Positions 1 through 51,479 of a DNA stretch of 51,479 bases are shown in pieces. How positions within the stretch are numbered: position 1 is the first letter of the stretch; each line of letters opens with the position of its first letter. The translations under genes were made by a program, and so were the position numbers. The stretch is taken from NCBI GenBank assembly GCA_018824725.1, contig JAHJGB010000062.1, positions 1-51,479 of the forward strand. The letters run 5' to 3'. This DNA comes from Candidatus Omnitrophota bacterium. Its GTDB lineage: Bacteria > Omnitrophota > Gorgyraeia > Gorgyraeales > Gorgyraeaceae. The notes under the pieces were generated by a model. It saw only the letters and a program-made list of their open reading frames with translations, ran no database searches and was not told the origin of the DNA.

Positions 1-9
1 GGGAGGTCA

Positions 10-44
10 TGGGAGCCCGACTCCCGTAGGGAGTCGGGCTCCCA
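10..44. repeat. Family A REP-like hairpin (16-bp stem TGGGAGCCCGACTCCC, loop GTA)
   Basis: Perfect inverted repeat 10-25 / 29-44. The same GGGAGTCGGGCT(T/C)CC core recurs at 6413, 9845, 36127, 48083 and 51440. Confidence 0.9.
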
Positions 45-52
45 AATCCGTG

Positions 53-1588
53 TTATACTTCAATTCTCGGAAACAACGGCGCGGCCTTGCTGATTTTTGT
101 GCCCGGCTTAAACAAGCCCCATTTCAAATCATTGAAACTTCTTTTTTCTATATCCTCAAGGCCGAGCTGCTCTGCCATCTTAACCGATGCAGCCGGCATG
201 AACGGCATCAATGCCGCTGACACCATCCTCAGGACCTCGCAGAGATCATACATCATATCTTTCAACTCATCCTGCTTGTTTTCCTTTGACAATTTCCACG
301 GCGCCTTCTGCTCTATGAATTTATTCGCAATATTTATCAGGCTCCATATGTTATTAAGAGAATAACTAAAATCTATATTATCCATGCCTTTTTTTATTTC
401 AGAATCCAGAATCCCGGCTTTATCAATAAGAGATCTTGTGATTTCATCCGAATATTTCAAATCTCTTCTTTCAGGCACAATCCCGGAAAAATATTTCTCA
501 ACCATTGACAATGTCCTGTGTAAAAGATTCCCCAGGTCATTCGCGAGATCGCTGTTAATCCTGGCAATCAAGGCCTCTTCTGAAAATGACCCGTCTGAAC
601 CGAACTGCACCTCTTTTAGAAGAAAAAATCTGTACGCATCCACTCCGAATTTATCGACCATCTCAATGGGATTTACAACATTGCCTTTCGACTTGGACAT
701 CTTATCCCCGCCTATATTCCACCAGCCATGCGCAAAAATTGTCTTTGGCAGCTCCAGTCCTGCGGCGTGGAGCATTATAGGCCAGTTGACCGCATGCATC
801 CTCAGGATATCTTTGCCGATCATATGCACATCAGCAGGCCAAAATTTATTGAACTTTTCCACATCGCTTTCGTATCCGCACACGCTTATATAATTTATCA
901 AGGCGTCAAACCACACGTAAGTAACATGGTCTTTGCTGAAAGGTATTTCTATGCCCCACGTAAGCCTTGATTTCGGCCTGGATACGCATAGATCATTCAA
1001 AGGATTTTTTAGAAACCCCAGCATCTCGTTGCGCCGCATAGCAGGCAATATAAAATCATCGTGCGATTTTATGTAATCTATAAGCCAATCCTGATATTTT
1101 GAAAGTTTAAAGAAAAAATTCTTCTCTTTTATGCGCTCAACTTTTCTCCGGCAGTCCGGGCAGTTTCCATCCACGAGCTGCGTCTCTATCCAGAAACTCT
1201 CGCACGGAGTGCAATACCACCCGCTGTATTCGTCCTCGTACAGATTCCCGTTTTTATGGAACATTTCTAATATATCTTTTACCACCTTTTCATGCCGAGG
1301 CTCTGTTGTGCGGATAAAATCAGTATAATCTATTTCCAGCTTTTTCCATAATCCCAGAAAAACCGGGACTATGGCGTCAACAAACTCCTTGGGCTCTATG
1401 CCTTTTGCCTGGGCTGCGTCTTTTATCTTCTGGCCGTGCTCGTCAGTGCCTGTAGCGAATAAAACCTCGCAGCCCATAAACCTTTTATATCGCGCAAGCG
1501 TATCGCAGGCGATATTTGTATAAGAATGCCCTATGTGAGGCGAGCTGTTTACGTAATATATTGGGGTAGTTATATAAAATTTGCTCAT
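53..1588 (-). CDS. metG: Methionine--tRNA ligase (short form without the C-terminal tRNA-binding domain)
   Basis: 511-aa ORF starting at ATG. Class I HIGH motif (SSPHIGHSYT), KMSKS (DKMSKSKG), zinc knuckles CTPC...CPDC. Confidence 0.95.
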   Translation of the reverse strand: MSKFYITTPIYYVNSSPHIGHSYTNIACDTLARYKRFMGCEVLFATGTDEHGQKIKDAAQAKGIEPKEFVDAIVPVFLGLWKKLEIDYTDFIRTTEPRHEKVVKDILEMFHKNGNLYEDEYSGWYCTPCESFWIETQLVDGNCPDCRRKVERIKEKNFFFKLSKYQDWLIDYIKSHDDFILPAMRRNEMLGFLKNPLNDLCVSRPKSRLTWGIEIPFSKDHVTYVWFDALINYISVCGYESDVEKFNKFWPADVHMIGKDILRMHAVNWPIMLHAAGLELPKTIFAHGWWNIGGDKMSKSKGNVVNPIEMVDKFGVDAYRFFLLKEVQFGSDGSFSEEALIARINSDLANDLGNLLHRTLSMVEKYFSGIVPERRDLKYSDEITRSLIDKAGILDSEIKKGMDNIDFSYSLNNIWSLINIANKFIEQKAPWKLSKENKQDELKDMMYDLCEVLRMVSAALMPFMPAASVKMAEQLGLEDIEKRSFNDLKWGLFKPGTKISKAAPLFPRIEV

Positions 1589-1597
1589 AATAGATAA

Positions 1598-1710
1598 TTC
1601 AAAAGTAAAAACGAAAAAGTCAAAACTACAATTAAAAATTCAAAATGTAGTTTTTTTAAATTTTAACTTTTAAGTCCTGGTTTTGCCTTTTTGGTTTTGA
1701 CTTTTTACTT
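1598..1710. repeat. Family B A-tract/T-tract long imperfect inverted repeat
   Basis: Left arm CAAAAGTAAAAACGAAAAAGTCAAAAC, right arm GGTTTTGACTTTTTAC. Copies also at 7166, 16624, 18344 and (inverted) 34354. Overlaps the yaaT stop codon. Confidence 0.85.
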
Positions 1711-2490
1711 ATTGTAGTCTAACTCTATCTGTTTGCCCTCTTCAAATTCAACGAGCACCTTCCGCTTCAACGCATTCACGCTTATGACCTTGCCTTTGCC
1801 TTCCGGCACAGTTATTTTTTCCCCTTCTTTCGGAAGTCCTTTCAGGTATTTTTTATAATTTTCATATTCGTAAGAAAGACAGCACATAAGCCTTCCGCAT
1901 ACGCCTGAAATCTTGGTCGGGTTCAGAGACAGATTCTGCTCTTTGGCCATCCTTATGGTAACCGCGTCAAAGCCTTTTAAAAAACTGGCGCAGCATAGAG
2001 GCCGGCCGCAATGCCCGAACCCGCCCAGCATCCTTGCCTCGTCCCTGACGCCTATCTGTTTTAATTCTATCCTGACTTTAAAAATATGCGCCAGGTCCTT
2101 TACGAGTTCCCTGAAATCCACCCTGTCTTCGGAAGTAAAATAAAAAATGAGCTTTGTGCCGTCAAATGAATACTCGGCATCAATGAGTTTCATCTCCAGT
2201 TTGCGCTCCTGTATCTTTTTTATGCATATCTGGAACGCATCTTTAATGCGCTTCTTGTTTTCATTTATCTGATTCACATCCTCCTGGGTAGCGACGCGTA
2301 TTATTTTCTTCAAAGGCTTCTTAAGCTCTTCCTCTGAAATCTTTTCCGGGATCCCTATAACCTGGGCATAATCCTGGCCTCTTTCAGCGTCTATTATCAC
2401 ATAATCTCCCACCTTTGTCTGTAAACCATTCGCATCATAAAAAACTATATTTCCGGATTCCCTTATCTTTACCTCTATAATTCCATGCAT
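1705..2490 (-). CDS. yaaT: PSP1-domain protein (YaaT/RicT-like)
   Basis: 261 aa. Cys-rich PSP1 signature GHCGRPLCCASFL ... GVCGRLMCCLSYE. The tmk-holB-yaaT order is known from Bacillus. Confidence 0.85.
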   Translation of the reverse strand: MHGIIEVKIRESGNIVFYDANGLQTKVGDYVIIDAERGQDYAQVIGIPEKISEEELKKPLKKIIRVATQEDVNQINENKKRIKDAFQICIKKIQERKLEMKLIDAEYSFDGTKLIFYFTSEDRVDFRELVKDLAHIFKVRIELKQIGVRDEARMLGGFGHCGRPLCCASFLKGFDAVTIRMAKEQNLSLNPTKISGVCGRLMCCLSYEYENYKKYLKGLPKEGEKITVPEGKGKVISVNALKRKVLVEFEEGKQIELDYNK

Positions 2491-2492
2491 AG

Positions 2493-3545
2493 TTATTGCC
2501 TTTCTAGCTCAATCGCCATGTTGAAAAGCGCCATCTTTGGATTTATGTTTCTTCTTATATAATTCATAGTTTTCATTACGCTGGATATGTCCCTTTCGAG
2601 CTTATCTGCGGAAAACCTGGCAGAATAAGAGAATATCTCCTCTATCCTGTCTGCGTTCAGGAAAATATTCCTGTCTTGGGTGAATTTTGAAACCAATAAA
2701 TCCCTGTACCAGGATAAAAGCATGCCAAGCGACGCGTCCAGGTCGTTATATTTTTTATCGTCGCATGCCTCTTCCCTCAATATAGCCCTCTTTCTTAAGA
2801 AAAAGTCGTTCAGCATCCTGTCGCGTTCCCTGATCTCGTCGTTTTCTTTGAAGGCTATTGCCCTGCCGGGGCTGCCCAAGGCCATGCGCGAAAATAAAAC
2901 CGCTTCTTCTTCATTAAAACCCTGCCTATTGATAAGAATTTCCTGAATCCTAGCCTGGCTTAAAAGATTGAACTTCACAACCTTGCATCTGGAAAATACC
3001 GTAGGCAATATCCCGGAAACGGCCGAGGTGGTCAATATGAATATCTGGTTTTCCCTGGGCTCTTCCAGGATTTTCAAAAGCGCGTTCTGGGATTCTTCGT
3101 TCATATCCTCTGCTTCAGCTATTATAAAAATCTTTTTCCTGGCCTCATAAGGCTTCAGGCTCGCCTGATAAATAACATCCCTTATCCTGTCTATCTTGAT
3201 AAAACTAGCTCCTTCTTCTTTCCGGATAATAAATAAATCCGGGTGATTTAAAGAGTCTATACATTCGCCCGCCACAGAAACAACGGCGGGCTCAGTATTC
3301 CGCCCACAGGAACCCCGGGCCTTAGCCCGGGTAGGCTCCATTTTCTTGCACGAAACGCATTCTCCGCATGCATCCGGCCCTAATTTAGCGCAATTAATTG
3401 CCTTGGCAAATTCTATGCCGGCAGAGAACTTTCCCACGCCTTTAGGGCCTAAAAAAAGATAAGCGCCGTTTATATCTTCCTTGCCGAGCATAGCGTTAAG
3501 CGCCTTTACAGCGTTATCCTGTCCTATGATATCTCTTAGCGGCAT
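2493..3545 (-). CDS. holB: DNA polymerase III delta' subunit, carrying an in-frame repeat insertion
   Basis: 350 aa. P-loop-like GPKGVGK, Cys module CGECVSC, HPD motif, SRC motif (FSRCKVVKF). Overlaps tmk by 10 nt. Confidence 0.85.
   Translation of the reverse strand: MPLRDIIGQDNAVKALNAMLGKEDINGAYLFLGPKGVGKFSAGIEFAKAINCAKLGPDACGECVSCKKMEPTRAKARGSCGRNTEPAVVSVAGECIDSLNHPDLFIIRKEEGASFIKIDRIRDVIYQASLKPYEARKKIFIIAEAEDMNEESQNALLKILEEPRENQIFILTTSAVSGILPTVFSRCKVVKFNLLSQARIQEILINRQGFNEEEAVLFSRMALGSPGRAIAFKENDEIRERDRMLNDFFLRKRAILREEACDDKKYNDLDASLGMLLSWYRDLLVSKFTQDRNIFLNADRIEEIFSYSARFSADKLERDISSVMKTMNYIRRNINPKMALFNMAIELERQ
3258..3344 (-). repeat. Family F two-hairpin element inserted in frame in holB
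   Basis: The reverse complement reads AAAATGGAGCCTACCCGGG..CCCGGGGTTCCTGTGGGCGGAATACTGAGCCCGCC..GGCGGGCGAATGTAT. This is homologous to 33222..33329 and 30931..31038. Confidence 0.85.
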
Positions 3546-4156
3546 ATTTTCAGAACAGCCTTTCTGATTTCTTCCTGGGTCAGGGTTATTTCGCCCCTAG
3601 AAGATAACACCTTGACTCTTTTAGGTTCTTTTTTTGCGATAGAGAGGTATCCGTTTCTCACTTTATTATGATAAAGGATAGACTTTCTCTCCATCCTGTC
3701 TTTGGACCTGCCGGCCCTTAAAAGCCCGGCCCTGGCATCTATATCCAACAAAAATGTAATGTCAGGCCTGAGGCCTTTTGTAACAATGCCTGCTATATTT
3801 TCTATGACTTTCAAATCCATGCCTCCGGCATACCCCTGATAAGCAAGGGTAGCGTCGGTAAATCTGTCGCATACCACTATCTTACCCTGCGCCAGCGCAG
3901 GTAAAATTTTCTGCTCTACTATCTGGGCTCTGGCTGCCATATATAAAAGCATCTCGCAAGCCACATTCATGCCTTTATTTTTAGGGTCCAGGAGAATCTT
4001 GCGTATTTTCTCGCTGACGAGTGTACCGCCAGGCTCGCGCGTATGCAAAACTTTATAGCCCTTCTTTAGCAAAAATCCGCATAGTAATCTGGAATGCGTG
4101 GTCTTGCCGCTTCCTTCAGGACCTTCAAATGTTATAAATATTCCGTGTTTTGACAT
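3536..4156 (-). CDS. tmk: Thymidylate kinase
   Basis: 206 aa. P-loop FITFEGPEGSGKTT, DRF motif (CDRFTDAT), LID-region arginines. Confidence 0.95.
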   Translation of the reverse strand: MSKHGIFITFEGPEGSGKTTHSRLLCGFLLKKGYKVLHTREPGGTLVSEKIRKILLDPKNKGMNVACEMLLYMAARAQIVEQKILPALAQGKIVVCDRFTDATLAYQGYAGGMDLKVIENIAGIVTKGLRPDITFLLDIDARAGLLRAGRSKDRMERKSILYHNKVRNGYLSIAKKEPKRVKVLSSRGEITLTQEEIRKAVLKICR

Positions 4157-4176
4157 AATTATTTAATTTTGCGCTT

Positions 4177-4320
4177 GGGCCATTCGGCACTGAAATAATT
4201 TTGCCGTCCGCTGCGGTTTACGGCTCATTTTTTATACCGAAGGAAGTCTTGACGGTATAAAAACTTCGCCGTAATTCCTTGCGGACATTTGGCAAAATTT
4301 TTCTAATGTGCCTCAGACCC
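4177..4320 (-). repeat. Family D 150-nt multi-hairpin core, inverted copy without the outer hairpin
   Basis: The reverse complement aligns along its whole length with 23138..23289 and 32687..32838 (GGGTCTGAGGCACATTAGAAAAATTT...TTTTTATACCG..CGGTATAAAAA...). Confidence 0.85.
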
Positions 4321-4331
4321 AAGCACAAAAT

Positions 4332-5754
4332 CTATTTCCTTCTCCAGACGGTTCCGTCCTTTGCGTCTTCCAATATAACGCCTACTTCTTCTAACTCTTT
4401 TCTAATCCTATCGGCTTCTTTGAAATCCTTATTTTTTCTTGCTATATCTCTCTTCTTAATAAAATTCTCTATTTCTTCTTTGCTTATTTTAACTTTATAT
4501 ACATTAACCCTTGCAATCAAATCCGCAGTTCCTCGGTGCATCAGCAATTCCTCTGATAATCCCAAAACCACTGCCAAACCAATCAATGTCTTTTTTGCAT
4601 AACCTAATTTTTCTCTGTTTTCTATATTTTTATTAATAAACAATATTAGTTCAAAAATAATACCCAGCGCTTGAGCTGTATTAAAATCATCATCCATAGC
4701 TTCTTCAAATCTTGAGCAGTATTTATCAACATCTTTGTCGGAACTATTTTCTACTTTTATATTTTTAAGTTTACCTATTAATATATCAATACGGTCGTAG
4801 GCTTTTTTCGCCTCTTCCATTTTTTCCCATGAAAAATCCACAGGATGGGAATAATGCGTCTGCAAAAATAATATTTTCAATACGTCAGCTGGGTATTTGG
4901 CCAATATATCTTCTATGGTGATAAAATTCCCCAGCGATTTGGCCATCTTTTCTTTATTGATGGTTAAAAGGCCGTTGTGCATCCAGTAACGCGCGAATTT
5001 ATTGCCTGCGCCTTCTGACTGCGCAACTTCATTCTCGTGATGCGGGAAAACCAGGTCTATGCCGCCTCCGTGTATGTCAAACTCGCCTCCCAGAATATCA
5101 GAACTCATCACCGAGCATTCTATATGCCATCCCGGCCTGCCGTTTCCCCATGGACTTTTCCATGAAGACTCGCCTTCTTTTGCGGATTTCCATAAAGTAA
5201 AATCCAGCGGGTCTTTTTTATTCTCCCCGGGAGCTATCCTAGCGCCTGATTCCAGCATCTCAAAACTCTGATTGGATAATTTCCCGTAACCATCAGCCTT
5301 CCGCACATCAAAATACACATCGCCGCCTGATGCGTAAGCTACTTCGTGCTCGATCAGTATTTTTATGAAATCTATCATCTTTTCTATATACTCTGTGGCC
5401 TTCGGCTCTTTATCAGGATGCATGATCCCGAGCCTTTCCATGTATTCGTGGTAGACTTTGAGATATTTGTCAGAAACCTTTTTTACGGCGCTGTTTAAAT
5501 CCTCTCCCTTGAATTCTTCTTTTGCCTTATTGATTATTTTATCGTCTACGTCTGTCACATTCCTGACAAATTTAACCTTATAGCCTCTGTATATAAAATA
5601 ACGGCGGACAACATCGAATGCGTAAGCGCTTCTCGCGTGCCCTATATGCGGGATATCGTAAACAGTCGGCCCGCAGACATACATGCTGACCCTGCCTTCT
5701 CTGATAGGCTGGAATTCTTCTTTTTTTTCTTGTAAGCGTATTATATATTTTCAT
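4332..5754 (-). CDS. cysS: Cysteine--tRNA ligase, reading frame broken by one extra A in an A8 run (plus-strand T8 at 5721-5728)
   Basis: ORF 5578..5760 gives [11 protein letters not shown], then goes out of frame. With A7 it reads [42 protein letters not shown] and joins ORF 4332..5684. HIGH and KMAKS motifs are present. Confidence 0.9.
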
Positions 5755-5775
5755 ACCCATTTTAAAATATCCTTG

Positions 5776-5921
5776 TTAATCGCTGAACTACGCGGAACTC
5801 CTCGATAAGCTCGGGGTAAACTCCACGCGGAACTACGCTGAAGCTAAACTCTAACTTCTGCGTATTTCCGCGTCTGTTCCGAGCGAAGCGAGGAACAGCT
5901 TCCGTGTTATTCCGCGATTAA
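5776..5921. repeat. Family C MITE-like element with TTAATCGC...GCGATTAA ends
   Basis: Shares GAACTACGCTGAAG..TAAC..CCGCGTCTGTTCCGAGCGAAGCGAGGAACAGCTTCCG with 12879..12991. Has terminal inverted repeats and an internal 7-bp-stem hairpin. Confidence 0.8.
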
Positions 5922-5924
5922 GAT

Positions 5925-6392
5925 TTATGCTAAACAAGCAATAGCGTACGCCGAAAGCGCCTCGCCTCTTCCTATTGCGCCTATACCTTCCTGGGTAGTG
6001 GCTTTCACGCTCACGCTGTCAATAGTTATGCCAAGCGCTGAAGCTATCTCCTTTCTCATATTATCTTTAAAAGGCGCTATCTTAGGCTCTTCCAGTATAA
6101 TCACTGAATCCACATATTCTACCCTGAAGCCTTTTTTCTTTATCTTTTCTGAAACCTCTTTTACAAGCTCTATGCTGGATATATTCAGGTACCTAGTGTC
6201 GTTCACAGGGAATTGATGGCCTATGTCGTCCAGGCCTGCAGCTCCTAAAATCGCATCGCATATGGCGTGAAGAAGCGCATCTCCGTCAGAATGACCTTGC
6301 AGGCCTTTTATATACGGAATCTCAACGCCTCCCAGCATAAGCGGCCTGCCTTCCACGAACCTGTGGATATCATAACCGATGCCTACTCGCAT
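5925..6392 (-). CDS. ispF: 2-C-methyl-D-erythritol 2,4-cyclodiphosphate synthase
   Basis: 155 aa. Motifs GIGYDIHRF and HSDGDALLHA. Confidence 0.95.
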   Translation of the reverse strand: MRVGIGYDIHRFVEGRPLMLGGVEIPYIKGLQGHSDGDALLHAICDAILGAAGLDDIGHQFPVNDTRYLNISSIELVKEVSEKIKKKGFRVEYVDSVIILEEPKIAPFKDNMRKEIASALGITIDSVSVKATTQEGIGAIGRGEALSAYAIACLA

Positions 6393-6412
6393 AAAACACT
6401 CCTTTGGAGAGC

Positions 6413-6449
6413 ATGGGAGTCCGACTCCCTATGGGAGTCGGACTCCCAT
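6413..6449. repeat. Family A REP-like hairpin
   Basis: ATGGGAGTCCGACTCCC-TAT-GGGAGTCGGACTCCCAT, a perfect 17-bp stem. Confidence 0.9.
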
Positions 6450-6457
6450 AACTCCCT

Positions 6458-7144
6458 CTACATATTCTTCTTAATAATTATTTTTGCCAATTCCAAATCT
6501 TCTCTAGTCGTGATTTTTATATTGCTATACGAGCCCATGACAATCTTTGTCTTCACGCCTGTTTTTTCCACAAGCATGGAATCATCTGTAGATTTAATAT
6601 TTTTCTGCCTGGCAATCTTATAAGCCTTCTCTATCAGAGCTCTCTTAAAAACCTGCGGGGTCTGGGCCTCCCAGAAATATTTTCTAGGAGGAGTGTTTTT
6701 AATAAAGCCGTTTTCTCCGACAAATTTCAAAGTAGGTTTCACAGGCACAGCTGCAATTGCTGCTCCGGTCCGGGACGCTTCCTTCAATAAAACTTCGATC
6801 AGCTTATCCGCGATAAAAGGCCTTATGCCGTCGTGAATCAAGACGTAATCAATGTCTTTTGAGACAGCCTTTAATGCATTATAAACAGAATCGCTTCTTT
6901 CTTTTCCTCCTATTACGAGCCTTGCCTTTTTTATATTATACTTTTTAATTATGTCTCTTCCGGCCTTCTTTATCTTATCTCTTCCTACGCTAACCAGTAT
7001 TTCTTTTATATTTTTATTTTTGGAAAGCGCTATCAGGGTGCGGGCAAGTATAGGCTTGGCGCCAAGATTTATGTAAGGTTTTTGTATCTTTGATTTTAAT
7101 CTGATGCCTGCGCCTGCTGCAGGGACAATAGCTGCTACATTCAT
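6458..7144 (-). CDS. ispD: 2-C-methyl-D-erythritol 4-phosphate cytidylyltransferase
   Basis: 228 aa. N-terminal AAIVPAAGAGIRL nucleotide-binding loop. Adjacent to ispF. Confidence 0.9.
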   Translation of the reverse strand: MNVAAIVPAAGAGIRLKSKIQKPYINLGAKPILARTLIALSKNKNIKEILVSVGRDKIKKAGRDIIKKYNIKKARLVIGGKERSDSVYNALKAVSKDIDYVLIHDGIRPFIADKLIEVLLKEASRTGAAIAAVPVKPTLKFVGENGFIKNTPPRKYFWEAQTPQVFKRALIEKAYKIARQKNIKSTDDSMLVEKTGVKTKIVMGSYSNIKITTREDLELAKIIIKKNM

Positions 7145-7165
7145 ATATTTAAAAAATATGTTAGC

Positions 7166-7290
7166 TTAAAAGTAAAAACGAAAAAGTCAAAACCACAATT
7201 AAAAATTCAAAACTTTACTATTTTTGTTTTCCGTTTTTTTAAATTTTAACTTTTGAGTTTCAGTTTTGCCTTTTTACTTTTAACTTTTTA
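7166..7290. repeat. Family B A-tract/T-tract inverted repeat
   Basis: AAAAGTAAAAACGAAAAAGTCAAAACCACAATTAAAAATTCAAAAC ... TTAAATTTTAACTTTTGAGTTTCAGTTTTGCCTTTTTACTTTTAAC. Overlaps the stop codon of the PIN/TRAM gene. Confidence 0.85.
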
Positions 7291-8295
7291 CTTCCTTGTG
7301 TTTTCCAAAAGTTTTCCAAAAATCATCCTGCCGGCTGCTGTCTGAAGCACGCTGCCCACTACCACATTTACGTTCTGGCCTATTAATCTCCTGCCGTTAT
7401 CCACTACTATCATTGTGCCGTCTTCCAGATACCCTACTCCCTGATTGTATTCCTTGCCTTCTTTGATAAGCCTTGTCTCAATCATTTCTCCGGGTAAAAC
7501 TACCGGCCTCAAGGAATTCGCAAGCTCATTAACATTCAACACCCTTATGCCCTGTATCTCTGAAACCTTATTCAGGTTATAATCGTTTGTGAATATCTTT
7601 GCGCTCAGGACTTTGGCCAGCTTTACTAGCTTCAGATCCACTTCTTTGATATCCGAGAAATCATCGTTATGTATCTTAACATCTATATTGGGATTTTTCT
7701 GGAGCTTTCCGAGTATATCGAGGCCTCTTCTCCCGCGTTCGCGCTTGAGGGAATCCGCAGAATCAGCTATCTGCTGCAATTCCTTTAATACAAAACGCGG
7801 GACTATGAATTTCCCATCCAGAAAACCTGTCTTGCATATATCCGCAATTCTGCCGTCTATAATAACGCTTGTATCCAGCAGTATCATCTCGTCTTTCTGG
7901 TCCTGCCTTGAAAATTTTACATAAGGTACTATTATATTAAACTCGTCCCTGCCTCTTATGGCCATGATCATGCCCAGATAGCAGAATACAAGTGTCAGCA
8001 CAACTCGCAAGGAATACACAAGATTTTTATCCAAAGATATAAGCGCAATGGTATCAGATACCAGCTTCGCCATTATGAGGCCGAATAACAGGCCGAAAAC
8101 AGCTGACGAAAGGCCCCGGACAGACACCTTCCTCGTGGTAAACTCTAGAATAATTATGAGTATGGCTATTAAAAAACCTATCGATGCGCCCAGCACGCTG
8201 AAATCAGCTGTGCCTGCCTGCACAAACGAGCCTATCTGAAAACCTATTATAACGCTGAGTATCACAAAGAATATACGTATAAAAATTAATGTCAT
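7288..8295 (-). CDS. Membrane-anchored PIN/TRAM domain protein (YacL-like)
   Basis: 335 aa. About 4 N-terminal TM helices, a PIN-like segment (ILLDTSVIIDGR) and a C-terminal TRAM-like barrel. The yacL-ispD-ispF order matches Bacillus. Confidence 0.75.
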   Translation of the reverse strand: MTLIFIRIFFVILSVIIGFQIGSFVQAGTADFSVLGASIGFLIAILIIILEFTTRKVSVRGLSSAVFGLLFGLIMAKLVSDTIALISLDKNLVYSLRVVLTLVFCYLGMIMAIRGRDEFNIIVPYVKFSRQDQKDEMILLDTSVIIDGRIADICKTGFLDGKFIVPRFVLKELQQIADSADSLKRERGRRGLDILGKLQKNPNIDVKIHNDDFSDIKEVDLKLVKLAKVLSAKIFTNDYNLNKVSEIQGIRVLNVNELANSLRPVVLPGEMIETRLIKEGKEYNQGVGYLEDGTMIVVDNGRRLIGQNVNVVVGSVLQTAAGRMIFGKLLENTRK

Positions 8296-8336
8296 ACAGT
8301 CTCCCTTCTATGACAGCTACAAGTTTTAAGCTAACT

Positions 8337-9068
8337 TTATTTCTTTTTTTTCTGTTCCCTCGGTTCAGGCGGCTTGAATAACAGTTTCCAAGGATGCTCT
8401 TTTATATCCAAAATCATATCATCGATGTGCTTGTACAATGTATCGTCTGACATAAGCCTTCCGATCGTGCCCTTGCCCTGTTTTGCGTAAGATAAAAAAT
8501 CCCTCAGATCGCCGCTCAACGCCTCCATGTTGCTAAAGGTATTCTTCAAAGATGTCCTTAGGGCCTCATCTCCGGCAATCTTATTCGCCGAATCTGTGAG
8601 AGTGCTTATTTTTTCTATAAGCTCTTTTGTGGACCTGGTAAGCTCTTCTGTGGACACAGGATCATGGCCTTTCAATGTATCGCCTTTTTGCAAAAGCCTT
8701 GTATCCCTGGTGCCTGGAAATATCTCCAGGTATTTTTCCCCCAGTAGCCCCAGCGTATTTATAGACGCCTTTGCGTTTTCGTTGATCCAGGTATTCTGTG
8801 ACACCCAGATATTTAATTTAACAAGAGGCTTATTTTCCTTTTCATCAAAATAAACCTTTATATCCTGCACCTCTCCTACCTGGACTCCTGAATAACGCAC
8901 GGGCGCGCCTACGCCGATACCGTTCGCAAAACTGAAGACCACATTTATGTTATACCCTTGCTTGACGCTGTAAAAATTTCCTATAGAAAATATTATTACG
9001 GAAAGTATCACTATGCCTATGAAAATAAATATGCCTACCTTTAACTCAAAATTCATTTTTGTAAACAT
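8337..9068 (-). CDS. mlaD: MCE-domain protein (MlaD-like lipid-transport substrate-binding component)
   Basis: 243 aa. One N-terminal TM helix followed by an MCE fold segment (VVFSFANGIGVGAPVRYSGVQVGEV). Directly downstream of mlaF. Confidence 0.8.
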   Translation of the reverse strand: MFTKMNFELKVGIFIFIGIVILSVIIFSIGNFYSVKQGYNINVVFSFANGIGVGAPVRYSGVQVGEVQDIKVYFDEKENKPLVKLNIWVSQNTWINENAKASINTLGLLGEKYLEIFPGTRDTRLLQKGDTLKGHDPVSTEELTRSTKELIEKISTLTDSANKIAGDEALRTSLKNTFSNMEALSGDLRDFLSYAKQGKGTIGRLMSDDTLYKHIDDMILDIKEHPWKLLFKPPEPREQKKKK

Positions 9069-9086
9069 TGGTACCTCCGCTTTATA

Positions 9087-9836
9087 TTATTCCAGATCAG
9101 TTATGGGGCCTTTTGCAGCTCCTGTTATAAATTGTTTCACTATAGGGTCTTTTGTATTCTTAATCTCATCCGGCGTCCCGATAGTTATAATCTTCCCTTT
9201 GTATAGCATCGCAATCCTGTCAGCTATTTTGAAAGCGCTGACCATGTCATGGGTAACCACTATGGACGTCACGTTCAATTTATTATTCAAATCTATGATG
9301 AGGTCGTTTATGGCATCAGCCATTATTGGATCCAGCCCAGTGGTCGGCTCATCGTACAGTATGATTTTCGGGTTATTGCAGATCGCGCGCGCAAGCCCTA
9401 CTCTTTTTTTCATCCCGCCGCTCAGCTCAGCTGGCATAAGCTTTTCTATGCCTTTCAACCCCACAAGCTCCAAAGAACCGGCCACCTTTTTCCGGATATC
9501 TTCTTCAGACGTGTTGGTGTGCTCTCTTAAAGTAAAACCCACATTTTCGCCCACTGTCATTGAATCAAATAAGGCAGCTCCCTGAAAAAGCATACCAAAG
9601 CTCAGCCTGATCTTATCTATCTCATGTTCTTCAAGCCTTGTCATATCATTACCGTCTATAATGACCTGGCCGATGTCAGGCCTTATAAGCCCTATTATGT
9701 GTTTCAAAAGCACGCTCTTCCCGCAGCCCGAGCGGCCTATTACAACAATCACCTCGCCTGAATTTATAATCAGATTCAGGTCATCCAGGACCTTTAACCT
9801 GGTAAATGACTTTGAAAGATTTATAATTTCTATCAT
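9087..9836 (-). CDS. mlaF: ABC transporter ATP-binding protein (MlaF-like)
   Basis: Walker A GRSGCGKS, signature LSGGMKKR, Walker B ILYDEPT. I place the start at MIEIINLSK (ATG 9836), because the longer ORF to 9908 only reads through the family A hairpin. Confidence 0.85.
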   Translation of the reverse strand: MIEIINLSKSFTRLKVLDDLNLIINSGEVIVVIGRSGCGKSVLLKHIIGLIRPDIGQVIIDGNDMTRLEEHEIDKIRLSFGMLFQGAALFDSMTVGENVGFTLREHTNTSEEDIRKKVAGSLELVGLKGIEKLMPAELSGGMKKRVGLARAICNNPKIILYDEPTTGLDPIMADAINDLIIDLNNKLNVTSIVVTHDMVSAFKIADRIAMLYKGKIITIGTPDEIKNTKDPIVKQFITGAAKGPITDLE

Positions 9837-9844
9837 AGCTTTGA

Positions 9845-9896
9845 ATGATGGGAGTCGGGCTTCCATCATTAGTGATGGAAGCCCGACTCCCATCAT
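9845..9896. repeat. Family A REP-like hairpin (24-bp stem)
   Basis: ATGATGGGAGTCGGGCTTCCATCA-TTAG-TGATGGAAGCCCGACTCCCATCAT, perfect. Confidence 0.9.
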
Positions 9897-9909
9897 ATTA
9901 CCCATCATA

Positions 9910-10953
9910 TTAGAATAATTCTTTTTGCGATTCTTTCTTATACGCTATCTTCAGATGATCATACGCCAGTTTTGTGACTTCCCTACCCCTGGGCGTCCTT
10001 TTCAAAAATCCTATCTTTAATAAAAATGGCTCCACCACATCCACTATGGTGTCGCTCTCTTCATTAAGCGTTGCTGCAAGCGATTCTATGCCCACAGGCC
10101 CGCCGTCATAAAAATCAATTATCGCCTTCATGACTTTCCTGTCTATATCGTCCAGGCCCGCGGAGTCTATCCCGTGCGACGCAAGGCCTGCTATGGCACT
10201 TTCTTTATCTATTTTTTTATTGCCTTTCACTTCGCTGTAATCCCTGACCCTTCTAAGAAGCCTATTAGCCACGCGGGGAGTGCCGCGTGAACGGCCGGCA
10301 ATCTCAATAGCAGCATCTTTATCAAGAGGTATGCTTAAAAGCTCACTAGACCGCTCTATTATCTTCACGAGGTCCTCTGTCTCATAAAACTCAAAATGAT
10401 AAAACATCCCGAACCTGCTGCGTAAAGGAGCGCTTAATAATCCTGCGCGGGTCGTGGCTCCGATAAGCGTGAATCTTTTCAGGTTGAACTTTATGGTCTT
10501 TGCGTAAGGCCCTTTATCTATAAGAAAATCTATCTGATAGTTCTCCATCGCAGGATATATAAATTCCTCCACAACCTTCGAAAGCCTGTGTATCTCGTCT
10601 ATAAAAAGTACATCGCCCTCTCCGAGATTGGTAAGAATACCTATCAGGTCTCCGGCTCTTTCTATTGCAGGGCCTGAGGTGGCTGTAATCTTGGAGCCCA
10701 TCTCGCGGCTTATTATATGGGCAAGCGTAGTTTTGCCTAAACCCGGAGGCCCTGAAAGCAAAATGTGCTCAAGGCCTTCCTTTCTTTTTTTGGCTGCCTT
10801 CATTGCGATATTTACATTATCAATCACATGTTTCTGGCCTACGAAATGCTTTAAGCTGTCAGGCCTGAGCGATATATTAAATACAACCTCTTCCTCTGCT
10901 TCCTGGCCAGTAATCAACTGCTCGCGGTCATCATTCATTTCATTCTTAGACAT
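9910..10953 (-). CDS. ruvB: Holliday junction branch migration ATPase RuvB
   Basis: 347 aa. Walker A GPPGLGKTT, Walker B LFIDEIHRL, sensor TTRAGLLSAPLRSRFG. Confidence 0.95.
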   Translation of the reverse strand: MSKNEMNDDREQLITGQEAEEEVVFNISLRPDSLKHFVGQKHVIDNVNIAMKAAKKRKEGLEHILLSGPPGLGKTTLAHIISREMGSKITATSGPAIERAGDLIGILTNLGEGDVLFIDEIHRLSKVVEEFIYPAMENYQIDFLIDKGPYAKTIKFNLKRFTLIGATTRAGLLSAPLRSRFGMFYHFEFYETEDLVKIIERSSELLSIPLDKDAAIEIAGRSRGTPRVANRLLRRVRDYSEVKGNKKIDKESAIAGLASHGIDSAGLDDIDRKVMKAIIDFYDGGPVGIESLAATLNEESDTIVDVVEPFLLKIGFLKRTPRGREVTKLAYDHLKIAYKKESQKELF

Positions 10954-10970
10954 AGTGTTGTGCGCCCTCT

Positions 10971-11600
10971 TTATTTCTTACTCCTCTGTTTATACACCTC
11001 GTTTAAAAGATCTTCCGCTGTTTCTATATCCGGATTGCGCTTTAATGCCTCGTCCAGCATGTTCCTGGCTTCGAATTTTTTATACTGAAGCTGCAATAAA
11101 ACGCCCATTGCCTCTTCCTGTATGTCGTGTTTTCCCGTAAAAGCCTTGGCGCCGGTTCTATCATCCTGTATAAGCCCAAATTTCCCCACCTTGCCCTGAA
11201 GCTTAGCCACGATCTCCCTTGCTCTCTGCTCCCCTATCCCTGGCAGGGATTTCAGAAAAGGCACATCAGCCATATCTATTGCCTTGGCAATCATGGATAT
11301 GGGCATCTTCAAAGCTCTCACAGCAGCCTTCGGCCCTATGCCTGACACTGTTATAAATTTTTCAAAAAATTCTTTTTCTATCTCATTCAAAAAACCTATC
11401 AGGCACTGAAATCCTTTGGATGGCTCCAGCTGAAAATAATGAAACGTGATAAGGGAAATAGAGCTGCCCGGTTGCGCGCTGTCTTCCAGGCACTGCATCA
11501 CAGCTCCCGGGATAAGCACTTCATAGCATATCCCGTTCACATCCAGCACTATTGAATCCTCTTTTTTCTCTACTAATTTACCTGAAATCCTGCAAATCAT
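10971..11600 (-). CDS. ruvA: Holliday junction DNA helicase subunit RuvA
   Basis: Start taken at MICRISGKL (ATG 11600). HhH motifs GIGPKAA and GIGEQRA. Lies between ruvC and ruvB. Confidence 0.85.
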   Translation of the reverse strand: MICRISGKLVEKKEDSIVLDVNGICYEVLIPGAVMQCLEDSAQPGSSISLITFHYFQLEPSKGFQCLIGFLNEIEKEFFEKFITVSGIGPKAAVRALKMPISMIAKAIDMADVPFLKSLPGIGEQRAREIVAKLQGKVGKFGLIQDDRTGAKAFTGKHDIQEEAMGVLLQLQYKKFEARNMLDEALKRNPDIETAEDLLNEVYKQRSKK

Positions 11601-12078
11601 TTCTATGCCTCCATATATTGGCATGCGTGATAGCCAGGGCCAGAGCGTCTGTGACGTCAACCGGCTCAGGCGGTTTTTTCAGCCCAAGTAAACTCGTAAC
11701 AGTCCTCTGCATCTGCTCTTTTGAAGCCCTGCCGTGTCCGGTAATAGCTTTTTTTATTTTCGTAGTAGGGTAATTCACCAGTGAAACATTCTGATGTTCT
11801 ACAGCAAGGCATATCGCGCCCCTGGCATGGCCCATCAGTATGGAAGTTTTCGGATGTTTGTAATGCGAGTAAAGCTCTTCCAGAATCACTGCCTCCGGGT
11901 CAGTATCCTTTATTAAACTAATAACTTTTTTATAAATACTTGCCAGCCGTTTTTCCATCTTATCTTTTGCGTTAGACCTGATAATGCCTGCCTCCATCAG
12001 CCTGACATTGTTCCCGCATGAATCTATAAGCCCATAACCCGTGATCCCAAGCCCCGGATCTATTCCTAATATTCTCAT
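11578..12078 (-). CDS. ruvC: Crossover junction endodeoxyribonuclease RuvC
   Basis: Start taken at MRILGIDPGLGITGYG (ATG 12078), which overlaps the mlaE stop as ATGA. RNase H-like fold motifs present. Confidence 0.9.
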   Translation of the reverse strand: MRILGIDPGLGITGYGLIDSCGNNVRLMEAGIIRSNAKDKMEKRLASIYKKVISLIKDTDPEAVILEELYSHYKHPKTSILMGHARGAICLAVEHQNVSLVNYPTTKIKKAITGHGRASKEQMQRTVTSLLGLKKPPEPVDVTDALALAITHANIWRHRNDLQDFR

Positions 12079-12857
12079 GGAAATATAAAATAAAATAACG
12101 CGGTAAAAAGACAATCAGCCGCGATTATCAAAATAAACGATATAACAACAGATCGGGTTGTTGCCTTTCCCACACCCTCGGCCCCGCCCTCTGTAATAAA
12201 GCCTTCATAGCATGAAACTATGCATATAATGACCGCAAATATAAATGACTTAAAAAGCCCTGTGAATAAATCCTTGAACGCTAGTGTATCAAATGTCATT
12301 TTCCAGTATATCGTAGAGCCTATAAGAAGTTTATAAACGCCTATCATGTAACCGCCTATAATGCCTATAAAATCAGCGTAAACAGTCAATAAGGGAAGCA
12401 TGATGCATAACGCGAGAAATCTCGGCACAACCAGATATTTCACAGGGTTTGCTGCAAGGGTCCTCAGTGCGTCTATCTGCTCGCTCACTTTCATAGTCCC
12501 GAGTTCTGCGGTGATGCTGGCTCCTACTCTTCCGGCAATAACAAGCGCTGTTAAAACAGGCCCGAGTTCCCTCAGCATGGAAAGCGCGACAAGGCTTGAT
12601 ATATACATCTGCGCGTTCATCTTTGTCAACTGATACGCGCTTTGAAGCGCCAGCACCATGCCTGTAAAAAACGCCACCATGAAAACTATGGGAAAACTCA
12701 TGACGCCTATCTTATGCATCTGGATAACCCATTCTTTTTTTCTGAAAGGCGGGACAAATACCTGGAATATAGTGCCGACCATCAGATTAAATGTGCCGCC
12801 TATGTAAACGAAGAAATTCAGGGCTTTTATTCCGAGATTATTTATCCACTCTTTCAT
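12075..12857 (-). CDS. mlaE: ABC transporter permease (MlaE/YrbE family)
   Basis: 260 aa polytopic membrane protein with MlaE-type length and hydrophobicity pattern. mlaF and mlaD lie 2-3 kb downstream. Confidence 0.75.
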   Translation of the reverse strand: MKEWINNLGIKALNFFVYIGGTFNLMVGTIFQVFVPPFRKKEWVIQMHKIGVMSFPIVFMVAFFTGMVLALQSAYQLTKMNAQMYISSLVALSMLRELGPVLTALVIAGRVGASITAELGTMKVSEQIDALRTLAANPVKYLVVPRFLALCIMLPLLTVYADFIGIIGGYMIGVYKLLIGSTIYWKMTFDTLAFKDLFTGLFKSFIFAVIICIVSCYEGFITEGGAEGVGKATTRSVVISFILIIAADCLFTALFYFIFP

Positions 12858-12878
12858 ATTAATCCTTAAAGTATCGTG

Positions 12879-12991
12879 TTAATCGCTGAACTACGCGGAA
12901 TATTACGCAGAACTACGCTGAAGTTAAACGTTAACTTCCGCGTCTTTCCGCGTCTGTTCCGAGCGAAGCGAGGAACAGCTTCCGCACAGTT
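12879..12991. repeat. Family C MITE-like element (shorter copy)
   Basis: Same ends and core as 5776..5921, but lacks the internal CTCCTCGATAAGCTCGGGGTAAACTCCACGCGGAA segment. Confidence 0.8.
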
Positions 12992-13000
12992 CCGCGATTA

Positions 13001-14005
13001 TTAAAATCTTCTTTTATGCTCTACGCCGAAAAATTCTTCGTTCTCTTTTAATTTCATCTGAAACAATTGGCCGTTATCCAGCTTGTATTCCAGGCTCATC
13101 TCGTCCGTATTGTCTCTTTTCTGATAAGGCAATAATTCTTCCCTGGCGAATGTCCTAAACCCCACTGACACCTTCTCGCCTATCTCCTTTACCATCTTAA
13201 TGCTGTCAGACCCGTCTTTACTGATATCCCACCCGTCCCAAACTATAGTCTTCATATCAGATTTCAATTTCAGGTAATCCAGCAGATTGGAATCTGCCAC
13301 GCTCCTTAGGTCTATATAACCCTCCATCGTAAAAGTAGCCTGGGCCTGCCTGATCCTGGAATCCACTATGTTTATTATAGGGCCCGTCCCGTGGATTCTT
13401 ATATCAGCGGAATCATACCAGATAGGCCCTATCTTTCCGGATCTTCCGCCTATAAAACCGCTTGACTGGAGATTGGCAAGCGGGCCATTTATATTAAAAA
13501 GCCCGTTCATTATTCCGGTCACCACATCAGGCCTTTTGGCCTTTAGTATCACGGCGATATCCCTGAGATTCGCCCTGAGTATTTCAAAACATGCGTTTGT
13601 TTCAAAGGGCTCTTTCAAGCCTATGGTACCTCTCAAGCGGTAAGATTCCCCGAAGTTCAGGGAATAAATCCTCAGCTTGTCCTTTGTAAGCTTAAAAAAA
13701 ATCTTCAGCTCCGGCAAAGCGCTTGAATTTATGGTCATGTTGCCGGAATAAATTTTCCCTGCCAGGCCGTTATCTTTCAGAACTCTGGCTTTTAAAATAA
13801 TATTTCCGGAAAGCGCAGCACCTTTAATATTCAGTTTGTCTATCTTTAATTCCGAAACCAGCCTTTTATTGTCAAAAAAATAAAAATTCAGAGAAACTGC
13901 TTTGTCGATTCCTAAATCCAGAGCCGACGCGGCTAGCGCAGCAACAAAAACTAATATCGCGGTTACTATTATGACTTTCAGTTTTTTAATAATATAATAC
14001 CGCAT
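13001..14005 (-). CDS. Hypothetical membrane-anchored protein, possibly a mini AsmA/TamB-like beta-rich protein
   Basis: 334 aa. N-terminal TM helix, repetitive G-x-hydrophobic beta-strand pattern. The C-terminus (LEYKL...GVEHKRRF) is reminiscent of TamB DUF490 ends. The function call is weak. Confidence 0.6.
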   Translation of the reverse strand: MRYYIIKKLKVIIVTAILVFVAALAASALDLGIDKAVSLNFYFFDNKRLVSELKIDKLNIKGAALSGNIILKARVLKDNGLAGKIYSGNMTINSSALPELKIFFKLTKDKLRIYSLNFGESYRLRGTIGLKEPFETNACFEILRANLRDIAVILKAKRPDVVTGIMNGLFNINGPLANLQSSGFIGGRSGKIGPIWYDSADIRIHGTGPIINIVDSRIRQAQATFTMEGYIDLRSVADSNLLDYLKLKSDMKTIVWDGWDISKDGSDSIKMVKEIGEKVSVGFRTFAREELLPYQKRDNTDEMSLEYKLDNGQLFQMKLKENEEFFGVEHKRRF

Positions 14006-14019
14006 TTACTATCGCATAA

Positions 14020-14114
14020 GGTTATCTGATGTTGCCTGAGGTTATCAGAAGTTATCTGAAGTTACTTTTGCAACCTCAGATAACCTTGGATAACGTCAGA
14101 TAACCTCTGATAAC
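14020..14114. repeat. Inverted array of 10-bp GTTATCTGAN units (5 forward, about 4.5 reverse)
   Basis: Units start at 14021, 14031, 14041, 14051 and 14061, then TCAGATAAC-type units follow from 14076. Exact 10-nt register. The central 13-bp stem is GTTATCTGAAGTT / AACCTCAGATAAC. Confidence 0.8.
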
Positions 14115-14122
14115 TTTAATTT

Positions 14123-16597
14123 TTATTTAAATATTAACTTCCCGTTTTCCGCAAACGCCTTCACGGGCTTGTCTTTTACAAGGCGTTTTGAAATAATCTC
14201 TTCAGCTAATGGGTCTTCCAGCAACCTCTGTATGGTGCGTTTCAAAAGCCTTGCCCCGAAAACAGGGTCAAAACCATTCTCTATCAGAAGTTCTTTGGCT
14301 GACTGGTCAAGGCTTATATCCACGGACTGATCTTTTAACCTGTCCTTCACCTCTTCCATTTCTATTTCTATAATTTTGTAAAGGTCGTCCTTAGTAAGCG
14401 GATGAAATACTATAGTGTCGTCAATCCTGTTTAAAAATTCCGGCTTGAAGGTTTTTTTGACCTGTTCAAGAAGCCTTTCTTTCGTATCCTTGTAAGTGAC
14501 TTCTTTGGCTTCTGATTTAAAACCAAGCGAACCCTGTTTTCTGAAAATATCCGCTCCTACATTTGAAGTCATTATGAGTACGGTATTTCTAAAGTCCACT
14601 TTTCTGCCGAAGCTGTCTGTCAGACGGCCGTCTTCCAGGACCTGGAGAAGTATATTAAATACATCGGGATGCGCCTTTTCTATCTCATCCAAAAGCACCA
14701 CTGAATAAGGCCTGCGTCTTACTTTTTCCGTAAGCTGTCCGCCTTCTTCATAGCCCACGTACCCGGGAGGAGCGCCTACAAGCCTTGACACGTTAAATTT
14801 TTCCATGTATTCAGACATATCCAGCTGTATAAGAGCGTTTTCGTCGCCGAACATAAATTCAGCAAGCACTCTTCCCAGATGTGTTTTACCTACGCCTGTA
14901 GGCCCGAGGAATATAAAAGAGCCTATAGGCCTTTTCGGATTCTTTATGCCTGCGCGCGAACGCCTGACTGCGTGGGCAATAGCGCTTATGGCCTCATCTT
15001 GGCCTATGATTCGATTGTGCAGTTCCTCTTCCATCTTCATAAGCCTTTCAGACTCTTTTTCTTCAAGCCTGAAGATAGGTATGCCTGTCCATTTTGAAAC
15101 TATATTGGCAATCATCTCCTCGTCAACCCTAGGCCTCGCCTCCATCCTGGCTTTTTTCCATTCTTCGCGCGTCTTATCCAGTTTCATGCGGGCTTTCTTC
15201 TCTTCGTCCCTGAGATTGGCAGCCTTTTCAAAATCCTGGTTTTTTATCGCGGAATCTTTTTCTTTATGGATATTCTCTATATCGCTCTCCATGTCTTTTA
15301 TTTCTTTCGGGGCAGTCATGATGGAAAGCCTGGCCTTTGCGCCTGCCTCGTCTATGAGATCTATTGCCTTGTCAGGCAAAAATCTTCCGGCTATATACCT
15401 GTCTGAAAACTTTGCCGCAGCCTCCACAGCGGAATCCGTAATCTCAACCCTGTGATGAGCCTCGTACCTGTCCCTGAGGCCTTTTAATATTTCAATTGTT
15501 TCATCCACGCTGGGCGGATCGACCATGATTGTCTGAAAACGCCTTTCAAGCGCAGCGTCTTTTTCTATGTGCTTTCTGTATTCATCAAGGGTTGTGGCGC
15601 CTATGCACTGTATCTCGCCTCTTGAAAGAGCTGGTTTTAATATATTAGAGGCGTCTATAGCGCCTTCTGCGCCTCCTGCCCCTACCAGCGTATGCAATTC
15701 ATCAATAAAAATCATTACATTTTCAGACCTTTTTATTTCATCCATCACAGCTTTTATTCTCTCTTCAAACTGGCCCCTGTATTTCGTGCCTGCAACCATG
15801 AGCGCCAAATCGAGGATTATCACTTTTTTATCTTTTAATATCTCGGGTATGTCTCCTTTTACTATCTTCTGCGCAAGGCCTTCCACTATCGCTGTTTTGC
15901 CTACTCCTGCCTCGCCTAAAAGAACAGGATTATTTTTTGTGCGCCTTGAAAGTATCTGGATAACCCTTTCTATCTCGTTCTCTCTTCCTATGACAGGGTC
16001 TAATTTATTGTCGCGCGCTAACTGCGTAAGATTCCTGCCGAATGCGTCCAAGGCAGGGGTTTTGGAAACGGATCTCTGCTGTCCTGAAGCGTGTCCGCCT
16101 GCGCCTTGTCCCGGGCCAGGGCCCTGGCCTTGCTGAGGCGTACTGAAACCAGGCTGTATATTGGAACCTAAAAGTTCTGCTATTTCTTCCCTGACTTTGT
16201 TCAGGTCTAGCCCGAGATTTACTAATACTTGTGATGCAACGCCTTCGCCTTCTCTTATAAGGCCCAATAGAATATGCTCTGTGCCTATATAATTATGGCC
16301 CAGAGACCTTGCCTCTTCGCTGGAAAGCTCTATGACTTTTTTAGCCGTGGGTGTAAACGGTATATCGCCGGAAACAACCATGGGCGGCCCGGGCTTTACA
16401 ATCTTTTCTATTTCCATGCGTATCTGCTGCAGGTTCAGCCCCATTTTCTGGAGAACTACCGCAGCCACGCCCTCGCCTTCTCTTATAAGGCCCAATAGAA
16501 TATGCTCTGTGCCTATATAATCGTGGTTAAACCTCTTTGCCTCTTCTTTTGCAAGCAATATTACTTTCCTGGCGCGTTCCGTAAACCTGTTGAACAT
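14123..16597 (-). CDS. clpC: ATP-dependent Clp protease ATP-binding subunit ClpC
   Basis: 824 aa. Two Clp_N repeats (YIGTEHILLGLIREGEGVA twice), AAA+ P-loops GEAGVGKT and GPTGVGKT, UVR-like middle domain. SD GGAGG lies 6 nt before the ATG. Confidence 0.95.
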   Translation of the reverse strand: MFNRFTERARKVILLAKEEAKRFNHDYIGTEHILLGLIREGEGVAAVVLQKMGLNLQQIRMEIEKIVKPGPPMVVSGDIPFTPTAKKVIELSSEEARSLGHNYIGTEHILLGLIREGEGVASQVLVNLGLDLNKVREEIAELLGSNIQPGFSTPQQGQGPGPGQGAGGHASGQQRSVSKTPALDAFGRNLTQLARDNKLDPVIGRENEIERVIQILSRRTKNNPVLLGEAGVGKTAIVEGLAQKIVKGDIPEILKDKKVIILDLALMVAGTKYRGQFEERIKAVMDEIKRSENVMIFIDELHTLVGAGGAEGAIDASNILKPALSRGEIQCIGATTLDEYRKHIEKDAALERRFQTIMVDPPSVDETIEILKGLRDRYEAHHRVEITDSAVEAAAKFSDRYIAGRFLPDKAIDLIDEAGAKARLSIMTAPKEIKDMESDIENIHKEKDSAIKNQDFEKAANLRDEEKKARMKLDKTREEWKKARMEARPRVDEEMIANIVSKWTGIPIFRLEEKESERLMKMEEELHNRIIGQDEAISAIAHAVRRSRAGIKNPKRPIGSFIFLGPTGVGKTHLGRVLAEFMFGDENALIQLDMSEYMEKFNVSRLVGAPPGYVGYEEGGQLTEKVRRRPYSVVLLDEIEKAHPDVFNILLQVLEDGRLTDSFGRKVDFRNTVLIMTSNVGADIFRKQGSLGFKSEAKEVTYKDTKERLLEQVKKTFKPEFLNRIDDTIVFHPLTKDDLYKIIEIEMEEVKDRLKDQSVDISLDQSAKELLIENGFDPVFGARLLKRTIQRLLEDPLAEEIISKRLVKDKPVKAFAENGKLIFK

Positions 16598-16623
16598 TTT
16601 AAACCTCCTAAATTATGCGATAA

Positions 16624-16757
16624 CTCAAAAGTAAAAACGCAAAAGTCAAAACCACAACTAAAAATTCAAAACTTTAATTTTCTTTACTTGTTTACCATTT
16701 CTTAATTTTAACTTTTGAGTTTTGGTTTTACCTTTTTACTTTTGACTTTTTACTTTA
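16624..16757. repeat. Family B A-tract/T-tract inverted repeat
   Basis: CTCAAAAGTAAAAACGCAAAAGTCAAAACCACAACTAAAAATTCAAAAC ... TTTTAACTTTTGAGTTTTGGTTTTACCTTTTTACTTTTGAC. Lies between mcsB and clpC. Confidence 0.85.
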
Positions 16758-16761
16758 TCTA

Positions 16762-17811
16762 CTATTTTCCCAATTTCTCCCTGATAATCTCCGCCCTCTT
16801 GACATCCCTCTGATTCGGGCTGAGTTTTTTCTTTTCCAATTTCTGCAAATGAGCCGGCTGGGTTATCACAAAAAGTTCGTTTATAAGGGCCCTGTCCGCC
16901 TGCTTGATGACTCCTAAATCAACGCCGAGCCTGGCCAACGAAAGAAGGTCTATGGTCTCTGTGCTGGTTATTATATGCGCGCTTTTCAGCGTGCCGTATG
17001 CCCGCCAAATCCTGTCTTCAAGGGCTTCTCTATTCTGCGCAAGCAGCGTTTCTCTGGCGCTCTGCTCGTGATCCACTATCTGTTTTATAATCCTGTCTAT
17101 ATTGTCAATTATATCCTCTTCTTTGTGGCCCAGGGACACCTGATTGGATATCTGAAAAAAATTACCGCTTGCATCTGTGCCTTCTCCGTACAGGCCGCGC
17201 GCGGTCAGGCTAAGTTTTGTAATTGCCTGCAGCACCTTTCCGATCTGTTTTGTCATTACAAGCGACGGCAGATGCAGCATTACAGAAGCCCTCATGCCTG
17301 TGCCTGTGTTTGTCGGGCAGGCTGTCAGATAACCAAAATCCACAGAATACGCAAAGTCCAGAGAATTGCCGAGTTCATTGTCTAAATCATTCAATATCTG
17401 CCATGCCTCTTTTAAATTAAAGCCTGATTTCATGACCTGCATGCGCAGATGGTCTTCTTCGTTTATCATTATGCTGATAACCTCATCCTGGCCGACGCAT
17501 AACCCTTTATTTTCCGAATCCACCATGTGTTCTTTGCTCATAAGATGCCTCTCCACCAGAAATTGCTTGTCTATTGCGTCCAATTTTCCTATTTCAAGGA
17601 ACAATGAATCTTTCAATTTCTTAATAGAAAGGATGCTCTGCCTGGAGGTTTCCAGCACAGTCTCCTGCTCTTTCTTGCTGGCCCAATGCGAAAAAGGATA
17701 ATCAGTAAGGTTTCTCGCAAGTCTCACGCGCGAAGACATCACTATATCGCAGGCCGGGCCTGTGCACCTGATCCACTCGCCTGTATTATTTAAGAGATCA
17801 TCTAAAGTCAT
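16762..17811 (-). CDS. mcsB: Protein arginine kinase McsB
   Basis: 349 aa. ATP:guanido phosphotransferase fold with NEEDHLR and CPTNTGTGMRAS motifs. Confidence 0.9.
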   Translation of the reverse strand: MTLDDLLNNTGEWIRCTGPACDIVMSSRVRLARNLTDYPFSHWASKKEQETVLETSRQSILSIKKLKDSLFLEIGKLDAIDKQFLVERHLMSKEHMVDSENKGLCVGQDEVISIMINEEDHLRMQVMKSGFNLKEAWQILNDLDNELGNSLDFAYSVDFGYLTACPTNTGTGMRASVMLHLPSLVMTKQIGKVLQAITKLSLTARGLYGEGTDASGNFFQISNQVSLGHKEEDIIDNIDRIIKQIVDHEQSARETLLAQNREALEDRIWRAYGTLKSAHIITSTETIDLLSLARLGVDLGVIKQADRALINELFVITQPAHLQKLEKKKLSPNQRDVKRAEIIREKLGK

Positions 17812-17822
17812 AGCCTCTCCTA

Positions 17823-18326
17823 TTATTTATTATTCTTCTTCTCCGTTTCCCTTATCTTATCGCGCAGCTTTGCAGCTTCTTCAAAATCCTCTTTCTGTAT
17901 GGCTTTCTGAAGCTTTTCTTTCAGGGTCTCCAGATCATTCTTCGCCTTTACGACCTTGGCTATCTTCTTGGGAGATTTGCCGTAATGCTGCGTTGAACCG
18001 TGTATTCTTTTTAAAAGAGGGACCAGTGCTTCTTTAAATGCATTATAGCATTCGCCGCAGCCAAGCCTTCCGACCTTCTTAAAATCTTCATAGGTAAGGC
18101 CGCACTTGGAGCATTTAAGCTTTACTGCCTCTGTCTTGGTCTTGGAAAACTGTGTACCCAGGTCAGCCAGGCCTGCCAGAAGGTCAGACAATCCGAAATG
18201 GCTTTCCATCTGTGCGCCTTTTTTCTGAGCGCATTCCTCGCACAGATGCAGCTCTGTTATCTGGTCGTCTATTATCTCTGTCAAATGCACAGTTGCCTGA
18301 TTTTTAGCGCATATATTACACAACAT
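17823..18326 (-). CDS. mcsA: McsA-like activator (zinc fingers plus UVR motif)
   Basis: 167 aa. CNICAK...CEEC and CSKC...CGEC zinc fingers. C-terminal UVR motif EDFEEAAKLRDKI. Directly upstream of mcsB. Confidence 0.85.
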   Translation of the reverse strand: MLCNICAKNQATVHLTEIIDDQITELHLCEECAQKKGAQMESHFGLSDLLAGLADLGTQFSKTKTEAVKLKCSKCGLTYEDFKKVGRLGCGECYNAFKEALVPLLKRIHGSTQHYGKSPKKIAKVVKAKNDLETLKEKLQKAIQKEDFEEAAKLRDKIRETEKKNNK

Positions 18327-18343
18327 AAAACCCCCTTATCTAA

Positions 18344-18457
18344 TTCAAAAGTAAAAACGAAAAAGTCAAAACTACAATTAAAAATTCAAAACCTCAGTTT
18401 TTTTAAATTTTAACTTTTGAGTTCTGGTTTTGCCTTTTTACTTCTAACTTTTTACTT
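18344..18457. repeat. Family B A-tract/T-tract inverted repeat
   Basis: TTCAAAAGTAAAAACGAAAAAGTCAAAACTACAATTAAAAATTCAAAAC ... TTTTAACTTTTGAGTTCTGGTTTTGCCTTTTTAC. Lies between ilvE and mcsA. Confidence 0.85.
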
Positions 18458-18460
18458 AAA

Positions 18461-19333
18461 TCAATATTTCACGCCGTCTGTCTTGGTAACTTTCCTGAAT
18501 TCCTTCATCAGGCTTAACGTAATCTTTCCGGGCTTGCCGTCTCCGATGATTCTTTTATCCACGCCCACAACAGGGATAATCTCAGCTGCAGTGCCTGTCA
18601 AGAAACACTCGTCTGCCGTATATATATTATGCCTGGTAATAACCTCTTCTTTGACCGTCATGCCGGATTTTTTCGCAATATCCATGACGCACGCCCTTGT
18701 GATGCCCTTAAGTATGCCCAGAAAAGCCGGAGGCGTGATAAGATTATTGTCTTTTATAATAAAAATATTATCTCCCGTGCATTCCGCCACATATCCGTGG
18801 GCAGTAAACATCAACGCCTCTTCATATCCTGAATTCAAGGCCTCTATCTTGGCCAGTATATTATTGAGATAGTTCAGAGATTTAATCTGAGGGTTTAATG
18901 CCTCTGGGATATTTCTGGGAGTAGGCACTGTAATAATGCTCAAGCCTTCCTTGTACATCTTTTCCGGATAAAGTTTGATATTATCTGTAATGACAATAAC
19001 AGACGCGTGCTTGCATTTTCTGGGGTCCAGCCCAAGATCGCCCATACCTCTTGTAACCACAAGCCTGATGTATGCATTGTCCAATTCATTCAATTTAAGC
19101 GTGGCCACGACTGCCTTTATCATTTCTTCTTTGGAAAGCGGAATCGTAAGCATGATACCCTGGCTTGATTCATAAAGCCTGTCTATGTGCTCTTTCAGTT
19201 TAAACACGAGCCTGCTGTACGATCGGATGCCTTCAAAAACGCCGTCCCCGTACAAAAGCCCGTGGTCAAAAACAGAAACCTTTGCCTGATCCTTTTCAAA
19301 ATATTCGCCGTTGATATAAACCTTTAATCCCAT
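18461..19333 (-). CDS. ilvE: Class IV aminotransferase (branched-chain amino acid aminotransferase type)
   Basis: 290 aa. FEGIRSY motif and fold-type IV PLP pattern. Its specificity (BCAT versus D-amino-acid transaminase) cannot be decided by eye. Confidence 0.8.
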   Translation of the reverse strand: MGLKVYINGEYFEKDQAKVSVFDHGLLYGDGVFEGIRSYSRLVFKLKEHIDRLYESSQGIMLTIPLSKEEMIKAVVATLKLNELDNAYIRLVVTRGMGDLGLDPRKCKHASVIVITDNIKLYPEKMYKEGLSIITVPTPRNIPEALNPQIKSLNYLNNILAKIEALNSGYEEALMFTAHGYVAECTGDNIFIIKDNNLITPPAFLGILKGITRACVMDIAKKSGMTVKEEVITRHNIYTADECFLTGTAAEIIPVVGVDKRIIGDGKPGKITLSLMKEFRKVTKTDGVKY

Positions 19334-20004
19334 AAAATCCTCCCGTCTTTCATTTCTATTATTTTATGCGCCTTTCGGGCAATCTCCTTATCGTGAGTGA
19401 CAATCACGATCGCAGTTTTATGCTTTTTATTCAGACTGAACAATATGTTCAATATCTCCTCTCCCATTTCAGAATCCAGGTTGCCTGTGGGCTCGTCGCA
19501 CAATAGCACCTTTGGATTATTTACCAATGCCCTTGCTATCGCAACTCTCTGCTGTTCTCCTCCTGAGAGTTCGCCGGGCCTATGATGCATCCTTTTCCCA
19601 AGCCCCACATCTTCTAATAAAATTTCAGCTCTGTTTTTTAACCCCTGCTTTTTGTCTTTTGTTTCCTGCCTTTTTATCAACGCCGGAAGCATTACGTTTT
19701 CCAATGCCGTAAACTCCGGTAATAAATAATAAAATTGGAACACGAATCCTATCTTTTGATTTCTGAATCTCGCCCTTTTGGCGTCATCCAGGCTGTAAAA
19801 ATCAGAATTGTCCAGAAATACCTTGCCCGAGCTTGGCTTGTCTATGCCTCCCAATATATGTAAAAGCGTTGACTTGCCTGCTCCCGAAGGGCCCACAATA
19901 GCGATTATCTCGTCTTTTCTTAATTCTAAGCTGACTCCCCTTAAGACATGCAGTTCTCTTTTGCCGTCTTTATATGTCTTATGAATATTGTCCGCTCGTA
20001 GCAT
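19324..20004 (-). CDS. lolD: Lipoprotein-releasing system ATP-binding protein (LolD-like)
   Basis: Walker A GPSGAGKST, signature LSGGEQQR, Walker B LLCDEPT. Start taken at MLRADNIHK (ATG 20004), 8 nt after the family E hairpin. Confidence 0.8.
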   Translation of the reverse strand: MLRADNIHKTYKDGKRELHVLRGVSLELRKDEIIAIVGPSGAGKSTLLHILGGIDKPSSGKVFLDNSDFYSLDDAKRARFRNQKIGFVFQFYYLLPEFTALENVMLPALIKRQETKDKKQGLKNRAEILLEDVGLGKRMHHRPGELSGGEQQRVAIARALVNNPKVLLCDEPTGNLDSEMGEEILNILFSLNKKHKTAIVIVTHDKEIARKAHKIIEMKDGRILWD

Positions 20005-20012
20005 GTCGTTAC

Positions 20013-20120
20013 GGCACACTAAAGTGTGCCCTACAATTCTGTCGCAAAGGCCTTCATGAGCACCTTATCGTAAGGGAGGTTTAAACCTCCCTTACGATAA
20101 GGTATTCTCGGCCTTTGCCT
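20013..20120 (-). repeat. Family E stop-to-start intergenic cassette
   Basis: GGCACAC-TAAA-GTGTGCC + CTACAATTCTGTCGCAAAGGCCTTCAT + an 18-bp-stem variable hairpin + ATTCTCGGCCTTTGCC. It fills the lolE-lolD gap exactly. Confidence 0.85.
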
Positions 20121-21302
20121 TTATTCATATCTGAGCGCTTCCACCGGCTCCATTTTTGCTGCCTGCCAGGACGGGTAAAGCGTTGATAATAAACTTATGA
20201 GCATCGCCGCAGCTATAACTGTTATTGAATCCAACAGCTCCAGGTTAACAGGCAGTCTGTCTATATAATAAATATCCTTGGGCAGTTGTATAAATTGATA
20301 TGTCTTTAATAAATACGAGAGGCCGAAGCCTCCTATGGCTCCCAGAACAGTCCCTGCAAAACCTATCAAAAAACCGTCCAGCATAAATATCTTTCTTATG
20401 CTTCTATTGTCAGCGCCTATTGATTTTAGTATGCCTATGTCTTTTGTCTTTTCCATTACCATCATTATGAGCGTGCTGGCTATATTGAAGCAGGCCACCA
20501 CCACAATAAGCGCGAGTATTATAAACATGGTTATCTTTTCAAGCTTCAGCGCACTGAAAAGGTTTTTGTTCAACTCAGACCAACTTCTGACCCAGTAATC
20601 AAACCCTATTTTTTCCTGAACATTTTTTTTTATGCTGTCTGCCCTGTTCACGTCATCCACCCTCACGCCTATGCCGCCTGCTACATTTCCTGTGGCATAA
20701 AAGGCCTGAGCGCCTTCAAGGTTTGTGAACACAAGGTTCATGTCATATTCAAACATTCCTGAATTAAATATGCCTGCTATCTTAAAGCTTTTCGGCTTGG
20801 GATCTGCCGCAGAAATAAGAGAAATAACATCCCCTATTTTTAAACCCAGTCTTAAAGAGAGCTCTTTTCCGATCAGGACAGTGTCTTTTTTAACTTCTAT
20901 CGTGCCGGATTCCAGATATTTTTGTATATTAGTGACGTTCTTTTCTCTTACCGGGTCTATGCCTCTTAATATCAGGCCCAAGACCTGTTCATCCTGCCTT
21001 ATTAAAGCCTGGCCGTTTATAAAAGGCGAACTTGCTTTTACATGGGGTATCTTATTTATCTCTGCTACAAGGCCGTTATAATCAGTTATCCCGCCTTCTT
21101 TTTCAATTATTATATGCGAATTTGTGCCGACTATCTTTTCGCGGAGGTCATTGTCAAAACCGCTCATAACAGCCAGCACCACAATAAGCGCTGTCACGCC
21201 CAGGGCTACGCCCATTATCGATATAAAGCTTATAATGGAAATAAACTTTTCCTTGCGCCTCGATATCAGATATCTAAAGCTGATCCACAATTCATATGGC
21301 AT
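20121..21302 (-). CDS. Lipoprotein-releasing system permease (LolC/E, FtsX family)
   Basis: 393 aa. TM1, a large periplasmic domain, then three C-terminal TM helices of FtsX type. Adjacent to lolD. Confidence 0.85.
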   Translation of the reverse strand: MPYELWISFRYLISRRKEKFISIISFISIMGVALGVTALIVVLAVMSGFDNDLREKIVGTNSHIIIEKEGGITDYNGLVAEINKIPHVKASSPFINGQALIRQDEQVLGLILRGIDPVREKNVTNIQKYLESGTIEVKKDTVLIGKELSLRLGLKIGDVISLISAADPKPKSFKIAGIFNSGMFEYDMNLVFTNLEGAQAFYATGNVAGGIGVRVDDVNRADSIKKNVQEKIGFDYWVRSWSELNKNLFSALKLEKITMFIILALIVVVACFNIASTLIMMVMEKTKDIGILKSIGADNRSIRKIFMLDGFLIGFAGTVLGAIGGFGLSYLLKTYQFIQLPKDIYYIDRLPVNLELLDSITVIAAAMLISLLSTLYPSWQAAKMEPVEALRYE

Positions 21303-21356
21303 ATTTATGCTTCCGGTTTTAATTGCGTTTTACTATGGGAGCCGGACTCCGATAGT

Positions 21357-22799
21357 CTATGCTTCTGGTTTAAGCTGCGGGAATAAAATCACATCCCGTA
21401 TAGAAGGCTGATTTGCAAAAAGCATTACCATCCTGTCAATACCTATGCCGAGTCCGCCTGCCGGCGGCATCCCGTATTCCAGCGCTCTCACAAAATCCTC
21501 GTCTATTTTCTTCACGCCTTCCTGGCCAACCAGCTGCTCTTCAAATCTTTTTTTCTGCTCTATGGGATCGTTCAATTCTGAATACGCATTTGCAATTTCC
21601 ATCCCGCCCATGAAAAGCTCAAACCTGTCTGTCAAAAGCGGGCTGTCTTTTTTCCTTTTCGCAAGAGGGCACAGCTCAGCAAATAAATCCATCACAAAAA
21701 TAGGCCTGCCCCCTGTTTCTGGCTCGAGCATCTCTGTAATAATATTTGCTATCTGGGAACGCGTGATATCCTTGGCCTTAAAATCTATGCCCTTGGCCTT
21801 AAGCTTTTTTATCCAGACCTCGGAAGAATCGTCAGGATTTATATCAAATTTTCTTTTTATTTCTTCGGCGAATGACCATCTCGGCCACGGAGGAGTCAGA
21901 TCAATAAGTTTTTCCCCAAATTTTAACTTATCAGTTCCCAGGACCTCAGCTGCCACATAATTAAAAATCTCTTCTGTAAGCTGCATCATGCCGCTGCAAT
22001 CAGAGTAAGCCTGGTATATCTCTATCATGGTAAATTCAGGATTATGCCTTATTGAAATGCCTTCGTTCCTGAAATTTCTATTGAGCTCGTAAACCTTGTC
22101 AAACCCACCTACCAAAAGTCTCTTTAAATACAATTCAGGCGCCAGGCGCAGATACAGATCAATATCAAGGGCATTGTGATGCGTCTTAAAAGGATCTCCT
22201 GCTGCCCCGCCCGCCATTGACTGCATCATGGGCGTTTCAACTTCCAGGAACCCTTTTTTATCCAGCATCTCCCGTATCTTTGAAATAATGCGGCTGCGGA
22301 CCTGAAAAACCTTGCGAACCTCTTCGTTTACTATCAAATCCACATATCTCTGGCGGTATCTTGTATCCACATCTTTCAAACCGTGCCATTTTTCAGGCAA
22401 AGGCCTGAGGCCCTTAGCGAGAATAGTGATTTCTTCCGCATTTATTGTAATCTGTCCCGTATGGGTCTTGAAAAACTTGCCTTTAACCCCCAATATATCT
22501 CCTATATCTAATCTTCTAAATATATTACTATACATATCTTTGCCGATGGTATCTGCCTTGATATATACCTGAATCCTCTCACTTGAATCTCTCAGGTCTA
22601 TAAAACTGGATTTGCCGTGTTCCCTTAAAGCAGTGATACGGCCTGCTGTCTGCACAGAATCGCCTTCTTTGGCATCTTTAAGCATTGCTTCTATGCTAAG
22701 AGGCTTGTCAAACCTTCTGCCATACACCTCAGTGCCTATCTCTTTGAGGGCATTTAACTTATCAATTCTCTGTTGAATATATTCATTCATTTCTTCCAT
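21357..22799 (-). CDS. lysS: Lysine--tRNA ligase (class II)
   Basis: 480 aa. N-terminal OB fold and class II motifs (FRNEGISIRHNPEF; GGLGIGIDRMVM). Confidence 0.95.
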   Translation of the reverse strand: MEEMNEYIQQRIDKLNALKEIGTEVYGRRFDKPLSIEAMLKDAKEGDSVQTAGRITALREHGKSSFIDLRDSSERIQVYIKADTIGKDMYSNIFRRLDIGDILGVKGKFFKTHTGQITINAEEITILAKGLRPLPEKWHGLKDVDTRYRQRYVDLIVNEEVRKVFQVRSRIISKIREMLDKKGFLEVETPMMQSMAGGAAGDPFKTHHNALDIDLYLRLAPELYLKRLLVGGFDKVYELNRNFRNEGISIRHNPEFTMIEIYQAYSDCSGMMQLTEEIFNYVAAEVLGTDKLKFGEKLIDLTPPWPRWSFAEEIKRKFDINPDDSSEVWIKKLKAKGIDFKAKDITRSQIANIITEMLEPETGGRPIFVMDLFAELCPLAKRKKDSPLLTDRFELFMGGMEIANAYSELNDPIEQKKRFEEQLVGQEGVKKIDEDFVRALEYGMPPAGGLGIGIDRMVMLFANQPSIRDVILFPQLKPEA

Positions 22800-22865
22800 A
22801 GGGATCCTTCGTCGCTTTACTCCTCAGGATGAGCAGTTAATACTATAAAAATGCCTGACTGCTCA

Positions 22866-22895
22866 ATTATATATTATATGCTATATAGGTGTCAA
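22866..22895 (-). promoter_or_regulatory. Sigma70-like promoter upstream of lysS
   Basis: On the minus strand: TTGACA (22895..22890), 18 nt spacer, TATAAT (22871..22866). About 65-nt leader with SD GAAGGA before the ATG. Confidence 0.5.
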
Positions 22896-22931
22896 TATAA
22901 ATAGGCTACGCTTGGGTAAGATTTTACATAA

Positions 22932-23356
22932 TTACCAGCCCTGGCTAGCCTACGAAAAGACGCTCGTCCGCCCCAGCGAGGCGGACTTCGCTCCGCGGCT
23001 GATTCTCGCCCTTCGCGGAGTTTACCCTTCGCGGAGTTTACCCTGAGCCCTTCGCTGCGCTCAGGGTAAACTCCGCGAAGGGCTCCTCAGGACCAGGTCG
23101 AGACTTGACGAAACGTCTGGGCTCACCCCGTTTCTGGGCTGGGGTCTGAGGCGCATTAGAAAAATTTCGGCAAGAGTCCGCAAGGAATTACGGCGAAGTT
23201 TTTATACCGTCAAGACCACCTTCGGTATAAAAAATGAGCCGTAAGCCGTAGCGAACGGCGAAATTATTTCAGCGCCGAACGGCCCCAGCCCAGAGGCAGG
23301 GCACCGTGCCCGCTCGAAAAAGCGATGTTTTTCTTTAGGCTAGCTAGGGCTGGTAA
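22932..23356 (+). repeat. Family D large nested hairpin element (full copy with core 23138..23289)
   Basis: Outer stem TTACCAGCCCTGGCTAGCCTA.GAAAAG / TTTTC.TTAGGCTAGCTAGGGCTGGTAA. Conserved blocks are shared with 32582..32905. A perfect 24-bp-stem hairpin is nested at 23025..23082. Confidence 0.85.
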
Positions 23357-23370
23357 GTATTAATTATGAC

Positions 23371-24762
23371 TTATTTGGCATTTACTACTGCAGTCTTATA
23401 ACCGGTAACAAAAAGAAGGGAATTTTTTTCTGATACGCTGTCGTATATTCCGCCTCTTGAATCTATGAAACAGGAATAACCTGTATTGGCGCACCTGACA
23501 ACAGGAACCCTGTTTTCAATAGCCCTGAAAACTGAATTCGCTGCGTGCTGGTAAGCTGCCCCGCTTTTGCCATACCACGCGTCATTTGTAATAACAATCA
23601 GGAATTTAGCGCCGTTTTTAACAAACTTTCTGGAAATTTCCGGAAAAATGTCTTCAAAACAAATCAAGACAGAGAATTTAACAGTTTGACTGAAGGCTGA
23701 AGGCTGAAGGCTGAAGGCTTTAAAGTCTTTTCCAGGTGTAAATTCTCCGAGTTCTCCAAGGATTAATTTATGAAATGCCGGAAATTTATTCGAAAACGGA
23801 ACATATTCTCCGAATGGGACAAGATGGATTTTGTCATATTTATTTGTCATGCTGCCTTCCGGAGAAATAAGCGCAGCGCTATTAAAATATTTTTCATCTT
23901 TTTCCGTATTCACTCCTATTAAGATGGGAATCTTTGTTTCTTTTACCAGGGTTAAAATTTTCTCTGTCATATCTTCGTCTATTTCAAAGAATCCCGGAAA
24001 AGATGTCTCAGGCCAGACTATTAGATCAGCGCTCTCCAAGGCCGCCATCTTTGTAAGCGCAATATATTTTTCAATTATCATATCCTGAGCCTTTGGATCC
24101 CACTTAAGCTCCTGGGGGATATTTCCCTGGATAACTGAAACTCTTACACCGTTCCCATAACCTCTCTCATTTACCCTCATTATCCCATATCCAAACACAG
24201 CTATTAAAACCAGCGCTGTTATTATTACCTCCCTGAAAGATTTTTTAAATGTCCTGTAAATAGCGACATTTACCATCATTACCGTAAAAGACACGCCGTA
24301 CACGCCTGAAAAATCAGCTATCTGAATCAGGGGCAGATTTTTATACTGCGAATAGCCTAAAGAAAGCCATCCGAAACCCATGATGGGAAGATGAGACTGA
24401 ATATATTCAAGAAACGACCAAATTAAAGGAATAGCTATAAGCCTTAAGCTATAAGCCTTAAGCCGAAAACAGATTAAGCCCAAAACTCCAAAATATAAAG
24501 CAAGATAGAGACAAAGGATTATTAAACCTGCTACTGTCACATGATACAACCAGTATAAAGTCCCTAAATAAAAAATAAATCCACTAATATAAAAAATTAA
24601 AAATGCCTCTTTGGGAGATTTATTCTCAATTGCAAAGAAAAGCAGGATAAAACCGATAAAGGCGAGAAAACTGAGGTTAAAATTCGGAAAAGAAAAGACT
24701 AAAAATAAACTAGCGAAAGAAATTAAAATAATATTTCTTATCATTTGGTAGTATTTTACCAT
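23371..24762 (-). CDS. lnt: Apolipoprotein N-acyltransferase
   Basis: 463 aa. Polytopic N-terminal half plus a CN-hydrolase domain (WPETSFP ... VLICFEDIFPE). Two short tandem repeats lie in the coding sequence. Confidence 0.9.
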   Translation of the reverse strand: MVKYYQMIRNIILISFASLFLVFSFPNFNLSFLAFIGFILLFFAIENKSPKEAFLIFYISGFIFYLGTLYWLYHVTVAGLIILCLYLALYFGVLGLICFRLKAYSLRLIAIPLIWSFLEYIQSHLPIMGFGWLSLGYSQYKNLPLIQIADFSGVYGVSFTVMMVNVAIYRTFKKSFREVIITALVLIAVFGYGIMRVNERGYGNGVRVSVIQGNIPQELKWDPKAQDMIIEKYIALTKMAALESADLIVWPETSFPGFFEIDEDMTEKILTLVKETKIPILIGVNTEKDEKYFNSAALISPEGSMTNKYDKIHLVPFGEYVPFSNKFPAFHKLILGELGEFTPGKDFKAFSLQPSAFSQTVKFSVLICFEDIFPEISRKFVKNGAKFLIVITNDAWYGKSGAAYQHAANSVFRAIENRVPVVRCANTGYSCFIDSRGGIYDSVSEKNSLLFVTGYKTAVVNAK

Positions 24763-24859
24763 ATAAATGTTTTAAACAAAATTAAATATTTGCCTTAAAC
24801 CCCTATTTGACTAGTATAATATTAACAAGGTATAAAAAACAAAAGAACGTTATTGCACT

Positions 24860-25367
24860 ATGCATATGGCCGGAATTAAACGCCATAGACACTCAGGACT
24901 CCAGAAAAATTTTCATAAATTAGAGAAACTGCCTCATCCGGTTGTTGATGACTTTATCCGTAGAAATTGTAAAAAACTGCTTGATGAAGAGATTGCTAAA
25001 GAATTAATAAAAAGGGGTTTAAAAAAGCTGATCCATGGGTAGTACGATATCGACGAAGAAAATTGGGGATCAAAAAATACCTTTACGGAGAAGTAAAAAA
25101 CCATAAGGTATGGATTCGTACGCAAGCTATAAAAAATATGGAAATAAATGTGAATTGTGCGGATTTAATTTAATTGTTGAAAGTCATCATCTTTTACCTA
25201 AGAATAAGGGCGGTTTACATGAAATTAATAACTTAATGGTGCTTTGTCCTAATTGCCATGCACTTATTACTAGAAAATATCTCGGCTTAAAAAACAGAAA
25301 AGATATACCTAGTCTTCAAAGAAAAATCGTTAAATTATACAAATCTTCCTATTCGTACTTTGGGTAA
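24860..25367 (+). pseudogene. HNH endonuclease gene broken by two -1 frameshifts, both in A6 runs
   Basis: Adding one A at 25021-25026 and one at 25131-25136 joins three frames into ...KRGLKKADPWVVRYRRRKLGIKKYLYGEVKNHKVWIRTQAIKKYGNKCELCGF...SHHLLP...NNLMVLCPNCH. Confidence 0.75.
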
Positions 25368-25606
25368 CAACATTTTTTATATTTCAATGGCTTGCCGGTT
25401 TTAGAATCTACTTTCCCGCATGGGCACGGATCATTGCGTCCGACTTTTGGCTCAGAGCGTTTATACTGTTCAACTGAAGGCCGTTCTTCATCAAGTCTTT
25501 CCTGAAACTCTTCTTTTCTTTGCACCTGGGGCGCTGGGATTTTAGACATAGGGGCTGCCTCTGACTTTACAAATTCCTGCGGCAAAGACTGAAACACGCC
25601 TCTCAT
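25349..25606 (-). CDS. secA: Detached C-terminal tail of SecA (linker plus SEC-C zinc motif)
   Basis: Ends in KVGRNDPCPCG...KYKKCC, the SecA metal-binding tail. It rejoins the secA frame if one copy of the 7-bp duplication at 25660-25673 is removed. Confidence 0.85.
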   Translation of the reverse strand: MRGVFQSLPQEFVKSEAAPMSKIPAPQVQRKEEFQERLDEERPSVEQYKRSEPKVGRNDPCPCGKVDSKTGKPLKYKKCCYPKYE

Positions 25607-25655
25607 GGGACTTTCTTCTCTCGCTGCCTGGACCTTGAATAAAAATTCTATTGTC

Positions 25656-28151
25656 TCATGCTTTATGCTTTATCATTCCCATAAACATGTCATAGCCTTC
25701 GTGCTGGTATTCTATGAGCGGGTCGCGCTGGCCGTATGCCCGGAGGCCTATCCCTTCCCTGAGATTATCCATTGCGTAAAGATGGTCTTTCCATTTTGTG
25801 TCAATAACCTGCAACATGATCATTTTTTCAATATGCTGCATCAAACCCTGGGGCATATTTTTTTCTTTTTCTATATACGCTGATTTTACCGTTTCAATCA
25901 GGTAATCCAGAATACCTTCCGCGTCTTTACCTTCGACCATCTCTTCTATATTCTGAATCTTTATATTAAATTTTGACCAGAGCCATTCATTGAATTCCGC
26001 GTATTTCCAATCAGCCTTGTGCACGTCAGGATTCATATACGTAATTATCGCATCATCCAGGACTTCTTCTATAATCTCATAAATATGCCCCCTGACATTA
26101 TCGCCCGTCAGGATTTTTTTTCTCTCTTCGTAAATGACTTCCCTTTGCTTGTTCATCACATTGTCGTATTCAAGCACATGTTTGCGTATATCAAAATTAT
26201 GCTGCTCCACTCTTTTCTGGGCAACCTCGATAGCCCTGCTTATGAGAGGGTGCTGGATATCCTGGCCTTCTTCTATGCCCAGCCTGTCATAAATAGAAGA
26301 AATCCTGTCCGACCCAAAAAGCCGCATCAGGTCATCCTCTAAAGATATATAAAATTTAGACGAGCCCGGATCGCCCTGCCTGCCTGAGCGGCCCCGCAGC
26401 TGATTGTCCACGCGACGGGATTCATGGCGCTCTGTTCCCATGATATGCAGCCCGGCTAATGCCGTAACCTTGTCGTGTTCTTCTTTTACTTTTTCCCTCG
26501 CCTCAGCCAGCCATTTTTCGCGCTCCTCCTGGCTCACATCTTTAGGCCCCATGCCTTTTGCCTTCAGCCAGTCATTGACCATAAATTCAGGATTTCCGCC
26601 GAGTAAAATGTCTGTTCCGCGGCCTGCCATGTTTGTAGCAATGGTAACCCCGTTCAGCCTTCCTGCCTGAGCCACAATAGTCGCTTCCATTTCATGATAC
26701 TTTGCGTTTAAAACATTGTGCGGGATACCGCGCCTTTTTAAAATAGAACTCATGCGCTCTGATTTTTCTATTGAGATAGTGCCTACCAGAACCGGCCTTC
26801 CTTTTTTATATAATTCCTCTATCTCGTTACACGCTGCGTTGAATTTTTCTTTTTCTGTTTTATAAATCACATCCGGATGATTTGTTCTTATTAAAGGCCT
26901 GTTCGTAGGTATTGAGACTGTGTCTAATTTATAAATGTGGCTGAATTCTCCGGCCTCTGTCATTGCAGTGCCTGTCATACCCGCGAGTTTTTTATACATC
27001 CTGAAATAATTCTGGAATGTGATTGTGGCAAGCGTCTGATTTTCCCTTTCTATTTTCATCCCTTCTTTTGCCTCTATCGCCTGATGAAGGCCGTCTGACC
27101 ATCTTCTCCCCGGCATCAAGCGGCCCGTGAATTCATCCACGATAATAACCTCGCCGTCTTTTACGACATAATCCACATCCTTTTCAAAAAGATTATGCGC
27201 CTTCAAGGCCTGGATCATGTGATGACGGTATTCCATAGTGGCTATATCATGCATGTTATCCACGCCGAGCATTTTAGCCGCCTTTATCTCTCCGTCTTCT
27301 GTAAGATGCGCTGTGTTTGCCTTTTCATCTACAATGTAATCATAGCCTTTTGAGAGGTCTATGCCTTTAAATTTTGCGTCTATTTCGTCTTTTTCCAGAA
27401 TAATTCTTCCTTTTAATTTCGGCACAATCTTATCGCATGTATAATACTTATCAGTGGACTCGTCTGAAGGCCCTGAGATAATAAGCGGGGTGCGCGCCTC
27501 GTCTATAAGAATGCTGTCCACCTCATCCACAATCGCATAATTCAATTCGCGCTGGACCATATCTTCTTTTCTGACAATCATGTTGTCTCTTAGATAATCA
27601 AAGCCGTATTCATTATTTGTGCCGTAAGTAATATCGCTGCCATAAGCAAACTGCCTCAACTGCGGATCCATATCATGCTGTATAACCCCGACCGTAAGCC
27701 CCAAAAATTCATATATCGGACCCATCCAGTCTCTATCCCTGCGCGCAAGATAATCATTCACCGTTATTATATGCACGCCTTTCCCGCTCAAGGCATTTAA
27801 ATAAGCAGGCAGAGTCGCAACCAGCGTTTTTCCTTCTCCTGTCGCCATCTCGCTGATTTTTCCCTGATGCAGCACGATACCGCCGATAAGCTGGGTATCA
27901 AAATGCCGCATACGCACTGTGCGCCTTGATACTTCCCGCACAACGCTGAAAGCCTCAGGCAAAATATCATCCAGAGTTTCTCCGTCCGCAAGCCTCTTGC
28001 GGAACCAGTCTGTCTTCGCGCGCAGCTCTTGGTCAGAAAGCTTCTGGACCTCAGGTTCAAAAGAATTTATCTTATCTACCAGAGGCTTCATCCTTTTGAT
28101 TTCCCGCTCGTTCTGCGTCCCGATAATCTTACTCAACACCCAATTAAACAT
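25656..28151 (-). CDS. secA: Preprotein translocase ATPase SecA, truncated by a 7-bp tandem duplication
   Basis: Motor motifs [32 protein letters not shown] and [10 protein letters not shown]. Start taken at [11 protein letters not shown] (ATG 28151). The upstream [13 protein letters not shown] stretch is repeat read-through. Confidence 0.95.
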
Positions 28152-28158
28152 ATATTTT

Positions 28159-28243
28159 GGCACACTAAAGTGTGCCCTACAGTTTTGTCGCAAAGGCCTT
28201 CATAAACAGGCACATTGAAATGTGCCTATTCTCGGCCTTTGCC
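28159..28243 (-). repeat. Family E stop-to-start intergenic cassette
   Basis: GGCACAC-TAAA-GTGTGCC ... GCAAAGGCC ... GGCACAT-TGAA-ATGTGCC ... GGCCTTTGCC. Starts 1 nt after the prfB stop and ends 7 nt before the secA ATG. Confidence 0.85.
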
Positions 28244-28244
28244 T

Positions 28245-29345
28245 TTAATTATTTTTTGTTTTCCATTTTAAGAATGTTTCCATAAATTCATCCAGCCCGC
28301 CGCTCATTACAGTATCAACATTGGATGTCTCGTGATCAGTCCTATGGTCCTTTACCATCGAATAGGGGTGCATAACGTACGAACGAATCTGGCTTCCCCA
28401 TTCTATCTTCTGCTTCTTGGCATATTCCTGTTCCAGTTCTTTCTTCTTCTCATCCATCTTCTTTTCATAAAGCTTTGCCTTTAATACCTTCATAGCGAGG
28501 GTTTTATTTTTAAACTGCGATCTTTCTTTCTGGCACTGCACGACAATACCGGTAGGGACATGCGTAATCCTGACTGCAGTTTCTAACTTATTTACATTCT
28601 GGCCGCCCTTGCCTCCAGCCCTGTAAGTATCGATCTTTAAATCAGATTCATTGATATCTATGACTATATCATCCGCAATTTCCGGTATAACATCCACGGA
28701 AGCAAAAGACGTATGCCGTCTTTTATTTGAGTCAAAAGGGGAAATCCTGACAAGCCGATGCACGCCTTTTTCCGATTTAAGGTACCCGTATGCATAAGGC
28801 CCTGTGATAATAAGGTCCGCGCTCTTCAAGCCCGCTTCTTCGCCCTGCAGCATATCAATCATCTCAATTTTATATCCTTTTTTTTCAGCCCACATCGAAT
28901 ACATCCTTAAAAGCATGCTGGCCCAGTCGCAGGATTCAGTCCCGCCCGCGCCTGAATGGATACTGACGATAGCATTGCTTATATCGCTTTCGCCGTTTAA
29001 AAGGCTCTTAAATTCCAGGCCTTCTAATTTTTTAGCCAGCTTATCCAGAGATTCCAAAACGTCTTTTATCGAACCTTTGTCCTCTTCATCCAGCACAACT
29101 GCCAGTTCCCCCAGCTCATCAAGTTCTTTCCTGGCTTCGAAATAGGGGTCCAGCATAGCGCGCACTGTCTTTAATTCCTGGATAATAGGCCTTGATTTCT
29201 CCTGGTCATCCCAGAAACCCGGATTCGCAAGCTGGGTTTCCAATTCTTTAAGCCTGATTTCGTTCTTATCTATACTAAGATACATTTTCATATCAGAAAG
29301 CTTAGCTTCTGCGTCTTTTAATTTTATTTTGATGTCATCTAACAT
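28245..29345 (-). CDS. prfB: Peptide chain release factor 2, uninterrupted (no programmed +1 frameshift site)
   Basis: SPF tripeptide (RISPFDS) and GGQ (GKGGQNVNK). Start taken at MLDDIKIKL (ATG 29345). Confidence 0.9.
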
Positions 29346-29698
29346 ATGAGATTTTGGCACACTAAAGTGTGCCCTACAATTTTGTCGCAAAGACCTTCAT
29401 AAACAGGCACATTGAAATGTGCCCATTCTCGGTCTTTGCCTTTACCTTCTATCTCCAGCAATTTCTTTTTCAAATCCTTACCAAACGCATATTCTCCGAT
29501 AGAGCCGTCTGAATGCACGACTCTGTGGCATGGGACTATTACAGGAAAGGGATTTTTATTAAGCGCATTGCCCGCTGCCCTGGCAGCAGCAGGCCTTCCG
29601 GCCTTTTTAGCCACCCAGGCATATGTCCTTACCTCTCCAAGAGGTATTTTCTTTACAACAGTATATACCTTTTTCTGAAACGAAGTCAATTGTTTCAT
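29339..29698 (-). CDS. ogt: Methylated-DNA--protein-cysteine methyltransferase (DNA-binding/active-site domain only) with a repeat-encoded C-terminal extension
   Basis: PCHRVV active site. The conserved domain ends near ...KKKLLEIEG. The last ~34 codons ([34 protein letters not shown]) are family E sequence. Confidence 0.8.
29356..29440 (-). repeat. Family E stop-to-start intergenic cassette
   Basis: Nearly identical to 28159..28243. Ends 10 nt before the prfB ATG and is read through by the ogt ORF. Confidence 0.85.
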
Positions 29699-29705
29699 AT
29701 ATAGC

Positions 29706-31052
29706 TTACAGCTTATAGCTTATTTTTCTCAGTTTATGGTGATATTTTAATGCGAACCTGTGGGCTTCATCCCTCACGCTCTGTATAAAATGCAATATCT
29801 CGGAGTCCCTGTTTATATCGAGCGGCTCGGATGAGCCCAGCGTATATATCCTTTCCTCCTGTTTGGCAATGCCGATCACAGGCACGTGGCTGAGATTTAA
29901 TTTTAAAAGCTCTTCATATGCCGCGGCTAGATGGCCTTTTCCGCCGTCTATTATAATCAGATCCGGAAGAATTTTCTTCTCTTCTTTCAACCTTTTGTAC
30001 CTTCTATGGACAATCTCTTTTATCATAGCATAATCATCAATGCCTTTTACATTTTTTATCCTGAATTTTCTGTAGTTTGATTTATCCGGCAGGCCGTTAT
30101 CGAAATAAACCATTGAGCCCGTGGCTTCTTTGCCGGATATATTCGATACGTCAAACGCCTCTATTTTCAAAGGCATGCTGGGAAGTTTTAAGATTTTCTT
30201 TAATTTTAAAGCGACATTGCCCCACGAGCTGTAATCAGCTGTCTTTCTGTCAGAAACCTCTAAAAGGGCCGAGAGCCTGTTGCGGATAACAGCTGCTTGT
30301 TCAAAATCTTTTTTATCGGCAAATTCTTTCATCTCGCCTGTCAATTCCTGTATCAATCTTGTTTTCTTGCCTTCCAGGAATAAGATCAGCTGCCTGACTA
30401 TCTCGTTATAAGATTTTTCATCTATTTTTTTCACGCAAGGGCCCATGCACTGCCCTATATGATAAGCTAGGCATACTTCCCCCGGAATTTTTTTACAAAT
30501 CCGCATGGGAAATATATTTTTCAATATAGTGACGGCATTTCTTAAAAGCCTTGCCTTTGTATAAGGCCCGAAATACCTGGAGCCGTCTTCAATCTTTTTT
30601 CTTGTTATAGTAAGCCTTGGGAATTTTTCGTTTAATGTGATTTTTAAAAGGGGAAAGCTTTTGTCGTCTTTTAATTCAACGTTATATTTCGGCTTTTTCT
30701 CCTTTATCAGGCTAGCTTCATATATCAGCGCCTCTTCTTCCGAGCCTGTAACCACGTAATCCAGGCCTTTAACCTTTTCCAATAGTAACATGTGTTTGGC
30801 TGTTTTCGGAGTTCGCTCCCGGAAATAGGTAGACACCCTTTTATAAAGGTCCTTGGCCTTGCCTATATAAATAGCCTCTCCCAAAGCGTCCTTCATTATA
30901 TAGACCCCGGGGAGGCGTGGGATATCCTTTATACATTCGCGGCCAGAGATCCGCACCTTTAAGGGTGCGGATGAACAATGGCCGCTCAGTATTTCGCTAC
31001 AGGAAACCGCAGGTTTTAACTCGCGGAGCTTCATTTTCTCTCTAACACCCAT
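29706..31052 (-). CDS. uvrC: UvrC-like excinuclease lacking the C-terminal (HhH)2 domain, with a repeat-encoded N-terminal segment
   Basis: 448 aa. GIY-YIG (PGVYIMKD...IYIGKAK), UVR motif (DFEQAAVIRNRL), RNase H-like endonuclease region (IEAFDVSNISG). Ends ...EAHRFALKYHHKLRK. An alternative ATG at 31034 overlaps the murJ stop. Confidence 0.8.
   Translation of the reverse strand: MGVREKMKLRELKPAVSCSEILSGHCSSAPLKVRISGRECIKDIPRLPGVYIMKDALGEAIYIGKAKDLYKRVSTYFRERTPKTAKHMLLLEKVKGLDYVVTGSEEEALIYEASLIKEKKPKYNVELKDDKSFPLLKITLNEKFPRLTITRKKIEDGSRYFGPYTKARLLRNAVTILKNIFPMRICKKIPGEVCLAYHIGQCMGPCVKKIDEKSYNEIVRQLILFLEGKKTRLIQELTGEMKEFADKKDFEQAAVIRNRLSALLEVSDRKTADYSSWGNVALKLKKILKLPSMPLKIEAFDVSNISGKEATGSMVYFDNGLPDKSNYRKFRIKNVKGIDDYAMIKEIVHRRYKRLKEEKKILPDLIIIDGGKGHLAAAYEELLKLNLSHVPVIGIAKQEERIYTLGSSEPLDINRDSEILHFIQSVRDEAHRFALKYHHKLRKISYKL
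30931..31038 (-). repeat. Family F two-hairpin element inside the uvrC 5' end, overlapping the murJ stop
   Basis: The reverse complement reads AAAATGAAGCTCCGCGAG..CTGCGGTTTCCTGTAGCGAAATACTGAGCGGCCA..TGGCCGCGAATGTAT. 108 nt equals 36 codons. Confidence 0.85.
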
Positions 31053-32548
31053 GACAAAAATTCCTTTGCCTCTTTTACGCCGAAAATAAACGCTGCGCCG
31101 ATATAACTTAGAATAGCTACTAGTATCACAATAAAAAGATTCAGGCTTATTTTAAAAGCGCACATATAAATCACAGCTGCCATTGCCAGGCTGGCCAGAA
31201 GCGCCTTTAAAAAAGAATTCAATATCCTGCGGGTATCCAGAGGCCCTATCTTTTTTCTCAATATGATAAAAAGCGCTACAAAATTAAAAATCCCGGAAAG
31301 CGAAGCTGCCAGCGCCAAGCCGCCCAGCCTTAAAGGAAACATAAGTATCAAATTAAGTGCTATATTCAGAAGAAGCGACGCTACTGCAATCTTCACAGGA
31401 GTCCGCGTATCCTGCAGAGAATAAAAACAACTTACAAGGATCTTTATACCGGAATAACTGAAAAGTCCTATGGAGTAAAAAACAAGGGCATTGGCTGTGA
31501 TAAGGGTGGAATAATGGTCAAACTTTCCTCTCTCAAACAAGGTCTTTGTTATTGGAACCGCGAGCACTATAAGGCCTATTGAAGCAGGAATAATAATAAA
31601 GTTTATAACCCTTAATGAAAAAGAAAGCGTGCGCTTTAAGTTATCCGGATCCTTTTCCAGCGCCTCCCTGGACATGGTAGGCAGGGCTGCCTGGGCTATG
31701 GCAATGCCGAATATGGCCAGAGGAAACTGAAAGATCCTGTTTGCATAATAAAGCGCCGCAACTCCTCCGGATCCCACTATAGCGGATAAAGACGCAAGGA
31801 TTGTGTTTATAAAAAGGTTCAGCTGGTACACGCATGAACCTAAAATACGCGGCAATAATAAAACGCCGATCTTATTTGCAGCCGGATGATTTAATTTTCT
31901 TGTAAATGAAAACCTGAAACCTTTTCTGTATAAGACCGGCATCTGTATGGCAAGCTGCAGCACCCCGCCTATTAAAACACCGCTCGCAAGCCCCATCACG
32001 TTTTCGCCCCAAATAATAGCGCATACTATAATAGCTATATTCAGCAGGCACGGCCCGAAAGCAGGCGCTGAAAAATGTTTCAGGGAATTCAACACGCCCA
32101 TTGTGTAGGCAGCCAGGCCTATAAGGAGTATGTAAGGAAACATCAGGCGCGTCAGTTTGACTGTTATTGCGAATTTTTCAGGGTCATCCAGAAAACCAGG
32201 CGCCATAAACCTGACAATCCAGGGTGAAGCGAAAATACCTGCAATGGTTATGGCGGAAAGTGTTATAAGCAGTAAATTCAATATGACATTTGCGAGTTCC
32301 CAGAACTCTTCTTTTTTCTTCACCATGTATTCGCTCAGGACAGGAACAAAGGCCGCGTTAGTAGCGCCTTCGCCCACCAGATCCCTGAGCATATTAGGTA
32401 TGCGGAATGCCACTACAAAAGCCTCAGCGTATCTGGCTGTGCCGAAGAACCTGGCAATTATAATATCCCTTACAAAGCCCAGCACCCTGCTTATCACTGT
32501 GGCAAATCCTATTATCCCGGCTGATTTTATAATATGTTTTTTGGACAT
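31031..32548 (-). CDS. murJ: Lipid II flippase MurJ (MviN family)
   Basis: 505 aa, about 14 TM helices. N-terminal GFATVISRVLGFVRD signature typical of MurJ. Confidence 0.9.
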   Translation of the reverse strand: MSKKHIIKSAGIIGFATVISRVLGFVRDIIIARFFGTARYAEAFVVAFRIPNMLRDLVGEGATNAAFVPVLSEYMVKKKEEFWELANVILNLLLITLSAITIAGIFASPWIVRFMAPGFLDDPEKFAITVKLTRLMFPYILLIGLAAYTMGVLNSLKHFSAPAFGPCLLNIAIIVCAIIWGENVMGLASGVLIGGVLQLAIQMPVLYRKGFRFSFTRKLNHPAANKIGVLLLPRILGSCVYQLNLFINTILASLSAIVGSGGVAALYYANRIFQFPLAIFGIAIAQAALPTMSREALEKDPDNLKRTLSFSLRVINFIIIPASIGLIVLAVPITKTLFERGKFDHYSTLITANALVFYSIGLFSYSGIKILVSCFYSLQDTRTPVKIAVASLLLNIALNLILMFPLRLGGLALAASLSGIFNFVALFIILRKKIGPLDTRRILNSFLKALLASLAMAAVIYMCAFKISLNLFIVILVAILSYIGAAFIFGVKEAKEFLSWVLERK

Positions 32549-32581
32549 TGCGTAATTATTCCTTACATTGCTTCTTTGTTA

Positions 32582-32905
32582 TTCTTTCTGACAGGCGGGC
32601 CTACGAAAAGACGCTCGCTTGCCCCAGCGAGGCAACCTTCGCTCCGCGTCGATACTAAGCAAAACGTCTGGGCTCGTCCTGTGGCAGCTGGGGTCTGAGA
32701 CGCATTAGAAAAATTTCGACAAAAATCCACAAGGAATTACGGTGAAGTTTTTATGCCGTCAAGACTACCTTCGGTATAAAAAATGAGCCGTAAACTGTAG
32801 CGGACGACGAAATTATTTCAGCGCCGAATGGCCCCAGCTACCGCAAGACACCATGCCCGCTCGAATCGACGAGGCTTTTCTTTAGGCCTGCCGGCCAGAA
32901 AGAAA
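32582..32905 (+). repeat. Family D large nested hairpin element (full copy with core 32687..32838)
   Basis: Outer stem TTCTTTCTGACAGGCGGGCCTA.GAAAAG / CTTTTC.TTAGGCCTGCCGGCCAGAAAGAA. The internal blocks match 22932..23356. Confidence 0.85.
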
Positions 32906-32925
32906 TATAATGCAACTATTATCCC

Positions 32926-32954
32926 TTGACATAATTAATAGCGTATGCTATTTT
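32926..32954 (+). promoter_or_regulatory. Sigma70-like promoter of rpsT
   Basis: TTGACA (32926-32931), 17 nt spacer, TATTTT (32949-32954). SD AAGGAG lies 6 nt before the ATG. Confidence 0.5.
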
Positions 32955-32979
32955 ATTTTCACACAAAAAGGAGCAATAT

Positions 32980-33246
32980 ATGCCAATTTTACACGCATCT
33001 TATAAAGATATAAAACAAAGCGCTAAAAGGGGTTTGCGCAATCAATCTGTAAAATCCGAGCTAAAGACAGAGACAAAGAAATTTTTAGACCTTATCTCTT
33101 CCAAAAAAATGGACGAGGCTAAAAAACAGCTTACTTATCTGATATCACAGCTTGATAAAGCGCAATCAAAAGGCATTGTTCATAAAAACACTGCCTCGCG
33201 TAAAATTTCCCGCTTGATGAAAAAAATGGAGCCCACCCGGGTTTAA
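32980..33246 (+). CDS. rpsT: 30S ribosomal protein S20
   Basis: 88 aa, basic and helical, with N-terminal HASYKDIKQSAKR... typical of S20. The last 6 codons (MEPTRV) and the stop lie in a family F element. Confidence 0.9.
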   Translation: MPILHASYKDIKQSAKRGLRNQSVKSELKTETKKFLDLISSKKMDEAKKQLTYLISQLDKAQSKGIVHKNTASRKISRLMKKMEPTRV

Positions 33247-33329
33247 GCCCGGGGTTCCTTGGGCGGAATACTGAGCGGCCATTACCTATCTGCGGTCTAA
33301 AGACCGTAGTTTTGTGGCCGCGAATGTAT
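33222..33329 (+). repeat. Family F two-hairpin element at the rpsT 3' end
   Basis: AAAATGGAGCCCACCCGGG-TTTAAG-CCCGGGGTTCCTTGGGCGGAATACTGAGCGGCCA...TGGCCGCGAATGTAT. Confidence 0.85.
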
Positions 33330-33340
33330 CAAGGCCGCAT

Positions 33341-33361
33341 AAAAGCCTGACAGCGGCTTTT
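33341..33361. terminator. Possible bidirectional intrinsic terminator between the convergent rpsT and holA genes
   Basis: Hairpin AAAAGCC-TGACAGC-GGCTTTT, flanked by T runs on both strands. The stem is short and AT-rich. Confidence 0.45.
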
Positions 33362-34326
33362 TAAGAGCACATTTTGAGTATTAATCTCTCCAGAGTAAAT
33401 TTAGGCAACGACTCGCCTGTCTTAATATCGCTGTCCGCCTTTAATATCTCATTTAAAAACCTGACTATTTCCTGAGTTTTAAGCCTGGCTGCGTAACGCG
33501 CCATCTGATCAAACTTCGAGCTGTACAGGTTCAGTTCTTTCTGTATCTCCGGCTTACTTCTTATCTTCAAAAGCTCTTTCACCCTCAAAAGCATCCTGAA
33601 CTGCCAGGACAAAAGCCCAAGCAAAAACTCTGTCTCTCTTTTTTTGTATTTCTGGATGCTAGTAAAAATATTCAGGGCCAATTTTACGTCTTTTTTTTCT
33701 ATTGCGTCCAGGAGATCGAAACTGGTCTTGAGAGGCGCAACGTATATAACCTTCTCCACGTCCCCTTTTGTTATCTCAGGCCTTTTGCCTGCGTAAAGGA
33801 TGAGATTATCAACGCTGGAACAAAGTATGTTCAAATCATTGGGAAGGTTTTCCTTTATCAAATTTATAGCTTCGACGCTTATTTTCTTGCCGACCGCTCG
33901 GACTCTTTTTGAAATCCACATATTTATTTCAGAATCAATAAGCCTGGCCAAGCGCACAAGCTTTGAAAGTTTGGACGCTTCCAATACAAACCCTTCTTTT
34001 ATCTTGGATGATTTTGAATCTATAATTAAGATTGAAGTGTCTCTGGGGTTCTTGAGATAAAAAAGCATTGATTCTTTATCGCTGCCCGAAAGGCTGTCAG
34101 CGTCTTTTAAAATCACAAACCTCTTCGGAGACATGAAAGGCGCTGTATTCAGGATATCCAGCGCCTCTTTCAGTTTGAAGTCTTTGTCTTTCGCATAAAA
34201 TACATTGTAATTCAGATCCCTGGTGGAATTTTCCAGGAATCTGGATTTTAATTTTTTAAGTTCCTCCTCTTTTAAGAAATCCTCTTCCCCTAAGAAAAGA
34301 TACGAGGTAAGCTCTTTGGTGGGCAT
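33361..34326 (-). CDS. holA: DNA polymerase III delta subunit
   Basis: About 321 aa from ATG 34326 (the longer ORF starts at a TTG). Delta-family length and helical C-terminus. The lptE-holA order is the conserved proteobacterial synteny. Confidence 0.75.
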   Translation of the reverse strand: MPTKELTSYLFLGEEDFLKEEELKKLKSRFLENSTRDLNYNVFYAKDKDFKLKEALDILNTAPFMSPKRFVILKDADSLSGSDKESMLFYLKNPRDTSILIIDSKSSKIKEGFVLEASKLSKLVRLARLIDSEINMWISKRVRAVGKKISVEAINLIKENLPNDLNILCSSVDNLILYAGKRPEITKGDVEKVIYVAPLKTSFDLLDAIEKKDVKLALNIFTSIQKYKKRETEFLLGLLSWQFRMLLRVKELLKIRSKPEIQKELNLYSSKFDQMARYAARLKTQEIVRFLNEILKADSDIKTGESLPKFTLERLILKMCS

Positions 34327-34353
34327 GATTGACAAGTTCAAAAACAATCTGTT

Positions 34354-34463
34354 AAGTAAAAAGTCAAAAGTAAAAAGGCAAAATTATTTAGTCTTAGGTT
34401 TACAGCTTATAGGTTTTTTGAATTTTTAATTGTAGTTTTGACTTTTTCGTTTTTACTTTTGAG
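34354..34463. repeat. Family B A-tract/T-tract inverted repeat (opposite orientation)
   Basis: GTAAAAAGTCAAAAGTAAAAAGGCAAAA ... TTGAATTTTTAATTGTAGTTTTGACTTTTTCGTTTTTACTTTTGAG. Confidence 0.85.
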
Positions 34464-34472
34464 TTTAGTATT

Positions 34473-34991
34473 CTACCAATTCTCCACAATTTTGTTGATG
34501 ATCCGCCTTGCAAGATCAGACATCGCGTCGCTCAAAGCAGATGCCTCTGTTTTCTGAAGAGCGCCTGTTGTAAAATATGTGGCATCGCCTGTTATATTTT
34601 CTTCTTCAAATAAAATAGACGTGTCTTTTTGATTTACAAATTTGACATCGCATACAAGGCTGATCCTGTATTCCTGCACAACCTCATTCTGATACCTCAG
34701 CGGATCTTTTCTGTATTGCAGGATCTGGCCTTCCAGCACAGCGTCCGCGGAATCTTTATCAGCCACTTTGAAATTACCGTCGAGAAAAACCCTATTCACG
34801 ATCACGTCCCTCAGGTCCACTTCCAGGTTCGGCCTGTAGACCTCGTATTTATCCTTTGCGCTGACCTCTTTAGTTATATCAATATTATTTTTGAATGTGT
34901 CCACATGCACTGTCTTCACATTATCAGGAAGTATCGTCTTCGTAGCATAACCGCAGCCTGCGAAAGTACATAAGAATCCGACAATAGTCAT
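34473..34991 (-). CDS. lptE: LptE-like outer-membrane lipoprotein
   Basis: Start taken at MTIVGFLCTFAGCGY (lipobox FAGC). About 170 aa. Sits immediately upstream of holA as in E. coli. The longer ORF reads through a palindromic repeat. Confidence 0.65.
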   Translation of the reverse strand: MTIVGFLCTFAGCGYATKTILPDNVKTVHVDTFKNNIDITKEVSAKDKYEVYRPNLEVDLRDVIVNRVFLDGNFKVADKDSADAVLEGQILQYRKDPLRYQNEVVQEYRISLVCDVKFVNQKDTSILFEEENITGDATYFTTGALQKTEASALSDAMSDLARRIINKIVENW

Positions 34992-35102
34992 TGCGAGGAA
35001 GGGGCGAAGCGACTGACGAAGCAATCTGATGAGATTACTTCGGCCTACGGCCTCGCAACGACTTCGTCGGATTGCTTCGCTCATTTCATTCGCTCGCAAT
35101 GA
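34988..35102. repeat. Family H nested palindromic repeat (CATTGCGAG...CTCGCAATG ends)
   Basis: Terminal inverted repeat TCATTGCGAG / CTCGCAATGA. Inner pair CGAAGCAATC / GATTGCTTCG. Only one copy in this window. Confidence 0.75.
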
Positions 35103-35112
35103 CATTGAGATG

Positions 35113-36054
35113 TCACTTTTTTTCCAGCTCATTTAATCTCTCCCGTGCTTTTTTTGCCCATTCTGTATCAGGGTAATTTTGGACGATATCTTTATAATAT
35201 ATTACGGCGCTTTCAGGCGCTTTGCGCGCTTCATAAAACTTAGCCGTCTCATAAGCATTTTCAGCTTCCCGCGACTTTAACTTATCCACAACCTGCTTGG
35301 CATCGGGCGCCATTTCGCTATCAGGATGCTTCTTTAAAAAATCCTCGAATTCCCTGCGCGCAAGGTTTGTGGGGGTCTGGTCATACTCCGGCTTTACAGA
35401 CAAAAGCTTGGAACACTCTGCCAGCTGGAATCTTGCCTTGTCAATCACAGAGCTGTTCGGATACCTGTCTATCAAGTCTTTAAACATAAGTATCGCGCTG
35501 TCATAATCCCGTATATCCTTATACGCCAACCCTGCCTTAAGCTTGGCAAGATCCGCATATTTGCCGTATGGCGCATTGTCAGCCACTGCCTTGAATATCT
35601 CTATAGCTTTATCTTTGGCAGGCACCTGCCATTTGCCTATAATCTTTATTTTCTTTCCTGAGAAAAATGCCTCGGCTATCTTGTATTCCCTCTCTATGAC
35701 ATCGTCTACCAATTCAGTGTAAGGATAGGTATCTATAACCTTCTGGTATGCCTTGTATGCCTCGTAAAGATTATCCATGTCTTCCATTATGCGGCCCACG
35801 TAATACTGCGCAGTAGGCGCTTCTTTGGAAAGAGGATAATATTTCAATAATTTCTTAAGCTCTTTGAGGGCGCTTTTGTTATTCTTTGCATCGTAAGCCT
35901 TTTTAGCGTATGCCATCTGGTCCTCAGGGGTATCCTTGGCAGCATATTTAGGGTTCTCCCACTTGCCACTCTCAGGCGTCCAGATCCAATACCCAAACGC
36001 AGGCCTTGCCATTACGCATAATACAAATATAACAACTATGGTTACTCTTTTCAT
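35113..36054 (-). CDS. bamD: TPR-repeat outer-membrane assembly protein (BamD/YfiO-like)
   Basis: 313 aa. Signal peptide and repeated TPR-like AxxYY.G / A...F..L...YP motifs typical of BamD. No canonical lipobox seen. Confidence 0.6.
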   Translation of the reverse strand: MKRVTIVVIFVLCVMARPAFGYWIWTPESGKWENPKYAAKDTPEDQMAYAKKAYDAKNNKSALKELKKLLKYYPLSKEAPTAQYYVGRIMEDMDNLYEAYKAYQKVIDTYPYTELVDDVIEREYKIAEAFFSGKKIKIIGKWQVPAKDKAIEIFKAVADNAPYGKYADLAKLKAGLAYKDIRDYDSAILMFKDLIDRYPNSSVIDKARFQLAECSKLLSVKPEYDQTPTNLARREFEDFLKKHPDSEMAPDAKQVVDKLKSREAENAYETAKFYEARKAPESAVIYYKDIVQNYPDTEWAKKARERLNELEKK

Positions 36055-36064
36055 ATGCCTTTAG

Positions 36065-36094
36065 ATTATACCATTATATATATGGAAAAATCAA
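36065..36094 (-). promoter_or_regulatory. Candidate sigma70-like promoter giving a near-leaderless bamD-like transcript
   Basis: On the minus strand: TTGATT (36094..36089), 18 nt spacer, TATAAT (36070..36065). The ATG at 36054 is only 10 nt past the -10 box. Confidence 0.4.
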
Positions 36095-36108
36095 TAAATT
36101 TAAAAAGG

Positions 36109-36168
36109 ATGATGGAAGCCCGGGGCGATGGAAGCCCGACTCCCTATGGGAGTCGGGCTTCCATCATA
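36109..36168. repeat. Family A REP-like hairpin with a partial direct duplication of the left arm
   Basis: TGATGGAAGCCC, then GATGGAAGCCCGACTCCC-TAT-GGGAGTCGGGCTTCCATC. Confidence 0.9.
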
Positions 36169-36175
36169 ACAAAAA

Positions 36176-37447
36176 TTATAAAGATGGGTTATAATAGCCC
36201 ATCTTGAGGCTGGGGAAAGATTTTTTCAGGGAAGTTATCAATTGCCTGACGCCTACCATTGCAGAAAGCTGGCCAGAGTATTTTATAATCTTGAAATAAT
36301 GAAGCGGGTCAAAGTTCAGGTTGCGCCATTGGATCATGTCTATTTTATAAGTTTCTATAAATTTCTTGAGCGCTGCGAATTCATCCTTGGAATCTGTAAA
36401 TCCAGGCATGGTCAGATAATTAATCGATACAAAGCCTTTTTTCTGCTTGGCTGTTTTTATAGACTTTAAAACATCCTGAAAATTATACCCGGCCGGCTTG
36501 TAATACCTCTCGTAATATTCTTTTCTGACGCTATTCATGCTTACCCTTATGCTATCCAAGCCTGTATCAAACAACCTGGCTAATGCCTCAGGCCTGGAGG
36601 CATTAGTATTCATATTTATAGTTCCCTTATGGGTTTTGGTCCTGATTAACCTTATGGATTCTTCAATTAATTCCGCCTCCAGCAAAGGTTCGCCTTCGCA
36701 GCCCTGGCCAAAACTAAGTAGTAGGCGGTCGCGACCGCCTACTACTGTATTTTTAACATTACAGATATGAAATAAGGCTAGTTCAGCCACTTCTTCAGGA
36801 GAAGGCGTAAATTTTATCCTGGGCTGGGTCTCTAGCGAAATACACCCTGCGCAGTTGGCATTGCAGGAAGGAGATACGGGTAAAGGGCATTCTTCTCTGG
36901 ATAAGAAAAAATTCTGCGCACCGGGACAGCCATGGATCATAGCGCAGTCTTGCAGATGCCTGATAAGCCTGTTGGCAGGGAATAATTTTTTTATTTTTAT
37001 TGCATTTTTTCTGACGGAATCGATATTTATAAATTTCGGGTCATGCCTGGAGGATTTATCAACTCTTATTGCCGTAACATAGATATCGCCTTTATAAAAA
37101 CCAGCTAGAGTATAGCAGTAAAGCGGCAGGGCCTTTCCACCTACGCAGCGGGATTTATCCCACCGCGTAGGTGGAAAATGGTAGGCAGCACTGTAAGTGC
37201 CTGTAAAAGCAGGCGCCACAAACGCAGCAACAGCAAAATAATTTTCCAATGCCTTGAATTTTCCGCCGACCCTGTCATATCCCACAGGCATTCTTCCGGG
37301 CAGCATAAAAAGCCTGCTCGCTTCGGGTATCTTAATGAATTCCCTCTTCCCAGGCCTGAAAAAACAACCTGCCTTCATGCCTGCGGCTTCCAGTTCAGGA
37401 ATGTCAAATATTTTGCCTGATTTATCTGATACGAGTAGGTGAAACAC
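36176..37447 (-). CDS. Radical SAM enzyme of unknown function
   Basis: 423 aa with a GTG start. CNANCAGC (CxxxCxxC) cluster and a downstream GCEGEPLL glycine-rich motif. The ~190-aa N-terminal domain is uncharacterised. Confidence 0.8.
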   Translation of the reverse strand: MFHLLVSDKSGKIFDIPELEAAGMKAGCFFRPGKREFIKIPEASRLFMLPGRMPVGYDRVGGKFKALENYFAVAAFVAPAFTGTYSAAYHFPPTRWDKSRCVGGKALPLYCYTLAGFYKGDIYVTAIRVDKSSRHDPKFINIDSVRKNAIKIKKLFPANRLIRHLQDCAMIHGCPGAQNFFLSREECPLPVSPSCNANCAGCISLETQPRIKFTPSPEEVAELALFHICNVKNTVVGGRDRLLLSFGQGCEGEPLLEAELIEESIRLIRTKTHKGTINMNTNASRPEALARLFDTGLDSIRVSMNSVRKEYYERYYKPAGYNFQDVLKSIKTAKQKKGFVSINYLTMPGFTDSKDEFAALKKFIETYKIDMIQWRNLNFDPLHYFKIIKYSGQLSAMVGVRQLITSLKKSFPSLKMGYYNPSL

Positions 37448-37448
37448 G

Positions 37449-37697
37449 CTATTTCAAGACGAGGTCTTTGCCCAATTCTTTGACTGTATAGGTGCGGGTT
37501 AGCTTGCCTTGTGTATTATATTTATATACCCTGGCTTCGTCCCTGTCAAAAAAATACAAATTAGTGCTATCTCCGGAAAAATAAATGTTTTGCGGTATAT
37601 TTATCTGGCACGCGCCTTTTTTCAATCCTATTGAAAAAATTATCCAGGCACACAGAAATCCTATAAAAAATACAAATACCCTCTTTAGAATAACCAT
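37449..37697 (-). CDS. Small membrane-anchored hypothetical protein
   Basis: 82 aa. One N-terminal TM helix (VFVFFIGFLCAWIIFSIGL). Tightly packed between the LacI gene and the radical SAM gene. Confidence 0.5.
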   Translation of the reverse strand: MVILKRVFVFFIGFLCAWIIFSIGLKKGACQINIPQNIYFSGDSTNLYFFDRDEARVYKYNTQGKLTRTYTVKELGKDLVLK

Positions 37698-37709
37698 ATC
37701 CCTCCTTAT

Positions 37710-38711
37710 TTAAGCCAATGCCTGGCAGGAGCTTCTTTCCACCAACTCTGTTGAGAGCACTATTCTTTTATTAGACCTTATTTTCTTCTGAATGATCTGG
37801 TTAAGCGTCTGCGTAGCAACCAAGGCCATCTTGTGCAAAGGCTGCCTTATGGTCGTAAGAGGTATAGGACTGTAATTCAATGCCAGGGGATTATCGTCAA
37901 AGCCTATGATTGATATATCCCCAGGGACACCGACTCCGTTTTCCAGGCATACCTGTATAGCCCCGACAGCCATTTCATCGCTTGCCGCAAATATTGCTGT
38001 AGGCGGGATCTTCATCCTGATCAGGTCTTTTGTCAAGGTCATAGCAGATTTCCTTCCGAAATCCCCGTATTTTATATAATCTTTTTTCTTGTCGATTTTA
38101 TGCTTTTCCAGCGCTGTCAAATAACCGTTTAACCTGTCTATTGCCACTTGCGTTTTCAGCGCGCCTGTAATAGTGGCGATCCTGGAATGCCCTAATTTTA
38201 CAAGATATTCAACCGCATCCAGGCCTGCGTTAAAATTGTCTATTGATATGCATGATACAGGAAGATCTTTGGTGTCATAGTTCATTATAACGCATGGAAG
38301 CCCTGCCTCTACCACCCCATCAACTTGCTCCTCATTGCCTATAATATCAGAAAATATCACTCCCTGTACGCTGGAGATATTTAAAAATGAGTCTCCATTG
38401 GTTACGTGCAGCAATAAATCCATCTTCATGCGTTCCACCGCAACCCCTACGCCCTGTAATATCTGAAGGGCGTAAAATGAATGGAATATATCTGTGTACC
38501 TGGGAATAACAAGGCCTATTATGTTATTGTTGCGCTTTGAAGCCAGGCGCTGGGCGCTCACATTAGGCCTGAATTTCAATTTCTTGATAGCCAGTTCTAT
38601 CTTATCCCTGTTATATTTTTTTACAGAACTTAATTTATTCACAACTCTTGAAACAGTGGCTATTGAAACGCCGGCCTCCCTAGCCACGTCTTTAATATTT
38701 TTTATGCTCAT
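37710..38711 (-). CDS. LacI-family transcriptional regulator
   Basis: 333 aa. N-terminal HTH IKDVAREAGVSIATVSRVVN and a periplasmic-binding-protein-like core. Its ATG overlaps the secretin stop (ATGA). Confidence 0.9.
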   Translation of the reverse strand: MSIKNIKDVAREAGVSIATVSRVVNKLSSVKKYNRDKIELAIKKLKFRPNVSAQRLASKRNNNIIGLVIPRYTDIFHSFYALQILQGVGVAVERMKMDLLLHVTNGDSFLNISSVQGVIFSDIIGNEEQVDGVVEAGLPCVIMNYDTKDLPVSCISIDNFNAGLDAVEYLVKLGHSRIATITGALKTQVAIDRLNGYLTALEKHKIDKKKDYIKYGDFGRKSAMTLTKDLIRMKIPPTAIFAASDEMAVGAIQVCLENGVGVPGDISIIGFDDNPLALNYSPIPLTTIRQPLHKMALVATQTLNQIIQKKIRSNKRIVLSTELVERSSCQALA

Positions 38712-40225
38712 TTTAATTTCGCTCCTTCCGGGCTTAAAATAGTAGCTGTTACAAATATCAAAAGATTTTTTCTTGTGGTGCTGTCTGAATCTTTTTTAAA
38801 AAGCGCGCCCAATATAGGGATGTCCCCTAAAAACGGCGTCTTTGTCCTGGTACTAGTCTTGGATTCCTTTATGAGCCCTCCCAGGACCACAGTATCCCCG
38901 TTTTGCACAGCTATATTCGTGCTTAGGTTTCTGGTGGTGAATTTCGGGAGCTTTATTTCTCCGCTATATTGAAATGCATCGGCTGTAGCCTCGCTGACCT
39001 CGGGATGAAGCGTCAATGCTATAGTCTCTTTGTCTTTACCTACGCTCGGGGTTACGTGTAATAAAATCCCTATAGGCCTTGTTTCAAAACCCTGGGGCAC
39101 ATTTACGAAACGGGTCTCTTTGATGCCTTTCACTGACGTATCGAGAAAATCCCCGTCTGAGTTCAAATCCTCTTTTACAAGAGTAGGCTCATACCGCGTA
39201 GGATATACAAATTCATCCGCTATCGCTATCGTCGCTGTCTGGTTATTCAATGTGGTTATCTTAGGCGCGGAAAGTGTTTTACTATTTGTCTTTTTATCAA
39301 GGGCATGCAGCACCGCGGAAAACTGTGGTTTTGTCAATATGCCTTGATAAGCAAGATTCAATCCTTCATCAGGCGAACCTGTAAATGTTGAAAATTTTGA
39401 ACCGCTTGATGACCCTATTTGGGTAATCGCGCCGTTCTCGGTCCCGCTGAGTGTTTGTTTAGTTATAGCCCATGGGCTGTCCAGCGACAAGTTCACTCCC
39501 AGCTCGCTCAGATCAGTTACATTCACCTCTACGAACCTCGCTTCCACCAGAACCTGGGTAGCGTCTATATCCAAATTATATAATATATCCTCTATAATTT
39601 TAAGGTTCGAGGGCGTATTAGTAACTATCAAAGCTCCGGTGCGCTCATCCAGGTTGATCTTCGAATCAGAAGGCCACATCACCGCATTTTCAAGCGTATC
39701 TTTTATAGTGGTTATCTTGGATATAGCAGCTCCTCCGCCCTTAGCCCCGCTAGTAGTCCCGCTGAATTCAGTGAACATGGCAAGCCCCTGGTCCAGAAAA
39801 TACATCCTGGTCTCAGACGTTTCATTATCCATGTTATCTATGGTATCCACCCATACGGCATTTTTCTCAATCCTGTATATAAGCCCCTGATTCCTGAAAA
39901 CATATTTCAGAAGGCTCTCCAGAGACATGTCCTTGACCTTTATGGTAACCTTTTTTTCTGAAAGCTTGACTCCGCTGCCCGGGATTATATTAACGTCTGT
40001 GGCCTCTGACAAAAAATCAATGACATAGTCAAGGCCCACGTCCATAAAATCCACTGTTATCGGGGTCTTGAGTTTTTTTCTTATCTCGGGGATCTCTACA
40101 ACCACTGAATTGTTCCCGATAGTATCGTCCCCCTTGACAGACTTCATCTCGTAAGCAAAAGAAACCTCAGGGCTTGAAAATAAAACTATGCATAATAACA
40201 TGCGCATCAAAAAATTCATGGCCAT
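38708..40225 (-). CDS. Secretin (GspD/PilQ family), short paralogue
   Basis: 505 aa. Signal peptide, N0-like domain (ITVDFMDVGLDYVIDFL...) and a C-terminal secretin motif TPFLGDIPILGALFKK. Confidence 0.85.
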   Translation of the reverse strand: MAMNFLMRMLLCIVLFSSPEVSFAYEMKSVKGDDTIGNNSVVVEIPEIRKKLKTPITVDFMDVGLDYVIDFLSEATDVNIIPGSGVKLSEKKVTIKVKDMSLESLLKYVFRNQGLIYRIEKNAVWVDTIDNMDNETSETRMYFLDQGLAMFTEFSGTTSGAKGGGAAISKITTIKDTLENAVMWPSDSKINLDERTGALIVTNTPSNLKIIEDILYNLDIDATQVLVEARFVEVNVTDLSELGVNLSLDSPWAITKQTLSGTENGAITQIGSSSGSKFSTFTGSPDEGLNLAYQGILTKPQFSAVLHALDKKTNSKTLSAPKITTLNNQTATIAIADEFVYPTRYEPTLVKEDLNSDGDFLDTSVKGIKETRFVNVPQGFETRPIGILLHVTPSVGKDKETIALTLHPEVSEATADAFQYSGEIKLPKFTTRNLSTNIAVQNGDTVVLGGLIKESKTSTRTKTPFLGDIPILGALFKKDSDSTTRKNLLIFVTATILSPEGAKLK

Positions 40226-40226
40226 T

Positions 40227-42728
40227 TTATTGTTTTAAAGATTCTTCTTCTAAACCTTCAGCGCTTGCTACCTTATTCTCTTCTTTGCCCATGATACTGG
40301 CTGTAACGAATATTAAAAGATTCCTTCTCTCTTTGAAATCAGTATTCTTTCTGAACAGCCCGCCTATAAAAGGTATATTGCCCAGCACCGGCACTTTTGT
40401 CTTCACGTTTGTATTCGTCTCTTTTATAAGCCCACCCAATACTATTGTTTCCCCGTCTTTAACCATCACGCTGGTGCTGAGGTTTCTGGTGGTAAAATTA
40501 GGAATGCTGACGTTTCCTGAATATGTGAAAGACCCCGCATCTTCGCTGACTTCGGGAGTTAACGCAAGCGTGATGCTCTTTTTATCCACCCCTACGCTCG
40601 GCTTGACATGTAAAAGTATGCCTATGTTTCTGGTCACAAAATCCTGGGGCACATTTATCCACTCTGTTTCTCCTGCGTCATCAAAATCCCCGTCTCCGTT
40701 TATGTCATACTGCACAAGGCTTGCTTCATATCTGGTAGGATAAATATATTCCTCCACGACTTCTATGGTGGCTGTCTGGTTATTAAGAGTGGTTATCCTG
40801 GGAGCGGATAACGTCTTCACATTCTGTTTTTCCTGAAGCGCGTGCATGGCTGCCTGAAACTGCGGATTGCTCAAGATACCCTGATAAGTAAGATTAAACC
40901 CTTCGTCCGAGCGGTTGAAATTAGAAAAATCCACCCCGCTGTCCTGGCTGACTCCGTACACATTGTTGCCAGATCTGTTTTTGTCCATAGCCCACATGCC
41001 GTTCAGTTTCCACTCCACTCCAAAGTCATCCAGATCGCTTACCTTGACTTCCAAAAATCTCGCCTCAATCAAAACCTGCATAGGAGTTATATCAAGGTTA
41101 TATAAAAGATTCTCTATGGTTTCCAGATTTGAGGGCGTGTTGCTTATAATAAGCGCGCCGGTGCGCTCATCCAGAGTCAATTTTGAATCCTTGGGCCATT
41201 CAACCGCATTCTCAAGGATATTTTTTACTGTCTTTACTTCTGAGGCAGAGGTAGCTACAGTGCCGGAGGACTTATCTTCGCCTGATGACGAAGCCTGGGT
41301 TGCAAACTCCGCGAACCTTCCTATGCCCTGGCTTAAAAAATATACCCTTGTATCTATTTTTTCATTAGATATCTCGTCCTTTGTAGCCACCCATACAGCG
41401 TCTTCTTCTATCCTGTAAACCAAGTCCTGGGATTTTAATATATACCTCAGCGCCTCTTCGAGAGGCATATCTTTTATCCTTATGCTTACCTTTTTTTCAG
41501 CCATATCTATCTCTGTAGAAGGAACCATGTTTACGCCTGTGGTGTCTGCTAGAAAACCCAGGACATAATCCAAACCAACGTCTTTAAAATCAACGCTTAT
41601 GGGTATCTTGAGACGCTTTCTTATTTCAGGTACCCTCACTATAGGGGTTATCTTTTTTTCATTTTCAAGCTTGGCTGTTTTTTCTTCAGGCAATATATGT
41701 TTTTTTGCCACATCCAGCATCATCTTTTCTTCAGTAAGCTCCCTGGCTTTTTTCAAAGCAGCCTCTTCCACTTTCAGTTTCTGCATGTCTATATAATGCT
41801 GTATATCCTTGAATTTTTCATTTTCCGGAAATTCCTGCATAGCTTTATCCACCAGGACCTCTGCCTCTTCAAATCTTTTTTCCCTGATATTGCCTATTAT
41901 ACTGTCCATCAAACCTGCCAGCTTGGCAACTCTGTCTCTGGCTTCTTTGACTTTTAACCTCTGTTCAAACATCATTCTGAGCGCCTCTTTCTGTTTTTCT
42001 TTTCTGGCCAGCTCCACTCTATTGAGCTCGGCATCTCTTTCCATTTCCAGCTTGGCGCGCCGTGCCTCTTCCATTTTCACAAGAAGTATCTTTTCTTCTG
42101 TTTTTTTCATTTGTTCCTGCATATCGCGGATATAAGAATCCGCCTGGCCTGCCAGAGAACTGATAGAATCCATCTCCTTTACCTTTTTAAACCCCACTAT
42201 GCTTGAAGGATAATCTTTGGACCTATAATATGCCAAGGCGCTGTCAAATACAGCCTTTATATTCCGCTCTTTTTCGTACAATTCTTTTTTCTTTGAATCC
42301 AGCGCTAACTTTTTCTTTTGCTGCTCTTCCTGGATAATCTTTTCGCTTTCTTTCCTGGCCAGCGCCTCTGCCTCGCCCACCACGTCCTTTTTCATCCTTT
42401 CCCATTTTTTCTCTTCCATGATCATGAGTTCTGCCATGCGGGTTTTGGATTTTTCAATGTATATCTCAGCAAAAGGCGTAAAATACGATTGATTGTCGGC
42501 CTTTTCTACTTCAATCAATTTTTCAAATATTATAACAGCTTCTTTGTATTTACCTGACTCGAACAGGGACATGGCTTCTTCAAAATATTTCCTAAGGTTG
42601 ACCTTTAACGCGACAACAGTCCTTGCGGAATAATTCACTGACGCAAACACCCCGGAAGGCAGGTACTCCAGCATCATAAATGCCGCCATTATTAATGATA
42701 TATAATACAATCCTTTATTTCTTCTCAT
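40227..42728 (-). CDS. Secretin (GspD/PilQ family) with a ~380-aa N-terminal TPR/coiled-coil extension
   Basis: 833 aa. The C-terminal ~450 aa is paralogous to the 505-aa secretin (ISVDFKDVGLDYVLGFL...; VPVLGNIPFIGGLFRK). The N-terminal region is E/K-rich helical. Confidence 0.85.
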   Translation of the reverse strand: MRRNKGLYYISLIMAAFMMLEYLPSGVFASVNYSARTVVALKVNLRKYFEEAMSLFESGKYKEAVIIFEKLIEVEKADNQSYFTPFAEIYIEKSKTRMAELMIMEEKKWERMKKDVVGEAEALARKESEKIIQEEQQKKKLALDSKKKELYEKERNIKAVFDSALAYYRSKDYPSSIVGFKKVKEMDSISSLAGQADSYIRDMQEQMKKTEEKILLVKMEEARRAKLEMERDAELNRVELARKEKQKEALRMMFEQRLKVKEARDRVAKLAGLMDSIIGNIREKRFEEAEVLVDKAMQEFPENEKFKDIQHYIDMQKLKVEEAALKKARELTEEKMMLDVAKKHILPEEKTAKLENEKKITPIVRVPEIRKRLKIPISVDFKDVGLDYVLGFLADTTGVNMVPSTEIDMAEKKVSIRIKDMPLEEALRYILKSQDLVYRIEEDAVWVATKDEISNEKIDTRVYFLSQGIGRFAEFATQASSSGEDKSSGTVATSASEVKTVKNILENAVEWPKDSKLTLDERTGALIISNTPSNLETIENLLYNLDITPMQVLIEARFLEVKVSDLDDFGVEWKLNGMWAMDKNRSGNNVYGVSQDSGVDFSNFNRSDEGFNLTYQGILSNPQFQAAMHALQEKQNVKTLSAPRITTLNNQTATIEVVEEYIYPTRYEASLVQYDINGDGDFDDAGETEWINVPQDFVTRNIGILLHVKPSVGVDKKSITLALTPEVSEDAGSFTYSGNVSIPNFTTRNLSTSVMVKDGETIVLGGLIKETNTNVKTKVPVLGNIPFIGGLFRKNTDFKERRNLLIFVTASIMGKEENKVASAEGLEEESLKQ

Positions 42729-43293
42729 TTAAGCCCTTTGTATCCTCTGCGGTTTTCTCTTTTTCTTCTTTCTTCTCTTCCTTTGCAGTGGAAATAACAA
42801 TTTCTTCTCCACTATTTTTCCTAAGAAGCACTTCTTTGTCGCCTATGCTGACAACAATAAATTCTCCCGCAGAGTCCCCTTCTTTAACAGAAAAACTTTT
42901 TCCTGTGTTCTGATCTTCTATAATAACTATAACCCTGGCTCCCAGCGTCATCCTGCCTTTGTAAACAAATAAAGGTTTCTTCGGTTCTTCTCTTAAAGGT
43001 ATAATATCTCCTTTGGTTTCCTCTTTTACTTCAGAAACAGGCCTGGAAAAAATATCCCTTTCCGCCAGGGCAAGGTAATCATCCATTGTTTCCTGTTTCT
43101 TCAGCCCATCAATATCCCAGCTATCCTTGGCCGCCTTTTTTTTGGCCTTTGCCTTTTCAGTTACGGACTCTATATCCTTTAAAAATTCGCCTGTTGATTT
43201 CTTTTTAGTCTCCTGCGTCTTCATGCCTATTACCAAGGTGCCTATCAATACGGGCAAAAGGGCCAGAAATATAATCTTTTCCTTTATAATCAT
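42715..43293 (-). CDS. PilP-like periplasmic protein
   Basis: 192 aa. N-terminal TM helix, charged linker, C-terminal small beta-domain (YKGRMTLGARVIVIIED...GDSAGEFIVVSIGDKEVLL). Position matches PilP. Confidence 0.5.
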   Translation of the reverse strand: MIIKEKIIFLALLPVLIGTLVIGMKTQETKKKSTGEFLKDIESVTEKAKAKKKAAKDSWDIDGLKKQETMDDYLALAERDIFSRPVSEVKEETKGDIIPLREEPKKPLFVYKGRMTLGARVIVIIEDQNTGKSFSVKEGDSAGEFIVVSIGDKEVLLRKNSGEEIVISTAKEEKKEEKEKTAEDTKGLNEKK

Positions 43294-44051
43294 TTTTCTT
43301 CCCTCGCAACCATAAAACTGCTCAATACCAGGCTTATCTCTGCGTCTCCTGAACCGGGCTCGATGCTCTTAACGTGTAATTCTTTTACGCTGATCACAGG
43401 GCTGGCATTTTTAAGCTCCAGCAAAAGATTCATAAAAGCGGTTGTTGTTGTTTTTATAGAAATCTGCACAGGCAGTTCAGTATAAAAGAGCTTCTTTGAA
43501 ACAGGTTCTATGTATTCAATAGGCCTGAGCGGTTTCAGGGTATAAATATCCGAGCCATTGCTTTTTAAAAGCGCGCCTACGGCAAACTCTATTGTCTCAA
43601 GCTGCCTCAAAAGCACAGGCACCATGTTATCCTTGGGAAGCCCGTCCCCGAAACCGAGGTTCTCCGGAAGCCTTACGTCTTTTGTCCCTGCCTCTATTTC
43701 AAATTTCTTCATCGTAGAATGAAGTTTTTCTATAAAATAAAGGCCCGCCTCTGAGTTCTTTTCAGAAAGCCTCGCCTTGTTCGGATCTGTAAAATCCGCC
43801 AGGCTGGAAAATTTATCTTCCAGTAAATCCCTATCTTTCTCCATCTTTGCAAAACTTTCCTTTGAAGGCACTGTGCCTGTAAGCGTGATAAATCTTTTCA
43901 TTTCGCTTATCTTGCGCTCCAATTCTTCGTCCATGATTGAGCGGCCTTCTTTCAAAAAAGGACTGAGGAAAAATATATAAATGCCTGCCAAAACAGCAAG
44001 TACTATAAGCCCCTGTTTTAAAGTAGTTTTTTCTCTTACAGTTTTTAACAT
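43290..44051 (-). CDS. PilO-like bitopic membrane protein
   Basis: Start taken at MLKTVREK (ATG 44051, SD GGGAG 5 nt upstream). TM helix, coiled coil, ferredoxin-like C-terminal domain. Position matches PilO. Confidence 0.5.
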   Translation of the reverse strand: MLKTVREKTTLKQGLIVLAVLAGIYIFFLSPFLKEGRSIMDEELERKISEMKRFITLTGTVPSKESFAKMEKDRDLLEDKFSSLADFTDPNKARLSEKNSEAGLYFIEKLHSTMKKFEIEAGTKDVRLPENLGFGDGLPKDNMVPVLLRQLETIEFAVGALLKSNGSDIYTLKPLRPIEYIEPVSKKLFYTELPVQISIKTTTTAFMNLLLELKNASPVISVKELHVKSIEPGSGDAEISLVLSSFMVAREEK

Positions 44052-44052
44052 A

Positions 44053-45576
44053 TTAACTCCCACTAAGAACAACATCCATGGTAATGCTGAATTTAACTAT
44101 CTCTTCCCCCGTATCCGTGTCGTTTTCCACGGAAGACGACACGGGCCGCACATCGCTGAAACTCGGCAATGCCTTAAGGCTAGACACAAAATTATTAACC
44201 GACTGATAGGACAAGGCCTTTCCGTTCATGTCCATTCTCCCAAGGCTGCTCTTTTCGATCGATATTACCCCCGACAAATCCGTAATCCAGACATCCTTGG
44301 GAAGCATCTCTGAAACAGCTTTGAATATCCCGAGCCACACAGCCCTGGAAGAGACTGTCTGGTACATGGTATCTATTTCCCCTCTTAAAATATTTTCCTC
44401 TTCCTGTATCTTCTTTATCTTGGGCTCATAAGTCCTGTATGTCTCCATCATCTCTTCCACCTTATCAAGCTTGATCTTTTTTATATAGTAGTCCTGGCGC
44501 ATAAAAACGGAAAAGCTTATAAGCACCAGAGCGCCAGTGGCCATTGAAAGGCCGGCATAAATACGTTTTTGCATAGAGGATTTCTTTTCCGAAAGAGCTT
44601 CTTTAAGAAAATTCACTTCTATTTTTAGATCAGCTATCCCCCTCAGCGCAGCACCCACAACCGTAGAAAACTGATTCTTAGGCCCGCACGCCTGAAGTTT
44701 CTGGAACACATCTTTAGATACCCTTAATTTTCTAAAAGGGTCCATGATATTAGGCTTTATGTTAAATTTGGAAATAAGCGAAGCTTCTATATTTTCCATA
44801 ACGCTTCCGCCGCCTGTCAGAAAAAGCTGGGTTAACTTTTTTTCCTGCGGGGCATCTTCTGCTGCCTGCATAAAATAATACTCCAGGGACCTTTCTACCT
44901 CTGTCAGAAGCTCCTCTGCGCCCTGCTCTTTTGCCTCTTCAATCCTCTCCCCGGCTATAGGAAAACTTCTTATCCATATGTTACCTTTATTAAATATAAT
45001 GAAATTGGTGGATTTCGCTCCTATGTCAAGTATGGCCCCGAGGTCCTGGCTGTTAAAGTCCTCGTTGAATGCCATACAGTTATATACGCTTATGGGCGCG
45101 ACATCTATCAACTCTGTGGACAATTTAACGGAATTCAGCCTGGAAACTATTTCTTCCACCAGGTTTTTCTTTATCGCGACTATGACGGCCCTCCTGGATG
45201 AATCTTTATCGCTATCCAGAAGAGACCAGTCCCACATGACCTCGTTCATGCTGAAAGGTATCTGGTTCTGCGCTTCGAATTTCATAGTCTGTTTCAATTT
45301 ATCCTCTTTCACCTGAAGGAGCTTTACGAATCTTACAAAAACAGACTGCCCGCTTATCGTTATATTCACGGTATTCGGCTTTATATTATTCTCTAATAAT
45401 AATTCGGAGACGAGCTGGCCGGTGATTTTATCCCTGTCAAGTTTCGAGTCTTTGGGGATTTCTTTTATGCCGATCCTGGTCAGGACAATGCTACCCTTTT
45501 CTTTTTTAAGCTCAACTAGCTTTATAAAATGCGTACCTATATCCAAGGCTATCGAACTTGCCTTTAACTTGGCCAT
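44053..45576 (-). CDS. pilM: PilM-PilN fusion (actin-like ATPase, TM helix, PilN-like domain)
   Basis: 507 aa. IALDIGTHFIKLVEL and LDIGAKSTNFIIF actin-fold phosphate loops. TM helix YAGLSMATGALVLISFSVF. C-terminal periplasmic domain. Confidence 0.75.
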   Translation of the reverse strand: MAKLKASSIALDIGTHFIKLVELKKEKGSIVLTRIGIKEIPKDSKLDRDKITGQLVSELLLENNIKPNTVNITISGQSVFVRFVKLLQVKEDKLKQTMKFEAQNQIPFSMNEVMWDWSLLDSDKDSSRRAVIVAIKKNLVEEIVSRLNSVKLSTELIDVAPISVYNCMAFNEDFNSQDLGAILDIGAKSTNFIIFNKGNIWIRSFPIAGERIEEAKEQGAEELLTEVERSLEYYFMQAAEDAPQEKKLTQLFLTGGGSVMENIEASLISKFNIKPNIMDPFRKLRVSKDVFQKLQACGPKNQFSTVVGAALRGIADLKIEVNFLKEALSEKKSSMQKRIYAGLSMATGALVLISFSVFMRQDYYIKKIKLDKVEEMMETYRTYEPKIKKIQEEENILRGEIDTMYQTVSSRAVWLGIFKAVSEMLPKDVWITDLSGVISIEKSSLGRMDMNGKALSYQSVNNFVSSLKALPSFSDVRPVSSSVENDTDTGEEIVKFSITMDVVLSGS

Positions 45577-45762
45577 TTACCTGGTCCTTCCCATTAGCGC
45601 CCTGAGTTTTTTAATATCGTCTTCTGTGTATTCCCGCCAGCCATTAAGGGCATTTCTTCTGGCAGCCGGGAACAGCCTCTTGTTTTCATATCTTATCAGC
45701 GTCTGCTTGGATATACCAAGAAGCTGCGCCGCAGTTTCTGCGGAATAATATCTTTCTTTCAT
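45577..45762 (-). CDS. Small MerR-type helix-turn-helix protein (DNA-binding domain only)
   Basis: 61 aa from ATG 45762 (SD GAGGTG 6 nt upstream). YSAETAAQLLGISKQTLIRYENKRL is a MerR/excisionase-type HTH. Its stop abuts the pilM ATG. Confidence 0.7.
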   Translation of the reverse strand: MKERYYSAETAAQLLGISKQTLIRYENKRLFPAARRNALNGWREYTEDDIKKLRALMGRTR

Positions 45763-45844
45763 ATATGCCACCTCGCTATTTAATAACATGTTTAGCCTCT
45801 TAGACGATTCAGGCCGAACTTTTTTTAATTCGGCCTTAATAGAT

Positions 45845-45946
45845 ATCCTTCAGGCACTCCTAATTTGTCGTGCCTTCAGGATTAATTCGCACTTATCAAT
45901 TACGGATTTTTCCGAAATCCGTAATTGATGTGCTCATTAAAAACCC
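45845..45946 (-). promoter_or_regulatory. Family G conserved leader element (two hairpins), copy 1
   Basis: About 100 nt, shared with 51314..51416. Has a 15-bp-stem hairpin (ATCAATTACGGATTT / AAATCCGTAATTGAT) and a second hairpin with a covarying stem and a conserved loop (GACAAATTAGGAG on the minus strand). Confidence 0.7.
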
Positions 45947-45984
45947 TACCGCAAAAATCATATAGCTTGATAGGGAGTGGTATA

Positions 45985-46013
45985 ACTATATACTATCTGA
46001 TAGTATTTGTCAA
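45985..46013 (-). promoter_or_regulatory. Near-consensus sigma70 promoter with a perfect 15-bp dyad as its spacer
   Basis: On the minus strand: TTGACA-AA-TACTATCAGATAGTA-TATAGT. The spacer is 17 nt and contains the 7-1-7 palindrome TACTATC A GATAGTA. Confidence 0.7.
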
Positions 46014-46086
46014 GGGCAACACCTTAAAAAGGGAGAAGGGTGAAGGGTAAAATGTGAATGTAACTTATTGAAAATAAAGGTTTTAT

Positions 46087-46202
46087 AAATAATAAAGGCA
46101 GACTAAAGTCTGCCCTACAATTTTGTCGCAAAGACCTTCCATAAATACCTTCTGTAGGGCAGGTTTAAACCTGCCCTACAGAAGGTATTCTCGGCCTTTG
46201 CC
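46087..46202 (-). repeat. Family E cassette (variant copy)
   Basis: GGCAGAC-TAAA-GTCTGCC (compensatory changes relative to GGCACAC/GTGTGCC) ... 17-bp-stem hairpin ACCTTCTGTAGGGCAGG/CCTGCCCTACAGAAGGT ... GGCCTTTGCC. Abuts the TAG stop of the 46204 gene. Confidence 0.85.
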
Positions 46203-46203
46203 T

Positions 46204-48009
46204 CTATTCTTCTTTCCAGAACTTAAACGGCTTCTTTTTCTCAGGTTCCGGCTTTATAACCCCTGTTTCGCTTACAGTCCAGGTCCTTTCCGCAGGAACA
46301 GGGTCTATTTCATCTATATCTACTTTGGAATTCTTATTTACATCTTTCGCAGCCTGGACCTTAAAATAATGATTCCCGTCTTTCAGGTCTTTTTTGGACA
46401 CCGAGGTATCCCTGGACCAGACAGACCATTCCTCATCATCAAATTTCCATCTGAACACGCAATCATCTACGGTGCCTTTAAAGGTAAAAAGCGCTTCTTT
46501 TGACTTTGTCAATAAACTCGGCCCGCTTGTGATTATGGTGTCAGGCGCTATTATTATAAGTTCTATGGTATCGCTGATAACCTCTGATTCGTTTCCTGCT
46601 GTATCCTTAAACTTTACATAAACCTTGCGCGTGCCGCTTATAGGAGTCAGCATCCAGTTTTCCTTCTTGGTCTTAAACTGTACCCATTGTTCATTGTCAA
46701 AAACCCCATCGTTTGAAACCACCATACCGCTAACCTCTGTAGTGGAATCGCTGGCTCCAAACACAAGATTGACATAAACAGAATTGGTAACAGCATCCTG
46801 ATTATTTATTATTATATAACCTGTCGGGCCTTTTGTATCAACAGTAAAGCTCCAGACAACCTGAGAGGTTTTATTGCCTACCAGATCAGCCACTTCAATG
46901 GATACCACATTGCTGCCTTCGCTGAGAGGCGTAGACGGGATATATACTATGCTCTGGCTGTTCTCATCATATGCCGCGTCCACCACGGATTTGTTTATCT
47001 TCATGCTTATAGCGTTTGGATCCACGCCGCTCTTGTCGTCACTGGCTGCTATGGTAATCGTAGGCCTGTCAGACGCCAGCGTTGAGCCTTTTTCCGGAGA
47101 ATAATTCCCTATAACAGGGCTTCCTCTGTCTATCCATAATTCATAAGAAGCCATCTCTCCCCAATTGCCGGCTGAATTCTCAGCCTTAAGATTAAACACC
47201 CTGACGCCGTCCCCTAGCAGATCATCTGGAGTTTGATAAAAAGCGCCTGATGTGTCAGCCTTGTCATCAGGTATATATCCCCAGGCATAACTATACCCTA
47301 TGGGTTCCACTCCAGTCACAGGATATTCCCATGACATATAAGGATCTCCGCATCCCTGCCATAATTTTGAAGGGATATCTTTTCCGCCTGGCGCAGTCTT
47401 TGCCCATATTACAGGCATATCTACCTTGCCTGTTGTAAGCTTAAACCCGTTAGCAGCTGTTTCCCATCCTGAGTAATCGTATCCGTCGCATACTCTTACC
47501 CGCCATTTATAATCTATATAACCTTCGGTGGTAGGGAGTATAGGCGTGGTGTACTGCTGGGAATTGGTTTTAATAATACCGGAATCAACGTCTAATGTTT
47601 TAAAGTTATCCTTGGATAACTGAACCTGATAATAACGCTGAGGATCCTGATCCTTGTCTGTAACTACCCATTTCAATGTAAGAGGATTGTCAAGCGTAGC
47701 CTGGCCGTCGTTATATGCTAATATACTTATATCAGGGATAGCGTTTTTGGTGGGAAGCCACCCGCCGTATATTTTATAACTGGCGCCTGTAGCAACATTG
47801 GTGCCTAATGGGTAGCCCACGCTGTTCTCTGAGTTATAGCTCTTTGAAAACCCGCTCGAGCCTCCTCCGTCTGCCACCGCTGTATGCAGCTTATAATTTT
47901 TACTGCTGGATATGCTGGCGCTTGCAATGCCTGTAAAAACAAAAAAGGCCGCTATAAAAAATAAAGCGGTCTTTGAAATAAAATATCTTCTGAATTTAAT
48001 CCAATACAT
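46204..48009 (-). CDS. Secreted Ig-like/beta-sandwich multidomain protein
   Basis: Start taken at MYWIKFRRYF (ATG 48009), with signal peptide ...FVFTGIASA. Repeated Ig-like modules (e.g. SPEKGSTLASDRPTITIAASDDKSGVDPNAI...). Confidence 0.65.
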   Translation of the reverse strand: MYWIKFRRYFISKTALFFIAAFFVFTGIASASISSSKNYKLHTAVADGGGSSGFSKSYNSENSVGYPLGTNVATGASYKIYGGWLPTKNAIPDISILAYNDGQATLDNPLTLKWVVTDKDQDPQRYYQVQLSKDNFKTLDVDSGIIKTNSQQYTTPILPTTEGYIDYKWRVRVCDGYDYSGWETAANGFKLTTGKVDMPVIWAKTAPGGKDIPSKLWQGCGDPYMSWEYPVTGVEPIGYSYAWGYIPDDKADTSGAFYQTPDDLLGDGVRVFNLKAENSAGNWGEMASYELWIDRGSPVIGNYSPEKGSTLASDRPTITIAASDDKSGVDPNAISMKINKSVVDAAYDENSQSIVYIPSTPLSEGSNVVSIEVADLVGNKTSQVVWSFTVDTKGPTGYIIINNQDAVTNSVYVNLVFGASDSTTEVSGMVVSNDGVFDNEQWVQFKTKKENWMLTPISGTRKVYVKFKDTAGNESEVISDTIELIIIAPDTIITSGPSLLTKSKEALFTFKGTVDDCVFRWKFDDEEWSVWSRDTSVSKKDLKDGNHYFKVQAAKDVNKNSKVDIDEIDPVPAERTWTVSETGVIKPEPEKKKPFKFWKEE

Positions 48010-48082
48010 ATTTAAATCAATTGTACTGCAAAAAAATAAAAAATCAAGAATAATTTTTGGGATTAACTGCCCTAGCAATCAC

Positions 48083-48132
48083 TGATGGAAGTCCGACTCC
48101 CATCAGGATTGATGGGAGTCGGACTTCCATCA
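48083..48132. repeat. Family A REP-like hairpin (23-bp stem)
   Basis: TGATGGAAGTCCGACTCCCATCA-GGAT-TGATGGGAGTCGGACTTCCATCA, perfect. Confidence 0.9.
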
Positions 48133-48153
48133 TGCTTAGGCCCCCCTATAAAT

Positions 48154-51100
48154 TTATCGCTCGAAGACTACCCAGATCTTCTTTTCAGCCAGGACATTGC
48201 CTTTTTCCAGAGTCTGGCCTGTGACAATAATCCTGTAGCAATCAGAATGAACCGTGATAAGATTAGAAATCTGCCTGAACCTGTCTTTCTTATCCGTATC
48301 GACAGATCCCAGCGAATTGGTATCGATAAGGTCGCCTATGCCCATATTAAGGCCATTCTTGTTACCAAAAACCCTGTTATTTATAATGTTATCCGCTACG
48401 GCATCATCTATGCCCGGCAGAGCAGTTAAAACTCTTTTAGAAGCTGTATTTATATTTATCCTGCCGTATAAATTATTTACAGGATCCAGTCTTATAAAAT
48501 CAAAATGAGCAGCGCCTGTATCCGAACTGTTCTTTATTTTTATTTCCAGGATCCCGCCAGGCGTAGACATAGAACTGCCGGTGCCTATTTCTATATTACC
48601 AAAATTAATTCCCCCATCAGGCCCAGGCGTGAGAGCAGGCGTAAAACTCGTCCATGTATTATCCGCCAGATGTACTGATATTGCCATTGCCTCCTCTTCT
48701 TCGCCGAATATCTTTAATTTATAATAGCCATTTTTCAGGCCGTCCGCTGCCTCCCACTTCCATGTCCCTATTGAATCAGGCGTTCCGTTTTCGCACCAGT
48801 CTGTAAAAGGCGCTGCCCTCTGCACGACTTTCCAATTCCCTTCGGAACCTTTTACAATTTTATTTTCCGCTTCCAGCCTTATGCCGTATATGGTAAGCCT
48901 GTCTGCAATCTTCGTAACAGTCTCTATGGGAATAGTCTTCCAATCGTCTACGCTGATAGAAACGGAAGAAATCTCTCCAACTGAAGAAAAATTTTTATTC
49001 TTTACTTTAACCTCGGTATCATAATGCTCTATTATTTCCTCTCCTATCTTTTCCCTCATCCCGTCATTATCATTAGGCAGGCCTGGAGTACCTCCTTTTT
49101 TTGCAGTAGAAACATACCATCTGTTACTGCTTGAACTAGGGTCTGATTTTTCCAATGCCTTATAATCAGTTACATTGCCGCTAGAATACTCCTCCTTATC
49201 CACAATATGGCCCATGGGATCTTTAAGCGTTATGATATTCCCTCCCATAAAAGCAGTATCGCTTAAAAGATCAGAGTTAGGACTGATCGATCTTAAAAAA
49301 TGCAGGGTTGCGGATTTTTCCTTTCCCCATATTGATATAAATGAAATCCCGTTACTATTTATCCCTGCCTGGCTATCGTCTTTGTCAATAGCTAATACAA
49401 GGTGCTCATGCGGACCTATTACAGTTCCAAGCGGTATAGTAGCCGGCCACCCTTCTTTGCTCGGCCCGTCTACAGTCCAGCCGCTAAGATTCACTTCCCT
49501 AGGAGTAAGATTTATAAGTTCTATATATTCTCCGTCAGGCGCCTGGCTCAGCTCTATTGATTTAAAATACGTAGACCCGGTTTCCCGATTGTTCTCTATC
49601 CTGACAGTAAGCTTTCCGCTTGAAACATTAACGACTTTCCCTCCGCCAAACAAATCTCCGTCTTTGATGCTTTCAGAATGAGTTCCGCTTATCTCCACAT
49701 CTCCTATTTCCTGATCAGCTATGCCACTAAACAACCTGACATAATATTTCCCGTCCGGTATATCTTTCCATGTCCATTCGCCTTCTCCGGATTTACCTCC
49801 TTTTGGCTCATTATTCTGATAATATGAATTCTGCCATGTCCAGTCTCCGCCCGGCTCCTGGCCGCTGAAAGTGCTTCTGGAAATAACAGGCCTTACCATT
49901 ATCTCATTTATCCTGATGCCCTCTACACCCCTTATCTCGCTTGAACTGAAATTCTGCTGCCCCAGCCTAGGATACAATTCAAGATAGGAAAAATAACAAA
50001 CCGACCCTGTGCTGTTCTTAATAGAAAGATTTAAGATTTTATTATCAAACGAAACCGCCCCTATCCTCAATAGCTCCCCATGCTTGACATAATTCTGCGT
50101 CATGCCGTTTACAGTGACATCTCCCACCGGTTCATCTTTTGTTCCAAACACGCCTATGTAATATTCGCCTTCCGGCAGATTTATCCAGGTAATTGTAAAC
50201 GGCTCCCCGTTTTCCACATCGCTCCGGTAACAGCCCCCCCTCCATATCCAGTCTCCTATATCGCCTCTATTGATTGCAGCGAGCCTGGTGTATAACTTTG
50301 GTATAACGCTCTGGCTGAAATCATCATCGCACGCGTCTATTATATTGGCTGCTTTCTGGAACGGATCGGTCACGCCCGCGTCTTCAAGCAATACACTAAG
50401 AGTCTGGGCGTCCATGGTATTGATATTATCCTTAAATCTATCCTGGACATCTGTATTCCTATCAACCGAATAAGTGGTTATATAAGGATATAATTTATAA
50501 AGTTCCTGCTTAGAGACCGACTTGATTTTGCTTATCTCAAAAGGCGTTTCAAACGCCCTGTCATCCCCATGAAGATTAAACGGATCGTATTCCATGGGCT
50601 CGTCTATACCTTCGCTCGCTTCATCTATGATACCATTTGAATTATTGTCTATGCCGTCAGAATCCAGTATCCTCTGATTATAGTTATCATCTACGCCCAT
50701 CTCGCCCGGCTGACCATCAGACCCGTATCTGAAACTAAGTATATCTTCATAAACTTTATCCGGATCTTTCAAGCCGCAAGAATTTATAAATTTTTGCAGG
50801 TCCAGTTCATACGGCGTCCATCCTTCTGTAACCTTTAAAGGCGAAAGATTATGTTTATAAGCCACATTTATATCCATAAAACTCGTTTCATCCCTGACCA
50901 GGACAGCATACCTTCCTATTGTCTCGTCCTGGTCATTGTAAATATCCATCCATTTTGAATCAGGCTGGCCGTCACCGTCATTATCGACATCGCTGCCTGT
51001 AAAAACAGTGTGCCATTTATCTTCAAAGCTGTCTATATTTCTTGGGTCTTCTTTTAAAATCTGCTGCGCGTATGTGATTCCTGCCTGCGCAAGGTAGGAT

Positions 51101-51258
51101 GCCCTGGTGGCTTCCAGATAATTAGCTGCGGCTCTTAATTCCAGCCTCATGGTGAATGCAAAAGATATTGCCATTATGCCAGCAACAGCCAGAACGCTTA
51201 CCACAAGTATCAGCGCAATGCCTTTTTCCTGCCTCATTTTATTCATATTGTATTTCAT
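48154..51258 (-). CDS. Giant GspK-like minor pseudopilin with an ~900-aa insert (Ca-binding-like motifs, lamin-tail-like domain, three beta-sandwich repeats)
   Basis: N-terminus MRQEKGIALILVVSVLAVAGIMAISFAF...RAAANY. C-terminus NINTASKRVLTALPGIDDAVADNIINNR (GspK HhH). Internal INEIMVRP...EYIELINLTPREVNLSGWTV. The start is ambiguous (ATGs at 51258, 51246, 51237). Confidence 0.7.
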   Translation of the reverse strand: MKYNMNKMRQEKGIALILVVSVLAVAGIMAISFAFTMRLELRAAANYLEATRASYLAQAGITYAQQILKEDPRNIDSFEDKWHTVFTGSDVDNDGDGQPDSKWMDIYNDQDETIGRYAVLVRDETSFMDINVAYKHNLSPLKVTEGWTPYELDLQKFINSCGLKDPDKVYEDILSFRYGSDGQPGEMGVDDNYNQRILDSDGIDNNSNGIIDEASEGIDEPMEYDPFNLHGDDRAFETPFEISKIKSVSKQELYKLYPYITTYSVDRNTDVQDRFKDNINTMDAQTLSVLLEDAGVTDPFQKAANIIDACDDDFSQSVIPKLYTRLAAINRGDIGDWIWRGGCYRSDVENGEPFTITWINLPEGEYYIGVFGTKDEPVGDVTVNGMTQNYVKHGELLRIGAVSFDNKILNLSIKNSTGSVCYFSYLELYPRLGQQNFSSSEIRGVEGIRINEIMVRPVISRSTFSGQEPGGDWTWQNSYYQNNEPKGGKSGEGEWTWKDIPDGKYYVRLFSGIADQEIGDVEISGTHSESIKDGDLFGGGKVVNVSSGKLTVRIENNRETGSTYFKSIELSQAPDGEYIELINLTPREVNLSGWTVDGPSKEGWPATIPLGTVIGPHEHLVLAIDKDDSQAGINSNGISFISIWGKEKSATLHFLRSISPNSDLLSDTAFMGGNIITLKDPMGHIVDKEEYSSGNVTDYKALEKSDPSSSSNRWYVSTAKKGGTPGLPNDNDGMREKIGEEIIEHYDTEVKVKNKNFSSVGEISSVSISVDDWKTIPIETVTKIADRLTIYGIRLEAENKIVKGSEGNWKVVQRAAPFTDWCENGTPDSIGTWKWEAADGLKNGYYKLKIFGEEEEAMAISVHLADNTWTSFTPALTPGPDGGINFGNIEIGTGSSMSTPGGILEIKIKNSSDTGAAHFDFIRLDPVNNLYGRININTASKRVLTALPGIDDAVADNIINNRVFGNKNGLNMGIGDLIDTNSLGSVDTDKKDRFRQISNLITVHSDCYRIIVTGQTLEKGNVLAEKKIWVVFER

Positions 51259-51313
51259 TATACAAAGCAACCTTCAGATTTGCAAATCAATTTCTCCGGG
51301 TTAATATCTATAG

Positions 51314-51416
51314 ATCCTTCGGATACTCCTATTTGTCGTATCCTCAGGATTAATTCGCACTTATCAATTACGAATTTTTTCAAAATTCGTAATTGATGTG
51401 CTCATTAAAAAACCCC
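51314..51416 (-). promoter_or_regulatory. Family G conserved leader element, copy 2
   Basis: ATCCTTCGGATACTCCTATTTGTCGTATCCTCAGGATTAATTCGCACTTATCAATTACGAATTTT..AAAATTCGTAATTGATGTGCTCATTAAAAA. Lies about 45-160 nt upstream of the GspK-like start. Confidence 0.7.
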
Positions 51417-51439
51417 GCATCCTTTTAATGAGTACTATG

Positions 51440-51476
51440 ATGGAAGCCCGACTCCCTATGGGAGTCGGGCTTCCAT
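51440..51476. repeat. Family A REP-like hairpin
   Basis: ATGGAAGCCCGACTCCC-TAT-GGGAGTCGGGCTTCCAT, a perfect 17-bp stem. Confidence 0.9.
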
Positions 51477-51479
51477 AAA

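Follow-up and report, generated by a model that had tools for sequence, protein, structure and literature searches.

A gene-less two-hairpin element that appears to have entered holB in an Omnitrophota genome belongs to a family residing in frame in protein-coding genes

Extra residues in HolB and empty sites in relatives

The essential clamp-loader protein HolB (delta' subunit of DNA polymerase III) encoded in the window, that is, the whole 51,479-nt stretch analyzed, which is part of a MAG, reads CGECVSCKK-MEPTRAKARGSCGRNTEPAVVSVAGEC-IDSLNHPD. Sequence comparison indicates that its extra 27 residues come from a small mobile DNA element, non-autonomous and defined by its structure, that inserted recently. 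We estimate at roughly 0.85 the probability that a selfish mobile element has inserted here and is read through in frame. Read-through translation of the HolB insert is inferred, and insert-derived peptides such as KMEPTR and AGECIDSLNHPD would be predicted if it takes place. The palindromic element that the first-pass annotation placed in holB at 3258-3344, between CGECVSCKK and IDSLNHPD, has the sequence and translation described there. The further copies that it reported in uvrC and rpsT are both present, with their ends now trimmed to 30931-31034 and 33226-33329. The copies and their host genes are as follows.

2493..3545, minus strand: holB, DNA polymerase III delta' (350 aa, otherwise intact)
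3259..3341, minus strand: element copy 1, short form, in holB (defined by empty sites; nhmmer E = 1e-14)
3314..3331, minus strand: hairpin 1 of copy 1, CCCGGG-CUAAGG-CCCGGG
3290..3301, minus strand: conserved core GGAAUACUGAGC, joining the two hairpin units of copy 1
3267..3291, minus strand: hairpin 2 of copy 1, GC-CCGCC...GGCGG-GC, leading into the 3'-terminal GAAUGUAU
29706..31052, minus strand: uvrC (448 aa, against 413-416 aa in most orthologues)
30931..31034, minus strand: element copy 2 (long form), which adds a net 102 nt between uvrC codons 6 and 7
31031..32548, minus strand: murJ (stop TGA at 31031-31033)
32980..33246, plus strand: rpsT, ribosomal protein S20, with the C-terminal tail replaced by element copy 3
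33226..33329, plus strand: element copy 3 (long form), which adds a net 102 nt four codons ahead of the original rpsT stop

The reading of the HolB segment as an insertion is borne out by its relatives: the 27 residues are missing from all 120 listed orthologues, at every distance. These proteins are 202-338 aa long, and the closest, of 323 aa, are up to 95% identical outside the insert. In the DNA, the empty holB site AGCAAA[AT]AGAT corresponds to the filled site AAGAAA[AT]GGAGCC...GCGAATGT[AT]AGAC, a clean 81-nt insertion, and the empty uvrC site GAAAAA[AT]AAAGG corresponds to GAGAAA[AT]GAAGC...GAATGT[AT]AAAGG, an insertion of 102 nt. The sole difference between filled and empty sites is the element plus the shared AT. 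The location first given for the holB copy was thus right, and the empty sites narrow it to 3259-3341, which makes 83 nt when AT is counted at each junction and a net insertion of 81 nt. Compared with other short copies, copy 1 carries two 1-nt indels that compensate each other.

Copy 1 lies directly 3' of the codon for the fourth cysteine of the zinc module and encodes HolB residues 69-95. In an AlphaFold2 model (mean pLDDT 82.6), the remainder of delta' folds normally and the insert is a low-confidence loop. Confidence falls below 50 only at residues 72-98, a drop that partly follows from the absence of the insert from the alignment. The PDB alignment of HolB to E. coli gamma also breaks at the insert.

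The other two copies reshape the genes around them. Copy 2 adds MKLRELKPAVSCSEILSGHCSSAPLKVRISGREC to UvrC, and its 5' AUGA now provides the TGA stop of murJ, which at the empty site is a TAA spanning the insertion point. At the same uvrC site, relatives carry a 45-nt remnant. As previously noticed, holB and uvrC share the reading frame of the element, which begins at its ATG. With copy 3, rpsT ends in six element-derived residues (MEPTRV) and a TAA stop that lies in the loop of hairpin 1; by direct sequence reading, removal of 102 nt regains the ending ...RLMKKIKAA*. This copy is located just upstream of a terminator hairpin. An nhmmer profile built from 31 family members, the three window copies included, detects these three and no others in the 51-kb window (E = 6e-27, 9e-27 and 1e-14).

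Structure of the element and its target site

The element is a two-hairpin structure of 80-105 nt that carries no gene. On the strand used in the first-pass annotation, it is built from two units that resemble each other and follow in direct order, first AUGRAGC-[stem-loop]-GCGRAAUAC and then UGAGC-[stem-loop]-GCGAAUGUAU. No terminal inverted repeats are seen in the aligned copies, and the ends AUGAAGC and GCGAAUGUAU are not inverted repeats of each other. Because the scan pattern included the 10-nt tail of the core, AAUACUGAGC, its identity in all members collected is by construction. In the blocks described earlier as conserved and single-stranded, the AAA at the start and the final AT of the TAT at the end belong to the target site or are shared with it, and around hairpin 1 the blocks are partly paired. 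There, GCNNN pairs with NNNGC, with covariation at two positions (UA16/CG14 and CG11/AU10/GU4). Hairpin 1 of copy 1 sits within a short outer helix, the sequence of which covaries across the family. Pairing of AUAC with GUAU is also possible, both sides being invariant partly because the search pattern fixed them.

The claim that stems differ between copies and stay complementary is true of the window copies and extends to the family: a hairpin-2 stem of at least 5 bp is kept in 76 of 91 distinct sequences, against 24.5 (maximum 36) when the arms are shuffled. Optional sub-stems come and go among copies. The same strand folds better in 65 of 78 copies, with 159 versus 95 G-U pairs.

Insertion takes place in a fixed orientation at a (G)AAA-AT-AAA target, and the junction repeat is the AT dinucleotide only. 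The flanks read (G)AAA|AT...AT|AAA in 41 Omnitrophota-type copies and A|AT...AT|CAA in 39 Acidobacteria-type copies. On the complementary strand, they become TTTAT or TTGAT, resembling a TAM, and the element ends in TTCAT, TCCAT or TTTAT.

Distribution of the family and residence in proteins

More copies exist in reference genomes, in which at least 100 loci carry the exact 20-nt split core, with up to 17 loci per genome. Matches in Omnitrophota come from at least 27 assemblies, single-cell genomes among them. A sister subfamily is found in Acidobacteriota/Aminicenantes, and the copies of Acidobacteriota STD1_136 are nearly identical. No copies were detected in plasmid, phage and IMG/VR collections, and no vector between the phyla was identified. 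A search of the Omnitrophota literature for this element family returned no description; the family is apparently undescribed.

The net length is divisible by 3 in 32 of the 40 Omnitrophota-type copies, the usual values being 102, 81, 78 and 75 nt, and several reading frames of the element are usually stop-free, although the copies are mutually related and neither count is made of independent cases. Since the usual lengths preserve the frame and several frames are open, insertions inside genes would be read through. Copies lie within long ORFs in 14 of 42 cases, in either orientation, and no significant orientation bias was seen relative to the local coding strand, taken as a proxy for replication direction. 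A protein search with a concatenated multi-frame profile revealed element peptides from four frames embedded in at least 15 unrelated protein families, including CoaE, TrmD, HSP20, GATase, a cytidylyltransferase, STAS and YkgJ. A 35-residue peptide compared with 1.8 billion representative proteins gave 5 matches, which say little because the query was so short. Members of the family generally reside in frame in proteins.

Possible mobilization by a single-strand HUH transposase

The best-fitting model of movement, since the flank and the element end both read TTNAT, is mobilization in trans by an HUH tyrosine transposase (IS200/IS605 TnpA or RAYT-like), which we propose tentatively and rate somewhat below even odds. 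A single-strand-specific enzyme of this kind would act on a gene-less element which, on the complementary strand, sits 3' of TTNAT and itself ends in TTNAT. Combined with hairpins near both ends and no duplication beyond the shared AT, this is the 'peel-and-paste' signature. Such enzymes excise precisely, and insertions in essential genes would then be reversible. ISDra2 inserts 3' of TTGAT, forms subterminal hairpins on single-stranded DNA and is excised precisely (PMC2806898). The pentanucleotides that flank IS605-family elements (TAM) and those that end them (TEM) are near-identical, and derivatives without genes, the PATEs, are mobilized in trans (PMC10055086). REPs and RPE-like repeats have been linked to Y1 transposases (PMC3733652).

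The element resembles PATEs of IS200/IS605 in being gene-less, in its hairpins near both ends, in having neither inverted repeats nor a target duplication, and in inserting in one orientation beside a 4-5 nt motif. Its flank, TTTAT or TTGAT, is near-identical to its terminal TTCAT, TCCAT or TTTAT, as are TAM and TEM in ISGst, and TTGAT is the target of ISDra2. In contrast to PATEs, no full-length IS with the same ends was found: none was present among the first 100 genome matches listed, and a narrow metagenome scan for the hairpin-2 unit without the rest of the element gave one match, a nested 44-nt insertion. Several other features also argue against an HUH enzyme. Only about 6 nt separate the TTNAT flank from the foot of the hairpin, a very short spacing for a PATE and shorter than that in IS608. 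The better-folding strand is the opposite of the strand that gives the TTNAT logic. Moreover, conservation extends to one more base on the far side of the insertion point, for which the IS605 model has no need. The lack of an orientation bias relative to the local coding strand also counts against the model. In Omnitrophota-type copies, AAGAA/TTCAT and AGGAA/TCCAT covary in a guide-like manner, but they fit an ordinary helix on the other strand equally well, and the rule fails in Acidobacteria-type copies.

The neighborhoods of the copies were searched for a source of the enzyme. Across 100 loci, recurring neighbor proteins were only ordinary housekeeping clusters, and a regex search for HUH-Y1 or TnpB-like ORFs in the 8-kb neighborhoods of those loci gave nothing credible. 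No RAYT gene flanked by copies was seen in the 8-kb neighborhoods, and no transposase domain was found in 17 window ORFs (1.7-4.2 kb and 29.7-51.3 kb). A search for split copies, with cargo separating the units, gave no convincing case.

An extension of the HUH proposal, which we consider rather unlikely, is that Omnitrophota and Acidobacteriota/Aminicenantes share a cross-phylum family of HUH-mobilized hairpin elements adapted to life in coding sequence, whose insertions in essential genes would be reversible and which would form a previously unrecognized, population-level source of switchable peptide loops in core proteins. It draws on the 3n length variants, on the four of six frames that are usually open and on ends able to supply ATG, TGA or TAA. 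Reversibility in holB-like essential genes would follow here from the precision of peel-and-paste excision.

Alternative explanations

The same junctions could be produced in another way: the element could be a double-stranded circle moved by a 2-bp-crossover recombinase (IS607-type serine or IS110-type), with AT as the core dinucleotide. The two junctions share just two bases, AT, of which empty sites have a single copy, and this also fits such an enzyme. Terminal inverted repeats are absent, insertion is oriented and site-selective, and the end junction of the circle, GCGAAUGU-AU-GAAGC, would resemble the internal GCGAAAU-AC-UGAGC. On the other hand, no recombinase gene is associated with the copies, and the arms around AT are not conserved inverted repeats, because the adjoining stems vary freely. 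IS607 has little target specificity, and IS110 elements need a bridge RNA of at least about 150 nt, for which an 81-nt element has no room. We regard movement of this kind as improbable.

The folding data raise the question of whether the element acts as RNA, either as a regulatory, small or guide-like module or by spreading through an RNA intermediate, its residence in proteins being a side effect. One strand folds consistently better and has more G-U pairs, and covarying stems with optional sub-stems are typical of RNA families; the position of the rpsT copy just before a terminator would also suit such a role, and PATEs often encode guide RNAs (PMC10055086). However, G-T wobble pairs also stabilize single-stranded DNA hairpins, and copies occur in both orientations to host genes, so that many would be transcribed as the weaker-folding strand. 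The 3n length bias points to selection at the level of translation. Known TnpB guide-RNA scaffolds are longer than 81-104 nt. Rfam searches of the whole window and 18 loci at the gathering threshold gave nothing relevant, nor did an Rfam search around the rpsT copy with E up to 10, in which ribozymes were likewise unmatched. By eye, the core CUGAGC...GCGAA does not fit the hammerhead or K-turn consensus. An RNA function or intermediate is, in our judgment, quite improbable.

Removal of the segment as an intervening sequence, that is, a miniature intron or an intein-like peptide, would explain how essential genes bear the insert without being destroyed, and IS605-family IStrons unite DNA mobility with self-splicing (PMC4227781). 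The element, however, has no group I, group II or other ribozyme match, the core of the first two being absent by Rfam from the whole window. Splicing needs neither 3n length nor stop-free frames, both of which are enriched; the rpsT copy uses its own internal stop codon, and 27 residues are too few for an intein. Known self-splicing introns are also far above 81-104 nt. Collectively, these points make removal of the segment very improbable. Finally, repeats can confuse assemblers and the window comes from a MAG, but an assembly artefact, or an ancestral HolB segment lost in relatives, has a negligible chance of being correct, given its absence from every listed orthologue, the same family in unrelated genes of at least 27 independent Omnitrophota assemblies, the exact in-frame junctions and the older 45-nt copy at the uvrC site common to two independently assembled relatives.

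Comparison with known repeats

Judged by published descriptions, the element, which we read as a selfish mobile insertion, matches neither RPEs nor REPs nor classical MITEs, and its behavior is RPE-like. Similarly to RPEs, it is a short, gene-less, palindromic, multi-copy repeat, frequently found in frame in unrelated genes, often housekeeping ones (PMC10969869, PMC3733652). RPEs add a peptide of 20-50 residues, predicted to be compatible with the fold of the host protein (PMC10969869, PMC3733652), and their defining habit, in-frame insertion into functional genes, is present in this family. The likeness to Rickettsia elements proposed in the first-pass annotation holds as far as selfish palindromic DNA tolerated in frame is concerned, and it is a likeness in behavior only. 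Compared with these descriptions, the element has neither CGTC, the tag given for RPE ends (PMC3733652), nor GACG at its ends, in Omnitrophota-type and Acidobacteria-type copies alike. It is built of two hairpin units that differ from each other and run in direct order, inserts at a defined AAA-AT-AAA target in one orientation and is shorter than the approximately 150 bp of the first-described RPEs (PMC10969869). It is hosted by Omnitrophota and Acidobacteriota with a free-living or epibiotic life, whereas the RPE-1 to RPE-10 families are those of Rickettsia.

REP and REPIN sequences associated with RAYTs are also hairpin repeats, often paired and devoid of terminal inverted repeats, whose movement is attributed to a Y1 HUH transposase acting in trans. 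Inside genes, uvrA and uvrB among them, they code for 20-30 residues (PMC3733652). In contrast to REPs, whose hairpins of 20-40 nt follow a conserved GTAG or CGTC tag, the element has no such tag, GTAG being found in some copies but not beside a hairpin. Its units, flanked by UGARGC and GCGAAAU, are direct, whereas REPIN doublets are inverted. Classical MITEs (ERIC, BOX, Coxiella QMITE1/2, Anabaena MITEs, Correia) are likewise small and non-autonomous, lie in ORFs and supply start or stop codons or peptides. They differ by their terminal inverted repeats and target duplications of 2-11 bp, the marks of DDE enzymes; the aligned copies of the element show no inverted repeats of the MITE type (15-30 bp) and no clear duplication. 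Other origins were rejected as well: no tRNA or tmRNA was found in the window, the 5' junction has no TA as expected from a Tc1/IS630-like duplication, and a terminal signature matching Helitron/IS91-like ends is absent.

The statement that such behavior had not been described outside Rickettsia was too strong, as in-frame palindromic or MITE insertions are documented elsewhere (PMC3733652, PMC10969869, PMC5896051). Examples include GTAG/CGTC REPs that lie within genes, uvrA among them, in Opitutus terrae and Thioalkalivibrio (PMC3733652), and in-frame insertions of ERIC, BOX, Coxiella QMITEs and Anabaena MITEs (PMC10969869, PMC5896051). Since this habit was already known, the novelty lies in a new family and not in a new behavior.

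Significance

Elements of this family lengthen or re-terminate annotated proteins, as seen for holB, uvrC, rpsT and murJ, and create spurious small ORFs; MAG annotation pipelines should mask them. An abundant family with clean boundaries and recently active subfamilies in at least two phyla offers a tractable system for asking which enzyme moves REP/RPE-like repeats and how proteins tolerate insertions of 25-35 residues. In-frame colonization of essential genes by palindromic selfish DNA is not peculiar to Rickettsia and is common in Omnitrophota, a poorly studied candidate phylum.

An in-frame insertion in holB

A profile of 31 family members, these three included, detects exactly three copies of the element in the window (E = 6e-27, 9e-27 and 1e-14). 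The copies in uvrC and rpsT, already proposed in the first-pass annotation, are present as listed.

Coding region and element copies in the window
2493-3545, minus strand: holB ORF, DNA polymerase III delta' (Pfam DNA_pol3_delta2, 9e-46, and delta C-terminal domain)
30931-31034, minus strand: element copy in uvrC
33226-33329, plus strand: element copy in rpsT

The same annotation described the holB copy at 3258-3344, and the sequence agrees: the translation reads CGECVSCKK-MEPTRAKARGSCGRNTEPAVVSVAGEC-IDSLNHPD, in a protein identical to the NCBI entry of a Candidatus Omnitrophica metagenome-assembled genome. That this segment is an insertion is borne out by orthologue comparison, since its 27 residues are missing from all 120 HolB orthologues listed, the closest of these being 323 aa long and 95-88% identical. 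The filled site (TGC AAG AAA [AT]G GAG CC...GCG AAT GT[AT] AGA C) was aligned with the DNA of four empty sites, which read TGC AGC AAA [AT]A GAT (L103, L104) or TGC AAA AAT ATA AAC (L101, L102), and the net gain is 81 nt. The HolB alignment to E. coli gamma (1njf) splits exactly at the insert, right after the fourth cysteine of the zinc module. AlphaFold2 modelling from 65 sequences gave a mean pLDDT of 82.6, and values below 50 are confined to residues 72-98, essentially the insert at 69-95, though this low score in part reflects the absence of the insert from the modelling alignment. Such low confidence is compatible with, though no proof of, a surface segment looped out of the fold.

Copies in uvrC, murJ and rpsT

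The cleanest pair of filled and empty sites is found in uvrC. UvrC orthologues start MGVKEK/IKDIPHLPGVY (DNA GAAAAA[AT]AAAGGAT); in the window, 34 additional residues (102 nt) separate EK from IKD, and the DNA reads GAGAAA[AT]GAAGC...GCGAATGT[AT]AAAGGAT. AT alone is repeated at both junctions, and the element ends are not inverted repeats. The insertion lies inside the 22-nt murJ/uvrC overlap (31031-31052) and both genes remain intact: the original murJ stop TAA straddled the insertion point, and AUGA of the element provides TGA at the same codon position. In rpsT, the element is located four codons ahead of the original stop. Removal of 102 nt restores a C-terminus ...RLMKKIKAA; the present one is ...RLMKKMEPTRV, terminated by a TAA in the hairpin 1 loop.

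The uvrC 5' ends of two relatives (L105, 10001-10045; L107, 1107-1170) carry a 45-nt one-unit remnant at the codon 6/7 site, with the second unit missing precisely between two GCGAA repeats; unit 2 can be lost through slippage between such repeats. This shared remnant marks the insertion in uvrC as an old one in decay; the one in holB is recent. A third UvrC orthologue (P0126) has an unrelated 9-residue insert, INPDFAKFG, at this position, and the AAAAATAAA site in uvrC looks like an insertion hot spot.

UvrC of this Omnitrophota lineage is only ~413 aa long, without C-terminal helix-hairpin-helix domains (window 29706-31052 and orthologues); more distant orthologues have ~465 aa, with HHH_5 and related Pfam domains. 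In the syntenic relative L105 (1-507), an intein that carries a LAGLIDADG endonuclease domain splits ribonucleotide reductase; here, too, selfish DNA sits in frame within an essential gene, but it is of another kind.

Organization of the element

In the element, two similar units follow each other in direct order: AUGRAGC-[outer helix + hairpin 1]-GCGRAAUAC (unit 1) and UGAGC-[hairpin 2]-GCGAAUGUAU (unit 2). Covariation is seen in the outer helix of unit 1, where one pair is UA16/CG14/AU1 and another CG11/AU10/GU4. Hairpin 2 occurs in a short form (holB) and in a long form with an additional inner hairpin (uvrC, rpsT), and its stems are diverse (e.g. GGCCA/UGGCC, CCGCC/GGCGG, GGCGC/GCGCC, CCCGA/UCGGG, CCUGC/GCAGG). 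The previously noted complementarity of stems despite sequence change holds across the family: in 76 of 91 distinct hairpin 2 sequences the stem reaches 5 bp or more, and shuffling the 3' arms between copies lowers this number to 24.5 (maximum 36). No Rfam family matched the element in the window, 18 loci or the rpsT copy.

Unit 1 can accommodate other small hairpin repeats as nested insertions. Such repeats lie in unit 1 or the linker at L005, L011, L033, L034, L056, L072, L074, L082, L095 and L108; the L108 insert has 44 nt, starts with ACATTCG and includes GCTCAGT, and an example from Acidobacteriota is CCCTCATTCGCTCCGCGAACGAGGACTGC. Genomes with nested repeats seem to harbour several small mobile hairpin families.

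Elsewhere in the window, two convergently ending minus-strand ORFs flank a near-perfect 18-bp inverted repeat (CCTTATCGTAAGGGAGGTTTAAACCTCCCTTACGATAAGG, 20063-20103), which has no relation to the element and is probably another repeat or a terminator. A cluster for a type IV pilus or for secretion (38708-45576) comprises two secretin genes in tandem and a PilM-PilN fusion gene; large proteins that contain Ig-like and lamin-tail domains are encoded downstream.

Distribution

In a genome set with one representative per species, at least 100 loci matched the pattern AATACTGAGC-N15-45-GCGAATGTAT. Among the matches listed, 27 Omnitrophota-labelled assemblies, single-cell genomes included, carry the element, with up to 9 loci per genome, and a few bins have other labels, at least one of them identical to an Omnitrophota contig. 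Since a contig binned as Paceibacterota agrees exactly, in element and flanks, with an Omnitrophota bin of the same study (L021 versus L087; also L083, L026), some of these labels probably reflect erroneous binning, and the real host range may be smaller than they imply. A sister subfamily, the Acidobacteria-type, has unit 2 in common but another unit 1 (AUAAACCC...GGGUU). Its hosts among the matches listed are Acidobacteriota STD1_136 (17 loci), Aminicenantes bins and an Eubacteriales-labelled bin (16 loci), and its copies are often almost identical. Plasmid, phage and IMG/VR collections yielded no copies.

Behaviour in coding sequences

Among 42 Omnitrophota-type copies, 14 lie inside ORFs extending at least 40 codons on each side, 8 in sense and 6 in antisense orientation, two of the latter in giant proteins. 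In 32 of 40 copies the net length is divisible by three, and so are the length classes 102, 81, 78, 75, 114, 123, 132 and 153 nt; compared with shuffled controls, four of the six reading frames are more often open. Because the copies are related, the counts give an indication but do not amount to a formal test. A four-frame peptide profile searched against 5.8 billion proteins gave 25 matches at E up to 1, with the element peptide in an N-terminal, internal or C-terminal position in hosts including dephospho-CoA kinase, cytidylyltransferase, TrmD, HSP20, glutamine amidotransferase, STAS, YkgJ, 2'-5' RNA ligase and acetate kinase. We consider it very probable (about 0.85) that the element is a selfish, non-autonomous insertion read through in frame.

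Possible mode of mobility

The element contains no gene, the 8-kb neighbourhoods of its copies share no recurrent protein and include no HUH or TnpB-like ORF, and a scan of 17 window ORFs revealed no transposase domain. According to flank logos, the target is oriented and non-palindromic: (G)AAA/AT...AT/AAA for 41 Omnitrophota-type copies and A/AT...AT/CAA for 39 Acidobacteria-type copies. On the complementary strand, TTTAT or TTGAT precedes the element, which itself ends in TTCAT, TCCAT or TTTAT. These motifs match the logic of IS200/IS605 'peel-and-paste' mobilisation. ISDra2, which excises precisely, works on single-stranded DNA through subterminal hairpins and has its insertion point 3' of TTGAT (PMC2806898); the flanking (TAM) and terminal (TEM) pentanucleotides of ISGst elements are almost identical, and gene-less PATE derivatives are mobilised in trans (PMC10055086). 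Y1 transposases have also been linked to REPs and RPE-like repeats (PMC3733652). On the other hand, no autonomous element with the same ends appeared among the first 100 genome matches or in a metagenome scan, it is the opposite strand that folds better, the flank motif lies very near the hairpin, and the putative guide pairing is not robust between subfamilies. Mobilisation by an HUH transposase is a tentative proposal, at somewhat less than even odds. A less likely alternative, which also weighs against it, is a serine or IS110-type recombinase with the AT as a 2-bp crossover.

Relation to known elements

The suggested likeness to Rickettsia palindromic elements (RPEs) holds for behaviour but not for the defining feature tested, as the element is devoid of the CGTC tag of RPEs, which were compared by description. 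It also lacks the GTAG tag and inverted doublets of REPs and the inverted ends of classical MITEs, and shares most, though not all, features of IS200/IS605-derived PATEs. The remark that such in-frame behaviour had not been seen described outside Rickettsia goes too far: in Opitutus terrae and Thioalkalivibrio, REPs lie inside uvrA and further genes (PMC3733652), and ERIC, BOX, Coxiella QMITEs and Anabaena MITEs provide more cases of in-frame palindromic or MITE insertions (PMC10969869, PMC5896051). Our literature search found no account of this family, nor of such elements in Omnitrophota. The element is best seen as a new family of an already known kind of insertion, notable for its abundance, a core conserved across phyla, a coding-compatible design and clean pairs of filled and empty sites.

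Follow-up and report, generated by a model that had tools for sequence, protein, structure and literature searches.

The 425-nt element lying between lysS and lnt, in the stretch of Candidatus Omnitrophota DNA analysed here (51,479 nt, hereafter the window), is composed of several dispersed, hairpin-forming repeats nested in one another, and is not one RNA. Its core represents a previously undescribed, rod-shaped repeat family of Omnitrophota, of about 165 nt; no published description of such repeats in Omnitrophota was found in a literature search. The core, the wrapper which encloses it and the wrapper–core composite are all multi-copy units present at unrelated intergenic sites and, at orthologous sites, copies have been gained, lost, truncated, recombined or swapped for other palindromes. 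Nested interspersed hairpin repeats, similar to MITEs, REPINs and bcr1 and homogenised by recombination, are in our opinion the best explanation for these observations, with a probability that we estimate at about 0.6.

Modular make-up of the element between lysS and lnt

The copy of the composite which occupies the lysS–lnt gap (copy A, 22928–23360, plus strand) is bounded by two arms of 34 nt (22928–22961 and 23327–23360), which are 82% complementary. An earlier analysis made from the letters of the DNA only (hereafter the sequence-only reading) had placed the element between these two genes, which are indeed lysS and lnt, and had claimed a pairing of its ends over about 27 nt; this pairing is confirmed and extends over the whole 34-nt inverted repeat. 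Between copy A and lysS, outside the repeat, stands the sigma-70-type promoter of lysS (22866–22895, minus strand; TTGACA-18-TATAAT, 12/12 consensus), which is conserved in orthologous loci. When folded and compared with dinucleotide shuffles, the 425 nt reach −236.4 kcal/mol on the plus strand (z −12.2) and −234.7 kcal/mol on the minus strand (z −12.4), the two strands being equally stable.

Copy A is organised in layers. The outermost one is a wrapper of about 170 nt, each exit of which may resemble a terminator; then come one or two small, optional modules, among them a private 24-bp hairpin, and the apex is occupied by the rod-shaped core of about 165 nt. The 5' arm of the wrapper (22949–23003, plus strand) consists of CCTACGAAAAGACGCTCG, a side hairpin TCCGCC-CCAGCGA-GGCGGA (22967–22985) and then CTTCGCTCCGCG, and its 3' arm (23296–23344, plus strand) of GCAGGGCACCGTGCCCGCTCGAA..CG..TTTTTCTTTAGG. 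Next to the 5' arm lies a variable module (23009–23082, plus strand), where both the perfect 24-bp hairpin (23025–23048 / 23059–23082) and the 16-nt tandem duplication of its 5' arm (2 × 16 nt, 23009–23040), already described in the sequence-only reading, were verified in the sequence. This 74-nt module is missing in the orthologous element L003 (L numbers designate the loci that were fetched) and is shorter in L024; a related 16-mer is found at 5809–5824, within another repeat family. It is followed by an optional module, CTCCTCAGGACCAGGTCGAGACTTGACGAAACGTCTGGGCTCACC (23083–23127, plus strand), which is present in copy A, L003, L024 and L028, partial in copy B (see below) and missing from most other wrappers. 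Finally, the core (23131–23295, plus strand, helices P1–P6) is recognised by the covariance model with 188 bits (E 3e-41), and its conserved interior spans positions 23145–23282.

In the window, the wrapper arms (CCTACGAAAAGACGCTCG... and ...GCCCGCTCGAA..CGAGGCTTTTCTTTAGG) are found around copies A and B only, the 5' arm recurring at 32600, and 16 further, non-identical wrapper copies are present among the fetched loci. The side hairpin of the wrapper has a constant loop and a stem that varies (TCCGCC/GGCGGA, GACGCC/GGCGTC, GTTGCC/GGCAAC). In L005, L011, L031, L040 and L055, the wrapper occurs without the core and forms a complete hairpin (CCTACGAAAAG... / ...GCCCGCTCGAA..CTTTTCTTTAGG); in these contigs, it measures about 120–160 nt and carries a small private apex. 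The core, for its part, occurs without the wrapper in the third copy of the window (copy C, see below), L030, L019, L059 and L062. As wrappers without core and cores without wrapper both occur, the element is composite and is not a single 425-nt RNA. In L004, the right wrapper arm is found inverted, on the 5' side of the core. Wrapper and core are moreover joined by identical junctions at many unrelated loci, which shows that the two have been copied together, as one unit.

The outermost stems differ from one copy to another and yet pair at 13–19 of 20 positions. The terminal sequences of the copies fall into many types, e.g., TTACCAGCCCTGG, TTCTTTCTAACAGG, GGGGTTGGGCAGG or ATCGCTGCCTCTGG. Outer stem types recur at unrelated loci: GGTTGGGCAGG is common to L006 and L055, and TTGCCAGCCCTGGCAGG is shared by many copies. 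The stems must therefore travel with the element and are not derived from its target. As a result that would speak against its structured RNA, the sequence-only reading had named outer stems which turn out to be halves of another dispersed palindromic repeat; for the 425 nt taken as a whole, this is what was found. One large structured RNA of 425 nt, with a covarying closing stem, could account for the very stable fold and for an outer stem which pairs in copies A and B despite its different sequence. It is nevertheless extremely improbable, as wrapper and core are each found without the other, the orthologous L003 lacks the 74-nt hairpin module, the length of the element ranges from 123 to 391 nt between copies, and the reverse strand folds equally well.

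An intrinsic terminator is made of a G+C-rich hairpin followed by a U-run, its bidirectional form having in addition an upstream A-tract. The wrapper layout, GAAAAG...structure...CTTTTCTTT, comprises an A-tract, G+C-rich hairpins and a U-tract. On the minus strand of copy B, the side hairpin together with CGTCTTTTCG was scored as terminator-like; neither the plus strand nor copy A gave such a call. Given this layout and this terminator-like module, it is plausible that the wrapper may have been co-opted as a terminator or as an mRNA-end hairpin.

The sister composite, copy B (32582–32905, plus strand), is located between murJ and rpsT, and its core (32680–32844) is recognised by the model with 169 bits. 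As listed in the sequence-only reading, it has internal blocks in common with copy A, and the two cores are 91% identical over 152 nt (23138–23289 versus 32687–32838). The distal part of its outer stem was also said to be of different sequence and still to pair; both points stand, although the pairing is imperfect (15 of 20 positions). A promoter-like site for rpsT (32926–32954, plus strand) is found 20 nt beyond the right end of copy B, outside the repeat. When the core of copy B is compared with its ortholog in L022 (4987–5151), which is intact, the two are 93.5% identical and 9 of the 138 interior positions differ. In copy B, Watson-Crick pairs have given way to A·C or G·U at eight stem positions, which shows that this copy is decaying.

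The third copy, copy C (4167–4331, minus strand; 186 bits with the model), is a core alone, without wrapper. It was located with a 21-mer taken from the core, and had been overlooked in the sequence-only reading. Oriented like cysS and tmk, between which it is located, it begins 1 nt past the stop codon of the former and ends 11 nt ahead of the start codon of the latter; nothing promoter-like was seen near it. Its stems display compensatory differences, from GCTGGGG/CCCCAGC to GCTTGGG/CCCAAGC, from GGCGC/GCGCC to GGCAC/GTGCC and from TTTCG/CGAAA to TTTTG/CAAAA.

Fold and covariation of the core

The consensus structure of the core, obtained with RNAalifold on an alignment of 24 distinct cores, is one long rod made of six helices, P1–P6, and 58 pairs. 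Standard pairs are found in 97.7% of the cells, versus 90.2% when partners are shuffled, and changes on both sides occur in 18 of the 58 pairs, a number that is reached by none of 500 shuffles. When the partners are slid by 1–3 columns, pairing falls to 37–44%. With seven divergent copies added (31 distinct cores), both-side changes are present in 33 of the 58 pairs, and over the two sets (24–31 copies) 97.5–97.7% of the cells are paired; the helix-7 changes in this larger alignment stem from non-homologous, replaced apices and are not countable as compensatory evolution. The covariation claimed by the sequence-only reading is thus real and, with 18 of the 58 pairs concerned in the 24 copies, it reaches beyond the outer stem and into the core.

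The fold which had been drawn for the core is found again in part. The closing stem, GGCGC/GCGCC, the A/U stem, UUACGGC/GCCGUAA and the apical stem all belong to the consensus, from which UCC-GCAA-GGA and CCGU-AGCGA-ACGG, both small branches, are absent: 82% of their cells pair, as in the shuffles, and one pair is broken in 12 of the 24 copies. The nucleotides of both rejected branches are instead engaged in a long-range helix, GUCCGC/GCGGAC, whose covarying versions are GUGCGC/GCGCAC and GCGCGC/GCGCGC. Half of the copies have an additional, A/U-rich hairpin on the side, between P3 and P4, and distal P1 varies between copies. The conserved unpaired parts of the core are UCUGA / GAAYGG between P1 and P2, the tandem G·A by P5 and a 13-nt apical loop, UCAAGACNNCCUU.

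When the whole window was searched with Rfam 15 at the gathering thresholds, no hit was obtained. With E-values up to 10, the region 22850–23420 gave only sub-threshold, chance matches to microRNA or CRISPR-repeat hairpins, none of which spans the core; the sole overlap with the core is the 11-nt edge of a mir-1205 match, at 15 bits versus a gathering score of 75. Several known RNA types were also considered and discarded. By inspection, UCUGAGG...CGAAA is not a hammerhead, as it reads CUGAGGC and not CUGANGA, and has no Rfam hit. Nor do the two G·A loops form a canonical K-turn, since their extra nucleotides are split 1+2 or 4×4, without a 3-nt bulge on one strand. A 6S RNA or an SRP-like rod does not fit a structure without central bubble, without Rfam hit and present in dozens of copies. 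A T-box or another leader, envisaged in view of the neighbouring lysS and cysS, does not fit either, the element being located downstream of cysS in one case and, in the other, upstream of the lysS promoter and antisense to the gene, and other copies flanking unrelated genes.

The core of about 165 nt could nevertheless be a true structured non-coding RNA family, acting in cis in operon transcripts or in trans, whose structure would be under selection and to which the wrapper would be accessory, as a terminator or insulator. The strong covariation is consistent with this possibility, and so is the conservation of the tandem G·A internal loops and of the 13-nt apical loop. In the orthologs of copy A, L003 and L024, the core interiors are 97–98% identical versus 74–87% at the third codon positions of lysS and lnt, which also points in this direction. 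Folding is more favourable for the designated sense strand in 19 of the 24 copies (mean 4.4 kcal/mol), a U·G is found at the inner end of P1 in 17 of the 24, and the tandem G·A motifs are present on that strand only; these three features give a weak hint at which strand matters. The cysS–tmk copy is moreover kept in the sense orientation in several lineages.

Other observations, however, argue against an RNA family. The core stems are 96% Watson-Crick, and G·U is about as frequent as A·C (19 versus 14), so that neither strand is favoured. Some copies run with transcription and others against it, and none possesses its own promoter or terminator. In the closest relatives, they are decayed, truncated or replaced by unrelated palindromes. 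The apex may also be missing or exchanged for a non-homologous one, and such exchanges are the source of part of the 'covariation' in helix 7. Finally, no Rfam family matches. We consider this possibility as unlikely, albeit not negligible. The nearly pure Watson-Crick pairing, the balance between G·U and A·C, the occurrence of both orientations and the lack of an own promoter together mean that the evidence is without preference for an RNA over a DNA hairpin.

Distribution of the copies and turnover at orthologous sites

The Omnitrophota are uncultured and mostly nano-sized bacteria. Three copies of the core are present within the 51-kb window, and the model gives 33 hits (31 distinct) in the collected loci, all of them on Omnitrophota contigs, and no hits in the chance-hit control loci. 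In species-representative genomes, the core 21-mer is found in three Omnitrophota MAGs, PCTH01 (six contigs), JAPLMD01 (three contigs) and JBAZEP01 (one contig), in addition to two chance hits. In metagenomes, the apical-loop pattern recovers about 25 more true copies from groundwater and lake-sediment assemblies, together with G+C-rich chance hits. The MAGs concerned originate from Crystal Geyser, Hainich groundwater or Lac Pavin. The PCTH01-type contigs are syntenic relatives of the window, with roughly 83–94% nucleotide identity. A phage origin was also considered and set aside, the core patterns being without match in viral contigs.

All copies are intergenic, and a distance of 1–25 nt often separates them from a neighbouring stop or start codon. 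Of those flanked by co-directional genes, about 6 are in the sense and about 11–13 in the antisense orientation. No promoter or terminator of the repeat's own was seen in copies A, B and C, the promoters of their neighbours being outside the repeat. An own promoter was also looked for in the spacer common to L005, L031 and L040 and was discarded by inspection, no convincing −35/−10 spacing being present. Neither a transposase nor any other recurrent protein was found near the copies, and no RAYT gene was seen there; the idea of a mobilising gene beside the copies was dismissed after all-against-all clustering of the ORFs of 28 loci, which returned syntenic orthologs only.

The cysS–tmk spacer, which carries copy C in the window, was compared in relatives picked by the identity of their Tmk. 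L062 (Tmk 86%) has a full core, which combines the window's locus-specific distal P1 with the interior of another subfamily. The core has a different apex in L059 (87%) and is degenerate in L057 (89%), and only a relic consisting of its 3' 35 nt is found in L061 (84%). In L055 (94%), the spacer is occupied by a coreless wrapper, in reversed orientation and, in both L053 (96%) and L063 (74%), by an unrelated perfect palindrome which reaches over the cysS stop codon. A second spacer behaves similarly: at 36060–36186, the window has another palindrome, and the same spacer contains two core variants in L022 and a relic, a wrapper and a core in L040.

Exchange between copies is also visible within the cores themselves. 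The copy in L024 is chimeric, since the 3' half of its P1 derives from a different subfamily. Paralogous cores within a relative are 98.6% identical, i.e., as alike as orthologs, and variant copies whose apex is replaced or deleted are found by the model. The cores of L023, L031 and L040 are interrupted, all at the same point, by a classical MITE whose terminal repeat is CCCCGTTCCAAATCTA and which is accompanied by a TAAAC duplication. Overall, the orthologous sites testify to long residence of copies in some places, recombination between copies, decay and replacement.

At every level, elements are found at the apex of other hairpins. This could be due to a mechanism that favours insertion into the apical loops of hairpins already in place, or by which palindromes grow through fold-back copying of their flanks; every layer, including the copy-specific outermost stems that pair so extensively, would then be complementary. 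In favour of such a mechanism, GTCCTGCGGCA-core-TACCGCAGGAC without the core is a 9-bp hairpin with a 4-nt loop, and the L053 and L063 palindromes have a right arm which mirrors the gene sequence where they extend over the cysS stop codon. However, the same outer stems are found at unrelated loci, the wrapper–core junctions common to many copies indicate that the composite was copied, and no filled/empty pair sharing a pre-existing hairpin was found. We thus regard insertion at hairpin tips, or fold-back growth, as very unlikely to explain the element.

Dispersed hairpin repeats and related systems

Under the preferred reading, that of nested, dispersed hairpin repeats, the elements would spread as DNA, either as non-autonomous elements of the MITE or REPIN type or by recombination between copies. 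The hairpin, as single-stranded DNA or as a cruciform, may be the form which is seen by selection or by a mobilising enzyme, and recognition at the level of the hairpin would preserve the complementarity of the arms even as the sequences of the termini drift. The near-identity of the core interiors would be maintained by gene conversion between the numerous copies. As the copies are located between genes and would be read through in either orientation, they would probably also serve as RNA hairpins between cistrons or at 3' ends, with an effect ranging from neutral to useful. A purely selfish reading does not account for the conserved loops or for the slow evolution of orthologous cores; both can be explained by gene conversion, but purifying selection on an RNA would explain them as well.

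MITEs are defined as small, non-coding, multi-copy, intergenic elements with inverted termini, with nested or truncated derivatives and with presence/absence differences (PMC3184786). The core repeat is small, non-coding and multi-copy, and its occupancy differs between relatives, as observed in the cysS–tmk and 36060–36186 spacers. It departs from a MITE in that its termini are not conserved in sequence and that no target-site duplication or parent IS was identified. No terminal inverted repeat of conserved sequence was found, the termini differing between copies and merely pairing. No direct repeat was seen to border copies A, B and C or the wrappers, whose exact limits are not fixed for want of an empty site. 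As no clean empty site was recovered, we infer mobility from turnover and not from an insertion event. The genuine MITE present inside some cores, with its CCCCGTTCCAAATCTA repeat and its TAAAC duplication, provides the contrasting case. The composite MITE that the sequence-only reading had envisaged as an alternative to an RNA is thus borne out as far as a composite formed by nesting is concerned, but not with respect to conserved terminal inverted repeats.

The bcr1 repeat of the Bacillus cereus group is about 150 nt long, multi-copy, intergenic and transcribed, compensatory changes keep its long double-stranded structure, its genomic distribution is not conserved between related strains, and it is flanked by 5-bp direct repeats (PMC3184786). 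The core resembles bcr1 in its size, copy number, intergenic location, uneven distribution in related strains and compensatory changes. In contrast to bcr1, no 5-bp direct repeats were found here, the core has no sequence similarity to it and belongs to a different phylum, it is found nested within other hairpin repeats and can have its apex exchanged.

REPs and REPINs are extragenic hairpin repeats, present in both orientations and in many copies per genome, whose arms co-evolve and which are mobilised by RAYT transposases. Two REPs of 20–35 nt, arranged as a symmetric doublet, make up a REPIN. REPs sit between the genes of operons and stabilise the upstream mRNA and, more generally, REP, SPRITE and Correia elements act as intercistronic or 3'-end RNA hairpins. 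The Omnitrophota repeats are likewise hairpin-forming, extragenic, located between genes of operons and present in many copies and in both orientations, with co-evolving arms. They differ from REPs and REPINs in size and symmetry, the core being a rod of 165 nt which is asymmetric and whose internal loops are conserved.

SPRITE is listed as a terminator-like repeat (PMC3184786). The wrapper is likewise dispersed and, with its A-tract, G+C-rich hairpins and U-tract, is predicted from its sequence to be terminator-like, but it is longer (about 120–170 nt when empty) and carries other repeats in its apex. As for nesting, IS1397, ISKpn1 and elements of the IS110 family insert into the loops of REPs, and small dispersed repeats of Nostoc nest in other repeats. 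Nesting at hairpin tips is a feature that the Omnitrophota repeats share with these elements. The latter are, however, autonomous IS or units of 21–27 nt, whereas all the layers described here are non-coding hairpins of 60–170 nt.

A further proposal is that the core is a selected structured nucleic acid of this Omnitrophota clade. It could then be either a protein-binding or trans-acting rod RNA, with its two tandem-G·A loops and its 13-nt apical loop, or the recognition hairpin of an undescribed mobilisation system, which would place elements at hairpin tips and tolerate any termini that pair. We regard this proposal as quite unlikely. If it were true, the core would be a new family on either list, that of selected RNAs or that of transposition hairpins with sequence-free termini.

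From the window it can be seen that, in one clade, intergenic spacers are filled by several families of nested hairpin repeats, whose turnover is faster than that of the surrounding genes. This has consequences for the annotation of MAGs, since nested hairpins generate spurious ORFs, and for RNA discovery, for which a core that passes covariation tests without being demonstrably an RNA constitutes a cautionary case. It also bears on operon architecture, as these elements are located within a few nucleotides of the stop and start codons of housekeeping genes.

Divergence and interruption of the core

The core of copy B, the composite of wrapper (outer hairpin repeat) and core in the murJ-rpsT gap, lies at 32680-32844; its intact ortholog (L022, 4987-5151) has a different base at 9 of 138 core positions. 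On inspection of both sequences, the differences are transitions throughout, with plus-strand G-to-A changes in the majority; copy B looks as though it had been freed from whatever holds the other core copies uniform.

In other Omnitrophota contigs, several cores (L023, L031, e.g. 1971-2197, and L040) are interrupted at an identical point by a classical MITE (about 66 nt) with terminal repeats CCCCGTTCCAAATCTA / TAGATTTGGAACGGGG and a duplicated TAAAC, and at L020 (9083-9252) this MITE replaces the core apex. A wrapper lacking a core and a core standing alone, joined by a conserved spacer (AGCTAYAGCTTTACAGNANATTATATGTCTCT, about 45 nt), form a tandem unit that is repeated at different loci (L005, 6586-6780; L031, ~2200-2420; L040, 4210-4400). 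Convincing promoter spacing was not found in the spacer of these three units.

Palindromes in the cysS-tmk spacer and in the window

The cysS-tmk spacer, occupied in the window by a core-only copy, is filled in L053 (~2440-2500) and L063 (~9910-9990) by perfect, loop-less palindromes of 50-76 nt centred on TTTTTTAA/TTAAAAAA. Their left arm takes in the final codons and the stop codon of cysS, and the right arm therefore mirrors gene sequence, which hints that such palindromes arise or grow in place.

The window itself contains a family of G+C-rich, REP-like palindromes (motif GATGGRAGYCCGACTCCC..GGGAGTCGGRCTYCCATC; 8-45, 6412-6449, 9843-9896, 36127-36167, 48080-48133 and 51439-51479), some of them arranged as inverted doublets. 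One occupies, in the window, a spacer that carries core elements in relatives.

Other repeat families and possibly shared modules

An A/T-rich repeat of about 120 nt (TCAAAAGTAAAAACGAAAAAGTCAAAAC ... TTTTAACTTTTGAGTT..GGTTTTGCCTTTTT), whose halves appear approximately inverted relative to each other, is dispersed in 4-5 copies (1587-1711, 7154-7294, 16613-16756, 18333-18458 and 34352-34466). Another family, with 3-4 copies located at gene boundaries (20008-20126, 28154-28250, 29351-29444 and 46097-46209), opens with the hairpin GGCACACTAAAGTGTGCC; CTACAATTTTGTCGCAAAGGCCTTC comes next. Finally, a two-copy repeat is present at 5749-5920 and 12852-13000, with 78-89% identity between copies. It is adjoined by the 16-mer GGAGTTTACCCCGAGC (5809-5824), whose sequence is related to the arm of a 24-bp hairpin private to copy A, the composite in the lysS-lnt gap; this kinship suggests that the repeat families share small modules.

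The lysS promoter

Upstream of lysS, on the minus strand (22866-22895), lies a perfect sigma-70 consensus promoter (12/12, TTGACA-18-TATAAT), which the orthologous loci also keep. This consensus match suggests that standard promoter rules hold in this Omnitrophota lineage.

Follow-up and report, generated by a model that had tools for sequence, protein, structure and literature searches.

The window analysed here, the whole 51,479-nt stretch of Candidatus Omnitrophota DNA, carries four minus-strand copies of a short cassette, lettered A to D in Table 1. Three of them sit at junctions between closely packed genes: lolE-like and lolD-like (copy A), prfB and secA (copy B), and an MGMT-like gene and prfB (copy C). 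The fourth follows a 624-aa ORF and is trailed by a spacer of about 300 nt, with no gene close downstream. The MGMT-like identity comes from Pfam PF01035, found in the syntenic genes of relatives. A preliminary description of this DNA had placed four minus-strand cassettes at these positions, and both a core scan and a covariance model support it: the 29-nt cassette core has four matches at ≤2 mismatches in the window, a number reached by none of 100 shuffles, and the covariance model matches exactly these four copies and no others. The parts also follow one another as had been described, with TA(A/G)AGGCAAAGRCCGAGAAT at the left end, then a variable hairpin, whose length is 20 nt in copies B and C and 44 nt in copies A and D, the module (T)TTATG(G)AAGGYCTTTGCGACARAAYTGTAGG, and a terminal hairpin GGCASAC-TTTA-GTSTGCC, here called hairpin 2. 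Four details required adjustment, two of which concern these boundaries. The cassette begins at the stop codon of the upstream gene in copies A, B and D, whereas in copy C the corresponding TAA (29442-29444) is out of frame; and copy D, although correctly located, ends at 46097 rather than at 46087, positions 46087-46096 being a T-rich tail. One of the neighboring genes is itself unusual: the SecA ORF has 831 aa in the window against 921-925 aa in all syntenic relatives, and its C-terminal ~90 residues (the SEC-C region) are apparently split into an 85-aa ORF at 25349..25606, so that the reading frame may have shifted near 25606-25656, or the region may contain an insertion or have been wrongly assembled.

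Table 1. Cassette copies, parts of copy B and adjoining gene boundaries in the window
Feature	Position	Strand	Remarks
Copy A, long-form cassette, lolE-like/lolD-like junction	20013..20123	minus	81.1 bits
Copy A flanks	lolE-like stop 20121-20123; lolD-like ATG 20002-20004	minus
Copy B, whole cassette	28159..28247	minus	from prfB stop TAA to end of hairpin 2; 119.5 bits
Copy B surroundings	prfB TAA 28245-28247; A4 tail 28155-28158; secA ATG 28149-28151	minus
Copy B outer stem, 5′ arm GCAAAGGCC	28234..28242	minus	9 bp
Copy B central exchangeable hairpin GAAUAGGCACAU-UUCA-AUGUGCCUGUUU	28204..28231	minus	from folding and alignment
Copy B outer stem, 3′ arm GGCCTTTGC	28190..28198	minus	from folding and alignment
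Copy B single-stranded linker GACAAAACTGTAG	28177..28189	minus	ends in GTAG tag, 28177-28180
Copy B hairpin 2, GGCACAC-TTTA-GTGTGCC (REP-like stem-loop)	28159..28176	minus	100% paired in 16 short-form copies
Copy B 8-codon mini-ORF with stop	28177..28203	minus	judged incidental
Copy C cassette	29356..29444	minus	inside 3′ end of MGMT-like gene; 114.8 bits
prfB ATG directly downstream of copy C	29343-29345	minus
MGMT-like ORF running through copy C	29339..29698	minus	119 aa, against 99 aa in relatives
Copy D, long-form cassette	46097..46206	minus	flush with TAG stop 46204-46206 of 624-aa ORF; 75.2 bits

The same fold is predicted for every window copy: a 9-bp outer stem, an internal loop, an inner hairpin, a 13-nt single-stranded linker and hairpin 2, with folding z-scores of −5.5 to −10.3 and with the start-codon region predicted to be open. 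The covariation check that had been proposed for the hairpins was run on 16 short-form copies and gave a strong signal. The three helices are 98% paired in these copies, with eight pairs changed on both sides; none of 500 shuffles reached this, and slid controls were only 26-43% paired. Hairpin 2 is paired without exception (100%) and has double-sided changes at five of its seven pairs, while the outer stem is 99% paired, with one pair showing a compensatory change from G-C to A-U. Within the window, the arms GCAAAGGCC and GGCCTTTGC do enclose the variable hairpin as suggested, with a compensatory A..T change in copy C and a G-U pair in copy D, and the compensatory change GGCAGAC/GTCTGCC noticed in copy D is genuine; a further stem variant, GCAACGGCC/GGCCGTTGC, occurs at locus L016. 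Mismatches in the outer stem comprise eight G-T but only one A-C, and hairpin 1 is extended by two conserved G-U pairs. This excess of G-T over A-C, together with the conserved G-U pairs, indicates a structure of the sense strand, formed either by RNA or by single-stranded DNA. The linker is nearly invariant across the family, but the scan pattern itself fixed 11 of its 13 positions; likewise the GTAG tag at its end was part of that pattern, so that its invariance in the 40 copies so collected is by construction, although it is also present in two copies found by the covariance model alone.

The family reaches well beyond the window. When each species was represented by a single genome, an exact-pattern scan gave 11 loci, spread over six Omnitrophota MAGs, and a scan of metagenomes gave 30 contigs, mostly from groundwater-type samples. 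MAGs with the family are PEUD01, CAKKRB01, JAPLMC01, JAGVFL01, DNHS01 and JAUYDX01. There are about 40 non-redundant copies, to which the covariance model alone added the two just mentioned. No cassette was found in the viral contigs, plasmids or phages scanned, and the covariance model found no copy in the ~20-kb syntenic loci of five relatives (L042, L044, L045, L046 and L048). Four copies lie in the 51 kb of the window, and other MAGs yielded one to three exact-pattern matches each, often at contig ends. The depth in DNA run X1, about 500-660 over the element compared with 13-16 on its flanks, suggests tens of copies. Many copies lie ≤350 nt from a contig end, indicating that the repeat breaks metagenome assemblies. 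One locus (L020) has the upstream flank of L032 and the downstream flank of L002 joined at the cassette, a result either of copies having recombined or of a chimera formed at the repeat during metagenome assembly.

The cassettes are built as mosaics. The central hairpin can be replaced in other copies by GGCAGG-TTTTAA-CCTGCC or by a long GTAGGG...CCCTAC palindrome. It is preceded by TAGG, as hairpin 2 is, and in L019 hairpin 2 is a variant of the central hairpin, so that hairpins 1 and 2 are interchangeable. The long central modules are GTAGGGGAGG-TTTAAA-CCTCCCCTAC palindromes; besides occurring inside cassettes, these GTAGGGGAGG...CCTCCCCTAC palindromes also stand alone just past stop codons (L023:5173, L035:5629). 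At no fewer than nine loci the loop of hairpin 2 contains a further, nested GTAG module, AATAGCAGCTTATAGCAGCTGTAGG-hairpin-CAATCA, and the hairpin 2 stem that it interrupts covaries independently (GGCAGAC...GTCTGCC in L015). The leader of the window's MGMT-like gene (29699-29730) has AAGCTATAAGCTGTAAGCTATAT, which resembles the AGCAGCTTATAGCAGCTGTAGG module nested in hairpin 2 elsewhere in the family. Modules are lost as well as gained: a collapsed form TAAAGGCCTTTGCGAC... stands where the ortholog has a full cassette (L003 versus L026, L013 versus L024), and L006 is copy D without its central hairpin. The left boundary of the element is sharp, with TA in 34 of 35 copies followed by [A/G/T]AGGC, and information content shows no conservation upstream of it. 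On the right, AAAA follows hairpin 2 in about 80% of copies, beyond which conservation ceases. Neither a target duplication nor terminal inverted repeats are present at these boundaries.

Fixed distances to the flanking stops and starts had been described for the cassette, and preferred distances are indeed seen across the family. In about 35 of about 37 non-redundant copies that have the 5′ module, the upstream ORF stops between −7 and +17 nt from the left end of the cassette: it ends at the terminal TA(A/G) in about 24, at the internal GAATAG (+17) in six, 6-7 nt before the cassette in six, and deeper inside the element in two. All ~37 run in the direction of that ORF and of the flanking genes. 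On the right side, the ATGs of secA, lolD and prfB lie 7, 8 and 10 nt past the hairpin with no Shine-Dalgarno (SD) sequence between, as had been reported, and family-wide the next ATG is 5-11 nt past the last hairpin, leaving no room for an SD, in about 17 copies (15 independent sites). In about 16 others the start is 15-37 nt away, most of them with an SD-like motif such as AAGGAG or GAGGAGG (L005 and L012 have none), and for four copies a close downstream gene is absent. The N-terminus shared by the secA and prfB ORFs is, as supposed, a spurious extension contributed by the cassette. The accompanying statement that other genes here have clear SDs applies to about half of the window's genes, but about 40% start after AU-rich, SD-less leaders.

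The spacing to starts arises largely because the native junctions at A, B and C are 2-3 nt or overlapping; a copy inserted into such a junction will necessarily abut a stop codon at its left end and a start codon at its right. Tight junctions are common in this DNA, with native same-strand junctions in the window often measuring −23 to +18 nt. The placement of the cassette is nevertheless far from random. Junctions of ≤20 nt contain about 74 of the ~4,270 non-coding bases of the window (1.7%), and three of its four copies sit there. Copies are also flush with the stop where hundreds of non-coding bases are free, as at copy D, at L006 and at the site shared by L003 and L026. Tight junctions alone do not account for this stop-side placement, and target choice or selection is called for.

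The history of individual sites can be read from relatives, whose syntenic loci we collected through their PrfB homologs (identity to the window's PrfB: L014 96%, L046 94%, L044 92%, L048 89%, L042 87%, L045 78%). Site B, between prfB and secA, is filled in the window and empty in L014 and L046, where the genes are separated by a 3-nt spacer (...AACTAGATTATG, TAG-ATT-ATG). Site A, between lolE and lolD, is filled in the window and empty in L046 (TAGACATG, TAG-AC-ATG) and in L042 (TAAAAATG, TAA-AA-ATG). Site C, between MGMT and prfB, is filled in the window and in L014 and empty in L046, L044, L048, L042 and L045; in these five relatives the end of MGMT extends 44 nt into prfB, whose ATG has GGAG 7 nt ahead of it (GGAGACAGAGAATG). 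Because sites A, B and C are found empty in relatives at 87-96% PrfB identity, we take the insertions to be recent. Copy C goes back to the ancestor shared by the window and L014, since both have it, whereas copy B, missing from L014, is younger than their split. The insertion of copy C put about 95 nt between prfB and its native SD and gave the MGMT-like protein a different C-terminus. The MGMT-like ORF stops at the internal TAG of the cassette in L014; in the window this codon is TGG, and the ORF therefore runs on through copy C, gaining about 34 residues. The event at copy B was not a clean insertion, since the last four prfB codons differ from those of both empty relatives. Five sites are occupied in two species each (copy C and L014, copy D and L006, L004 and L011, L003 and L026, L013 and L024), a pattern that could reflect retention by selection rather than mere tolerance. 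A 449-aa protein of one Omnitrophota MAG (P0048) joins the MGMT DNA-binding domain (PF01035) to RF2 domains, and is probably a gene call that fused the overlapping MGMT and prfB genes.

Other repeats occupy the same kinds of places. In L048 a hairpin AACTTTACAA(T/A)TCGTGC...TTGTAAAGTT lies in both the prfB-secA and the lolE-lolD junctions (L048:7545-7606 and L048:15013-15105), and in L044 a tandem TATCCGCTA/TATACGCTA array lies in a corresponding junction (L044:18579-18644); the presence of these unrelated repeats marks the junctions as recurrent landing sites for different palindromic repeats. The window itself holds at least five other intergenic repeat families, some of them likewise just past stop codons. 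An AT-rich repeat of about 125 nt has five copies (1587-1711, 7154-7294, 16613-16756, 18333-18458 and 34352-34466), each filling an intergenic gap of 116-164 nt and having inverted symmetry within it (AAAAGTAAAAA...TTTTTACTTTT). Another family, the GC-rich perfect palindrome GATGGAAGCCCGACTCCCTATGGGAGTCGGGCTTCCAT of 38 nt, is found at 8-45, 6412-6449, 21316-21353, 36127-36164 and 51439-51476, with tandem halves at 9843-9896 and 48080-48133; several of its copies are 4-12 nt past a stop, which makes hairpin repeats flush after stops a general trait of this genome. Three further intergenic repeats have two copies each: 23138-23289 and 32687-32838 (152 nt, 91% identity), 5825-5920 and 12905-13000 (96 nt, 89% identity), and 45863-45946 and 51331-51414 (84 nt, 90% identity, holding a long hairpin).

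We conclude that the cassette represents a new family of small mobile palindromic repeats of Omnitrophota that land in tiny intergenic gaps, and that it is probably a REP/BIME-like non-autonomous element, mobile within species-level divergence. The opinion in the preliminary description that it does not look like random REP insertion has to be given up: the GTAG-tagged hairpin fits the definition of a REP, the element is modular, nested and deletion-prone, and its sites are empty in relatives. The cassette may be understood as a conserved scaffold that houses REP-type units, each an unpaired GTAG with a short GC-rich hairpin, in the manner of a small BIME. It is spreading, or has spread recently, into the far 3′ ends of genes and into the very small gaps that separate co-directional genes. 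Its left end offers stops in all three frames (the TAA at position 1, the TAG at +17 and the TAG within GTAG), and its right end is a hairpin with an A-tract, so that the start codon lies in A/U-rich RNA free of structure, as in the ~40% of local genes that lack an SD. These two properties would explain why insertion is tolerated. Hairpin 2 has no U-tract, and read-through transcription is accordingly to be expected.

As for how the element moves, we infer a single-strand transposase of the HUH/Y1 type, either RAYT or the TnpA of IS200/IS605. The indications are the GTAG-hairpin units, the same-strand hairpins at both ends with no duplication, the TA 5′ of the left end, the strict strand bias, and the location of the cassette top strand on the G-rich strand (GC skew is −0.16 on the plus strand). 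Among 1,599 ORFs (≥70 aa) from 410 kb comprising the window and the collected loci, a regular-expression search found none with an HUH...YxxxNP motif, and phmmer with E. coli RayT gave no match.

Once transcribed, the hairpins of such a mobile element would probably act as REPs do, as a barrier to 3′ exonucleases, as a partial terminator (copy D), or as an element that modulates termination and initiation where the two genes meet. An effect of the cassette on translation or on mRNA processing is plausible, and several readings give such an effect a larger part. One is that the cassette serves mRNA processing or stability, as REPs do in E. coli, blocking 3′-5′ exonucleases, partially terminating transcription, or both. 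It would then fix how strongly the upstream gene is expressed relative to the downstream one, and a cut near hairpin 2 could release a downstream mRNA with a short leader. We entertain this only tentatively as the primary role; it is compatible with a mobile-element origin, and on present evidence an adaptive role of this kind and a side-effect of insertion look alike. In its favor, the hairpins are very stable, as their z-scores show, and stand directly after ORFs; hairpin 2 of copy D with its T-tract scores as a terminator; and RNA coverage, from sparse contigs of one metatranscriptome run, includes two contigs with element-like sequence. Intrinsic termination is unlikely within operons, where A rather than U follows hairpin 2, and we rejected a Rho-independent terminator for the operon-internal copies on account of this A-tail, a T-rich tail being present only in copy D and its ortholog L006. 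Liang, Rudd and Deutscher (2015) reportedly found that REPs about 15 nt or less from a stop lower translation of the upstream gene. REPs act as stabilizers and as partial Rho-dependent terminators (bioRxiv 10.64898/2026.03.23.713779).

A different emphasis would make the cassette a mobile junction adaptor, whose left end stops ribosomes in any frame and whose right end is a portable, SD-independent initiation region. We regard this as rather unlikely. Such an adaptor could enter coupled essential genes (MGMT-prfB, prfB-secA, lolE-lolD) and replace the native SD or coupling while expression is kept, and the flush stop placement would then result from targeting of ORF ends or from selection for adaptor function. 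The genes secA, prfB and lolD are essential in model bacteria. With their starts 7-10 nt behind hairpin 2 and their native coupling lost, and with prfB deprived of its SD as well, the right end of the cassette must support initiation. Of the arguments for the functional role proposed in the preliminary description, this is the strongest.

The same observations invite the reading that the cassette is an intercistronic element selected by the host and kept for organizing translation at the junction. On this account a terminating ribosome would melt the outer stem, and hairpin 2 with the A-tract would form an SD-independent initiation or standby site; alternatively the AGG of GUAGG might be brought near the AUG, with the downstream essential gene translated by coupling or by de novo initiation. 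The bimodal spacing to starts is consistent with this, the ~17 SD-less copies at 5-11 nt being set against longer spacers (19-37 nt) that nearly always come with a clear SD, as is the predicted lack of structure in the start region. So too are the separation of prfB from its native GGAG by ~95 nt at site C, the interruption by copies A and B of 2-3-nt coupled junctions before lolD and secA, which still need to be expressed, the G-U pairs that favor the sense strand, and the five sites occupied in two species. However, the closest relatives do without the cassette at sites A, B and C, about 40% of the window's genes are SD-less in any case, and a third of the copies precede an ordinary SD or no gene at all (D, L006, L003/L026). 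Moreover, the invariant linker and GTAG tag are better explained by recognition of DNA by a protein. We consider host selection for translation an unlikely primary explanation.

One form of translational role would run through an 8-codon mini-ORF, MK(A/V)FAT(K/E)L. This ORF is present in copies A, B and C as described, but it is not a family-wide feature: 27 of 40 copies have it, with an ATG or GTG start and a TAG stop that coincides with the GTAG tag, while in 13 of 40 it is absent or frameshifted, including four with tight geometry (L015, L016, L023 and L032). A reinitiation relay through the mini-ORF is thus contradicted by a third of the copies, four with tight starts among them, and the failure of the relay to be conserved counts against the translational reading as a whole. 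That the peptide (MKAFATKL) has a leader or regulatory function of its own is very improbable. No SD precedes the mini-ORF, and its synonymous positions vary no more than the rest, which places the constraint on the nucleotide sequence.

The mobile REP-like element remains the preferred interpretation. Matched filled and empty junctions before essential genes are natural experiments on SD-less initiation and on translational coupling; at prfB, the native SD has been displaced by about 95 nt through a structured insert. For annotation, the cassette yields spurious N-terminal ORF extensions as well as a real C-terminal extension of the MGMT-like protein.

Several known systems offer comparisons. 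Rfam gave no match at gathering score in the window, with chance-level hits only (E ≥0.84) around copies B and C, and a scan for tRNA and tmRNA found none. We considered an integron attC-like site, with a stop at the left end of an imperfect palindrome, but rejected it because the cassette flanks syntenic housekeeping genes and has no RYYYAAC/GTTRRRY cores. Phage T4 gene 38-type initiation regions use a hairpin to bring a remote SD close to the start codon. The cassette likewise has a hairpin a few nt before the AUG, with a purine-rich GUAGG just 5′ of it, but the likeness goes no further: the AGG is weak, with both of its G residues inside the stem. Like the Correia elements of Neisseria and other TA-targeting MITEs, which are often co-transcribed and able to alter the expression of neighbors, the cassette is small, abundant and intergenic, with TA at its left boundary; unlike them it lacks end-spanning terminal inverted repeats and a TA duplication at the right end, and it shows a strict strand bias. 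A TA-duplicating MITE (IS630/Tc1-like or Correia-like) was rejected since there is no conserved TA at the right end and the inverted repeat is internal.

The PATEs derived from IS200/IS605, with their single-strand 'peel and paste' transposition, share with the cassette the same-strand hairpins at both ends, the lack of terminal inverted repeats and of target duplication, and a short conserved sequence, here TA, directly 5′ of the left end; this TA may be part of the element rather than of the target. Targeting of the lagging-strand template, said to have been described by Ton-Hoang et al. in 2010, reportedly leads to the arrangement seen here, with the cassette top strand on the G-rich (leading-sequence) strand. 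The cassette differs from these PATEs in that no cognate TnpA was found in the 410 kb searched.

The closest likeness is to the GTAG-tagged REPs and their BIMEs (Di Nocera et al. 2013, PMC3733652; Nunvar et al. 2010, PMC2817692). As characterized in the sections of PMC3733652 used here, a GTAG-tagged REP has a terminal unpaired GTAG, a 6-13-bp stem and a short loop; sub-families differ by complementary stem changes and G-T pairs, and the REP termini supply TAG stops to flanking ORFs. The cassette has TGTAG abutting the GC-rich 7-bp stem and 4-nt loop of GGCACAC-TTTA-GTGTGCC, double-sided changes at five of seven hairpin-2 pairs and at three other pairs, and an extragenic location following a same-orientation ORF in every copy. 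Similarly, it lies between co-directional genes, its termini provide stops, its presence varies among close relatives, and the mosaic of its units keeps conserved spacers. The cassette unit also has the form of the REPs next to E. coli rayT (GGTAGGCCGGATAAGG...). GTAG-tagged REPs lie outside genes, mostly past the ends of ORFs and between co-directional or convergent genes; they typically number more than 100 per genome and have a cognate RAYT gene (a Y1 HUH transposase) that is usually REP-flanked. No RAYT gene was found with the cassette in 410 kb. Omnitrophota is not named in the same sections of PMC3733652, a survey of eight phyla, and our literature search yielded no publication that connects this phylum with REPs. 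In their classic form, REPs and REPINs mostly make inverted pairs, but the tagged hairpins 1 and 2 of the cassette are head-to-tail, an arrangement called rare in PMC3733652. Alternating or inverted units forming a larger hairpin, as in BIMEs and REPINs, are not seen, the only GTAG...CTAC palindromes being the long central modules. The cassette also departs from GTAG-tagged REPs in its conserved ~53-nt scaffold (the 9-bp outer stem and internal loop), and in its strict orientation with transcription, its right end often being 5-11 nt from a start. It would thus widen the known range of GTAG-tagged REP-type repeats to include Omnitrophota, whose genomes are compact and whose members are largely uncultured, and would do so in an unusual form, head-to-tail, scaffolded and strictly co-oriented, that enters the tightly coupled junctions of essential genes.

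Follow-up and report, generated by a model that had tools for sequence, protein, structure and literature searches.

The window analysed is a stretch of 51,479 nucleotides (51 kb) of DNA from Candidatus Omnitrophota, in which nine genes are packed on the minus strand between positions 36176 and 45762. All nine open reading frames match the coordinates given in an earlier note on this DNA, as do the junctions at 45577/45576, 44053/44051, 43293/43290, 42728/42715, 40227/40225, 38711/38708, 37710/37697 and 37449/37447. Given that orthologues of each gene are present in other Omnitrophota genomes, the nine are real genes and not chance reading frames. HMM searches with Pfam and NCBIfam upheld the domain identities proposed earlier, and with them the description of a secretin- and pilus-type operon. 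The comparison set holds more than 20 related loci, and 16 further loci cover a tightly packed, conserved module of seven genes, in the order MerR-type gene, PilM-PilN fusion (PilMN), PilO-like, PilP-like, long secretin, short secretin and LacI. Conservation of the module reaches down to about 60-76% protein identity.

Scaffold proteins and the secretin pair

The PilMN fusion (507 aa, 44053..45576) matches PilM_2 (E 2e-31) and PilN (1e-9), with a single transmembrane helix at residues 339-359 separating the two domains. The topology resembles that of GspL, with a cytoplasmic actin-like domain, one transmembrane helix and a periplasmic PilN domain, and the best PDB matches are to PilM of Myxococcus, Thermus and Pseudomonas. 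The next gene encodes a PilO/GspM/Amuc_1100-like bitopic protein of 253 aa (43290..44051; alternatively 261 aa from 44075). Its matches are weak, with T2SSM_b at 21.4 bits (cutoff 21.7), GspM_XpsM at 5e-6 and Amuc_1100_fam at 3.5e-5; its orthologues have weak matches to PF28028 (Amuc_1100), and its sole PDB matches are to PilO with a non-significant E of 0.3. The protein may be PilO-like. The 192-aa protein that follows (42715..43293) overlaps it by 4 nt, a junction that is almost invariant across related loci, and contains an N-terminal transmembrane anchor, a charged linker and a conserved β-rich C-terminal domain. Its position, its topology and one weak match, to GspC_delta (1.2e-5; 25 bits, cutoff 150), tentatively suggest a PilP/GspC-like protein; structure and profile comparisons gave no positive confirmation.

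Two secretin genes follow in tandem. The long secretin (833 aa, 40227..42728) has a signal peptide, a helical arm of about 330 aa and N0 (STN), N1 and secretin domains; the short secretin (505 aa, 38708..40225) has the same architecture without the arm and starts 1 nt past the stop codon of the long one. Pfam assigns a Secretin domain to the two proteins (E 1e-41 and 5e-42) as well as STN and Secretin_N to both, and the tandem paralogues noted earlier are genuine and conserved. The pair is 55% identical and colinear, with residues 363-820 of the long secretin corresponding to residues 42-504 of the short one. Across related loci the secretins fall into two orthologous sets, with 60-89% identity between orthologues and 52-58% between paralogues. 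By these sequence comparisons the duplication is ancient, with both copies retained.

The start at 42728 gives the long secretin a conserved signal peptide, which is missing from the 816-aa start chosen by gene callers. The Glu/Lys-rich TPR/coiled-coil extension described in the earlier note is real, given that residues 31-362 are 31% Glu+Lys, as opposed to 15% in the core. In the structure model this arm is helical throughout, with hairpins of TPR type and a pair of very long helices (pLDDT 70-85), and it has only 26 matches among 1.84 billion representatives. It is lineage-specific and probably periplasmic. The best PDB matches of the long secretin are PilQ of Neisseria, Vibrio and Pseudomonas.

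Candidate control elements of the operon

The first gene encodes a MerR-type winged-HTH protein of only 61 aa (45577..45762), as previously reported; the domain is recognised as MerR_1/MerR HTH by Pfam and NCBIfam, and the gene is conserved in related loci. The start at 45762 is backed by a conserved Shine-Dalgarno sequence, GAGGTG, that lies ahead of the second ATG. Upstream lies a sigma-70-type promoter, TTGACA-17 nt-TATAGT (45985..46013, minus strand), with 11/12 consensus matches, which is near-invariant in an alignment of 21 loci and occurs once per locus. The spacer of this promoter contains a 17-nt perfect palindrome, ATACTATC-A-GATAGTAT (45990..46006), a candidate operator. The palindrome is unique in the window, where a search allowing one mismatch or fewer finds nothing beyond this site, read on either strand. 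Its right half is invariant, and its left half degenerates in the loci that are most distant. In L033 and L034 the left half is degraded despite an unchanged LacI HTH.

MerR-type proteins classically bind dyads located within the -35/-10 spacer. Shared with such regulators here are the MerR-type HTH at the N-terminus and the perfect palindrome within the promoter spacer; the protein differs in its size and in its lack of the coiled-coil dimerisation helix and effector domain. Furthermore, MerR-activated promoters have a spacer of 19-20 nt, whereas the spacer here is of the optimal 17 nt.

The transcript would begin with a leader hairpin, CCCTATC...GGTAGGG followed by a U-run (45939..45975, minus strand, about +4 to +35), with 7 pairs, 1 of them compensatory. 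In 5 lineages the minimum-free-energy fold has this topology (dG -9.6 to -27 kcal/mol), and the hairpin may serve as an attenuator or to stabilise the 5' end.

The last gene of the module encodes a LacI-family regulator of 333 aa (37710..38711) with a LacI HTH and a Peripla_BP_3 domain (4e-35). Its start overlaps the stop codon of the short secretin by 4 nt (ATGA); the overlap behind the translational coupling proposed earlier is real and recurs in 15 of the 16 related loci. No other protein of the module is as well conserved as LacI, and its second-best NCBIfam match is CytR (178 bits, cutoff 436). No LacI-type operator, CG-centred and cre-like, was found within the cluster. In L033, LacI has no adjacent pilus genes and the promoter of the operon is retained directly 5' of LacI alone.

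Boundaries of the conserved module

Immediately upstream, and outside the frame of the earlier note, is a pair of genes that is conserved equally with the module. The conserved cluster opens with a gene (48154..51258, minus strand; start codon uncertain between 51258, 51252 and 51243) for a candidate giant GspK-like minor pseudopilin of about 1030 aa. This protein combines a prepilin-like N-terminus (..EKG|IALILVV..) that matches Verru_Chthon cassette protein A, an LTD domain (4e-10) and a C-terminal T2SSK/HhH domain, with T2SSK (7.7e-5) just under cutoff and NCBIfam T2SS_GspK at E 6e-18 (65 bits, cutoff 130). Always paired with it in related loci is the gene for a secreted Ig-like protein of about 600 aa (46204..48078, minus strand) with a signal peptide and Big_13 and Ig_Rha78A_N domains. 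Terminator-like and REP-like hairpins 3' of the Ig-like gene (46095..46187, minus strand; terminator-like site 46116..46095; repeat family D6) divide this unit from the MerR-LacI operon. The pair would form a unit with its own promoter, producing a GspK-like protein that is likely at the filament tip and a secreted Ig-like protein. The upstream edge of the cluster is marked by genes such as those for GpmA, an MscS-like protein and RNR, 5' of the GspK-like gene, with no pilus genes among them.

Downstream of LacI, after a 12-nt gap, are a single-pass membrane peptide of 82 aa with one N-terminal hydrophobic segment (37449..37697) and a radical SAM enzyme of 423 aa (36176..37447; Radical_SAM, 4e-18; CX3CX2C at residues 195-202). 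A REP-like perfect hairpin just past the radical SAM stop codon (36127..36164; family D5, 5 copies in the window) is likely the 3' end of the transcription unit, and beyond it is a BamD promoter-like site, TTGATT-18-TATAAT (36094..36065). The peptide and radical SAM genes adjoin LacI only in close relatives of the window; in lineages at about 66-76% identity, the genes 3' of LacI are bioB-bioD or hyp (hydrogenase-maturation) genes. The proposal that all nine genes are one co-conserved system therefore fails at the last two, which the neighbourhood comparison in related genomes separates from the rest. In this genus the two genes would probably be co-transcribed only via a recent rearrangement, and would not be functional parts of the system; the peptide is probably co-transcribed with LacI here yet lies outside the conserved module.

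A probable pilus-like machine and its alternatives

We read the region as encoding the outer-membrane part, and the scaffold that spans the envelope, of a type IVa-pilus-like machine of the T4P/T2SS superfamily, of PVC type and related to Amuc_1098-1101, with a probability of roughly 0.7. The one conserved sigma-70 promoter would drive a polycistronic mRNA of the seven conserved genes, from MerR to LacI. Both secretins would be made together and serve the same machine, with the PilP-like protein as secretin adaptor and the PilO-like protein as partner of PilMN. The ATPase or ATPases, platform protein, major pilin and prepilin peptidase would be encoded elsewhere in the genome. As already noted for the nine-gene stretch, no pilin, prepilin peptidase, PilB/GspE or PilC/GspF was found there, nor in the rest of the 51-kb window, which thus does not hold a complete set of machine genes. 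Also counting against the pilus-like reading are the weak PilO and PilP assignments and the NCBIfam equivalog matches (Amuc_1098/1100/1101, GspD, PilQ, GspK), all of them under their curated cutoffs.

The same genes could instead encode the scaffold of a type II secretion system, which would export exoproteins, for example in a predatory or epibiotic lifestyle. PilMN would then correspond to GspL, the 253-aa and 192-aa proteins to GspM and GspC respectively, both secretins to GspD and the 1030-aa protein to GspK. The secretin, PilMN, GspM-like, GspC-like and GspK-like matches suit T2SS about as well as T4P: the PilM-N fusion has GspL topology, T2SSM_b/GspM_XpsM and GspC_delta are matched, the NCBIfam scores of the secretins against type_II_gspD (207-213 bits) equal or exceed those against PilQ (191-196 bits), GspK is the best family for the giant upstream protein, and the AMIN domains typical of T4aP PilQ were absent in the Pfam search. 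We consider a secretion system unlikely, however, given that the GspD, GspK, GspM and GspC matches all fall below cutoff and that the only strong inner-membrane matches are PilM_2 and PilN. Among solved structures, those nearest to the secretin core and PilM are T4aP PilQ and PilM, and the closest named families are the pilus-type Amuc families of Akkermansia. Unlike T2SS, the window has no GspE, GspF or GspG-J, and the GspK-like protein is about 3 times the normal length of GspK, with an LTD insert. TXSScan-based work calls T4aP gene sets, not T2SS, across Omnitrophota classes (PMC10066038).

The two secretins could also serve different machines built on a common PilMN-O-P scaffold, for example two types of pilus, or a pilus alongside a system for secretion or DNA uptake; they would then not co-assemble into one channel. 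In both paralogues the N0-N1-secretin core is complete and the pace of evolution is similar, and both therefore look functional; the long periplasmic arm on one copy only suggests different geometry or partners, and Thermus is said to assemble two distinct pili with one machinery. But the adjacency of the pair is invariant, with spacing near zero in all sampled lineages, which is more typical of fixed-ratio subunits, and no second machine gene set is visible in the window; separate machines seem doubtful. As proposed earlier, the two secretins could form a hetero-oligomeric or stacked channel, and the tight coupling of their genes fits co-assembly. That all nine genes are one dedicated system, in which the radical SAM enzyme and the peptide take part, for example by way of a peptide or cofactor that is modified and tied to the secretin channel, is highly improbable. 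Gaps of 12 nt and 1 nt with no terminator join the genes for LacI, the membrane peptide and the radical SAM enzyme, and 7 close relatives have the same gene order. Nevertheless, the flanking BamD, LptE, HolA and MurJ genes are equally syntenic in those 7 relatives, making gene order uninformative at that depth. In 7 more distant loci the radical SAM gene is absent and the peptide is either missing or about 4 kb downstream, behind bioB-bioD. The radical SAM family is uncharacterised and very large (about 8000 scored matches, with 55% identity still at rank 120) and occurs in unrelated contexts elsewhere, and around homologues at 55-58% identity there are no genes for pilus proteins, secretins or LacI. 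Comparative genomics thus contradicts the inclusion of the radical SAM enzyme and the peptide as system parts.

For control of the pilus-like operon, we favour feedback on the conserved promoter, with LacI, the MerR-like protein or both acting at the palindrome in its spacer; LacI would supply a small-molecule input, in the way that CytR does for pilMNOPQ in V. cholerae. A tenable though less favoured possibility is that LacI is a passenger that regulates unrelated, metabolic genes and borrows the strong pilus promoter without regulating the pilus operon, with the palindrome being the site of the MerR-like protein, in keeping with the classic location of MerR-type dyads, or a mere promoter feature. 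The cluster lacks a CG-centred LacI/CcpA-type operator despite the HTH of this LacI, which we take to be CcpA-like, and LacI is located at the border of the pilus block and the bio/hyp block, keeping to the bio side in L033. However, the overlap with the short secretin is widely retained, the L033 LacI keeps a pilus-type promoter, and LacI is the most conserved protein in the module. In addition, the bio genes next to LacI come with a promoter of their own and a BirA-like operator, and are therefore not obvious LacI targets.

The earlier note knew this combination of genes from none of the described T2SS, T4P, Tad or Com systems. The first five genes are not unusual and match the T4aP PilM/N/O/P/Q layout and the Amuc_1098-1101 families. 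The tandem secretins and the coupled LacI, both genuine and conserved, apparently have not been described before; no description of the conserved secretin pair or of the operon-embedded LacI was found in the published literature. The locus shares with pilMNOPQ of Pseudomonas aeruginosa, Myxococcus xanthus, Neisseria and Vibrio cholerae the gene order M-N-O-P-Q, the PilM_2 and PilN domains, the bitopic PilO-like and PilP-like proteins and the N0-N1-secretin core, and its best solved relatives are PilQ and PilM. It differs in that PilM and PilN are fused, two tandem secretins replace one, AMIN domains are absent while the long secretin carries the lineage-specific helical TPR/coiled-coil arm, the operon opens with a MerR-type gene and ends with LacI, and the neighbouring unit encodes a giant GspK-like protein.

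Among named families, the nearest are those of Akkermansia muciniphila, also of the PVC group: Amuc_1101 (PilM-like), Amuc_1100 (in the PilO-like position) and Amuc_1098 (secretin). The scores are far under the NCBIfam equivalog cutoffs, at 242 bits for PilMN (Amuc_1101_fam, cutoff 650), 23 bits for the PilO-like protein (cutoff 180) and about 210 bits for the secretins (cutoff 750). Moreover, the published description of the pili-like cluster Amuc_1098-Amuc_1102 has a single secretin and neither MerR nor LacI genes (PMC5332112), whereas two secretins, MerR and LacI are present here. A LacI-family regulator is also tied to T4P machine genes in V. cholerae, where CytR controls competence-pilus genes including pilMNOPQ; CytR, however, is encoded elsewhere and acts in trans with TfoX (PMC4581735), while the LacI described here is a candidate regulator coupled to a secretin inside the operon.

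Gene content and boundaries of the module

The nine consecutive minus-strand open reading frames at 36176-45789, from a Candidatus Omnitrophota MAG, have the junctions described in an earlier note, and each assignment is backed by Pfam and NCBIfam. The stretch carries a T4P-like scaffold-plus-secretin operon in a PVC/Omnitrophota variant. The first gene does encode a MerR-type winged HTH, with Pfam MerR profiles above cutoff (PF13411, 32.3 bits versus 21.6; PF00376, 29.1 versus 28.2). The profile match spans model positions 1-48 of 69, and the protein, at 61 aa, stops right after the wing and has no C-terminal coiled-coil dimerisation helix or effector region. The 61-aa start is preferred, given a conserved GAGGTG Shine-Dalgarno. 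The second protein (507 aa) fuses PilM_2 and PilN, such that a single TM helix (339-359) lies between an actin-like/FtsA-like cytoplasmic domain (PF11104 PilM_2, E 1.8e-31; PDB PilM, E 1e-26) and a periplasmic PilN domain that is not a separate protein (PF05137, E 1e-9, 38.7 bits versus a cutoff of 22.8). The fusion scores 115 bits against TIGR01175, under its cutoff of 133.

The PilO-like and PilP-like proteins are assigned from weaker matches. The PilO-like protein scores 21.4 bits against T2SSM_b (cutoff 21.7), with E-values of 5e-6 for GspM and 3.5e-5 for Amuc_1100; its sole PDB matches are to PilO, yet at E 0.3, and a faint Pfam PilO match is confined to one orthologue. The PilP-like protein (192 aa, TM-anchored) has a single weak match, to GspC_delta at 25 bits versus a cutoff of 150. 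It had no match in Pfam or PDB, nor in profile searches of these two databases, and its single-sequence AF2 model is poor (pLDDT 45). Its gene position, TM anchor and conserved beta-rich C-terminal domain are compatible with PilP, a lipoprotein or anchored beta-sandwich that binds the secretin N0 domain.

The last two genes of the stretch encode an 82-aa single-pass membrane peptide and a radical SAM enzyme. The identity of the latter holds, with a CX3CX2C motif (CNANCAGC) at residues 195-202 and 66.6 bits for PF04055. It falls in no NCBIfam subfamily, the best being MoaA at 39 bits versus a cutoff of 284, and has no informative PDB relative; its N-terminal domain of ~190 aa is indeed uncharacterised. 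No major or other pilin, prepilin peptidase (PilD), PilB/GspE or PilT ATPase, or PilC/GspF platform protein is present within the 51-kb window. The rest of the window encodes housekeeping functions, including BamD, LptE, HolA, MurJ, UvrC, PrfB, SecA, Lnt, LysS, LolCD, ClpC, Mla, IspDF, CysS and MetG.

Two conserved genes immediately upstream had been omitted from the original gene set. One encodes a GspK-like protein of ~1030 aa, with a GspK-type N-terminus (..KG|IALILVV..) without Glu5, an LTD domain and a C-terminal T2SSK/HhH region; it matches the NCBIfam T2SS_GspK model under cutoff (E 6e-18) and also the N-terminus of Verru_Chthon cassette protein A. The adjoining gene (46204-48078) encodes a secreted Ig-like protein of ~600 aa, which may be a pilus-associated surface protein. 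Residues 37-112 of this protein weakly match the NCBIfam "CPR-type pilus protein PamT" (E 3e-4, 20 bits versus a cutoff of 240). Further upstream in related genomes are GpmA, MscS-like, ribonucleotide reductase and other unrelated genes, and therefore the cluster begins at the GspK-like gene. This gene pair has a conserved promoter of its own, of the extended -10 type (TTTGCAAAT-N14-TTTGTATAAT), at 51263-51295 in the window and upstream of the GspK-like gene in related loci L018-L031. Given that the promoter nearly touches the start codon (~5-25 nt), the GspK-like mRNA would have a very short leader or be leaderless.

Comparison at two distances was used to define the extent of the module. The full nine-gene order is kept in all seven species-level relatives at 82-89% identity, but so is BamD-LptE-HolA-MurJ, so synteny at this range is uninformative on function. 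In the distant set, at ~60-76% identity ("Ca. Gorgyraea atricola" L014, and L015, L016, L034, L035 and L036), the block from the GspK-like and Ig-like genes through MerR, PilMN, PilO, PilP, the long secretin, the short secretin and LacI is intact. After LacI, these genomes have bioB, ELFV-like, bioF-like and bioD genes, a homologue of the 82-aa peptide, a 344-aa protein, and hypF with further hyp genes, except that in L015 a 343-aa protein and then hypF follow LacI directly. The radical SAM gene is missing from all six distant loci. Its family is very large and well conserved (~8000 scored matches, still 55% identity at rank 120), and three members at 55-58% identity (L011-L013) lie in unrelated gene contexts. 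In L012 and L013 the radical SAM gene is followed by genes for a 203-aa protein and a thymidylate-synthase-like protein, and in L011 it is downstream of a YgiQ-like radical SAM gene.

Since the radical SAM gene is absent and the LacI flank different in distant loci, and the homologues elsewhere are unlinked, the conserved system comprises seven genes and the upstream pair. The proposal of nine genes as one system is thus not borne out: the secretin/pilus-type operon with its secretin pair, LacI and MerR stands, and the radical SAM enzyme and membrane peptide drop out as neighbours that, by gene-order comparison, are specific to close relatives of the window. In those relatives the two genes are probably co-transcribed with the operon; the gaps are 12 nt (LacI to peptide) and 1 nt (peptide to radical SAM), with no terminator between, and a REP-like hairpin 3' of the radical SAM gene (36127-36164) probably marks the end of the transcription unit. 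There is a lesson of method here, in that tight packing and local synteny in close relatives misled toward nine genes, and comparison at distance leaves seven.

REP-like intergenic palindromes such as GATGGAAGCCCGACTCCCTATGGGAGTCGGGCTTCCAT are abundant in the window (8-45, 6412-6449, 9843-9896, 36127-36164, 48080-48133, 51439-51476 and others). Further repeat families (D1-D10) are present as well, and the typical place is between genes in convergent or tandem arrangement, at terminator-like positions. The D3 family is a 94-nt repeat with 96% identical copies at the 5' ends of the SecA and PrfB genes (28154-28247 and 29351-29444) and a weaker third copy at 20008-20101; it contains a GGCACACTAAAGTGTGCC hairpin that is also present after the Ig-like gene (46097-46139). 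A structured repeat of ~250 nt occurs twice at ~90% identity, downstream of Lnt (~22900-23300) and of HolA (~32590-32840), and neither of these large gaps contains a tRNA or a credible Rfam match.

The secretin pair

As the earlier note had proposed, the operon encodes two secretins in tandem, a long form (833 aa, 40227-42728) and a short form (505 aa, 38708-40225). Both are present in every locus covering the region. Their secretin domains score 142 and 144 bits (PDB PilQ, E 1e-33; TIGR02515 under cutoff), and the STN (N0) and Secretin_N domains are above cutoff in the long form and slightly under in the short. The two are 55% identical and colinear across their entire cores, which by sequence are nearest to T4aP PilQ of Neisseria, Vibrio and Pseudomonas, with GspD next. 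Long-form orthologues are 60-87% identical and short-form orthologues 66-89%, whereas paralogues are 52-58% identical in any pairing; the duplication is therefore older than all sampled lineages. Both copies have been maintained with complete N0-N1-secretin cores, with -4 to +43 nt between the genes. The 833-aa start is preferred, as it gives a signal peptide conserved among orthologues. Public gene calls for the long secretin start 17 codons late, at 816 aa, with the signal peptide lost.

Neither secretin has AMIN domains; the long copy bears a TPR/coiled-coil arm instead. The Glu/Lys-rich character claimed for this extension is evident at residues 31-362, which are 31% Glu+Lys. The model of the arm alternates between TPR-like hairpins and helices of ~85 and ~60 residues, at a pLDDT of 70-85 that applies to the arm only; the long-secretin core was modelled at pLDDT < 50. 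An exhaustive search of 1.84 billion representative proteins found 26 relatives; the top match, 848 aa in length, has the arm N-terminal as in the long secretins, and the remaining strong matches are short ORFs, perhaps fragments. With only 26 relatives, the arm is lineage-specific by its distribution, and the idea that it is a pilotin fusion or a scaffold in wide use was rejected.

Published descriptions, for example PMC5742652, have secretins as homo-oligomers built from the product of a single gene. An incomplete literature search, which leaves absence unproven, returned nothing relevant on tandem or hetero-oligomeric secretins or on Omnitrophota secretins. With an ancient duplication whose copies have stayed adjacent in all lineages sampled, one may ask whether there are hetero-oligomeric or dual channels.

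Embedded regulators and the operon promoter

The coupling of LacI (37710-38711) to the short secretin is confirmed, in that 15 of 16 loci have a 4-nt overlap between the lacI start and the secretin stop; the exception, L036, has a 67-nt gap. The regulator has an N-terminal HTH (PF00356, 60 bits) and a periplasmic-binding-protein-like effector domain (PF13377, 122 bits), and is below every equivalog cutoff (RbsR 189 versus 382, CytR 178 versus 436, CcpA 176 versus 442). It is better conserved than any other protein of the block, with 72-77% identity in comparisons that give ~62% for PilMN. Its HTH (VSIATVSRVVN, hinge AQRLASK) resembles that of CcpA-type proteins. A cre/CcpA-like operator was rejected, as there is no CG-centred cre-like site anywhere in the cluster.

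Control of the adjacent bio genes by LacI was likewise considered. In other lineages, the bioB gene downstream of LacI has a TTGACA promoter (L014 12490-12640, L016 12490-12565, L033 6505-6645, L034 10985-11125), overlapped by a GTTAACC-N14-GGTTGAC dyad that starts inside the lacI 3' end and resembles the BirA operator consensus. Because bioB carries its own promoter and BirA-like dyad, the bio genes are not obvious LacI targets, and this role was rejected. For the operon itself there is a precedent in V. cholerae, where the LacI-family protein CytR controls pilMNOPQ (PMC4581735). CytR is the second-best NCBIfam match of the operon LacI.

The operon promoter was defined by alignment of 17 leaders from genomes with 60-75% identical proteins. 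About 50 nt are near-invariant, comprising TTGACA, a 17-nt spacer and TATAGT. Inside the spacer is a perfect palindrome of 17 nt (ATACTATC-A-GATAGTAT, 45990-46006). The window has no other copy of it, and each locus has just one. Neither its right half nor the -10 box varies, and L033 and L034 have a degenerate left half. The palindrome is a candidate operator, and a dyad placed within the spacer suits the MerR-type protein as its binder. In L033 (GCA_043814965.1, JBDRJN010000029.1), a LacI orthologue with no pilus genes nearby has a promoter of the pilus-operon type directly upstream (5456-5520), with clear homology (CTTGAAAAACCTATTTTAATAGTATATAGTTGTATCA versus CTTGACAAATACTATCAGATAGTATATAGTTATACCA). 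This suggests that a deletion or rearrangement took out MerR through the short secretin, or that the pilus genes were relocated, and a promoter kept with LacI suits LacI autoregulation. A leader hairpin at about +4 to +35 (CCCTATC...GATAGGG), with variable loop length and some compensatory changes, is the minimum-free-energy fold in five lineages and is followed by a U-run in most loci; it has modest support and could be an attenuator or 5' stabiliser. Rfam gave nothing at gathering thresholds across the window, and only chance hairpin matches in the leader.

Two other operator candidates were rejected. A 15-bp perfect inverted repeat in the leader (~45900-45935) was discarded as an operator or riboswitch, since it is part of repeat D11, which recurs upstream of the GspK-like gene, most orthologous leaders do not have it, and its hairpin type is found elsewhere. 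D11 is a two-hairpin repeat of ~84-100 nt, with 90% identical copies (45863-45946 and 51331-51414) that lie within the leaders of both pilus-cluster transcription units and have compensatory changes in both stems. D11-type hairpins (TTACG-N15-CGTAA) occur at unrelated intergenic sites (L014 20061 and 21471; L025 17985), and D11 looks like a dispersed REP/MITE-like element rather than a dedicated regulator. Nor is there an operator common to both cluster promoters; the promoter of the GspK-like unit differs.

Three conserved features are apparently undescribed: the secretin pair, one with a novel helical arm, the front MerR-type mini-regulator, and the translationally coupled terminal LacI. One deeply conserved promoter, which contains a candidate operator, would drive them all. 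In a joint reading, to which we give a probability of about 0.2, the two co-translated secretins would assemble together as an outer-membrane conduit, either heteromeric or two-tier, and the LacI-type ligand sensor and minimal MerR-type protein would set expression via the promoter palindrome. This would be the first natural hetero-secretin channel. Ultra-small and possibly host-dependent bacteria would also have a pilus module that is self-contained and gated by a small molecule. Omnitrophota are uncultured and mostly ultra-small, with pili thought to mediate attachment to host or prey (passages of PMC10066038). For the study of this lifestyle, the module that is truly conserved is now defined, together with its promoter and embedded regulators, as a set of concrete targets for follow-up.

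Relation to known systems

The operon might instead encode a T2SS scaffold rather than a pilus, with counterparts of GspL (as a GspL-like fusion), GspM, GspC, GspD and GspK. GspD (207-213 versus 351) and GspK (65 versus 130) are under their curated equivalog cutoffs, and GspE, GspF and GspG are not in the window. This reading is less probable than a pilus. The pilus-type reading agrees in gene order with T4aP PilMNOPQ, in that the operon has the M-N-O-P-Q order and the domains of alignment/secretin operons; unlike T4aP PilQ, its secretins are missing AMIN domains. T4aP sets have been reported by TXSScan in most Omnitrophota, across classes (passages of PMC10066038). Tandem secretins or an embedded LacI are undescribed in the pilus and secretion passages of that paper, in those of a 2026 complete-genome preprint and in the other literature searched. 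The nearest named families are Amuc_1101, Amuc_1100 and Amuc_1098 of the Akkermansia Amuc_1098-1102 pili-like cluster (PMC5332112). Scores are far under the NCBIfam equivalog cutoffs (242 versus 650, 23 versus 180, and 204-219 versus 750, respectively), and by this measure the operon proteins are relatives of the Amuc_1098, Amuc_1100 and Amuc_1101 families rather than members of them.
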